From the NCBI GenBank assembly GCA_964386885.1, contig CAYLUO010000001.1, positions 1 to 36,130 of the forward strand: 36,130 nucleotides of DNA, read 5' to 3'. Positions 1-36,130 of the stretch are shown here, in pieces. The notes under the pieces are model-generated. The model saw nothing but the letters and a program-made list of their open reading frames with translations. It was not told the origin of the DNA and searched no databases. The position numbers and the translations under genes are program-made. The DNA is from an uncultured archaeon. GTDB lineage: Archaea > Aenigmatarchaeota > Aenigmatarchaeia > CG10238-14. The number at the start of each line of letters is the position of its first letter. Positions within the stretch are counted from its first letter, which is position 1.

Positions 1-2
1 AA

Positions 3-107
3 AGAACAATAAGTGCACATACATTGGCTTCAATTTTAGGAGGAATAGGTTTGGCTATGATTTTTTGCAATGCAATGTTTTACATATATTACAAAAGAAA
101 ATATTGA
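3..107 (+). CDS. C-terminal fragment of a membrane protein (5' end lies outside the window)
   Basis: Open frame 3..107 reads ...ILGGIGLAMIFCNAMFYIYYKRKY*: a hydrophobic helix plus basic tail. A T9 tract follows. No family recognised. Confidence 0.3.
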   Translation, partial: RTISAHTLASILGGIGLAMIFCNAMFYIYYKRKY

Positions 108-116
108 TTTTTTTTT
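108..116 (+). terminator. Oligo-T tract (archaeal-type termination signal) after the upstream partial gene
   Basis: Nine consecutive T directly after the TGA at 105..107. Oligo-T is the usual archaeal terminator signal. Confidence 0.35.
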
Positions 117-135
117 ATTTTCTTTTAATCACAAC

Positions 136-147
136 AAAACTTTAATC
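136..147 (+). promoter_or_regulatory. Putative BRE/TATA element for pyrG (AAAACTTTAATC)
   Basis: The TTTAAT core starts 28 nt upstream of the pyrG ATG (169), which fits a leaderless or short-leader archaeal promoter. The identical 12-mer recurs at 12579..12590, with its TTTAAT core 27 nt upstream of the ATG at 12611. Confidence 0.4.
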
Positions 148-168
148 TTCTAAAAAATAAAATATAAT

Positions 169-1779
169 ATGCGACCTAATTATGTTTTTATATCAGGAGG
201 AGTTCTTTCAGGTCTAGGAAAAGGAATATGCACTGCATCTATAGGAAGAATCTTGCAATCTTTTGGTTTTACTGTAACTGCATGTAAAATAGATCCTTAT
301 ATAAATTTTGATGCAGGAACAATGAGACCAACAGAGCATGGTGAAGTATGGGTTACAAAAGATGGCGGAGAAATAGACCAGGATTTAGGTCATTATGAAC
401 GTTTTCTAAATATAGACATACCAAAATCTCATAACATAACCACAGGTCAAGTATTTCATCAAGTAATAAATAATGAAAGACAAGGAAAATATCTTGGAAA
501 AACTGTTCAGCCAATACCACATATAACAGATGAAATAAAAAAAAGAATAAGACAAATGGAAAATACAGATTTCGTTCTTGTAGAAATTGGAGGAACTATA
601 GGAGATTATGAAAATATCTTATTTATGGAAGCAATAAGACAAATGAAATATGAAAATGAAAATACAGTTTTCATACATGTAACATATGTTCCAATTCCAT
701 CTCATATAGGAGAAGCAAAAACAAAACCAACCCAACATTCAGTACAAAAATTAAGAGAAATCGGAATCAGTCCAGATTTTATTGTATGTAGATCAGAAAA
801 ACCATTAGATGATGTAAGAAGAAATAAAATTGCAATGTTTTGTAATGTTAAACTAGATCATATAGTTTCTGATCATAATATTAAAAATATATATGAACTT
901 CCTTTAGTTTTTGGGCAACAAAAATTTGGAGAAAAAATCCTTAAAAATTTAAATCTAAAACCAAGAAAAACAAACCTAAAAAAATGGAAAAATTATGCTG
1001 AAAATATTAAGAAAATTAACAAAAAAGTAAAAATAGGAATTGTAGGCAAATATTTTGATATAGGAACTTCAACTTTATCAGATTCTTATATTTCTGTTAT
1101 TGAAGCAATAAAACATGCATGCTGGAATAATAATGTTAATCCAGATATAAAATGGATAAATTCAAAACAATTTGAAAAAAATCCAGAGAAAATCTCTATA
1201 CTTAAAAATATGGATGCAGTTATAGTTCCTGGTGGTTTTGGTTCTTCTGGTATTGAGGGAAAAATAAAAGCTATAAAATATGTTAGAGAAAATAATATTC
1301 CTTATCTTGGATTATGTCTAGGAATGCAACTATCAGTAATAGAATTTGCAAGAAATGTATGTAAATTAAAAGATGCGACTTCAACTGAATTTGACAAAAA
1401 AACAAAAAATCCTGTTGTTGATATAATTCCAGATCAGATAGATATAATAAAAAAATCTAATTATGGAGCTACAATGAGATTAGGCGCTTATCCAGCAATA
1501 TTAAAGCAAGGAACAAAAATTAAGAGTTTATACAAAAAAGGAAATGTTTTAGAAAGACACAGACATAGATATGAAATAAATCCAAATTTTATAGAAATAT
1601 TAGAAAAAAACGGTCTTGTTTTCTCAGGAAGATCTCCTAGCAAAATTTTAATGGAATTCATGGAGTTGCCAAGTCATCCATATTTTGTTGCAACTCAAGC
1701 TCATCCAGAATTTACTTCAAGATTTATGAATCCAAATCCTTTGTTTAATGGACTAATAAAAGCAGCTATTAACAAGTAA
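169..1779 (+). CDS. pyrG: CTP synthase
   Basis: 536 aa. The N-terminal synthase domain has GGVLSGLGKG and DPYINFDAGTM. The C-terminal class I glutamine amidotransferase has the GLCLGMQ catalytic Cys and HRHRYE. Confidence 0.97.
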   Translation: MRPNYVFISGGVLSGLGKGICTASIGRILQSFGFTVTACKIDPYINFDAGTMRPTEHGEVWVTKDGGEIDQDLGHYERFLNIDIPKSHNITTGQVFHQVINNERQGKYLGKTVQPIPHITDEIKKRIRQMENTDFVLVEIGGTIGDYENILFMEAIRQMKYENENTVFIHVTYVPIPSHIGEAKTKPTQHSVQKLREIGISPDFIVCRSEKPLDDVRRNKIAMFCNVKLDHIVSDHNIKNIYELPLVFGQQKFGEKILKNLNLKPRKTNLKKWKNYAENIKKINKKVKIGIVGKYFDIGTSTLSDSYISVIEAIKHACWNNNVNPDIKWINSKQFEKNPEKISILKNMDAVIVPGGFGSSGIEGKIKAIKYVRENNIPYLGLCLGMQLSVIEFARNVCKLKDATSTEFDKKTKNPVVDIIPDQIDIIKKSNYGATMRLGAYPAILKQGTKIKSLYKKGNVLERHRHRYEINPNFIEILEKNGLVFSGRSPSKILMEFMELPSHPYFVATQAHPEFTSRFMNPNPLFNGLIKAAINK

Positions 1780-2395
1780 TCTCTTTTATATCATCAGCAT
1801 CTTCTGGTGTTTCAGGAGAGCAACTACTTGCTGATGTACCTTCACAACAAACTACATCATCATTCTTTATGAAATAATAATCCCAACCTATAATTCCACA
1901 TTTCAATTTAGCATATCTGCATTCTATTTTTTCCAATCCTTTTTTCTCTTCTTCTAATGTATCATATTTTTCTTGTAATGTATCTAATTCATCTTCTTTA
2001 TCTGCTAAATCACTTTGTAAACCACTTACATCACTTCTACAACTTTCATAATTTCCTTCTAAAATATCATAATTAGATTGACATAATTGTTGTTCATTCA
2101 TTGCTGTTTTCAAATCAGTACCACAAGCTTCATAATCAGCTTTTACTACATCTAATTCTTGGCTACATGCTTCCATTTGTTTTTCTAATATCATAACCTG
2201 AGAATTAATTTCTGATATTTTTGATGTATAACTAACATAACCAGTAATTCCACCAGAAAGTCCAACAAGACCTATAACAATAAGAACCATAGCCCATTTT
2301 GATGATTTTAATCCTGTGGCTTTTTGTAATATTTTTTCTTTTAATTTCTTTAGATCTACTTTAATTTTCTTGTCTTCTACATATGGTTCATACAT
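1769..2395 (-). CDS. Hypothetical single-pass membrane protein with a coiled-coil, Cys-rich ectodomain
   Basis: 208 aa. One TM helix (WAMVLIVIGLVGLSGGITGYV), then heptad-like acidic coiled coil with spaced Cys, then a Cys-rich tail (CRYAKLKCG...VVCCEGTSASSCSPE...ITC). Its 3' end overlaps the pyrG 3' end by 11 nt (convergent). No family recognised. Confidence 0.55.
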   Translation of the reverse strand: MYEPYVEDKKIKVDLKKLKEKILQKATGLKSSKWAMVLIVIGLVGLSGGITGYVSYTSKISEINSQVMILEKQMEACSQELDVVKADYEACGTDLKTAMNEQQLCQSNYDILEGNYESCRSDVSGLQSDLADKEDELDTLQEKYDTLEEEKKGLEKIECRYAKLKCGIIGWDYYFIKNDDVVCCEGTSASSCSPETPEDADDIKEITC

Positions 2396-2433
2396 AGTAT
2401 CTACAAATTATTTGGTTAAATATTCTTAAATAA

Positions 2434-2712
2434 TTAGTCTTTTATGTCTCTGTTAAATTCATCCCTTATTTCCTTGGTTTTTACATCTAAATGCTTAACT
2501 GCTTTCTTAACTGCTATCATAGGATTGCCTGTTTTTACTTTAACTAGTAATTTTGGCTCGCCCATATAAGGATGCTCTTTTATAGCAGACGCTTCTAATA
2601 TATTATTATCTTTCCATAATTCGTCTTTTAACAAATTAACAAAAGTTTTAGATTCTCCTTTTACCTCAATTATAACAGAATCCTTGGTTTTTTTTAATAC
2701 ACTCAGATTCAT
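2434..2712 (-). CDS. rpoL: DNA-directed RNA polymerase subunit L (Rpo11)
   Basis: 92 aa. The pattern ...IEVKGESKTFVNLLKDELWKD...EHPYMGEPKLLVKVKTG...AVKKA matches the Rpo11/RpoL consensus (GEDHT..NLL..EL...HP....P.l.i.t). Confidence 0.8.
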   Translation of the reverse strand: MNLSVLKKTKDSVIIEVKGESKTFVNLLKDELWKDNNILEASAIKEHPYMGEPKLLVKVKTGNPMIAVKKAVKHLDVKTKEIRDEFNRDIKD

Positions 2713-2713
2713 T

Positions 2714-3322
2714 TCAGCACCTTTTTATTACATACAAATCTACATCTATATCTATTTTAGGTTTTCTATGAAATTTAAATGTATATGGTATTTGAAACTT
2801 AAATTTAAGAATCTTTTGAATTTTACCATTATTATCTTGTATGAAATTTTCTAAGAAATTTCTTGCTTCAGGACCTTTGTGAAGAGAATATATTTTCTTT
2901 CCACATACTATTGCTTTTTTCAAGAATAATCTATCTAATTTTTCAGATTGAATTCCAAAAGGGGGATTTTGTATAACAGTATCAACTTTTTTATCAAAAT
3001 CAGCCAAATCTTTTTGGATAAATTCTATATTTTTAATTTCTAATGATTGTGCGTTTTGTTTTGCTATTTCTAGAATATTTTTGTCAATATCTATGCAAAT
3101 TACTTTCTTGGCTCCTAATAATGCAGATCCTATTCCTAATCTACCAGTTCCACATCCAAAATCAGCTATTATTTTGTTTTCTATATCACCTTGCATATAT
3201 GCTTCGTGTAATATATCTGCAGCTAATTCACCAGGAATCTCATATTGTTCTAGTTTTAATTTTGGCTTAGTATTTGATTTTAGTTTTGAAAGTGTAATAG
3301 CAAGTTGTTTTTTAGATATCAT
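2714..3322 (-). CDS. Class I SAM-dependent methyltransferase, METTL5/COG2263-type (predicted RNA N6-adenine methylase)
   Basis: 202 aa. SAM motif I is DFGCGTGRLGIG, the acidic loop is CIDID, and the catalytic tetrad is NPPF (IQNPPFG). It sits between dph2 and rpoL with 11-nt and 1-nt spacing. Confidence 0.8.
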   Translation of the reverse strand: MISKKQLAITLSKLKSNTKPKLKLEQYEIPGELAADILHEAYMQGDIENKIIADFGCGTGRLGIGSALLGAKKVICIDIDKNILEIAKQNAQSLEIKNIEFIQKDLADFDKKVDTVIQNPPFGIQSEKLDRLFLKKAIVCGKKIYSLHKGPEARNFLENFIQDNNGKIQKILKFKFQIPYTFKFHRKPKIDIDVDLYVIKRC

Positions 3323-4211
3323 TTAAATCATCATAATTTACAATAGGAATCTTATATCTTGATATATCGTCTATTGCTATTCTTGGACAAGCGCAATTTA
3401 TAAGGAAATCTAATTTTAGTCCTTGTATTTTTTCTGGAGTTATTTCATCAAAAGCAAGAATATAAATTTCTTTATCCTTTAGTTTTTTCTTTAATTTCCA
3501 GAAATCTCTTATCTGACCTTTTTTCCAAGAAACTAATATCCCGATTCTTCTTGATTCATTGAAAAATGATTTATTCCATTCTATTTTTTGTCTTAATTTT
3601 TTACTATCTAATTGTCTTATTATATTTTTTTCTAAGTCAAGAATAAAAATTGGTTTATTTATTTTTAGATCTAAACCTAAAGAATGAAAATCACCTGAGC
3701 CAACGTATAGAAAACATTCAACTTTATTTTCTATTTTCTTTGCAGCGTCAATATTACATCCTAAAATTTGGCCAGTATGACTAAGTGATTTATTTGTGAA
3801 TATTTTCTTTCCTTTTTTCTTTAGAAATTCTTTTACAGGATGTATTGATTTTATAAATTGAATACTTGTAACTAAACCAATTTTATCATATTTTGAGATT
3901 TTCTTATATTCTTTTTTCAGAACTGGAATAGGATCAGTTTTATAAAAATATTTCCAATAAATAACTGGTATTTTTGATTTAACTCCAAAGTCTGAATGAC
4001 CTATATGTAATATTGCATCACATTTTAGTCTCTTAGCTTCATCATCTCTAATATCACATGCGCCATAAGTTGGTTCACAAGATAGTACTACCTCAAATCC
4101 TTTCTCTTCTAAGTAATTGCTTATTGATTGTATTTCTGTTTTCAGACCTTCTGGGAACTGAACAAAAATCTTTTTTGATTTCAATTTTTTCAAGAATTTT
4201 AGAGATTTCAT
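3312..4211 (-). CDS. dph2: Diphthamide biosynthesis protein Dph2 (2-(3-amino-3-carboxypropyl)histidine synthase)
   Basis: 299 aa. FPEGLK is near the N-terminus. Three conserved-looking Cys contexts are present (YGACD, ILGCN, INCACPRIAIDD), as is YVGSGDFHSLGL. This is typical of the archaeal radical-SAM Dph2 family. Confidence 0.85.
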   Translation of the reverse strand: MKSLKFLKKLKSKKIFVQFPEGLKTEIQSISNYLEEKGFEVVLSCEPTYGACDIRDDEAKRLKCDAILHIGHSDFGVKSKIPVIYWKYFYKTDPIPVLKKEYKKISKYDKIGLVTSIQFIKSIHPVKEFLKKKGKKIFTNKSLSHTGQILGCNIDAAKKIENKVECFLYVGSGDFHSLGLDLKINKPIFILDLEKNIIRQLDSKKLRQKIEWNKSFFNESRRIGILVSWKKGQIRDFWKLKKKLKDKEIYILAFDEITPEKIQGLKLDFLINCACPRIAIDDISRYKIPIVNYDDLNDI

Positions 4212-4234
4212 GTTTTGAATAATGGAATATATGT

Positions 4235-4242
4235 ATTTAAAT
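4235..4242. promoter_or_regulatory. Palindromic TATA-like box ATTTAAAT shared by the divergent dph2 gene and the 4267 gene
   Basis: The centre of the palindrome lies about 27-28 nt from both the dph2 ATG (4211, minus strand) and the ATG at 4267 (plus strand). Confidence 0.35.
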
Positions 4243-4266
4243 TATTTGATAATTATATTAATTAAT

Positions 4267-4887
4267 ATGGAAGATAAATTTATTGGTCTTTTTAGGGATG
4301 TTATGAAAATTTCTGAAGATGAGGAACTACAATTTATAAAGAAAAAAACACCCACAGGGGAAGATTTTGAAATATTAACCAGAGCACATAACTATGTAGT
4401 GCCAGAATTGTTTTTTAATAGAATGTCTATAACTAAAAGCTCATCTTATAAAAAATTTATTTGGACAACAGGATATAGTCATTTAAGCTATTCACCCATA
4501 AAGCTAACTTCTACTATTCAAGACTGGACCGAAAAGAGACCCGATATCACACCAGTTCCAGAACTTCTTTCGACAGTTAAATCTTTTGCACAAAAATATG
4601 AAGATAAAATAAGAGAATTGAAAAAAAATGAACGAAAGGAATTTATGCACAAAATAAGAGAAGAATATACTATAGATGGACATCATTGTTATTTCAGATT
4701 TCGAGATATAGCTCTCTTTGGTGGTGAAGAAATATTGCCAGGAATTAATCTTGTTTTATTTGAGAGAGACTGGAGAACAACAAGCCCATACATTATCGAT
4801 TTAAAAAGTACAGAACAGTTATTACATATTACTCCTAGTTTAGTGGACAAACAACTTCCTAAATATAAAGAAATGATAAATCAATAA
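4267..4887 (+). CDS. Hypothetical protein
   Basis: The ORF opens at 4222, but its first 15 codons (MEYMYLNYLIIILIN) would cover the whole divergent promoter region. The ATG at 4267 (MEDKFIGLF...) lies about 28 nt from a TATA-like box. No family recognised. Confidence 0.5.
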   Translation: MEDKFIGLFRDVMKISEDEELQFIKKKTPTGEDFEILTRAHNYVVPELFFNRMSITKSSSYKKFIWTTGYSHLSYSPIKLTSTIQDWTEKRPDITPVPELLSTVKSFAQKYEDKIRELKKNERKEFMHKIREEYTIDGHHCYFRFRDIALFGGEEILPGINLVLFERDWRTTSPYIIDLKSTEQLLHITPSLVDKQLPKYKEMINQ

Positions 4888-4948
4888 ATCTTTCTATTCA
4901 TATATAAAAAGATTAGGAATATAAATTTTATTGTTTAATCTTTATATT

Positions 4949-5917
4949 ATGATTAAAGAAACAGAAATAAAATTAGAAGAGCTATATCCTAGAAAATTTA
5001 TAATAGAAAAAACAGACGAAATCAAATCAATTGTGGGGAATGGAAAAGCTACAAATGCTTTATCAGGTGGTGTAGATTCTTCAGTTGTTACTATATTGGC
5101 ACATAGAGCTTTAGGTTATAGACTTAAAACATATTTCATTGACACTGGATTAATGAGAGAAAATGAACCAGAATATGTAAAATCAATATTTAATTACTTA
5201 GGTATTAATGTAGAAATAATAGACGCTAAAGATAAAATCTTTGATGCATTAAAAGGCATAGAAGATCCAGAAGAAAAAAGAAAAGCTTTTACAGAAACAT
5301 TTTACAAGGATGTTTTCGGTAAAATTGTGATAGAAGGTGATGCAAAACATCTCTTCCAAGGTACAAATTATACAGACGTAGAAGAGACTGTTGCAGGGAT
5401 TAAAAGACAACATAATATTTTGGAACAATTAGGAATCGATACAGTAAAAGAATATGGATATAAAGTCATAGAACCTTTAACTCAACTTAGAAAGTCAGCA
5501 ATAAGAGTTGTTGGACAAGAACTTGGTTTGCCAGAAGAAATATATAATAGGCCACCATTTCCAGGACCTGCGTTGGCAACTAGAATCATTGGAGAAGTTA
5601 CACCAGAAAGAGTTGAGACTGTAAGATATGCAACAAAAATTGTTGAAGAAGAATTAGAAAATTCAGGAGCATTTCAATATTTGGCTGTTTTATATAAAGA
5701 CAAAGTTACTGGAATGAGAAATAATAAGAGACAGTATGGAGAACATATAGAAGTAAGATGTTGGGAAAGTAAAGATGCAAAAAAAGGACAACCAACAAAA
5801 CTATCTTATACAACTCTTAGAAGATTAGCAAAAAGAATAACTGGTGAAGTACCAGAAGTAGTAAGTGTAAGTTATAATATAACCAATAAACCACCATCAA
5901 CAATAGAAGCTATATAG
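4949..5917 (+). CDS. guaA: GMP synthase (glutamine-hydrolysing) subunit B, ATP pyrophosphatase
   Basis: PP-loop SGGVDSSV, PPFPGPALATRI and a C-terminal dimerisation domain. The ORF track starts at TTG 4931. The first ATG is at 4949, with TATAAAT about 28 nt upstream. Confidence 0.9.
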   Translation: MIKETEIKLEELYPRKFIIEKTDEIKSIVGNGKATNALSGGVDSSVVTILAHRALGYRLKTYFIDTGLMRENEPEYVKSIFNYLGINVEIIDAKDKIFDALKGIEDPEEKRKAFTETFYKDVFGKIVIEGDAKHLFQGTNYTDVEETVAGIKRQHNILEQLGIDTVKEYGYKVIEPLTQLRKSAIRVVGQELGLPEEIYNRPPFPGPALATRIIGEVTPERVETVRYATKIVEEELENSGAFQYLAVLYKDKVTGMRNNKRQYGEHIEVRCWESKDAKKGQPTKLSYTTLRRLAKRITGEVPEVVSVSYNITNKPPSTIEAI

Positions 5918-5976
5918 TTTTTACAATAAATTAGAAGAGTTTAAATCTTTTAACTTTCTTTATTTGTCTAGATATC

Positions 5977-6420
5977 ATGTCAAAATTTAGTTTAGGAAAA
6001 TATTTTAGAAAAGAAAAAAAAGAAATAGAAGAGACAGAAGAAACTGAGCCAGAAAAAACAATAATAACATTAGAACAAATATGTTATGAAAATGAATTTC
6101 CTTATGATGAAATGAAAACAATACTTTCGGATCCAAGAAATACTAAAGAGACAGCTGAAGAATCACTAACTATAGCAAAAAAATATATGGATGAAGATAG
6201 TAAAAAAACATTATTCTATCTTTGGCAAGCTGGTTCACTAGCATTGTATGAAAATGAACCAGACATAGTTAGAGATTCCTTTACTAAACTTAAAGAATTA
6301 GGCGGCAAGCACTATAAAAAGACTATAGAAAATCCAGAAAAAGCGATAAAAATTATTCAAGAACGGTATAATATACAATTAAAAAAAGAGGCAGAAGAAA
6401 AACTGAAAGAAACAAAATAA
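5977..6420 (+). CDS. Hypothetical acidic/lysine-rich protein
   Basis: 147-aa ORF in a coding-dense context with plausible composition. No family recognised. Confidence 0.45.
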   Translation: MSKFSLGKYFRKEKKEIEETEETEPEKTIITLEQICYENEFPYDEMKTILSDPRNTKETAEESLTIAKKYMDEDSKKTLFYLWQAGSLALYENEPDIVRDSFTKLKELGGKHYKKTIENPEKAIKIIQERYNIQLKKEAEEKLKETK

Positions 6421-6456
6421 GAAACAAATTAAATCTGCATCTACAAATAAAGAATA

Positions 6457-6702
6457 ATGGCAGACATAAAAACAAAACGAAAAGGATATTGGCTTTTCAA
6501 AAATAATCAAGTAAAAAAAGAATTAGAGACAGACAAAAGAATACACTTTACAGTAAAAGGCAAATCTGATAAGCATTCTGTTATTTATGACAAACAAAAA
6601 AAGAAATTCGAATGTGATTGTAGATTTTTCTCATTAAAATTTAATGATTGTAGTCATATTATTGCATGTAAAGAATTTTTAAAGGATCAAAATGCCACTT
6701 AA
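6457..6702 (+). CDS. Small SWIM zinc-finger protein
   Basis: 81 aa. CDCRFFSLKFNDCSH fits the SWIM pattern C-x-C-x(n)-C-x-H. It overlaps the downstream GTPase gene by 11 nt. Confidence 0.6.
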   Translation: MADIKTKRKGYWLFKNNQVKKELETDKRIHFTVKGKSDKHSVIYDKQKKKFECDCRFFSLKFNDCSHIIACKEFLKDQNAT

Positions 6703-7519
6703 CGCAACTGTTGAATATTTCAAGGCAGAAGAAAAATACAAATCTGCTAAGACCAAGGAAGAAAAAATAAAATATCTAGAAGAAATGATAAGAGAATTGC
6801 CAACTCATAAAGGGGCAGAAAATGTTCTTGCTCAATTAAGAAGAAGATTGTCAAAATTAAAATCACAAAAAGAAGCAAAAAAAGGATCAAAAAAAATTAC
6901 AATAAAAAAAGAAGGAGCAGGACAAGTTTGTATAATAGGATTAACAAATTCTGGAAAAAGTGTTTTGTTAAAGGCACTAACAAACATTGATGTTGATATA
7001 GATACATATCCGTTCACAACAGTAAGACCAGAAATGGGCATGGCACAATATGAGGATGTTTGGATTCAGATAATAGAGATACCATCAACTTTTACAGGAG
7101 AAACAATTGGCATAGTTCATGGCTGTGATATTGTTATAGTTTTATTAGACGGAGAAAAAAATTTAGAAAAACAGAAAAAAGAATTAGAAAAAATTTTAGA
7201 TGAACATAGAATTAAAAAGAAAATAATAGAAATTATTTCTAAAAAAGAAATTAATTTAGATAATTTGAAAAAACAACTTTGGAAAAGTCTGAATTTAATT
7301 CGTGTTTACACAAAAGCACCAAGAGCAAAGCCAGTAAAAAAACCTATTGTTGTAAAGCAAGATTCTACTGTTGAGGATGTAGTTAAAGAAGTACATAAGG
7401 ATTTTTTTGAACATTTTAGATATGCAAGAGTTTGGGGAGATTCTGTTAAAGTTAAAGGAACAAAAGTTGGATTAGAGCATAAACTAAAAGATAAGGATAT
7501 AGTTGAAATTCATTCCTAA
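6692..7519 (+). CDS. DRG-family (Obg-like) GTPase homolog with a C-terminal TGS domain; G3/G4 motifs degenerate
   Basis: 275 aa. The N-terminal helix THKGAENVLAQLRRRLSKLK resembles the DRG N-terminus. G1 is GLTNSGKS and G2 is YPFTT. The TGS domain reads IRVYTK...ARVWGDSVK...DKDIVEI. IEIPS replaces DLPG and SKKE replaces NKxD. Confidence 0.75.
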   Translation: MPLNATVEYFKAEEKYKSAKTKEEKIKYLEEMIRELPTHKGAENVLAQLRRRLSKLKSQKEAKKGSKKITIKKEGAGQVCIIGLTNSGKSVLLKALTNIDVDIDTYPFTTVRPEMGMAQYEDVWIQIIEIPSTFTGETIGIVHGCDIVIVLLDGEKNLEKQKKELEKILDEHRIKKKIIEIISKKEINLDNLKKQLWKSLNLIRVYTKAPRAKPVKKPIVVKQDSTVEDVVKEVHKDFFEHFRYARVWGDSVKVKGTKVGLEHKLKDKDIVEIHS

Positions 7520-8442
7520 TTTTTTAATCTTTCTTTTAATGCTGAAATTATAAGAGGCAATGATATTGTCGCATCTCCATTTACTGTTACCATTTTAGCT
7601 TTTTCTTTTATCTTGCTCCATGAAATTGCTTCTCTTGGTCTTGCACCTGATAAGCTACCATCCCATTCGACCGCTGTTGTCAAATAAACTGCATAATCTA
7701 ATCCATCTCTAAATTGATTCCACCATATTGTGTGATGTTTCGAAATTCCACCACCAACTAAAACTGCACCAGATTTTTTTGCTTTCCAGACCAAATCACT
7801 CATCATCGTTTCGTCTTTCAACACATCAATTCTAAAATCATGGTCTTGATAGAATTGCCATAATTGATAACCAACTGCACCATCAGTTATTCCAGGAACT
7901 ATAACTGGGATTTTATTTTTGTATGCCCAGTATAAAATTGAGTCTTTATTGTTTATTTCCTTTCCAAGTTCCCAACAAAACTCATAAGTTGACAGTTCTT
8001 TTTTACCTTCTTTATAGATTCTTTCTAGAAATTTTGTCATTATTTTTTCAGTTATGATTCCATAAGATTCCATTGGAACAAGAACATTACCTAATCTATG
8101 AATATTTTTTCTATGCAATTCCCTATCATCCATTGAGAATTTTCCTTCATAATAATATTTGAAACTTCTTGCCAAATCATGGTCTAATGTTCCACATGTT
8201 GTTACAAGAACATCAAAATATTTTTCTTTAACACAATCTCTTATAATTCCTCTTGTTCCGGTTGCTACAATACATGCTGGAAATGATAAAAATTTTAAAC
8301 ACTCTTTGTCTCTTATCATATCTTCAATTATATCAACACTTGTTGCTAAATGCTTGGCAGAAAATCCCCCTGCTTCAGACATTTGTCTAATCATTTCATT
8401 GATGCTCTGTTTTTTTGATTGTATATCAATAACTTTTTTCAT
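7516..8442 (-). CDS. dys: Deoxyhypusine synthase
   Basis: 308 aa. GGGISKHH, TAVEWDGSLSGARPREAISWSKI and TTCGTLDHD are typical DHS motifs. A GGAGGAG Shine-Dalgarno lies 6 nt upstream of the ATG. Confidence 0.93.
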   Translation of the reverse strand: MKKVIDIQSKKQSINEMIRQMSEAGGFSAKHLATSVDIIEDMIRDKECLKFLSFPACIVATGTRGIIRDCVKEKYFDVLVTTCGTLDHDLARSFKYYYEGKFSMDDRELHRKNIHRLGNVLVPMESYGIITEKIMTKFLERIYKEGKKELSTYEFCWELGKEINNKDSILYWAYKNKIPVIVPGITDGAVGYQLWQFYQDHDFRIDVLKDETMMSDLVWKAKKSGAVLVGGGISKHHTIWWNQFRDGLDYAVYLTTAVEWDGSLSGARPREAISWSKIKEKAKMVTVNGDATISLPLIISALKERLKN

Positions 8443-8552
8443 AAAAACTCCTCCGATGTTTAAATAAAATTAGAATTAGACTTATGGTGTCTTAATATTT
8501 AACATCAAAAAATAGTTAAATTTGCAGATTTAAAAGTATTTTGTTAGATAGT

Positions 8553-10262
8553 ATGAACATTTTAGATAAAATAAAACAAGATTTAGAAAAAGATTTGAAA
8601 AAAGTAAATTTGCTTAAACAGGAAAATATTCAAGAAACGCTAAGAAAACCACCACAACCAAGTTTTGGTGATCTTTCAACAGGCATTTGTTTCAAATTAG
8701 CAAAAAAATTAAAAAAACCTCCAAATCAAATAGCAGAAGATATTTCAAAAAAAATCAAATTATCAAAGAAAATTTCCATCAAGAAAATTGAAGTAAAAAA
8801 CGGATATATCAATTTCTTTTTTGATTATGAAAAATTAGCTGAATTGACTTTAAAAGCAATTTTGAAACAAAAAGAAAAATATGGATTTTCTGAAAAGAAA
8901 AAAGAAAAAATAATGGTAGAATTTTCTCAACCAAATACAAACAAACCAATGCATATTGGTCATGCAAGAAATACTTTCCTGGGAGATAGTCTTTCAAAAA
9001 TTCTAGATTTTGATGGTTATAAAATAATACGAGCAAATTATCAGGGAGATACAGGATTGCATATAGCAAAAGTAATCTTGATGTATAAAATGTTTGGAAA
9101 AAATAAGAAACCAGATATAAAGCCAGATCATTTTGTTGGTAATTTATATTCAAGATTTGAAAAAGAAGTAAATAAAAATCCAGAACTAAAAGATGAGGCA
9201 AAAAAAATATTAAGAAAATGTGAGGAAGAAGATAAAGAAATTATTAAAACATGGAAAAAATTAAGAGAATGGTCGCTCAAAGGATTGAATGAAACTTATA
9301 GAAGATTAAAAATAAAATTTGATGTTGACTTTTTTGAAAGCGAATTTGAAAAAGCTGGAAAAGAATATGTGAAAAAACTCCTTAAGAAAAAAATAGCACA
9401 TAAATTAAAAGACGGTGCAATTGTTGCAGATTTAGAAAAACATGGATTACCATCAACTATAATTCTAAGAGCAGATGGAACAGCACTTTATTACACAAAA
9501 GATTTAGCACTAGGAATCAAAAAATTTGAAGAATATAATATAGATAAATCAATTTATGTAGTTGGTTCTGAACAAAAAATGTATCTAAAACAAATTTTCA
9601 AAATGTTAGAATTATTAGGTTACAAAAAAGCAAAGCAATGCTATCATTTACCATATGGTTTAGTAATGTTACCAGAAGGAAAAATGTCTGCCAGAAAAGG
9701 AAATGTTGTCTTATTAGATAATCTTCTAAATGAATTGAAACATTTAGCTTATAAAAAAGTTGAAAAAAATAACCCGAAACTTTCTGTTAGAGAAAAAAAT
9801 ATAATTTCAGAAAAAATTGCTATTGGTGCATTAAAATATGCATTAGTGAAAATATCTCCAGAAAGAAATATTTTATTTAATAAAAAAGAAGTAATAAAAC
9901 TAGAAGGAAATACTGGACCTTATTTACAATATTCAAATGTAAGAATGAATAGTATTCTAAAAAAAGCTAAAAAATGGAAGCAAGAGTTTGAGAATAAAAA
10001 TCTAACAAAACAAGAGAAAAAATTAATAAACAAATTAATTGAATTTCCAACTATAGTAGAAAAAGCATCAAATGATTATAGACCACATTATATTTGCAAT
10101 TATATTTATGACTTGTCAACAATTTTTAATGAATTTTATCATACATGCCCAGTTATAAAATCAAAACAGAAAAATTTCAGATTAACTCTAACAAAAGCAA
10201 CAGGAATTGTAATTGAAAATGGATTAAATCTTTTAGGAATTGAAGTTCCTAATAAAATGTAA
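8553..10262 (+). CDS. argS: Arginine--tRNA ligase
   Basis: Class I HIGH motif (PMHIGHARN), GKMSARKGNVV, and a C-terminal DALR anticodon-binding region. The ORF track starts at TTG 8541; the first ATG is at 8553 (MNILDK). Confidence 0.95.
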   Translation: MNILDKIKQDLEKDLKKVNLLKQENIQETLRKPPQPSFGDLSTGICFKLAKKLKKPPNQIAEDISKKIKLSKKISIKKIEVKNGYINFFFDYEKLAELTLKAILKQKEKYGFSEKKKEKIMVEFSQPNTNKPMHIGHARNTFLGDSLSKILDFDGYKIIRANYQGDTGLHIAKVILMYKMFGKNKKPDIKPDHFVGNLYSRFEKEVNKNPELKDEAKKILRKCEEEDKEIIKTWKKLREWSLKGLNETYRRLKIKFDVDFFESEFEKAGKEYVKKLLKKKIAHKLKDGAIVADLEKHGLPSTIILRADGTALYYTKDLALGIKKFEEYNIDKSIYVVGSEQKMYLKQIFKMLELLGYKKAKQCYHLPYGLVMLPEGKMSARKGNVVLLDNLLNELKHLAYKKVEKNNPKLSVREKNIISEKIAIGALKYALVKISPERNILFNKKEVIKLEGNTGPYLQYSNVRMNSILKKAKKWKQEFENKNLTKQEKKLINKLIEFPTIVEKASNDYRPHYICNYIYDLSTIFNEFYHTCPVIKSKQKNFRLTLTKATGIVIENGLNLLGIEVPNKM

Positions 10263-10274
10263 AAAGTAATTTTT

Positions 10275-11213
10275 ATGACATCATTAATAAACTTTGCTAA
10301 AAAAATAGATGATCCAATTAAGCCTTTTGGAAAACTTGATGTTCTTTTACTCTATGCAATTGTTGGAGAAAAACTTAAAAAATATCTAAAAGGCAGAGAA
10401 TTAGCAAGTAAGATTTGGTTGCCGTCTGGAAATATTCCATACTTGATCAAAAGAGGATCAAAATTAGAACCACTTTCTGCAGACGAATTAGTAAAAGCAG
10501 TCACTCCTGAATTTTTAGAAATAAGAAGCAAAAAAGAAAATTTATCATTTGCTGAAAAAGATATAACTGATTTACAAAAAAAGATTTGGCAATATTTTTT
10601 TCCAAGAAAATTAGCAGACTTTTTCTATGCAACTAATTGTGAAGGAGTTAATAAATCAATAGATAGAATATTTTTTGATCTAGATAGAGGAAAAGAGATA
10701 TCTCCAAAACAGTCTCAAGAAGCAACAAGACTTTTTGTTGAAACTATTGAACAAGATAAAAAACTAAATGATTTATTAGGAAATGTAAAGCCATTCATTT
10801 ATTGGACTGGAAGTTCTTTTCATGTAATTATTTCTCTTGATAAAAAGGAACCAAACTCATTCTATGGAAAATATTTTCAATATTCAAAACATGATCCAAA
10901 ATCAAGTTTCACAGGAAGATGGTCTGATGAAGTAAACAAACAAACTAAATTTGAGGTCATTGGTGGCCATGATAAAAAACCAAATACAATTAATATAGAT
11001 CCATCACAAACACCATCAGGTAAACTTTGTAGAATACCTTTAGGTTCGTTGCATATGAAAGATGCAAAAACAATAGATGGTATATCAATTCCATTAACAA
11101 AAAAATTACTTGGAAAAAATAATCTTGTTGAAGATTTAAAAAAATATCGAGCAAAATATGTGATAGAAAATTTAACTGAATTAACTAATAGATTACCAAA
11201 AAAATTCAGATAA
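10275..11213 (+). CDS. Archaeo-eukaryotic primase (AEP) superfamily protein, PriS- or LigD-Pol-like
   Basis: 312 aa. Motif I DxD is IFFDLDRG. The motif II analogue is YWTGSSFHVII (SGxxGxH-like). The motif III analogue is NIDPSQTPSGKLCRIPLGSLHMKD (compare D...RLxRxPxSxH). No Cys zinc knuckle is seen. Confidence 0.45.
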   Translation: MTSLINFAKKIDDPIKPFGKLDVLLLYAIVGEKLKKYLKGRELASKIWLPSGNIPYLIKRGSKLEPLSADELVKAVTPEFLEIRSKKENLSFAEKDITDLQKKIWQYFFPRKLADFFYATNCEGVNKSIDRIFFDLDRGKEISPKQSQEATRLFVETIEQDKKLNDLLGNVKPFIYWTGSSFHVIISLDKKEPNSFYGKYFQYSKHDPKSSFTGRWSDEVNKQTKFEVIGGHDKKPNTINIDPSQTPSGKLCRIPLGSLHMKDAKTIDGISIPLTKKLLGKNNLVEDLKKYRAKYVIENLTELTNRLPKKFR

Positions 11214-12527
11214 TCAAATTCCTAATAATTCTACGAAAAATAAAATAATCAATATAATTGGAATCACAAATTTAACCAAATAAATCATTAAAGAATATTT
11301 AACAAAATCAATAATGAAATTAAATATATTCTTAATTGTTAAATGTCTGTAATCTAATTTTTCTTCTTTTTCAACTTCTCTCATTAAAAATTCAGGTTTC
11401 CAAAACCAACCTATTACTATACAAGTTATAGCTGCTGATAAACTTATGAATAAAGTTCCAAAAATGAAGTCCAGAGATTCTAGGGAAAATATACTAAACA
11501 CTACCAATGATCCGATTGCAAATAATCCTAAAGTTGAAAATATAGTTGACCTAGTTCTGCTTACTTTTAATTCATCAGTGAGATTTCTTACAATTAATTC
11601 AAACATAGAAACTGATGATGTGATAGCAGCAAAAAATAATAACATGAAAAATGCGATTCCAAATAACCAGCCATAACTCATTGCTTCAAATATTTTCGGA
11701 AGTGTTATAAAAGCCAATCCTGGGCCCTGATCAGGGTCAACGCCAAATGAAAAAACAATTGAGAATATTAAAAGTGCACCCAGCAAAGCAATTAAAGTAT
11801 CAGCTGCAGCAATCAGACCTGTTGATCTATAGATATCTTCTTTTTTCGAAACATAACTACCATATGTCATAAGAATACCATAACCAGCTGACAAAGAAAA
11901 TAATGCCTGGCCACAAGCAAATACCCAAGTCTTTGGAGTAATAAATCTCACAAGATCTGGTTTCATATAAAATTTTATTCCTTCTATAGCATTTGGCAAA
12001 GTCAATGCTTTTGCTAATAAAATAATTATAAGAATAAAAAGAAACGGAACTGTATATCTACAGAATTTTTCTATCCCTTTTTTTATTCCAGCTTTTACAA
12101 TAACAGCAGTTGCAATAAGACTAGTAGTAAAGAAAAATAAAGGAAGTTTACTTGATGAAAAAGTACTAAATTGAATAAAATTCCTGAATAGATAAAATAC
12201 AAAATAAGCCAATGACCATCCAGTTACTACAAGATAATATCCTAGAATAACAAATCCAGTTACTAAAGGTAGAATTGCCAGCCATTTAATTTTTTCTTTA
12301 ATATTTTTGAATACAGTCATTATTGATCCACGAAAATGTTTTCCAGATCCGATTTCTAAAAGCATGACAGGAATTCCAAAAATTAGAACAGTAATAAGAT
12401 AAGCCAGAATAAAACTACCACCGCCATTCTCTCCAACTATATAAGGAAATCTCCATATATTACCTAAACCAACCGCTGAACCAATTGACGCAAGAATAAA
12501 TCCAAGTTTTCCCCATCTTTCTCTCAT
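11214..12527 (-). CDS. Neurotransmitter:sodium symporter (NSS/SNF) family transporter
   Basis: 437 aa and polytopic. The NSS signature RERWGKLGFILASIGSAVGLGNIWRFPY is at the N-terminus. Confidence 0.9.
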   Translation of the reverse strand: MRERWGKLGFILASIGSAVGLGNIWRFPYIVGENGGGSFILAYLITVLIFGIPVMLLEIGSGKHFRGSIMTVFKNIKEKIKWLAILPLVTGFVILGYYLVVTGWSLAYFVFYLFRNFIQFSTFSSSKLPLFFFTTSLIATAVIVKAGIKKGIEKFCRYTVPFLFILIIILLAKALTLPNAIEGIKFYMKPDLVRFITPKTWVFACGQALFSLSAGYGILMTYGSYVSKKEDIYRSTGLIAAADTLIALLGALLIFSIVFSFGVDPDQGPGLAFITLPKIFEAMSYGWLFGIAFFMLLFFAAITSSVSMFELIVRNLTDELKVSRTRSTIFSTLGLFAIGSLVVFSIFSLESLDFIFGTLFISLSAAITCIVIGWFWKPEFLMREVEKEEKLDYRHLTIKNIFNFIIDFVKYSLMIYLVKFVIPIILIILFFVELLGI

Positions 12528-12578
12528 ACATATTTATTGGATTTTGAATGGATTATTTTTTTCTATTTGAAACTTAAT

Positions 12579-12590
12579 AAAACTTTAATC
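12579..12590 (+). promoter_or_regulatory. Putative BRE/TATA element (AAAACTTTAATC) for the permease/Fe-S gene cluster
   Basis: Identical 12-mer to 136..147. The TTTAAT core starts 27 nt upstream of the ATG at 12611. Confidence 0.4.
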
Positions 12591-12610
12591 GAATATAATA
12601 TCTGATAGCA

Positions 12611-13033
12611 ATGAATCAGAATTTTAAACAATCAATAATCAAATCTTGGAGAGCAATTTATAGACTATTACCAATATTAATTGGAGTAATTTTGCTAATT
12701 AGTTTAGTCAATGCTATAATACCAAAAACATATTATGCAAGATTATTTGGTAAAAATATAATTCTAGATTCTATTATAGGTGGTGGATTAGGAAGTATTA
12801 TGGCTGGAAATCCAGTTACAAGTTATATCCTAGGTGGAGAATTTCTAAAGCAAGGAATTAGTCTTGTAGCAGTAACTGCATTTATAGTTGCATGGGTTAC
12901 TGTGGGTATGGTTCAGTTACCAGCAGAATCATTAATACTGGGTAAAAGATTTGCTATTATAAGAAATCTATTGAGTTTTGTCTTTTCCATTATAGTTGCA
13001 ATAACAACAGTTTTCATACTGGGATTAATATGA
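12611..13033 (+). CDS. Predicted permease, N-terminal half (COG0701/DUF318-like two-component permease)
   Basis: 140 aa with about 4 TM helices and GGGLGSIMAGNPVTSYILGGEF. It overlaps the next gene by 4 nt (ATGA). The family assignment is from memory of split permease pairs. Confidence 0.6.
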   Translation: MNQNFKQSIIKSWRAIYRLLPILIGVILLISLVNAIIPKTYYARLFGKNIILDSIIGGGLGSIMAGNPVTSYILGGEFLKQGISLVAVTAFIVAWVTVGMVQLPAESLILGKRFAIIRNLLSFVFSIIVAITTVFILGLI

Positions 13034-13530
13034 AAAAAAGCGAACAAAGTTACACAGGTTATTATTTTTTGATAGCTGTAGTTATATTTTATCTAATAGT
13101 ATTTTTTATTAGTCCAGGAAAAATATCAGAATCTTTAAATTTTACAACAAATATATTCAAACAAATAATTCCGATTTTTATTCTTGTTTTTGGATTGATG
13201 ATAGTAATTAATTATTTTGTTACAACACAAAGAATAAGTAAATATATTGGTGAAGAAGCTGGAATTAAAAAATGGATTATTGCAGTAGTTGGAGGAATGG
13301 TTTCAACAGGACCAATTTATATGTGGTATCCTATACTCAAAGAATTAAGAAATAAAGGAGTAAAAAATGGATTTATTGCAACTTTTCTTTATAACAGAGC
13401 TATCAAGCCACCATTGATTCCTATGATTATATATTATTTTGGAATTCAATTTACAGTCGTGCTTACTATAATAATGATTATAAGTTCTATTATACAAGGT
13501 CTAATTATTGAAAGAGGTGTTAAAATATGA
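13030..13530 (+). CDS. Predicted permease, C-terminal half (COG0701/DUF318-like)
   Basis: 166 aa with about 4-5 TM helices and GGMVSTGPIYMWYP. Translationally coupled on both sides (4-nt overlaps). Confidence 0.6.
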   Translation: MKKSEQSYTGYYFLIAVVIFYLIVFFISPGKISESLNFTTNIFKQIIPIFILVFGLMIVINYFVTTQRISKYIGEEAGIKKWIIAVVGGMVSTGPIYMWYPILKELRNKGVKNGFIATFLYNRAIKPPLIPMIIYYFGIQFTVVLTIIMIISSIIQGLIIERGVKI

Positions 13531-13904
13531 GAGTAGCAATAAGTTCAACCGGAAAAAATTTAGAAAATGAAATTGACACAAGATTTGGTAGATGTCATTA
13601 TTTTTTTATTGTAGAAGTTGAAAAAAAAGAAATAAAAAATGCAAGAGCAATTGAAAATACTGCTATGATGCAAGGAGGCGGCGCAGGAATAACCGCGGCT
13701 CAGATAGTGGGTAATGAAAGTGTTAATGCAGTCATAGGAATTAATTTTGGACCAAGGGCTTTTGGTGTTTTAAGACAATTAGAAATTGAAATGTATCAAG
13801 GAGTTCAAGGAACCGTTAAAAAAAATGTACAGCTGTATATTGAAGGAAAGCTAACAAAATTGACAGGAGCTACAGGTCCTATGGGTATGGAACCTAAACA
13901 ATGA
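13527..13904 (+). CDS. NifX/NifB-C-terminal-like (dinitrogenase iron-molybdenum cofactor family, COG1433) protein
   Basis: 125 aa. MRVAISSTG...FGRCHYFFIVEV...GGGAG...AVIGINFGPRAF matches the family pattern (MKIA.ps.g...HFG.a..F.i.d...G.G.G...vi....G..a). Confidence 0.8.
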   Translation: MRVAISSTGKNLENEIDTRFGRCHYFFIVEVEKKEIKNARAIENTAMMQGGGAGITAAQIVGNESVNAVIGINFGPRAFGVLRQLEIEMYQGVQGTVKKNVQLYIEGKLTKLTGATGPMGMEPKQ

Positions 13905-13948
13905 GATAGTATGGACGCAGGTAGATAAAAAAATACGGAGAAGAACAA

Positions 13949-14239
13949 ATGGTTTTTGCTAAAGAAATAAAAAGTATCTTAAAAAATGCAATGCATCCAG
14001 AATTAAATATAAGTCTAATTGATTTGGCGATGATTAGAGATGTGACAGTGAAGGATACTAAAGTCATAGTTACTTTAACTGTGCCTTTTTTACATGTTCC
14101 AATTAAGGATGATTTGATTAAGATAGTTAAAGACACCATAAAGAAAGAGAAAGATATAGAAATTGAAGTAGTAGTAAAAGAAATGGATGAGAATGAAAAG
14201 AAAATATTTGGAACTATGGTTAAAAAGATTAGGGAGTAA
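13949..14239 (+). CDS. DUF59/MIP18-family (SufT-like) Fe-S assembly-associated protein
   Basis: 96 aa. IKSILKNAMHPELNISLIDLAMIRDVTV..VIVTLTVPF fits the DUF59 core (DPEl..niVdLGlv). The protein contains no Cys at all. Confidence 0.75.
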   Translation: MVFAKEIKSILKNAMHPELNISLIDLAMIRDVTVKDTKVIVTLTVPFLHVPIKDDLIKIVKDTIKKEKDIEIEVVVKEMDENEKKIFGTMVKKIRE

Positions 14240-14273
14240 GAATTTAACATTTTAAAAATGAAAATTGCTAAAA

Positions 14274-15110
14274 ATGAGAATTGCAATAACTGGAGGAAAA
14301 GGTGGAACAGGTAAAAGTGTTGTAGCCACAGCTTTAGCAGCGTATTTTTCTCAGAATAAAAAAGTTTTGTTAATGGATCTTGATGCTGACTGCCCTAATG
14401 ATCATCTAATCTTGTCTATTGAACGTAAAAAGGAAAAAAATGTTTATGTAATGATTCCAGATTTTGATTTTAGCAAGTGTATTAAGTGTGGTAGGTGCAG
14501 CCAAGTTTGTATGAATAATGCGATTGTTTCTGTTAAAGGAAAAAACCCGATTCTTATTCCAGAACAGTGTAATGGTTGTGGTGCTTGTGCTATTGCTTGC
14601 CCTGTTAAGTGTATTGGTGAAAGCCAAAAAACAATTGGAACAATTTATTCAGGTAAAAAAAATAATATTGAATTGATATCCAGTGATTTAAAACCAGGAG
14701 AGTCTTTGTCAGAATTTGTTGTTAATGCTGCTAAGAAATTTGCAGAGCCAAAAGAAAAGGATTATGATATTATTTTGATTGATACTTCTGCAGGCACTCA
14801 TTGCGATGTTATTTCTGCAGTCAGCGGTTGTGATTTGGCATTAGCTGTTACAGAACCAACACCCTTAGGCGCTCACGATTTAAGACTTATATTAGAATTA
14901 TTAAAAATTTTAAAAGTTCCTGTTAAGATTGTCCTTAATAAATCAACTGTAGGAGATAAAAAACTTATACTTAAGATTGCAGAAGAATATGATACAGAAA
15001 TAATCACTGAAATTCCTTATGAAAAATCTATTGTTAAGGCTTATTCAAAAGGAGAACCTATAAAACACAAAAGTATTGAGAAGATTGCAGAGTTTTTGGG
15101 GAGAAAATGA
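14274..15110 (+). CDS. MinD/ParA-type P-loop ATPase with an inserted 2x[4Fe-4S] ferredoxin domain (COG1149)
   Basis: Deviant Walker A GGKGGTGKS. Two ferredoxin motifs: CIKCGRCSQVC and CNGCGACAIACP. Walker B is ILIDTSAGTHC. The ORF track starts at TTG 14265; the ATG is at 14274 (MRIAITGG). Confidence 0.85.
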   Translation: MRIAITGGKGGTGKSVVATALAAYFSQNKKVLLMDLDADCPNDHLILSIERKKEKNVYVMIPDFDFSKCIKCGRCSQVCMNNAIVSVKGKNPILIPEQCNGCGACAIACPVKCIGESQKTIGTIYSGKKNNIELISSDLKPGESLSEFVVNAAKKFAEPKEKDYDIILIDTSAGTHCDVISAVSGCDLALAVTEPTPLGAHDLRLILELLKILKVPVKIVLNKSTVGDKKLILKIAEEYDTEIITEIPYEKSIVKAYSKGEPIKHKSIEKIAEFLGRK

Positions 15111-15994
15111 AAAGAATAACCATACTTTCAGGCAAAGGAGGAACAGGAAAAAGCACTATGTGCTCTTCTTTAGCAGTGCTATTATCTCGAACTAAGAAAA
15201 TTGTTGCTGTTGATTGTGATGTTGATGCTCCTGATCTTGGTCTTTGCCTTGGAGTAAAAGATAAAGATTATCAATGGAATCCTGTTGAAACTAGCTATAA
15301 AGCAGAATTAATAGAAAAAAAGTGCATCCATTGTGGAAAGTGCCGAAACATTTGTAAATTTGGTGCTATTTCTTGGGATAACGAAAAAAAACAGCCTATA
15401 TTTAATAAGTTGCTGTGCGAGGGTTGTGGTTCCTGTAAACTGATTTGTCCTGTTAATGCCATTAAGCTTGTTAAAGTTGAGAATGGAAAAATTGGTCAGG
15501 TCAAATCCAAATATGGTTTTAACATAATTACTGGACAGCTAAAAATAGGTGAATCTGGCTCTGGCAAAATTATTATTCTTATTAAAAATAAAGCAGAAGA
15601 AGTTGCTCATAAAGAGAATGCAGAAATCATTCTTATCGATTCTGCAGCAGGTATTGGTTGTCCTGTTATTGCTTCTGTTAATGGTTCTGATTTTGTGATT
15701 GCTGTAACTGAACCAACGCCAAGTGCTTTAAGTGATTTGAAAAAAGGTTTAAAGGTTGTTGAGCATTTCAGGATTCCCTATGGACTTGTTATTAATAAGT
15801 TTGATATAAATGAAGAATTTAGTAAAAAAATTGAAAAATTTGCTAAAGAAAATAATATTCACTTACTTGGAAAAATTCCATATAACAAAGAGTTTGTTAA
15901 TGCTTTGGTTAATTTAACTCCAGCTGTTGTTTGGAATAAAAAGTTTGAGCCTATATTTGAAAAAATAATTAAGAAAATAAAATATTTTGCCTAG
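15107..15994 (+). CDS. MinD/ParA-type P-loop ATPase with an inserted 2x[4Fe-4S] ferredoxin domain (COG1149), paralog
   Basis: 295 aa. Deviant Walker A SGKGGTGKS, ferredoxin motifs CIHCGKCRNIC and CEGCGSCKLICP, and LIDSAAGIGCPV. It overlaps the previous paralog by 4 nt (ATGA). Confidence 0.85.
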   Translation: MKRITILSGKGGTGKSTMCSSLAVLLSRTKKIVAVDCDVDAPDLGLCLGVKDKDYQWNPVETSYKAELIEKKCIHCGKCRNICKFGAISWDNEKKQPIFNKLLCEGCGSCKLICPVNAIKLVKVENGKIGQVKSKYGFNIITGQLKIGESGSGKIIILIKNKAEEVAHKENAEIILIDSAAGIGCPVIASVNGSDFVIAVTEPTPSALSDLKKGLKVVEHFRIPYGLVINKFDINEEFSKKIEKFAKENNIHLLGKIPYNKEFVNALVNLTPAVVWNKKFEPIFEKIIKKIKYFA

Positions 15995-16015
15995 AGAATT
16001 GTATCTTGAAAAAAT

Positions 16016-16711
16016 TTAAGCCTTTTTCTGTATATAAATTTCATTAAAAAATTCTTTTTGTTCAGTTCTAACTTTTCCTCTACTTGCTAAATATAATAAA
16101 GGCAAAAAATTTCCAATTATATTTTCTCTTTCCCATTCGTGTACTATTTTAGAAAATCCAACTTTTTCAGATTTTAATTTTAATAAAAACGAATCTATTT
16201 CTGACATAAGATTATTTATTCTGATTTCAATATCTATCTCATCTGTTGCCAAATTATTTCTTAGTTTTCTTCCTAGTCTATTTCTTATTGTTTCTTTTTT
16301 TTCTTTTACTCTCATTGCTTTGCTTAATGCGTCTACTAATTCATCTAAAGTAACTTTTCTTTTTGGTCTTCTTTTTATAGGACTTTGTAAATCAAGATTA
16401 GCAGTTTGTTCTTTTAGTCTTGCTAGTTCTTCATCAAACTCTTGTCCATAAAATCCTGAACCAGTAGATTTTTCAAACGGAGAAAATATTTCACATTTTA
16501 ATTTCAAAAGTATAGCAGCTACCACTACAACTTTTGCAGGAATTCTAAAATCAAGAAGTTTTAATTTTTCTATATATTTTAAAAAAGAATCAGTAAGTTT
16601 TGTTATATCAATGTCCCAAGGATCAAGATTTTCTAAATTAACAATAGAATAAATCATATCTTCCCATGATTGTTTTTCTATTATCATTTTTAATAAATTT
16701 TCTTCTTGCAT
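16016..16711 (-). CDS. scpA: Segregation and condensation protein A (kleisin)
   Basis: 231 aa. The N-terminal DPWDIDITKLTDSFLKYI and a C-terminal winged-helix-like region resemble ScpA. Its ATG directly follows the smc stop codon. Confidence 0.8.
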   Translation of the reverse strand: MQEENLLKMIIEKQSWEDMIYSIVNLENLDPWDIDITKLTDSFLKYIEKLKLLDFRIPAKVVVVAAILLKLKCEIFSPFEKSTGSGFYGQEFDEELARLKEQTANLDLQSPIKRRPKRKVTLDELVDALSKAMRVKEKKETIRNRLGRKLRNNLATDEIDIEIRINNLMSEIDSFLLKLKSEKVGFSKIVHEWERENIIGNFLPLLYLASRGKVRTEQKEFFNEIYIQKKA

Positions 16712-19210
16712 TTAATTCACCGTTGTATTCGGTAATTCCAATCCTAATATTTTTGATTCTCCATTTTCTAAAGACATACCATATATTCTATTACCTTGTT
16801 TTATTGTGTAATCATTATGTGTAATAACTATAAACTGTTCTTGTTCTGAAAATTTCTTTAGCATATTCGCAACCTTTTTTGAATTTACTTTATCCAATGC
16901 TGCATCAACTTCATCTAATATATAAAATGGAGCTGGCTTATGTTTTTGAACAGCAAACAAAAATGCCAAAGCAGTTAATGCTTTTTCACCACCAGACATT
17001 GCGTCAATATTTAATAGATTTTTTCCACCAGGAGTTGCTTGAATCAATAAACCAGTTTCTATGTCTACTGGATTTTCAAGTTCTATTGATGCACTTCCAC
17101 TTGTCATTTCCCTGAAAACTTCTTTGAAATTTTTATTAATTACTCTTAAACAAGTATAAAATACATCTCTTCTTTTTTCCTCTATTTTATTCATCATATT
17201 TTCAACAGAACTTTTCTCATCACTTATTTTATCATATTTTGATTTTAATTTATCAAACTCTACTTTAAATTCATCATATTCTCCGATTGCTTTCATATTT
17301 ATTAAACCAAAAGAAGTTAATGTATTTTTTATTAATTGCATTTCTTCTTCCATTTTTTCTGGGTCTTCATCTATATATTCTGTTTTTTTATGTTTGTCAA
17401 CTTCAATTTTCCAGTTTGCCATTTCAGCTTCGGTTCTTGCAGCTTTTATATTTAATCTATTAATTCTACTTTGTAATTTCATTCTTTCTTCAAAAAATTC
17501 ATTTCTATTAATTTTCATTTGTTCAAGATCTTCATCAAATTTCTTTCTTTCTTTTTCTAAATCTAAAACTTCTTTACCACTTTCTTCTTCACCTTCTCTT
17601 AACTTATCTAATTTTTGATTTAATTGACCAACTTCTATTCTCATGAAATTAATTTCTTCTTCAAGATCTTTTTTGCTTTGTTCATATGAATCTATTTCAG
17701 CAGAAGAAAATTCAGTTTTTTTCGTATAAAATCCACCAATCATTGCTCCAGATTTTTCAGATAAATCACCATCTAATGTTACCATTCTCATTCTTCCAAT
17801 TCCTAAATCTCTTGCTATACCAAGATTTTCAACAACTACTGTATCTCCAAAAATGTGTTTTATTGCATTAGAATATTTTAAATCATAGTTTATCAAATCA
17901 GATAATAAACCAACAACTCCAGGGGTTTTCAATAATTTTTTTTGTTCAAAAGTTAATTCTCTTTTTCTAATCTTATTTAATGGAAGTAGAGTTGCTCTTC
18001 CAATCTTTTGTGCTTTCAAGAAATTAATACAATCAATTGCAGTCTGAGATCTATCAACAATTATATTTTGTAGTCTAAATCCAGCAGAACTATCAACTGC
18101 AGTTTCAATATTTTTAGGAACTTTAATTAAATCTTTTACTGTTCCAAATATTCCAGATTTTTTCAATCCTAAAATTTCTTTAACACTTCTCTTAAATGAA
18201 AAACCAGTATCTGATATTAACTTCAATTTATCGATTACATTATCCAATCTTTCCATTTCTCTTTGATTGGATTCTATTTTATCCTTATTTCTTATTATTT
18301 TATTTTTTATCTCTTCTATCTCTTCTTTTATTCCAGCTTCTTTTGATTTCATGAATATATTTTCTATCATCCCCTCTCTTTCTTTTTCTAAATTTTCTAT
18401 GTCTTTCTCAAGTTTTGTTATATCTCCTTCAAGCTCTTTTATTTTCTCTTCAGAATTTTCTATTTCTTGTCCAGTTGATTTGAATCTTTCTTCTTCAGTT
18501 GAAAATTTTTTATGGGCAAGAGACGCTTCTAATTTTTCTAATTTAGCAGTTAACTCTTTGAATCTTAAGGCAGTATTTCTATCTGTTTCTAATTGTTGAA
18601 GTCTTTCTAATCTTTCTGTTAAAATAATTTCAACTTCTTTTAATTTTTCTCCGACTTTATAAAGATCTTTTTGCGCCTTTTCTTTTTTATCATTATATTG
18701 GCTTATTCCAGAAATCTCATCTATAATTTCCCTTCTTTCTTGAGGAGTCATTTTTATTACTTGAGTAATATCACCCTGCATGATTATGTTAAATCCATCA
18801 GGATAAATTCTGGCTGATGATAAAAATTCTAGAACTTTTTCTCTTGTTGTAGTTTTTCCATTTATTTTATATGTACTTACTCCTTTTTTGTTGACTTTTC
18901 TTTTTACTGAAATTTCTGGCATATCCATATTAAACAAATTATCAGAATTATCTAGCCATAATGTAACAGATGCATAATCTGATTGAGGAATTGATTTATG
19001 TCCATGATAAATTAATTCATATAGTCTACCGGCCCTCATTGATTTAGTTGATGCACTTCCTGTAACAAAAGAGATTGCATCAAGTATATTGCTCTTTCCA
19101 ACTCCATTTGGTCCGCAGAAAATATTAAATCCTGGAAAGATTGGTATGGATATTTTTTTTCTGAATGATTTAAATCCTTGTACAGTTAGACGGGTTATTC
19201 GTGTCTTCAT
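16712..19210 (-). CDS. smc: Chromosome segregation ATPase SMC (unusually short, about 832 aa)
   Basis: The N-terminal head has QGFKSF and Walker A GPNGVGKSN. The central hinge has GIFGTVKDLI and EKSGAMIGG. The C-terminal head has the signature motif SGGEKALTALAFLFA and Walker B FYILDEVDAALD. The ORF track starts at TTG 19219; the ATG at 19210 gives MKTRITRL. Confidence 0.9.
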   Translation of the reverse strand: MKTRITRLTVQGFKSFRKKISIPIFPGFNIFCGPNGVGKSNILDAISFVTGSASTKSMRAGRLYELIYHGHKSIPQSDYASVTLWLDNSDNLFNMDMPEISVKRKVNKKGVSTYKINGKTTTREKVLEFLSSARIYPDGFNIIMQGDITQVIKMTPQERREIIDEISGISQYNDKKEKAQKDLYKVGEKLKEVEIILTERLERLQQLETDRNTALRFKELTAKLEKLEASLAHKKFSTEEERFKSTGQEIENSEEKIKELEGDITKLEKDIENLEKEREGMIENIFMKSKEAGIKEEIEEIKNKIIRNKDKIESNQREMERLDNVIDKLKLISDTGFSFKRSVKEILGLKKSGIFGTVKDLIKVPKNIETAVDSSAGFRLQNIIVDRSQTAIDCINFLKAQKIGRATLLPLNKIRKRELTFEQKKLLKTPGVVGLLSDLINYDLKYSNAIKHIFGDTVVVENLGIARDLGIGRMRMVTLDGDLSEKSGAMIGGFYTKKTEFSSAEIDSYEQSKKDLEEEINFMRIEVGQLNQKLDKLREGEEESGKEVLDLEKERKKFDEDLEQMKINRNEFFEERMKLQSRINRLNIKAARTEAEMANWKIEVDKHKKTEYIDEDPEKMEEEMQLIKNTLTSFGLINMKAIGEYDEFKVEFDKLKSKYDKISDEKSSVENMMNKIEEKRRDVFYTCLRVINKNFKEVFREMTSGSASIELENPVDIETGLLIQATPGGKNLLNIDAMSGGEKALTALAFLFAVQKHKPAPFYILDEVDAALDKVNSKKVANMLKKFSEQEQFIVITHNDYTIKQGNRIYGMSLENGESKILGLELPNTTVN

Positions 19211-19219
19211 ATAGCTCAA

Positions 19220-19573
19220 CTAGAGGGCGTTGCTTAGTAAGATATAAACAATTAGCCAAACAAGAATATAAGTCATAAAAGTATTTGATAATATCCATAT
19301 TCCAAGCTTTTTTGTTGTTACTTTTTTTGTGATTGGAATCAAAGTGCAAAAATAGATTCCAAAAACCAAAAGGAAAATCATACTAGTGCTTTTTAGATAG
19401 TATGATATATATCCAACAACGCAACCCAATATTGTATATAATATTGCTGCAACCTGTTCTTTTTTCATACTATTTATTTCTTTTACAATTTTAAATGAGT
19501 TTTCTTTATAACCGCTCAAAGTAGTAAACTTGCTTCTATTAACATCCAAATAAGGTTCCAAATTTATAAGCAC
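19220..19573 (-). CDS. Hypothetical small membrane protein upstream of smc
   Basis: Three predicted TM helices lie in the C-terminal 80 aa. The start is uncertain: GTG at 19573, in-frame TTG codons, or ATG at 19468. The stop abuts the smc start region. Confidence 0.4.
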   Translation of the reverse strand: MLINLEPYLDVNRSKFTTLSGYKENSFKIVKEINSMKKEQVAAILYTILGCVVGYISYYLKSTSMIFLLVFGIYFCTLIPITKKVTTKKLGIWILSNTFMTYILVWLIVYILLSNAL

Positions 19574-19652
19574 ATTTTAAATCGAGCTATTTCTTATGAT
19601 AGAAGAAATTGATAGAAAATTTTCAGATTTTTCCAAACAACTCTTTGAGTTT

Positions 19653-19660
19653 GGAGGTGA
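19653..19660 (+). promoter_or_regulatory. Shine-Dalgarno GGAGGTGA ahead of a TTG start
   Basis: A strong SD lies 5 nt upstream of TTG 19666. The downstream ORF has no in-frame ATG at all. Confidence 0.45.
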
Positions 19661-19665
19661 AGAAA

Positions 19666-20010
19666 TTGGGAGGAGAAATATATAAAAATAATAGAGATAA
19701 TGGAATAAAAAAATCTATAACACAATACTGGGGATTTCTTCCTTTTGCCGGAGGATGTCTTGGATCTGGACTAGGCTATATAGGAGGAAACATTGGTGGA
19801 ATAGTTAAAGAAATAGGATCGCAAGTACCATATCTGGTTGGATTAGAAAGTAGTGCATATTCTATTGGAGACAGGATATCAGATGTTGCTGCAGACTCGT
19901 TACATAATGGGTATAGTACTGGGTCACAATTAGCCGCTATAGGATTCTTTGCTGGAGTGATTCTTACTGTAAAATTCAAAAACACGATCAAAGATTTTTT
20001 TAGAAAATAA
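19666..20010 (+). CDS. Hypothetical glycine-zipper membrane protein (operon gene 1)
   Basis: The ORF opens at 19609 (TTG) and has no ATG. TTG 19666 is preceded by GGAGGTGA. It has a Gly-zipper helix (FAGGCLGSGLGYIGGNIGGIV) and a second hydrophobic helix (LAAIGFFAGVILTV). Confidence 0.5.
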   Translation: MGGEIYKNNRDNGIKKSITQYWGFLPFAGGCLGSGLGYIGGNIGGIVKEIGSQVPYLVGLESSAYSIGDRISDVAADSLHNGYSTGSQLAAIGFFAGVILTVKFKNTIKDFFRK

Positions 20011-20026
20011 AATGGAGGTGTAAAAA

Positions 20027-20347
20027 ATGTCAGAATTTGAAACATACGTTCCAAAAAAGAGAGATTTTATCTCTGGTGGTATTGGTTTTCTCTTAGGTAT
20101 TTTTGGTGGTGACAAAATAAAAGGATATGTCAATAAAAAAGTCGATGGAATGTCAGAAAGAGTAGGTGAAAACATTGCAAAAAAATTATATGAACAAAAT
20201 CCAGTTCCTGCACAAGACACACCAATACAACAGGCTGTAGATTATGCAAGATTATGCACAGCACTAGAAAAACTACCAGATAAAATCGGATACAAAGTAG
20301 AAAAAAGTGTTGAGAAAGTAATGAAACAAAAAAAGAAAAAAGAGTGA
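20027..20347 (+). CDS. Hypothetical single-pass glycine-zipper membrane protein (operon gene 2)
   Basis: 106 aa. A GGAGGTG SD lies 6 nt upstream. The helix is ISGGIGFLLGIFGG, followed by YVNKKVD and a Lys-rich tail. Confidence 0.55.
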   Translation: MSEFETYVPKKRDFISGGIGFLLGIFGGDKIKGYVNKKVDGMSERVGENIAKKLYEQNPVPAQDTPIQQAVDYARLCTALEKLPDKIGYKVEKSVEKVMKQKKKKE

Positions 20348-20353
20348 GGCAGA

Positions 20354-20752
20354 ATGGAAGAGAATCCAATTGGTAATGTACTTGGAATTATTTATGGAAT
20401 TAAAAAATCAGCTGAAGCATTCGAAGGTGCTTTCAATAACTATACAAAAAATGCAGATGATGGGCAAGACTATGATATGAAAATCATTGAAGCTGGTGCA
20501 GCAGAACTTTTAAGGAGATATGATATAGACAGTGTTGATAAAATAGAAAATATATTACCAGAAAAATACAAGCAATTTTTCAATATGTTTAGATCTGTTC
20601 CTTGGGACAGAACAGTTGATATAATTTCAATTGCATTAAAAGAAGTTGGAAAAGGCGAAAGCGGAGAATATAATATAACAGAAAATGTCATACAAAATTA
20701 TCTTGGAAAACTTTTGAAAAATAAAATTAAAGATGCAATCAAATTATGGTGA
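20354..20752 (+). CDS. Hypothetical soluble protein (operon gene 3)
   Basis: 132 aa. There is a 6-nt gap from the previous stop and a 7-nt overlap with the next gene. No family recognised. Confidence 0.5.
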   Translation: MEENPIGNVLGIIYGIKKSAEAFEGAFNNYTKNADDGQDYDMKIIEAGAAELLRRYDIDSVDKIENILPEKYKQFFNMFRSVPWDRTVDIISIALKEVGKGESGEYNITENVIQNYLGKLLKNKIKDAIKLW

Positions 20753-21150
20753 TAGACATTGACAACATATTCGAAAAAATCATGCAATATGAATCAAGAT
20801 TGGTTAGTCTAGACATCACAGAAAAAACAGCTGAATATTTTAACGAAAACTCTGAAGATAAAAAACAAAGAATAAAAGAATTATATGAATTGAAAAAGGA
20901 AATTGTTTATGCTGATATAAACAGTTATTACAAAGATAGTTTTCTCAGATCAATAGATCAATACTTGGAACTTTTAGAACCCAAATCTAAAAAAGACAAT
21001 GGATATGCTAATGATTTATTACTTCTTTTGCTAGGAGCTGGATTTGGAATTATTGGCAAGCATTATTTTGATAAAACTGTTGAATCTCTTGAAACAAAAA
21101 TGACAGACGGAATTGTAAGGAGATTTGAAAAAGGGTTGATTCAAAAATGA
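20746..21150 (+). CDS. Hypothetical protein with a C-terminal glycine-zipper helix (operon gene 4)
   Basis: 134 aa. A helical N-terminal region is followed by LLLLLLGAGFGIIG and then YFDKTVE. This is the same arrangement as gene 2. Confidence 0.5.
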   Translation: MVIDIDNIFEKIMQYESRLVSLDITEKTAEYFNENSEDKKQRIKELYELKKEIVYADINSYYKDSFLRSIDQYLELLEPKSKKDNGYANDLLLLLLGAGFGIIGKHYFDKTVESLETKMTDGIVRRFEKGLIQK

Positions 21151-21608
21151 AAAATGGAGATATATTAGAAAATCTTACTGCTGAATTATATAGGAAAATG
21201 GGCTTTGATACAGAACAAGATATAATATTAGAAGGAAAAAGTGGATCTATACATCAAATAGATGTGATAGCAAAGAAAAAATCATGGAGAAAAAAAGAAA
21301 CGTATTTTATTGAATGTAAACTCAGAACGAATAGTTATGTTGGAAAAGCAGATGTGTCAAATTTTCTTTTAGCCTTAGACGACTTAGGACAAAAAGATGG
21401 TTCAGTTGTTACAAATTCACGCTATTCTGAAAATGCTCTAAAAATAGGCGAAAGATATAATTTAAATTTAATAAATGATGAAGAATTGAGAAATGCTTGT
21501 AGAAAATATGGAATTAAATATAATATTTCTGAAGTTAACAATGATCCTGTAGAATATTTAGTTAAAACAGCTTTTGATTTTCTAGGGATTGGTAAACAAA
21601 AGGCTTAA
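21147..21608 (+). CDS. Stand-alone Mrr-type restriction endonuclease domain protein (PD-(D/E)xK)
   Basis: 153 aa. LTAELYRKMGFD...IHQIDVIAKK...YFIECKLRTNSYVGKADV...GSVVTNSRYSENA fits the Mrr_cat layout (D...E-x-K core, then ivT.s.ft..A). It overlaps gene 4 by 4 nt (ATGA). Confidence 0.75.
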   Translation: MKNGDILENLTAELYRKMGFDTEQDIILEGKSGSIHQIDVIAKKKSWRKKETYFIECKLRTNSYVGKADVSNFLLALDDLGQKDGSVVTNSRYSENALKIGERYNLNLINDEELRNACRKYGIKYNISEVNNDPVEYLVKTAFDFLGIGKQKA

Positions 21609-21648
21609 GATAATTTAAATTAAAAAATTATATTAGGAAGATGATTAT

Positions 21649-21963
21649 ATGCCTTTTTCGAATGCATTGAATGATGCTATGGATCAAGAACTTTTTTTAG
21701 ATTTACCTCCACTTGGATTTGAACGACCAGAAAATAAAAGATTAACACCTGGCACTGTTTTGACGCCCAGAGAAGAAATGGAAATATTATCTCAAAGACA
21801 GTCATATGATTTAAATCTAGGAGATGGAAAGGTCATTGGATATATTTGCATTAAAAATGGAAAAATTAATCTTTATTCACCAAATTCTCTTAGACTCAAA
21901 TATGAACGTTTAAAGAATTCAATAATAAATTCAATAAAAAAATATATCCCAAATCCTTGCTAA
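21649..21963 (+). CDS. Hypothetical protein (operon gene 6)
   Basis: 104 aa, 40 nt downstream of the nuclease gene, ending 8 nt from the tRNA 3' end. No family recognised. Confidence 0.4.
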   Translation: MPFSNALNDAMDQELFLDLPPLGFERPENKRLTPGTVLTPREEMEILSQRQSYDLNLGDGKVIGYICIKNGKINLYSPNSLRLKYERLKNSIINSIKKYIPNPC

Positions 21964-21971
21964 AATCAAAA

Positions 21972-22046
21972 TAGCGAGGAGTGGATTTGAACCACCGGCC
22001 TCAGGGTTATGAGCCCTGCGAGCACTCCAGGCTGCTCCACCTCGCT
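21972..22046 (-). tRNA. tRNA-Met (CAU), initiator-like
   Basis: The reverse complement folds as a 75-nt cloverleaf. The acceptor is AGCGAGG/CCTCGCT with an A1:U72 pair. The D arm is GAGC/GCTC. The anticodon arm is CAGGG-CTCATAA-CCCTG, with three G:C pairs next to the loop. The T arm is GGTGG-TTCAAAT-CCACT, and the discriminator is A. No CCA is encoded. Confidence 0.9.
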
Positions 22047-22086
22047 TTTCTAACTAAAATACGATATTATTATATGTATTTATAAA

Positions 22087-23127
22087 TTATAGCTTTTCAA
22101 ACAATTTTATAAAAAATTTATTTCCTCTTGTATTTTCTCTAGAATTCTTAATTTCTATCAATTTCAGATCTTCTAAATGTTTAATATATTTTCTAAAAGT
22201 AGGTTGACTTATTTCTCCAAACATATCATTATATTTTTCATTCAGTTCTATTGATGTAACATCTTTCTCATTTTTCAAAATATCTAATATATTTTTTTCA
22301 GCATCATCTAATTTTGATTTTATTATTTTTTCTTTAACATTTCCAGAAATATTTTTCAAAATTTCTTTTACATGTTTGATTCTTAATTTTTCGTCATCTT
22401 CAGCTAATCTAGCAGATTTTCTTAAAAGTTCCAACCCAGCTCTAACATCACCTTTATTCGTGGCATAATTAGCAACTAAAAGAGCAACACCATTCTCAGC
22501 AAAAGAGAACGCATCTTTGATTCTTTCAGATATAATATCTTTCATTTCTTCCAAGCTATAAGACTTAAATTCTATTTCTTCTATATCCAAACTACTTTTG
22601 ATCCTTGGTTCAACATTAATAAAAATATCATGATGGTTTGATATAAAAACTAATCCAATTGGAGTGTCAATATATTGGTTTAATCTTAATAAATCATAAA
22701 GTGCTTTCTGGTCTTTTTTTACTAATTGGTCAACTTCATCTAAACATATTATAAGCCCTTTGTTTTTCTTCAGAAGTTCTATTAATTTTTCAATTATCTC
22801 ATCTTTTGAAAATCCACGCCTTGGCATTGGATATCCTAAACTTATGATTATTTTCGTTATAAGTGCAGCAGATGTGTTATAATCCCAAGTGTTGATGTAT
22901 ATTGTTTTTATTTTATCAGAAAATTCTTCAAATTGCCTGAAAACATATTTTATACAAGCAGTCTTGCCTATTCCTGAACCACCATATATAAACATATTCT
23001 GAGGAGTTCTATCAGATGCAGCAGGCTTTAGATTATCTGCTATCTGTTGTATTTGTGTTTCTCTGTGTGGCAATATCTCTGGCAAATATTCTGGAGATAA
23101 TACTTTTTCATTTTTTATTAGTTCCAT
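22087..23127 (-). CDS. cdc6: Orc1/Cdc6 replication initiation protein
   Basis: 346 aa. AAA+ Walker A is GGSGIGKTA and Walker B is LIICLDEVD. It has the EYLPEILPHRE N-terminal motif and a C-terminal winged helix. Confidence 0.93.
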   Translation of the reverse strand: MELIKNEKVLSPEYLPEILPHRETQIQQIADNLKPAASDRTPQNMFIYGGSGIGKTACIKYVFRQFEEFSDKIKTIYINTWDYNTSAALITKIIISLGYPMPRRGFSKDEIIEKLIELLKKNKGLIICLDEVDQLVKKDQKALYDLLRLNQYIDTPIGLVFISNHHDIFINVEPRIKSSLDIEEIEFKSYSLEEMKDIISERIKDAFSFAENGVALLVANYATNKGDVRAGLELLRKSARLAEDDEKLRIKHVKEILKNISGNVKEKIIKSKLDDAEKNILDILKNEKDVTSIELNEKYNDMFGEISQPTFRKYIKHLEDLKLIEIKNSRENTRGNKFFIKLFEKL

Positions 23128-23166
23128 AGTTAGATATTATTAATTCAAAAATAAATTTTAAGCATT

Positions 23167-23517
23167 ATGATAGTAAAGAATAGAACAAAAAATACAGATA
23201 TAAAAAATGTTATTTTAGCAGATTCATTTCTATCAAAATCCAAAGGGCTTATGTTCAAGAAAAAAGGAAGATTATTATTAAAATTCTGGATGCAAGATTA
23301 TCATAAAATATGGATGTTATTTATGAAATTTCCAATTGATTTAGTTTTCATAGACAAAAATAAGAAAATAGTTGATATAATAGAAAATGCTAAACCAATG
23401 TCATTTGATCCTAAAACATGGAAATTATATTATCCAAAGAAAAAATGTAAATATATTTTAGAAGTTGAAGCTGGTTTATCAAAGAAATTTTCTATTGGAA
23501 ATCAATTAAGTTTCTAA
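23167..23517 (+). CDS. DUF192 (COG1430) domain protein
   Basis: 116 aa. ...ADSFLSKSKGLMFKK...FPIDLVFIDKNKKIV...YILEVEAG fits the DUF192 pattern. Confidence 0.7.
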   Translation: MIVKNRTKNTDIKNVILADSFLSKSKGLMFKKKGRLLLKFWMQDYHKIWMLFMKFPIDLVFIDKNKKIVDIIENAKPMSFDPKTWKLYYPKKKCKYILEVEAGLSKKFSIGNQLSF

Positions 23518-25131
23518 TAAAAACCTCTTTACAACAAAATCTTTATCTAAACTTTGAATAAGTGGAACTAATCTAGGTCCTTGTGGTTTTCCAAATAAAA
23601 CTAAATAAGCAGCATTAAAAAACTTTTCTGGTCTTATATTTATTTCTTTTGTAATTTTTTTCATTTCATTTACTACTTCTTCTTCTTTTCTATCTTCTTT
23701 CAAGAATTCAGCAAATTTACCTAACGCATCTTTCTGTTCTTTTGTAAGTTCATTAATTATGTCATCAGGAACTGTTTCTAAAAATTCTATCTTGAAACTA
23801 TCCGAAGTATATTCTTTAATCCAATTATTTGTATAATTAAGTAATTTTTCAATTTTTTCTCTTTCAGATCTGTCTGGATCATGATCAAGTTGTTTTAATT
23901 TTTTTAATAATTCTATGGTTCTTTCTGTTTTATTTTGTCCTTTTATTATCTGAGTTATTTGTGATAAAAATTCATAATTTAATTGAATTTTAGATTTTTT
24001 AACAGAACCAATTTGGGACAACTCAAATGCTCTTTTTATATTGTGTTCTTCTCTTTTTGTGTTCAAATTTTCTTTATTGAAATAAACTTTTTCAGCTTTG
24101 TAATAATCATCATAATAATTTGATATCTTATCCAAATCAATTGTCATTGCGGTATGAGGTCTTGTTCCAATATACATATATTTTAGAATTTCTGGATAAG
24201 CAAATTCTAACCATTGTTTTGGTGTTATACCAACAAATCCAGATGCAGTCATTTGACCTAAATCCTTTCCTTTCATTTTTAGACTAACCCATTCACACCA
24301 TATACCATAAGGAGGTTCTCTATCCAATAATTCTTTCGAAAATATCCCACAAGTTTCTCTTGATCCACCAGCTGCAGCATGGTCTTTTCCATATGGTTCA
24401 AACTCTATATCTAATACTTTCCAGATTGCTATCCATTCTAATCTCCAATTCAATTTTGCATTTTCAAGACTTGTTGTTCCTTTATGACCACATTTATTAC
24501 AAACATAATCTACAGTATATTTTTCTAAGTCAAAACCAGTAGCATCAGTGTCATTAATACTCAAACATTTTTCACAAATTGGATTTACAGGAATATAATC
24601 TTTTGGCCAAGGACTTCTTGCTCTAAATCTATTAACAAGTTCTACAACTTTTTTTCTGTTCTTTAAAATTGATTTTACTATTTTCTTTGTTTCAGGCATT
24701 TTATAAAACTCAGATGTTTTTACAATTTTTATATCGAGATCAAAATTTTTGAAATATTCACCAAAATCTTTCCAGAAATGTTCTTGCCAATTTTTACAAC
24801 AACCAAATGGATCTGGAATATTGAATAAACTAACACCAAGATATTTTTGTTGTTTTTCTTTATCATTAGGAAATCCTTTTTTAACTCCTTTTATTTTCTG
24901 GCCGTCCATATCATAAAGAGTTAGATATTGTATAACCTTTCTTTTGTATTTTTGTTCTATGATTTTTTTAACACTATCTTGAATTAATATTTCACTTCTA
25001 AATCTTCCGATATGCTGAGGACCTCTTATAGATAGACCACCATTTAAATGAATAGTCTTTTCTTTAGGAAATTTTTCAATTATTTTTCTAGCTATTTCGT
25101 CAAGCCAGAATTCATATTCTTTTTCTTTCAT
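23506..25131 (-). CDS. lysK: Lysine--tRNA ligase, class I
   Basis: The archaeal class I LysRS N-terminus is WLDEIARKII...GGLSIRGPQHIGRFRSE (HIGH-type motif). A Cys cluster (CEKC...CNKCGH) is present. ATG 25131 overlaps the rhomboid TGA (ATGA). The ORF track starts at TTG 25143. Confidence 0.92.
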   Translation of the reverse strand: MKEKEYEFWLDEIARKIIEKFPKEKTIHLNGGLSIRGPQHIGRFRSEILIQDSVKKIIEQKYKRKVIQYLTLYDMDGQKIKGVKKGFPNDKEKQQKYLGVSLFNIPDPFGCCKNWQEHFWKDFGEYFKNFDLDIKIVKTSEFYKMPETKKIVKSILKNRKKVVELVNRFRARSPWPKDYIPVNPICEKCLSINDTDATGFDLEKYTVDYVCNKCGHKGTTSLENAKLNWRLEWIAIWKVLDIEFEPYGKDHAAAGGSRETCGIFSKELLDREPPYGIWCEWVSLKMKGKDLGQMTASGFVGITPKQWLEFAYPEILKYMYIGTRPHTAMTIDLDKISNYYDDYYKAEKVYFNKENLNTKREEHNIKRAFELSQIGSVKKSKIQLNYEFLSQITQIIKGQNKTERTIELLKKLKQLDHDPDRSEREKIEKLLNYTNNWIKEYTSDSFKIEFLETVPDDIINELTKEQKDALGKFAEFLKEDRKEEEVVNEMKKITKEINIRPEKFFNAAYLVLFGKPQGPRLVPLIQSLDKDFVVKRFLLET

Positions 25132-25769
25132 AGACGTTCCCAAATAAAATCTATTTTTTTACGTTCTTTAAACTTAAATACAAACAACAAAATAATTGCT
25201 GCCAACATTCCTCCCAAATGCCCGAAATGTGCTACTCCAGTTTCTATACCAGATATTCCTGATAAAAGTTCTATAGCTCCGTATATAATTAAAAATGCTA
25301 TAGCAGGCATTGGTATAAAATTAAAGAAAATAATTCTTTTTGGAAACTTTATTGCAAATGCAGTTAAAATTCCCATTACAGCACCTGAGGCACCGATTAA
25401 AGGTGTGGTCATAGCAGCTGCAATATTTTCTGGATTTGTTAATGCTGGATAAGCAGATGCTAAAAATATATGAAGTAATGCTGATCCAATTCCACATATT
25501 ATATAAAATATTAAGAATTTCTTTCTACCAAATTCCATTTCAATTGTAGGGCCAAACATAAAAAGTACAAACATATTTAGAAATATGTGCATGAAACTTC
25601 CATGAACAAACAAAAAGGTTACAAATTGCCATACCATTCCATGATAGATAGCACTTTCTGGGACTAGTCCTAATATTCTGATAGAATCAATTGGAACAAA
25701 AGCCTCTATAAAAAATACAAAAAAGTTTAACATAATCAAATAAAATACTATACTTTTTGTAAATTGCAT
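25128..25769 (-). CDS. Rhomboid family intramembrane serine protease
   Basis: 213 aa and polytopic. It has FVHGSFMHIFLNM, the catalytic Ser motif GASGAVMG and the catalytic His context AHFGHLGG. Confidence 0.9.
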   Translation of the reverse strand: MQFTKSIVFYLIMLNFFVFFIEAFVPIDSIRILGLVPESAIYHGMVWQFVTFLFVHGSFMHIFLNMFVLFMFGPTIEMEFGRKKFLIFYIICGIGSALLHIFLASAYPALTNPENIAAAMTTPLIGASGAVMGILTAFAIKFPKRIIFFNFIPMPAIAFLIIYGAIELLSGISGIETGVAHFGHLGGMLAAIILLFVFKFKERKKIDFIWERL

Positions 25770-25784
25770 ATTATCACAATAAAG

Positions 25785-25895
25785 TGGGACGACCCGGATT
25801 TGAACCGGGGACCACTAGTTTTTACGCCAAGTTGCCTTATAAGACTAGCGCTTTCAGCACGCGAAAACGTTCTAACCTGGCTGAGCTACCGTCCC
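25785..25895 (-). tRNA. tRNA-Ile (UAU) with two introns (about 19 nt in the D arm, 17 nt at canonical 37/38)
   Basis: The 111-nt reverse complement gives a perfect 75-nt cloverleaf only after two segments are removed. These are ACGTTTTCGCGTGCTGAAA (25852..25870, restoring D stem GCTC/GAGC) and AGGCAACTTGGCGTAAA (25821..25837). The acceptor is GGGACGG/TCGTCCC. The anticodon arm is CTAGT-CTTATAA-ACTAG. The T arm is CCCGG-TTCAAAT-CCGGG, and the discriminator is A. Confidence 0.75.
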
Positions 25896-25975
25896 ATTTC
25901 TTACCTTATAATAAAAGATACTTAAATTAAAATATATTGTTTTTATTTAAAATTTCCTAAAATTAATTAGTTATT

Positions 25976-26203
25976 ATGTTTACTCGATTCAAGAAATCAA
26001 ATAATGAAATGATAACAACTAAAAGATTTAAAATAAAAAGGAACAGGAAAAAATCTCTTATAGACACTATTCTTAGATATTTCAAACAAAATCTAACTAA
26101 AAATCAATATGCACTAAGATGGTCGATTTCTAAAGCAGACAGAAATAAAATTATAGTCGAAGCCAATATATTGAATTTGAAAAAAATCAGAGTGAAAAAA
26201 TGA
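25976..26203 (+). CDS. Possible small, very basic protein (uncertain)
   Basis: 75-aa Lys/Arg-rich ORF whose TGA overlaps the ATG of the next gene (ATGA). No family recognised; it could be a spurious AT-rich ORF. Confidence 0.3.
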   Translation: MFTRFKKSNNEMITTKRFKIKRNRKKSLIDTILRYFKQNLTKNQYALRWSISKADRNKIIVEANILNLKKIRVKK

Positions 26204-27261
26204 AAAAAGATTTTATAGCAGTAAATATAGTTCCAACAGGAATTGGTGCAGAAATAGGTGGATATGTCGGAGATGCAACTCCAGTTACAAATCTAATGGC
26301 GAGTGTATGTGATTGTCTTATAACTCATCCTAATGTTGTGAATGGAGTTTTGCTAAATTGTGCAAGAGAAAATATTCTATATGTTGAAGGATTTTTATTA
26401 GATCAATTATTTTTAGGAAATATTGGACTAAGACCTGTAAAATCAAATAAAATAGGAGTTATTTTAGATAAATTACCTGAGAAAAAACCAATAGATCTTG
26501 CTATTAACACAATCGAGGCAATCAGATCAAATAAAGGAATAAAAATAATAGGATATACGTTTACAAAAAAACCAGTTAATGGAACTGCAGTCAAAACAAA
26601 AACAGGATCATTTATTGGCAAAATAAAAGATGTTAATATATTTCTAGAACCAGCTAAAGAACTTATAGCTAAAGGAGCAGATGCAATAGCAATTGCTACA
26701 AAAGTAAATGTAACAAAAAAAGATTTGGATTTATATTTCAAAAGCAAAGGAGCAAATCCTTATGGTGGTGTTGAAGCATTAATTTCTCATACAATAGGAA
26801 AAGTATTTAATATACAATCTGCTCATGCTCCTATATTGTCTTATTATGAGTCAAAGCAAATGTTGAATCGTGGTATAGCAGATCCAAGATCAGCTCCAGA
26901 TGCGATTACAGATGCATATTTGGGTTGTGTTTTACAAGGATTGCATAAAGCACCAAAACCAATAGAAATTAAAGAAGTAGAAGATAATGATATTACTATA
27001 GATGATATATCAGCATTAGTTGTTCCTGCCTCTAGTTTAGGTGGAATTCCTATGTTAGTTGCTGAAAAGAAAAATATACCAATTATAGCTGTAAAAGAAA
27101 ATAAAACAAAACTAAAAGTAACAAATGACAAAATGAAATTCAAAAGTGTTATTATAGTAGATAATTATTTGGAAGCAGCAGGAATTTTAGCTGCGATGAA
27201 AGAAGGGTTGAGTTTAGATACACTCAGAAGACCAATCAAAAATATAAAAAGAATAATATAA
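26200..27261 (+). CDS. Conserved hypothetical protein (possibly DUF3326-like)
   Basis: 353 aa. It has a distinctive N-terminal Gly-rich motif, NIVPTGIGAEIGGYVGDATPV, followed by HPNVVNG. My memory links this motif to DUF3326, but I cannot verify that. Coding quality looks good. Confidence 0.55.
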   Translation: MKKDFIAVNIVPTGIGAEIGGYVGDATPVTNLMASVCDCLITHPNVVNGVLLNCARENILYVEGFLLDQLFLGNIGLRPVKSNKIGVILDKLPEKKPIDLAINTIEAIRSNKGIKIIGYTFTKKPVNGTAVKTKTGSFIGKIKDVNIFLEPAKELIAKGADAIAIATKVNVTKKDLDLYFKSKGANPYGGVEALISHTIGKVFNIQSAHAPILSYYESKQMLNRGIADPRSAPDAITDAYLGCVLQGLHKAPKPIEIKEVEDNDITIDDISALVVPASSLGGIPMLVAEKKNIPIIAVKENKTKLKVTNDKMKFKSVIIVDNYLEAAGILAAMKEGLSLDTLRRPIKNIKRII

Positions 27262-27280
27262 AACAAATTAAATCAAAATA

Positions 27281-27288
27281 TTTAAATA
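27281..27288 (+). promoter_or_regulatory. Candidate TATA box (TTTAAATA) for the thermosome gene
   Basis: It lies about 50 nt upstream of ATG 27333, and a GAGGTG SD sits at 27320..27325. This fits a short SD-containing leader. AT-richness makes the call weak. Confidence 0.3.
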
Positions 27289-27332
27289 CTTTTAATATAT
27301 ACTTATATTGAATTCTTACGAGGTGTTAAAAT

Positions 27333-28979
27333 ATGGTAAATATGAATCAAATGCAAGGTCAACCTATTTTAGTGTTACCAGAAGGTACACTAAGAACTAG
27401 GGGTAAAGGTGCCCAAGAAAATAATATTGCTGCTGCTAAAGCAGTTGCTGATATTCTAAGAACAACATTAGGTCCAAAAGGAATGGACAAAATGTTAGTA
27501 GACGGAATGGGAGATATAGTCATTACAAACGATGGTGTTACAATTCTTGATCAAATGGAAATTGAGCATCCATCTGCTAAAATGATGGTAGAAGTAGCAA
27601 AAACACAAAATGAAGAAGTTGGTGATGGAACAACAACAGCAGTTGTAATAGCAGGTGAATTATTAAGAAAAGCAAACGAATTATTAGAACAAAACGTACA
27701 TCCTACTGTTATTATAAGAGGTTATAATTTAGCTAAAGAAAAAGGATTACAAATTCTTGATAAATTTTCAACACCTATAGATATCAAAGATACTGAAAAA
27801 CTTAGAAAAGTCGCAATCACAAGCATGAGTGGTAAATCAGCAGCATCAGGTTATGGAGTAGCATTAGCTGATTTAGTTGTAAATGCAATAAAACAAGTTG
27901 CAGAAAAAGATAATGGAAAATATATTATAGATACAGAAAACATTAAAAGAGAAAAAAAGCATGGTGGCTCTTCAGAAGATACAGAACTTATTAAGGGTCT
28001 AGTTATAGATAAAGAGGTAGTTCATCCCGGAATGCCAAAAAGAATAGATAATGCAAAAATAGCTCTTTTAGATGCAGCTTTGGAAGTTAAATCAACAGAA
28101 ACTGATGCAAAAATACAAATCACAAGTCCAGAGCAAATGCAATCATTTTTAGAGCAAGAAGAAGGAATGCTAAAGAAAATGGTTGAAAAAGTAATTACTT
28201 CAGGTGCTAATGCTTTATTTTGTCAAAAAGGAATTGATGATATTGCACAACACTATCTAGCAAAAAAAGGAATATTATCAACAAGAAGAGTAAAAAAATC
28301 TGATATGGAAAAATTAGCAAAAGCAACAGGAGCAAAAATAATCACGAATTTAGAAGACTTAACAAAATCAGATCTTGGATATGCCAAAAAAGTAGAGGAA
28401 AGAAAAATTTCTGATGAAAGAATGATTTTTGTAAGAGACTGTAAAAATCCAAAAGCAGTAACAATTCTAGTAAGAGGAGGAACAGAGCATGTTGTTGACG
28501 AAGTTGACAGAGCAATAGAAGATGCAATAGGTTCAGTGTCATCAGCAATAGAAATTGGAAAAATAGTTCCTGGTGGAGGGGCACCAGAAATAGAAGTTGC
28601 AAAAGAATTGAGAAAATATGCTGAAGGATTTTCAGGAAGAGAACAATTAGCAATAAATGCATTTGCTGATGCATTAGAAGTAATACCAAGAAGTTTGGCA
28701 GAAAATGCTGGTTTAGACCCAATAGACATTTTAGTAAAATTAAGATCAGACCATGAAAAGAAAAAACTAAATAGTGGTGTAAATATATTCGAAAGTGGAA
28801 CCATAGATATGATTTCTAAAGGTGTTATAGAACCATTGAAAATAAAAACACAAGCATTAAAATCAGCAGCAGATGCAGCAGAAATGATATTGAAAATTGA
28901 TGATATAGTTTCAGCAGCTAAACTATCAAAAGGAGCAATGCCACAACAACCAGGAATGGGAATGCCACCTGGCTATTAA
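27333..28979 (+). CDS. ths: Thermosome subunit (group II chaperonin)
   Basis: 548 aa. [29 protein letters not shown] and VPGGGAPE are present, with a Met/Gly/Pro-rich C-terminal tail. Confidence 0.97.
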
Positions 28980-28997
28980 TTTTTTTATTCTTTTTCT
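28980..28997 (+). terminator. Oligo-T tracts after the thermosome gene
   Basis: TTTTTTTATTCTTTTTCT begins immediately after the TAA. Confidence 0.35.
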
Positions 28998-29062
28998 AAA
29001 GTTTTAATAGCAAAAAAAGAAATAATTTATACATAAGAATAGAATTATCTTTAGGTGAACAA

Positions 29063-29587
29063 ATGGGAAATAAAGATGAAGTAGAAATAAAAGAAAGCGA
29101 TTATGAATTAATCCCAATGTCCCCAATAAGACGACTAGAAAAACGACTTGAAAGGGTAGAGGATTTATCAGTCCCAGAATCAGGATCAGTTTTCAAAGAT
29201 GTAGTTGAAATAGTAAGAATGAATCAATTGATAGTTGATCAATTAGCAAAATCAAATGATGCACTAAGAATAGAAATATCAAAATTACCAGCAAAGATTG
29301 ATGAATTGGTCATGAACTTAAAAGAACTAATAAATTTTGTAAAAGCATCTGGTCATCAAGAACAAAGACAAATGTCAATGGAATCAATGGCACCACTTTT
29401 AAATAAACTTGATGAATTAGTAAAAGCAAACAAAGGAGCATCAGAAAAAAATGATGCTATGCTAGAATTATTAGATACAGTAAGTAAAAGATTAAGACCA
29501 GCAAGACCACCAGTAGCGCTTCCAGGAATGCCACCAAGACCACCACAAACGAGACCTATACAAAGGCCAATTAAAAAACCATTTTAG
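29063..29587 (+). CDS. Hypothetical coiled-coil protein with a proline-rich C-terminus
   Basis: 174 aa. An AGGTGA SD lies upstream. The protein is helical and heptad-like, and its tail is RPARPPVALPGMPPRPPQTRPIQRPIKKPF. Its stop is 12 nt from the first pilin gene. Confidence 0.55.
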   Translation: MGNKDEVEIKESDYELIPMSPIRRLEKRLERVEDLSVPESGSVFKDVVEIVRMNQLIVDQLAKSNDALRIEISKLPAKIDELVMNLKELINFVKASGHQEQRQMSMESMAPLLNKLDELVKANKGASEKNDAMLELLDTVSKRLRPARPPVALPGMPPRPPQTRPIQRPIKKPF

Positions 29588-29599
29588 GTGATATAAAAA

Positions 29600-29998
29600 A
29601 TGAAAGGAATATCTGCAATTATAGCAACTATACTTTTACTACTTATAACTATAGCTCTGGCAGGAACAGCATATATGTATGTATCTGGAATGTTAACTGG
29701 TAAAATACAAAAAACAATAACAGTATTATCTGCTACATGTTCTCAAGATAAAGAAACATTAACATTAGTAATTTCAAATGATGGAACTGCTGATATAAAT
29801 TCAACATTAGATCTTAGATGGACAGTAGATGATGGCACTGGAGCTCCGGCAGCACCAACATTCGAATGTACCCCAGAAACTATAACACCACATAGCAGTT
29901 CTGTTTGTAGCTATACAAAAACTGCTGGATATAGTGGCACAATTCAAATAGTAGTTGTAGGACCAAGCAATTCAGTACCTCAAACAGTTTATTGTTAA
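29600..29998 (+). CDS. Archaeal type IV pilin (class III signal peptide), candidate major pilin
   Basis: 132 aa. MKG|ISAIIATILLLLITIALAG is a textbook archaeal prepilin N-terminus (KG cleavage site plus hydrophobic helix). An AGGTGA SD lies upstream. The beta-rich body has 4 Cys. Confidence 0.8.
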   Translation: MKGISAIIATILLLLITIALAGTAYMYVSGMLTGKIQKTITVLSATCSQDKETLTLVISNDGTADINSTLDLRWTVDDGTGAPAAPTFECTPETITPHSSSVCSYTKTAGYSGTIQIVVVGPSNSVPQTVYC

Positions 29999-30011
29999 GA
30001 GGTGTCTTAGT

Positions 30012-30596
30012 ATGAAAGGACAACAACAAGTAGTATCAGTAATAATTATTATAGGCTTAATTATAGGCGCAACAGCAACTGTTCTTCCTTGGGCAAACAC
30101 AATGATCCAAAAAAGAAAAGATATGAAAAGCTTGGATGATGTTTATTATTTTTTTCAAAATATGGATGAAACAATAAGAACTATTGCTAAAAATGGAGGG
30201 GAAGAGTCATTATCACTAGAGGTCCCTGGAACATTAACTGTTTCTCCTGATGATAATACAATTGTTTTCAATTTCGAGAGTAAAGTCTCTAATATAGCAG
30301 AAGGAGACTGGATTCCACTAAATACACCAAATCTAAATGAAACAGGAACTTTAGGTTTGGATACGCCATCAGTTATATTTGGAAAAGCAGAGCAAGATGG
30401 TAATACAATAAAAATATGGTATAAATTATGGTATAGACAATTGAAAGATCCATCAACTAATAATCTTTATAAGATTTCTTTAAAAACAACAGACGAAACA
30501 GTAAAGACAACAAACACAGGATTTATGAGAATACAAAGGCTAGGAACAACTACATCACAAGATTTAACAATTACAGAAATTAATATTATAATTTAA
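30012..30596 (+). CDS. Pilin-like protein with a class III signal peptide
   Basis: 194 aa. The N-terminus is MKG|QQQVVSVIIIIGLIIGATATVL. A GAGGTG SD lies upstream. Confidence 0.7.
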   Translation: MKGQQQVVSVIIIIGLIIGATATVLPWANTMIQKRKDMKSLDDVYYFFQNMDETIRTIAKNGGEESLSLEVPGTLTVSPDDNTIVFNFESKVSNIAEGDWIPLNTPNLNETGTLGLDTPSVIFGKAEQDGNTIKIWYKLWYRQLKDPSTNNLYKISLKTTDETVKTTNTGFMRIQRLGTTTSQDLTITEINIII

Positions 30597-31021
30597 TGAG
30601 CAAAGGTCAAAGTTTTATAATAGAATTTATTCTTTTCTTTGGTATTTCTTTTAGTCTGTTTGCTACAATAAGTTATTACTTTTATAATCAGAATTCATAC
30701 TTGAATGAGCAAATAGGAGAATCAACAACAGATTTAATAAACAAACAAATTTCTACAGATATAGTTATGGCAAATAGCTGCAAGAACTGTGATACGATTC
30801 TTATAAGAGATAAAATTCCATCACAAATAGGTGGATATTACTATAAAATAAAAGCAGAAGATGGTTTAAACACAACTCTATATTCTAGAAAACTTTTTTC
30901 TAATCAAGGAACAATATTTAATTTAAATGAAACCTTTAGTTTAATAGGAGAAACAAAAAGTGAAAATAAAAGAATAGAAATCAAAATTAATAATATAGAT
31001 AATATAATTGAGGTAAAATAA
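30596..31021 (+). CDS. Pilin-like protein with a class III signal peptide
   Basis: 141 aa. The N-terminus is MSKG|QSFIIEFILFFGISFSLF. There is a 1-nt overlap with the previous stop. Confidence 0.65.
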   Translation: MSKGQSFIIEFILFFGISFSLFATISYYFYNQNSYLNEQIGESTTDLINKQISTDIVMANSCKNCDTILIRDKIPSQIGGYYYKIKAEDGLNTTLYSRKLFSNQGTIFNLNETFSLIGETKSENKRIEIKINNIDNIIEVK

Positions 31022-32764
31022 ATGTCTGGGGTATCTGTTTTCAGAAGTTTAGTTAGAGGTTATCAAAATCTCTCGAAAAAAGAAAAAAAGGAAACACAAA
31101 CAAGTGTTACTGGTCCTTTAGAAGTTTTTGGAACAGTGGATATAAGAGAACATGAAAAGAAGAAAAAAATAGAAAAAGAAAAATTAGAAGGAATAGAAAT
31201 TCCAGATTTTAGAACAAAAAGAGTTGGCCTACTAGGAATAAAACAAGAAGAAGAAAAAGAATATTTTCAAGCAACATATCCTTTAATGCCAACAAAACCA
31301 AAAAAAAATGAAAAAATTTTATCTTATACTAAAATCTTTTGGGATTCACAAAAAAATTGTTATAGATATAATTTAGTACAACCAGAAATCTCTCCTAGAT
31401 TAAAAAAACTTTTTAATAGATTAAAAGAATTAATAGAAGAAAAATTAGATGTGGATTTAACAAGATTGAAAAAAGGAGAAGCAAAAGATTATTTAAAAAA
31501 ACAAATTTTTGAATTATTAGATTATTTTGGAATAAAACTAACTGAAAACGAAAAACAAATTTTAGATTATTATATCAACAGAGACTTTTTGGGATTGGGT
31601 GCAATAGATCCTTTAATGCATGATTCTCGAATTGAAGAAATAAGTTGTGATGGTATAAATATTCCAATTTATGTTTTTCATAGAGATCCTAAACTAGGTT
31701 CAATTCAAACAAACATTTCTTTTAACAATCCAGAAGAATTAGATGATTATTTGGTTCGTCTGGCTCAAATATGTGGGCAATCAATATCAGTAACAGATCC
31801 TTTATTGAGTGGAACTTTACCAGACGGATCCAGAATACAAGGAACTTTGGCAACAGATATAGCAAGAAGAGGATCTAATTTTACAATTAGAAAATTCTCT
31901 GCAGAACCATTTACGCCAGCCCATCTTCTAAACTTTAATACAATAGATATCAAGACATTAGCATTTTTATGGATGACAATAGATTATGGATGTAGTGCTT
32001 TAATAGCTGGTGGATCAGCAACAGGTAAAACATCTTTTCTAAATGTATTATCTTTATTTATAAAACCAGACATGAAAATCGTTTCAATAGAAGATACAGC
32101 TGAATTAAGACTACCACATCCACATTGGGTCCCACAACTTGCACGAGTTCCAATATCAACAGAAAAAGGTAAAAGAAAAGGAGAAGTAGATCTGTTTGAT
32201 TTATTAAAAGAAAGTATCAGACAAAGACCAGATTACATTATAGTAGGTGAAGTTAGAGGTAAAGAAGCATATGTCTTGTTCCAGCAAATAGCAACTGGTC
32301 ATCCTTCTTTAGCAACTATTCATGCAGATACAATGGAAAAATTAGGCAGTAGATTAATCAGTCCTCCAATATCATTACCAACAAGTTTATTGGAAAGTTT
32401 AGATTTGATAGTGTTTCTAACCAAGCAAAGATATAGAGGCCAATATGTTAGAAGAGTTAAAGATGTTTTTGAAATAATAGGATTTGATATTAAAGAAAAA
32501 GTTCCTATAACAAACAAAACATTTGAATGGGATACGACAACAGATAAAATAAAAATCTCAAATAAAAGTATTATTCTTCAGAAAATAGTTAAAAAAACTG
32601 GTCTTAAAGAAAAAGAAATTATAGAAGAAATGAAAAGAAGAATGTTAGTTTTATATTGGATTCAGCAAAGAAATATGACAAATTACAAAGATGTTAGTCA
32701 AATATTAAATTTATATTATACTTATCCAGAAAAAGTTTTGGATATAATTACTGGTGAGATTTAG
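31022..32764 (+). CDS. Type IV filament assembly ATPase (FlaI/ArlI/PilB-like, GspE/VirB11 superfamily)
   Basis: 580 aa. The N-terminal YRYNLVQPEIS matches the archaeal YxVxEP motif. Walker A is GGSATGKTS and Walker B is DYIIVGEVRGKEA. TGHPSLATIHAD is the His box. Confidence 0.92.
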   Translation: MSGVSVFRSLVRGYQNLSKKEKKETQTSVTGPLEVFGTVDIREHEKKKKIEKEKLEGIEIPDFRTKRVGLLGIKQEEEKEYFQATYPLMPTKPKKNEKILSYTKIFWDSQKNCYRYNLVQPEISPRLKKLFNRLKELIEEKLDVDLTRLKKGEAKDYLKKQIFELLDYFGIKLTENEKQILDYYINRDFLGLGAIDPLMHDSRIEEISCDGINIPIYVFHRDPKLGSIQTNISFNNPEELDDYLVRLAQICGQSISVTDPLLSGTLPDGSRIQGTLATDIARRGSNFTIRKFSAEPFTPAHLLNFNTIDIKTLAFLWMTIDYGCSALIAGGSATGKTSFLNVLSLFIKPDMKIVSIEDTAELRLPHPHWVPQLARVPISTEKGKRKGEVDLFDLLKESIRQRPDYIIVGEVRGKEAYVLFQQIATGHPSLATIHADTMEKLGSRLISPPISLPTSLLESLDLIVFLTKQRYRGQYVRRVKDVFEIIGFDIKEKVPITNKTFEWDTTTDKIKISNKSIILQKIVKKTGLKEKEIIEEMKRRMLVLYWIQQRNMTNYKDVSQILNLYYTYPEKVLDIITGEI

Positions 32765-33633
32765 TGTTTTTTTATGACAGAATAGCCATGCGCTATTTAG
32801 GCAAATATATAGAACCTTACTTAGACTATTTTTCTGGCTTGAAAAAAGATTTAAAAAAAAGTGGAATGAGAACAACACTTTTGGAATATTTATCATCATC
32901 ATTATTAACATGTATTGTTTTATTTGTTCTTGAACTTCCATTGTTTGCTTTTATTTTTTCACTTGTTGGATTAGGTGCATTATTTAGTTTATTTATGTCA
33001 GTTGTTGTTGCAATTGGAATTTGTGTCGTTTTTTTTCTAGCTTTTGTAAATTATCCAAAATTTATAATTCGTGATAAAGCAAGATCAATAGAAAATACAT
33101 TACCATTTGCTGGAATATATTTATCAACTATAGCAAGTTCACAATTACCACCACATAAGATATTTGAAATATTTTCTAAGTTTAAAGAACATGGAGAAAT
33201 TTCAAAAGAAGCACAGAGAATTGTTGCTGACATGAAAGCATTTGGTTTGAATATATATGAAAGTTTAGAAAAAGCTGTAAACAGAACTCCATCAAAAGAA
33301 TTAAAAGAATTATTTTGGTCTATGCTTTCAACTTTAAAAAGTGGTGGAAATTTAGATGCATATTTGACAGAAAAATCAAAAACATTTCTTGACAATTACA
33401 GAAGAAAATTAACAGAATTTTCTCATTCACTTTCAATTTATCTTGAAATTTATTTAACTGCTTTAGTCTTGGGTGCAATATTCTTTACTATATTAACATC
33501 TTTAATGTCTGGATTCGGGGGAGTGGGTGCAAATGTAGTTTTTGTTCAATTCTTCCTAATATTCTTTTTCATACCACTTATATCGGCAGCGTTTATAATT
33601 TTAATAAAAATGAGTTCACCAAGTGCAGAATAA
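32764..33633 (+). CDS. Type IV filament platform protein, one T2SSF domain (FlaJ/TadB-TadC-like), part 1
   Basis: 289 aa with TM helices. The cytoplasmic T2SSF-type domain reads ENTLPFAGIYLSTIASS...LSTLKSGGNLDAYL. The GTG start overlaps the ATPase TAG by 1 nt; an alternative ATG lies at 32788. Confidence 0.8.
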   Translation: MFFYDRIAMRYLGKYIEPYLDYFSGLKKDLKKSGMRTTLLEYLSSSLLTCIVLFVLELPLFAFIFSLVGLGALFSLFMSVVVAIGICVVFFLAFVNYPKFIIRDKARSIENTLPFAGIYLSTIASSQLPPHKIFEIFSKFKEHGEISKEAQRIVADMKAFGLNIYESLEKAVNRTPSKELKELFWSMLSTLKSGGNLDAYLTEKSKTFLDNYRRKLTEFSHSLSIYLEIYLTALVLGAIFFTILTSLMSGFGGVGANVVFVQFFLIFFFIPLISAAFIILIKMSSPSAE

Positions 33634-34595
33634 TGAGAAAAATAGAATTAGCAAAAGAAAGAAAAATTTTATTAATAACTCTAGCAATATCAGCAATTTT
33701 AATTCTTATAGGAATAATAGCTGGAGATACTGGTGTTTTAGGAAGTGCAATATTTATTTCTGTATTTTTAGTAGCAGCACCTCAATTGATTTTGAATTAT
33801 ATCGCATTCAAAAATATTAGAGAAATGGAATATGTGTTTCCACATTTTTTAAGAGATTTAGTAGAAATAACAAGAGCTGGTGTTCCATTGCATAAAGGAA
33901 TTATATTCACAAGTAAAACAAATTATGGACCTTTGTCACCAGAAATAAAAAAAATGGCAAACCAATTAACATGGAATGTAAATATACTGACTGTTCTTGA
34001 ACAATTCAGAAAAAGAATGAGAAGAAGCAAGACACTAACAAAAGTAGTAAGAGTTATGATAGAAACATACAAGTCTGGTGGATCAGTTGACAATACTTTA
34101 AATTCTTTATCAACAACTTTGGCAACAATTCAGGATACACAAAAAGAAAGAAAGGCTATGCTTAATCAATATGTAATCGCAATGTATGCAATTTGTTTTA
34201 TTTTTATTGGAATAATAGTTGCAATAAACAGGTTAATGGTTCCAATATTTCAATCAATGGGAGCTCAGGGTGGTGGAATTGGTGGAGGACCTTTAGCAAG
34301 TGTAGTTTCAAATCCATGTTCTATTTGTATTGGTAGAGGAGGATTAGGATGTGCTCCATGTTCTATTTATTCTGGCATATGTTCTGTGTTTGGTTCTGCA
34401 ACAACAGGAATAGCATGTTATTACATGGCATTATTCTTTTCAATGGCTGTTATTCAGGCAATCACTGGTGGCTTAGTTGCTGGGCAGATTGGTGAGGGTT
34501 CTGTGCGCGCTGGATTTAAACATAGCCTAATTATGTTAACTGTTGTTATTGGTGCATTTTTCATACTTGTGAGATTAAACTTCATAGGTGTATAA
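33633..34595 (+). CDS. Type IV filament platform protein, one T2SSF domain, part 2, with a Cys/Gly-rich insert
   Basis: 320 aa. The T2SSF-type domain reads FPHFLRDLVEITRAGVPL...ETYKSGGSVDNTL. There is a TAATG overlap with part 1. The insert is GAQGGGIGGGP...CSICIGRGGLGCAPCSIYSGIC. Confidence 0.8.
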   Translation: MRKIELAKERKILLITLAISAILILIGIIAGDTGVLGSAIFISVFLVAAPQLILNYIAFKNIREMEYVFPHFLRDLVEITRAGVPLHKGIIFTSKTNYGPLSPEIKKMANQLTWNVNILTVLEQFRKRMRRSKTLTKVVRVMIETYKSGGSVDNTLNSLSTTLATIQDTQKERKAMLNQYVIAMYAICFIFIGIIVAINRLMVPIFQSMGAQGGGIGGGPLASVVSNPCSICIGRGGLGCAPCSIYSGICSVFGSATTGIACYYMALFFSMAVIQAITGGLVAGQIGEGSVRAGFKHSLIMLTVVIGAFFILVRLNFIGV

Positions 34596-35057
34596 GTGAA
34601 AGGACAATTAACCATACAATATTTAGTCTCTTTTGTGATTTTCATTGGATTAGTCACATACATTTATTTAGCATACTCTAGTAATGTCCCGCAATTTATT
34701 GATGAAATTAGAAAAGAAAGTTATAGGTCAGAAGCATTCCAGATATCAGAAATTTTAGTAAATGATGTATTATCAGATGAAGATCAAAACAAACAAAATT
34801 TCATTTCAAAGCAAGAAATAGAAAATTTGGAAACACAATTAGAAACTAATGATATTAAAGATGTTATAAAAAGTAATGAAAATTGTATGTTGATAATTTC
34901 CAATGTTGATTTGACTACTGGAAGTAGAGATGAAAAATTGTTATTATATATTCCATCATCAGGATTTACAACAACAATACAAGCAAAAGTAACAAGATAC
35001 GCAACATATATTGATAATGGAAATGTAAAATTAGCTGAAATAATAGTTGAATTGTGA
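34596..35057 (+). CDS. Pilin-like protein with a class III signal peptide
   Basis: 153 aa. The GTG start directly follows the platform gene TAA. The N-terminus is MKG|QLTIQYLVSFVIFIGLVTYIYL. Confidence 0.6.
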   Translation: MKGQLTIQYLVSFVIFIGLVTYIYLAYSSNVPQFIDEIRKESYRSEAFQISEILVNDVLSDEDQNKQNFISKQEIENLETQLETNDIKDVIKSNENCMLIISNVDLTTGSRDEKLLLYIPSSGFTTTIQAKVTRYATYIDNGNVKLAEIIVEL

Positions 35058-35061
35058 TAAA

Positions 35062-36003
35062 ATGAAAGGTATAATTAGTTTAATAGAAGTTGGGATAGCA
35101 GGAGTAATATTAATGATGGCATTCCTACATTTTTTTCCAAAATATTCTATAAGGTCAAATTGGGATAGAGTTCTTTTATTAACAAAAGTGGAGGATACTT
35201 TGAAGGTTATTGATAATATGAATAAGACATATGAGTTTGCAACTGATTCTGACAAATTTAATGATTTTATGGGAAATGTTTTTAGTCCAGAAGAGGCTGG
35301 GGTAATTATCTGGTGGAAGGAAATTAATGGTTTAGAAATTGAAGATCAACTTACTATACCACATTTTACCCAAGCACAAAAAGCAACTATAACTGATGTT
35401 ACAGATATAACTTTTGATGATGATTTTGAATCAGGAGACTTTGACAAATGGACTACTGCTGAATCAGGATGGACAATTATAGATGAAGGTGGAAATAATA
35501 TTGCGCAAGGAATAGATAGTTCAACATCTGGTTCACCAAGTTTAATAAAAGATATTTCAGATAGTTCTCAGGGAACATACAAAGGAAAATTCAAATTTAA
35601 TGAAACAAATTCTTGGCATTATCCAGCCATTCATGTCACGACACCAAATGGTGCAGCTTTATATGCTGTAGTTGCAAAAAGTGATGGACACTTTGGTTAT
35701 TATGATAAAGATGCAGGAACTTATAAAAATTATCCAAGTGATACAACATATGTCGCAAACACATGGTATAATATTACACTTAAATGGGATTCTGGTACAT
35801 TTTGGGTTTGGATAAATGATGATCTAAAAACACCAGATGGTATAACAGTAAGTGCTTATGATGGTGAAGCATGGACAGGTATAGATAAATTAAGACTTTT
35901 ACCTTCTGCAAGTTCAACAACAGGAACCATGTGGGTTGATGATATTGAACTAAAAGTATTTTATGCATATAGTTTCACATTAGGACTAGGATATCCATAT
36001 TAA
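35062..36003 (+). CDS. Pilin-like protein with a C-terminal concanavalin A/LamG-like lectin domain (candidate adhesin)
   Basis: ATG 35062 gives MKG|IISLIEVGIAGVILMMAF; the ORF track opens at TTG 35047. The C-terminal ~190 aa read FDDDFESGDFDKWT...GWTIIDEGG...WYNITLKWDSGTFWVWINDD...MWVDDIEL. This follows the LamG/DUF1080-type jelly-roll pattern. Confidence 0.65.
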   Translation: MKGIISLIEVGIAGVILMMAFLHFFPKYSIRSNWDRVLLLTKVEDTLKVIDNMNKTYEFATDSDKFNDFMGNVFSPEEAGVIIWWKEINGLEIEDQLTIPHFTQAQKATITDVTDITFDDDFESGDFDKWTTAESGWTIIDEGGNNIAQGIDSSTSGSPSLIKDISDSSQGTYKGKFKFNETNSWHYPAIHVTTPNGAALYAVVAKSDGHFGYYDKDAGTYKNYPSDTTYVANTWYNITLKWDSGTFWVWINDDLKTPDGITVSAYDGEAWTGIDKLRLLPSASSTTGTMWVDDIELKVFYAYSFTLGLGYPY

Positions 36004-36130
36004 TGCAATCTTATTGCTTCTAAATTTTTAGGAACTATTGTTTCTGTTCTTAATATTTTATGTAAAGCTCTTGCCAATTCAATTGGCTTTGAATTATCAC
36101 CATGACATATTACAACTCTTTCTGGTCTTG
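36000..36130 (-). CDS. C-terminal fragment of a probable beta-CASP/metallo-beta-lactamase RNase (aCPSF-like); start outside the window
   Basis: The minus-strand frame reads ...RPERVVICHGDNSKPIELARALHKILRTETIVPKNLEAIRLH*. This resembles the conserved C-terminus of beta-CASP ribonucleases (P..v.lvHGe......l...i.........P.ngE.i.l). It is not in the ORF track because it is truncated by the window edge. Confidence 0.4.
   Translation of the reverse strand, partial: RPERVVICHGDNSKPIELARALHKILRTETIVPKNLEAIRLH

Follow-up and report, generated by a model that had tools for sequence, protein, structure and literature searches.

The question posed by this locus is what a run of small, closely packed genes, one of them encoding a nuclease, accomplishes in the chromosome of a member of the Aenigmatarchaeota. 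The DPANN archaea, episymbionts with reduced genomes, have so far escaped cultivation, and for the majority of the genes restricted to their lineages there is no explanation. The window analyzed here is a stretch of 36,130 nt (contig CAYLUO010000001.1), the annotated ORFs of which are of a housekeeping nature throughout. Six co-directional ORFs on its forward strand (19609–20010, 20027–20347, 20354–20752, 20746–21150, 21147–21608 and 21649–21963) follow each other with intergenic gaps of 16, 6, −7, −4 and 40 nt, as had been read from the sequence in the original prediction, which regarded them as a six-gene unit on accessory DNA. Our analysis corrects this first reading: the locus is neither a tRNA-linked island nor a six-gene unit. 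At the same time, it resolves what were anonymous ORFs into a defined module of five components, with a predicted enzymatic output of the Mrr type, a gene order conserved across lineages, and a specific evolutionary signature: the first gene is hypervariable, and alleles have been swapped in the core of the nuclease.

Layout of the locus

The reading frame of the first gene is indeed open from the TTG codon at position 19609, but translation most likely starts at the TTG codon at position 19666, 6 nt past a GGAGGTG Shine-Dalgarno motif (19653–19659); the NCBI and Logan gene callers place the start there as well. Gene g1 consequently extends from 19666 to 20010 on the plus strand and encodes 114 amino acids. 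The same Shine-Dalgarno motif precedes g2 (20027–20347, 106 amino acids), which is followed on the same strand by g3 (20354–20752, 132 amino acids), g4 (20746–21150, 134 amino acids, or 133 if read from GTG 20749) and g5 (21147–21608, 153 amino acids), the gene for the Mrr-type nuclease. Judged from the gaps of 16, 6, −7 and −4 nt and from the Shine-Dalgarno motifs, g1–g5 are one co-transcribed and partly translationally coupled operon, and the tight coupling originally proposed is upheld for these five genes. The 92-nt divergent intergenic region in front of g1 (19574–19665) is presumed to be its promoter region.

The operon had been placed between smc and an initiator tRNA gene. The tRNA gene does adjoin it, but smc is separated from g1 by a further gene on the minus strand (19220–19573), which lies directly upstream of smc and abuts it. 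This gene encodes a 117-amino-acid protein with three transmembrane segments and weak, sub-threshold similarity to EMC6_arch (E 0.002; 19 bits against a cut-off of 26.7). It is kept together with smc in the related contig L005 and is absent beside the module in L010, L021 and L025. We considered it as a further module member and rejected it, because its partner is smc and not the module. On the other side, also outside the module, a gene for tRNA-Met(CAT) is present on the minus strand (21972–22046), its 3′ end facing the sixth ORF; the A1:U72 pair and the GGG/CCC anticodon stem are initiator features and bear out its previous assignment as an initiator tRNA.

A conserved five-gene module and a strain-specific sixth ORF

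The order g1-g2-g3-g4-Mrr is found in the window and in L001, L003, L004, L005/L014/L020 and L010/L011, and it is kept in every related contig long enough to display it. Contig L012 ends inside g4, and L013 carries g3, g4 and an Mrr gene whose product is 41% identical to g5. A five-gene run is also present in L021–L024, where g4 (E 1e-29) and the Mrr protein (E 1e-18 to 1e-22) are recognized, g3 and g1 match weakly, and g2 is assigned by position and architecture only. L025 contains an expanded version of the module, and L016–L019 contain more distant Mrr genes without g1–g4. The module thereby spans at least four lineages (GC 28–41%) and four differing, mostly housekeeping, genomic contexts; across the order-conserving lineages, the identity of g3 amounts to 22–39%. 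One of the related genomes, recovered by a scan of genome contigs with g5 orthologues, is a GenBank Aenigmatarchaeota MAG, and the same type of scan with a six-sequence subset of g3 found no locus. An exhaustive HMMER search of 1.84 billion proteins returned between 3 and 16 representative homologs for each of the genes g1–g4 (7 for g1, 3 for g2, 12 for g3, and 16 plus 8 more distant members for g4). The dN/dS values of g1–g5 (0.2–0.5, compared with 0.11–0.16 for SMC and Orc1) point to purifying but relaxed selection. Since g1–g5 are conserved in other contigs with such values, we regard them as real genes and, on the strength of these comparisons, as a five-component module that is conserved in a group of DPANN archaea. 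The linkage of a nuclease to small hydrophobic proteins, which the original prediction had itself proposed to look for in other genomes, thus recurs across lineages.

The sixth ORF, g6 (21649–21963, plus strand, 104 amino acids), does not belong to this module. In the exhaustive search of 1.84 billion representatives it found no homolog except itself (a cluster of 1); what speaks for it is solely the length of its ORF, and its only copies are 100% identical. It is absent from L005, the closest other species, in which the tRNA gene follows about 55 nt after g5, and its slot in L008 is filled by an unrelated gene for a protein of 116 amino acids. The stretch from g5 to the 3′ end of the tRNA gene is a variable slot, which g6 occupies as a strain-specific orphan, and the unit of six genes originally envisaged shrinks to g1–g5.

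Inheritance with the chromosome

No integrase or recombinase gene is present between smc and orc1 or among the annotated ORFs of the 36-kb window, nor is there an att repeat of the tRNA 3′ end (21972–22046) among the repeats listed for positions 15500–23500 (20 of at least 60 direct families and 25 of 241 inverted pairs). In this respect, the original inspection, which had noticed neither, was right. The composition of the module (GC 0.28–0.35, GC3 0.17) resembles that of the rest of the window (GC 0.25–0.33, GC3 0.14), with no shift in either measure. L004, L005 and L008 all contain g1–g5 in collinear arrangement, and g6 alone varies. In L005, the SMC of which is 82% identical, the flanking SMC and Orc1 genes are collinear as well, and a single blastn HSP covers SMC and the module at 79% identity. 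The genes for ScpA-SMC and Orc1/Cdc6 adjoin the module in the window, L004, L005 and L008; this adjacency is lost in L010, L021–L024 and L025. In L021 and L023, the module resides among genes for S6e, eIF2-gamma, TrmB, an aminoacyl-tRNA synthetase and PheRS, and its Mrr gene runs in the same direction as the aminoacyl-tRNA synthetase gene downstream and overlaps with it. Pattern scans of the IMG/VR viral contigs for g5, g3 and g6 yielded nothing, and PHROGs contained no meaningful matches for g1–g4 or g6. By these comparative criteria, g1–g5 are inherited with the chromosome and are not carried on a mobile island, and the view of the locus as accessory DNA abutting a tRNA gene is not supported.

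These data also bear on the idea that we are looking at the decayed remnant of an integrated virus or plasmid, or at ORFs that follow one another by chance and do not function together. Small proteins without annotated homologs in the vicinity of a tRNA 3′ end, together with the strain specificity of g6 and its counterparts, would fit such an origin. However, the five-gene order has been retained across lineages in which g3 is merely 22–39% identical, g1–g5 are under purifying selection, and neither the viral contigs and PHROGs (for the proteins named above) nor the integrase and att searches, the latter among the listed repeats, gave any hit. We consider a remnant or chance assembly highly improbable.

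A minimal Mrr-type nuclease

The assignment of the fifth gene product as a stand-alone Mrr-like nuclease is firmly corroborated. Protein g5 matches the Pfam family Mrr_cat (PF04471) with an E-value of 4.2e-15 and 56.3 bits, against a cut-off of 21, over profile positions 9–114 of 115; its distant orthologue h5 from L021 still scores 33.1 bits. The residues E8, D39, E56 and K58 (E...D...E-x-K) are invariant in seven g5 orthologues with identities down to 41%, and the D and ExK residues are retained in the distant orthologues of L021, L023 and L025. By residue conservation, g5 is thus a catalytically intact, stand-alone PD-(D/E)xK nuclease of the Mrr type. It shares the catalytic domain and the E...D...ExK arrangement with Mrr and type IV restriction endonucleases, such as those of E. 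coli and Haloferax, but it consists of the catalytic domain alone: this domain begins at residue 7 of 153, no other Pfam domain is found above threshold, and the N-terminal winged-helix DNA-binding domain of full-length Mrr is absent in the Pfam comparison. A further difference is that the gene for g5 always follows those for four small, lineage-specific proteins. Having no DNA-binding domain itself, g5 plausibly relies on these partners for its localization or activation. Neither a signal peptide nor a transmembrane segment is present, and the C-terminal tail contains the conserved positions C118..Y121...Y137..D144..G149. The only solved structure detected by sequence, using the g5 orthologue profile against the PDB, is that of AF1548 from Archaeoglobus fulgidus (1Y88; E 8.3e-7). 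AF1548 is likewise a small, uncharacterized archaeal protein with an Mrr fold, but its similarity to g5 is distant and confined to the nuclease core.

When the window is compared with L008, the nucleotide identity shows a sharp dip that is confined to g5: in these nearly identical strains, one allele of the nuclease core has been exchanged for another. This observation needs to be taken into account when one asks whether an Mrr-fold protein might serve here in a role other than restriction, for instance as a structure-specific nuclease, as an RNA nuclease, or as a tether between DNA and membrane during chromosome segregation. Resolvases and repair nucleases are among the enzymes built on the PD-(D/E)xK fold, and the position of the module beside ScpA-SMC and Orc1/Cdc6 in the window and three related contigs would suit such a role. 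Yet this adjacency is lost in the other lineages named above, the best family match of g5 is Mrr_cat and not Hjc, NucS or EndA, and the replacement of an allele in the nuclease core would be unusual for a housekeeping nuclease. We therefore deem a non-restriction role of this kind improbable.

The four small partner proteins

Hydropathy and the family alignment delineate in g1 two conserved, glycine-rich hydrophobic segments (about residues 23–47 and 86–103) that flank an acidic loop of about 40 amino acids; both termini of the protein are basic. This arrangement suggests a hairpin with two transmembrane segments and both termini inside. G29, G35, P55, G82, G93, G97 and T101 are invariant in the family. 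Despite this conserved frame, g1 is hypervariable in two lineages: it is only 59% identical (amino acids) between the window and L004, whereas the flanks are about 92% identical, and its counterparts h1 in L021 and L023 share 33% identity compared with 59–91% for the neighboring genes. The dip in nucleotide identity between the window and L004 is again sharp, and confined to g1.

Protein g2 possesses a short N-terminal hydrophobic segment (residues 14–29), after which come a charged helical region and a lysine-rich tail; the motifs GYxN...E..GE..A..Y and P-D...Y.VEK.V.K are conserved in its alignment. In this genome, g2 and g3 share a reading frame with only TGA GGC AGA between them, and a 242-amino-acid database protein, P0008, has a tryptophan at the TGA positions. 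We rejected readthrough or fusion of the two genes as an artifact or a coincidence: P0008 is a JGI call under genetic code 4 and is untranslatable under table 11, and in L005 and L010 the two genes lie in different frames.

Protein g3 is soluble and all-alpha, with the conserved motif LP.KYRP...PWD..VD..S..LKE.GKDE.GEY; P69, G104 and Y106 are invariant in alignment A2, and its AF2 model comprises six helices (pLDDT 69). Protein g4 begins with a four-helix domain (residues 5–78; AF2 pLDDT >90), continues with a hydrophobic GxxxG helix (about residues 90–104) and ends in an amphipathic basic tail; L67 and G97 are invariant in alignment A1, and G101 is nearly so. A paralogous relationship between g3 and g4 was rejected (hhalign probability 0.3%). 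Residues 13–57 of g2, on the other hand, align to residues 91–131 of g4 (hhalign probability 82%, E 1e-5); this is possibly a homologous segment, and a compositional origin could likewise account for it. The hydrophobic segments of g2 and g4 measure only about 15–16 residues between charged residues, and their insertion into the membrane is therefore uncertain.

None of the proteins g1–g4 has a match in Pfam, NCBIfam, PADLOC, PHROGs or the PDB, and the initial notion that genes 1–4 and 6 stand outside described families agrees with the databases searched. Sequence-profile searches of the PDB gave chance-level results only for g3 and g4. A fold search, suggested at the outset for all six proteins, was run for the AF2 models of these two: Foldseek against the PDB and BFVD found nothing below E 0.2, and hence neither a fold match for g3 nor a PDB or viral structural match for g4. 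The original prediction had also assigned a glycine-zipper helix to each of genes 1, 2 and 4. Glycine-rich stretches do occur in all three; the (G/A/S)xxxGxxxG pattern is conserved in g1 (G29, G35, G41; G93, G97) and, as GxxxG, in g4 (G97, G101), but not in g2. No Pfam glycine-zipper family is matched at E ≤ 1 by g1, g2, g4 or their distant counterparts.

This pattern bears on the proposal that glycine-zipper pore formers depolarize the membrane and an Mrr nuclease acts as a second toxic effector, the whole being an abortive-infection or toxin module on accessory, tRNA-adjacent DNA. The conserved glycine-rich helices of g1 and the GxxxG of g4 would accord with pores, as would the apparently intact catalytic residues of g5, the fast evolution and allele swaps, and the location of g6, and g6 only, in a variable slot by the tRNA gene with a toxin module. 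Nevertheless, the glycine pattern of g2 is not conserved, and searches against the glycine-zipper families of Pfam, holins, PADLOC and PHROGs gave no match. Moreover, no candidate for a sensor or antitoxin is evident, an integrase, an att repeat (among those listed) and a compositional shift are all missing, and the module is syntenic in relatives and sits amid core genes in other lineages. A pore-forming toxin module is unlikely in our assessment.

Proposed function and related systems

PADLOC-DB v2 recognizes no described defense system at the locus; a domain-level match is obtained for g5 only, to the nuclease domain of ZorD (E 2.7e-6) and to mREase_IV (E 0.02). The Zorya system offers an instructive, purely conceptual parallel, as it genetically couples membrane components, which are predicted here as well, to an Mrr-like nuclease, and g5 aligns to the nuclease domain at the C terminus of the ZorD model (positions 950–1066 of 1071). 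In contrast to Zorya, the module lacks the MotA/MotB-like ZorA and ZorB, ZorC, and the SNF2 helicase domain in PADLOC and Pfam searches (there is no MotA or OmpA Pfam match, and no PADLOC match at E ≤ 1 for g1–g4 and g6), its proteins are 4- to 10-fold smaller, and it is found in a housekeeping context instead of a defense island. Kiwa and the 2TM effectors of CBASS and retrons similarly combine small transmembrane proteins with a conflict-type enzyme and evolve rapidly. However, no homology to them was detected, the module has no sensor or signal-generating enzyme, and its locus is stable and syntenic. Our literature searches for such a module brought up no relevant work on Aenigmatarchaeota or DPANN. 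The module is both real and hitherto undescribed.

The reading that we favor, tentatively, is that of a membrane-anchored complex which holds and controls the Mrr nuclease and thereby provides a restriction-like defense at the membrane. Protein g1, as a glycine-rich hairpin with an exposed loop, would form a small membrane-embedded scaffold with g2 and g4; each of the latter two would contribute a hydrophobic GxxxG helix and, after it, an amphipathic one, a segment that may be homologous between them. The adaptors would be g3 and the four-helix N-terminal domain of g4, and the scaffold would hold and gate g5, an interaction suggested by gene linkage alone. Nuclease g5 might then cleave foreign DNA at the membrane in a restriction-like manner, conceptually resembling Zorya without being homologous to it, and the hypervariable g1 would be the surface-exposed component driven by an arms race. 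A conflict system would be expected to leave just such traces as the hypervariable g1 and the swapped alleles of g1 and g5. Against defense speaks that the module is embedded in syntenic housekeeping neighborhoods with no other defense gene nearby, and a housekeeping setting outside a defense island is atypical for defense systems. If it is a defense system, it would be an unusual one: an assembly of minimal parts that is fixed in the core genome. Taken more broadly, g1–g5 may well, with a likelihood that we place just short of even, represent a hitherto undescribed nuclease system, coupled to the membrane and common to the lineage of Aenigmatarchaeota-like DPANN archaea. In it, four novel small proteins would make up a membrane sensor or scaffold that licenses a minimal Mrr nuclease, with a hypervariable surface subunit subject to arms-race selection, be it as a new, chromosomally fixed antiviral system or as an apparatus with which an episymbiont handles host-derived DNA.

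The second of these options would imply a physiological process in a genome-reduced episymbiont: a membrane complex would take in host or environmental DNA, which would then be cut up by the Mrr-like nuclease on the inner side of the membrane for nucleotide salvage or recombination. DPANN archaea, the lineage from which the module stems, are commonly regarded as relying on their hosts for many metabolites. The stable inheritance in housekeeping neighborhoods of at least four lineages, and the co-orientation and overlap with an aminoacyl-tRNA synthetase gene, would be compatible with such a process, and the exposed hypervariable loop of g1 could reflect host specificity. Competence nucleases at the membrane, such as NucA/Nin of B. 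subtilis and EndA of S. pneumoniae, work with small partner proteins and might serve as analogues, although their folds and families differ from that of g5. Should the module handle incoming DNA, it would bear on the question of how symbionts exploit their hosts. We nonetheless judge DNA processing to be rather unlikely, though somewhat more likely than the pore-forming toxin discussed above. The module encodes no DNA channel, translocase, ATPase or DNA-binding protein, and its small proteins are unlike components of the ComEC, ComEA and Ced type, to which no family matches exist. CTP synthase and GMP synthase are encoded in the window, and nucleotide interconversion is therefore present. Furthermore, the dN/dS values of g1–g5 exceed those of the housekeeping genes.

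A conserved five-gene unit

Six open reading frames (g1 to g6) lie on the plus strand at positions 19609-21963 and are separated by gaps of 16, 6, -7, -4 and 40 nt, exactly as described in the original prediction, which viewed them as one operon of glycine-zipper proteins and an Mrr-type nuclease (g5). Our comparison with related contigs redefines this unit: g1-g5 constitute a conserved, chromosomally inherited operon in which four novel small proteins are coupled to a minimal Mrr nuclease, and g6 (21649-21963; 104 aa) is missing from L005 and replaced in L008. The linkage of the nuclease to the small proteins does recur, as a local HMM scan recovered the order g1-g2-g3-g4-Mrr in every related contig of sufficient length. 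Three near-identical strains (L001, L003, L004) possess the same context as the window. A second species (L005, equivalent to L014 and L020) carries the genes at the same ScpA-SMC ... tRNA-Orc1 locus, with identities of 82% for SMC, 86% for Orc1, 46-56% for g1-g4 and 71% for g5; kinship with L020 (GenBank JAFCEW010000012.1, 'Candidatus Aenigmatarchaeota archaeon Meg22_1214_Bin_346') places the window in or near the Aenigmatarchaeota (DPANN). In a third lineage (L010, L011, L012; 39% identity for g3, 58% for g5), the genes are found behind an EamA transporter gene, without SMC, and the short contig L013 retains g3-g4-Mrr with an Mrr protein that is 41% identical.

More divergent versions are present in L021-L024 (GC 0.37-0.41) as a run of genes for proteins of 101/114, 105, 90, 118 and 132/143 aa. 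The fourth is g4 (E 1e-29), the fifth an Mrr orthologue (E 1e-18 to 1e-22), and the third corresponds to the N-terminal part of g3 (E 1e-6); the first is weakly g1-like, and the second resembles g2 by architecture only. Here, the surrounding genes are those for S6e, eIF2-gamma, TrmB and PheRS, and the Mrr gene overlaps a downstream class-Ib aminoacyl-tRNA synthetase (aaRS) gene. L025 (GC 0.40) has an enlarged form of the module that includes three additional small genes. In all, the module was recovered from roughly ten distinct loci. The gene content of L010 and L021-L025 is archaeal. More distant Mrr genes (L016-L019) occur without g1-g4, and the linkage is therefore specific to the Mrr subfamily of g5.

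Several features of these divergent loci deserve mention. In two divergent lineages, and not in the window, a gene for a TrmB-family regulator accompanies the module, either adjacent to it or in its vicinity (L021, 7434-8234; L023, 6983-7786; L025, 6120-6971, about 2.7 kb away); this may be due to chance or point to a regulatory connection. L023 (7834-8670) and L024 (120-956), and not L021, contain in the interval from TrmB to the first module gene a lysine-rich 278-aa ORF with no Pfam match on record, in which LAGLIDADG-like motifs discernible by eye (FLGGFVSEGN, RFSGDGWV) hint at a homing-endonuclease-type insertion. The overlapping aaRS genes of L021 (10163-11371) and L023 (10750-11835) encode proteins that are only 44% identical; since the other housekeeping genes reach 72-91%, this suggests a replacement, or different paralogues (Tyr versus Trp) at the same position.

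Gene starts and reading frames

The start of g1 is most likely the TTG codon at 19666, yielding a protein of 114 aa, because a GGAGGTG motif is situated 6 nt upstream and independent gene callers made the same choice; an identical motif precedes g2. In the window, g2 and g3 share a reading frame and are separated by TGA GGC AGA alone (20345-20356). For the same DNA (L003, 3308-4036), JGI applied genetic code 4, in which TGA encodes Trp, and thereby obtained a 242-aa fusion protein (P0008) along with read-through tails on g3 and g4 (P0010). We rejected this fusion as a gene-calling artefact or coincidence because g2 and g3 lie in different frames in L005 and L010.

Chromosomal context

The neighboring initiator tRNA was correctly recognized: tRNA-Met(CAT) at 21972-22046 on the minus strand carries A1:U72 and has an anticodon stem with three G:C pairs, the signature of archaeal initiators. 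The idea that the cluster is accessory DNA abutting this tRNA, however, did not hold. No integrase was found among the ORFs around the module, and the repeats listed there include no att-like copy of the tRNA; GC and GC3 of the module are indistinguishable from those of the remaining window, and a single blastn alignment of the window with L005 spans both smc and the module, which are collinear. What varies is the slot that separates the Mrr gene from the 3' end of the tRNA. In the window (21609-21971) it is occupied by the orphan g6, and it is empty in L005 (10463-10518), where g5 and the tRNA are about 55 nt apart. L008 (1323-2870) carries an unrelated 116-aa coiled-coil-like ORF in this place, and a 346-aa CBAH/AAT-family gene is inserted on the other side of its tRNA, ahead of orc1. 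The slot is therefore variable and the module is not. Scans of IMG/VR with g5, g3 and g6 returned nothing, and we consider it highly improbable that the genes are a viral remnant or do not form a unit.

The whole 36-kb window is of housekeeping character, with genes for CTP synthase, diphthamide and hypusine synthesis, ArgRS, ScpA-SMC, Orc1, LysRS and the thermosome. They are followed by a co-directional plus-strand cluster (29063-36003) in which several unannotated small ORFs precede genes for an ATPase of the T2SSE type (31022-32764) and a membrane protein of the T2SSF type (33633-34595); the cluster resembles a locus for the assembly of a type IV pilus or an archaellum-like structure. Between smc and g1, a minus-strand gene (19220-19573) directly adjoins the start codon of smc and stays with smc in L005; it encodes a 117-aa protein with three TM segments, whose similarity to EMC6_arch is weak and sub-threshold (E 0.002; 19 bits versus a cut-off of 26.7). 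SMC itself (16712-19219, minus strand) is short at 835 aa; it has both the head and the hinge domain (SMC_N residues 7-820, hinge 354-471), and relatives have a matching 832 aa. Typical SMCs comprise about 1150-1200 aa, and the coiled-coil arms would hence be much shorter here. Rfam reports a second tRNA just upstream of a rhomboid gene (25785-25895, minus strand; 43.8 bits, 111 nt); it was not reported by ARAGORN and probably contains an intron.

The nuclease and its small partner proteins

The assignment of g5 to the Mrr-type nucleases proved sound: it encodes the Mrr catalytic domain on its own (PF04471, E 4.2e-15). PADLOC recognized this domain only, which resembles the C-terminal nuclease domain of ZorD (E 2.7e-6) and weakly matches a type IV restriction endonuclease. 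Its sole structurally solved relative by sequence is AF1548 (PDB 1Y88), an uncharacterized archaeal protein. Judged from residues E8, D39, E56 and K58, invariant among the orthologues compared, g5 is a catalytically intact minimal Mrr nuclease. Such an enzyme might process imported DNA, which we regard as unlikely, or play a structure-specific or tethering role, which appears very unlikely.

Comparison with Pfam, NCBIfam, PADLOC and PHROGs yielded no match to g1-g4 or g6. When 1.84 billion representative proteins were searched exhaustively with HMMER, 39 were recovered, all of 95-177 aa: 7 representative homologs for g1, 3 for g2, 12 for g3, 16 for g4, and for g6 only itself. Eight further, more distant relatives of g4 emerged from a profile search. 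The AF2 model of g3 has six helices at modest confidence (pLDDT 69); in that of g4, an N domain of four helices is modelled with confidence (pLDDT above 90) and is followed by one long low-confidence helix. Foldseek found no significant match for g4 in PDB or BFVD, nor for g3 in PDB. In a profile-to-profile alignment, g2 residues 13-57 match g4 residues 91-131 (hhalign probability 82%, E 1e-5), and in both segments an amphipathic helix comes after a hydrophobic small-residue helix; the two may be paralogous, or the match compositional.

The glycine-zipper pattern ascribed to g1, g2 and g4 is conserved in two segments of g1, and g4 retains a GxxxG motif, but that of g2 is not conserved. This lack of conservation, and hydrophobic spans of only about 15-16 residues in g2 and g4, speak against the originally envisaged pore that acts with the nuclease in abortive infection, and we judge this scenario to be quite improbable. 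The sequence features make a convincing case for at least g1 as a membrane protein. Together with gene linkage, they lead us to infer a membrane scaffold or sensor, formed by the g1-g4 proteins, that would localize or license the g5 nuclease. A membrane-coupled, restriction-like defence is the role that we place first among the candidates and propose tentatively; against it stand the core-genome context of the module, the lack of defence genes near it, and the lack of a match to any known system.

Localized sequence divergence

Between orthologues, dN/dS amounts to 0.2-0.5 for g1-g5 versus 0.11-0.16 for SMC and Orc1; by this measure, g1-g5 are genuine genes on which selection is purifying, though relaxed. 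In two independent lineages (window/L004 and L021/L023), g1 is hypervariable. Relative to L004, g1 is 59% identical, g2-g5 85-95% and the flanks about 92%, with dS values of 0.76 for g1 and 0.1-0.23 for g2-g5. The g1 counterparts of L021 and L023 share 33% identity versus 72-91% for housekeeping neighbors other than the aaRS. Sliding nucleotide identity reveals a sharp dip restricted to 19700-19999, i.e., g1, in the comparison with L004, and one restricted to 21200-21499, the core of g5, in that with L008, on a background of about 90-99%. These dips fit allele replacement by recombination or localized diversifying selection, and they are suggestive of, without proving, a history of conflict.
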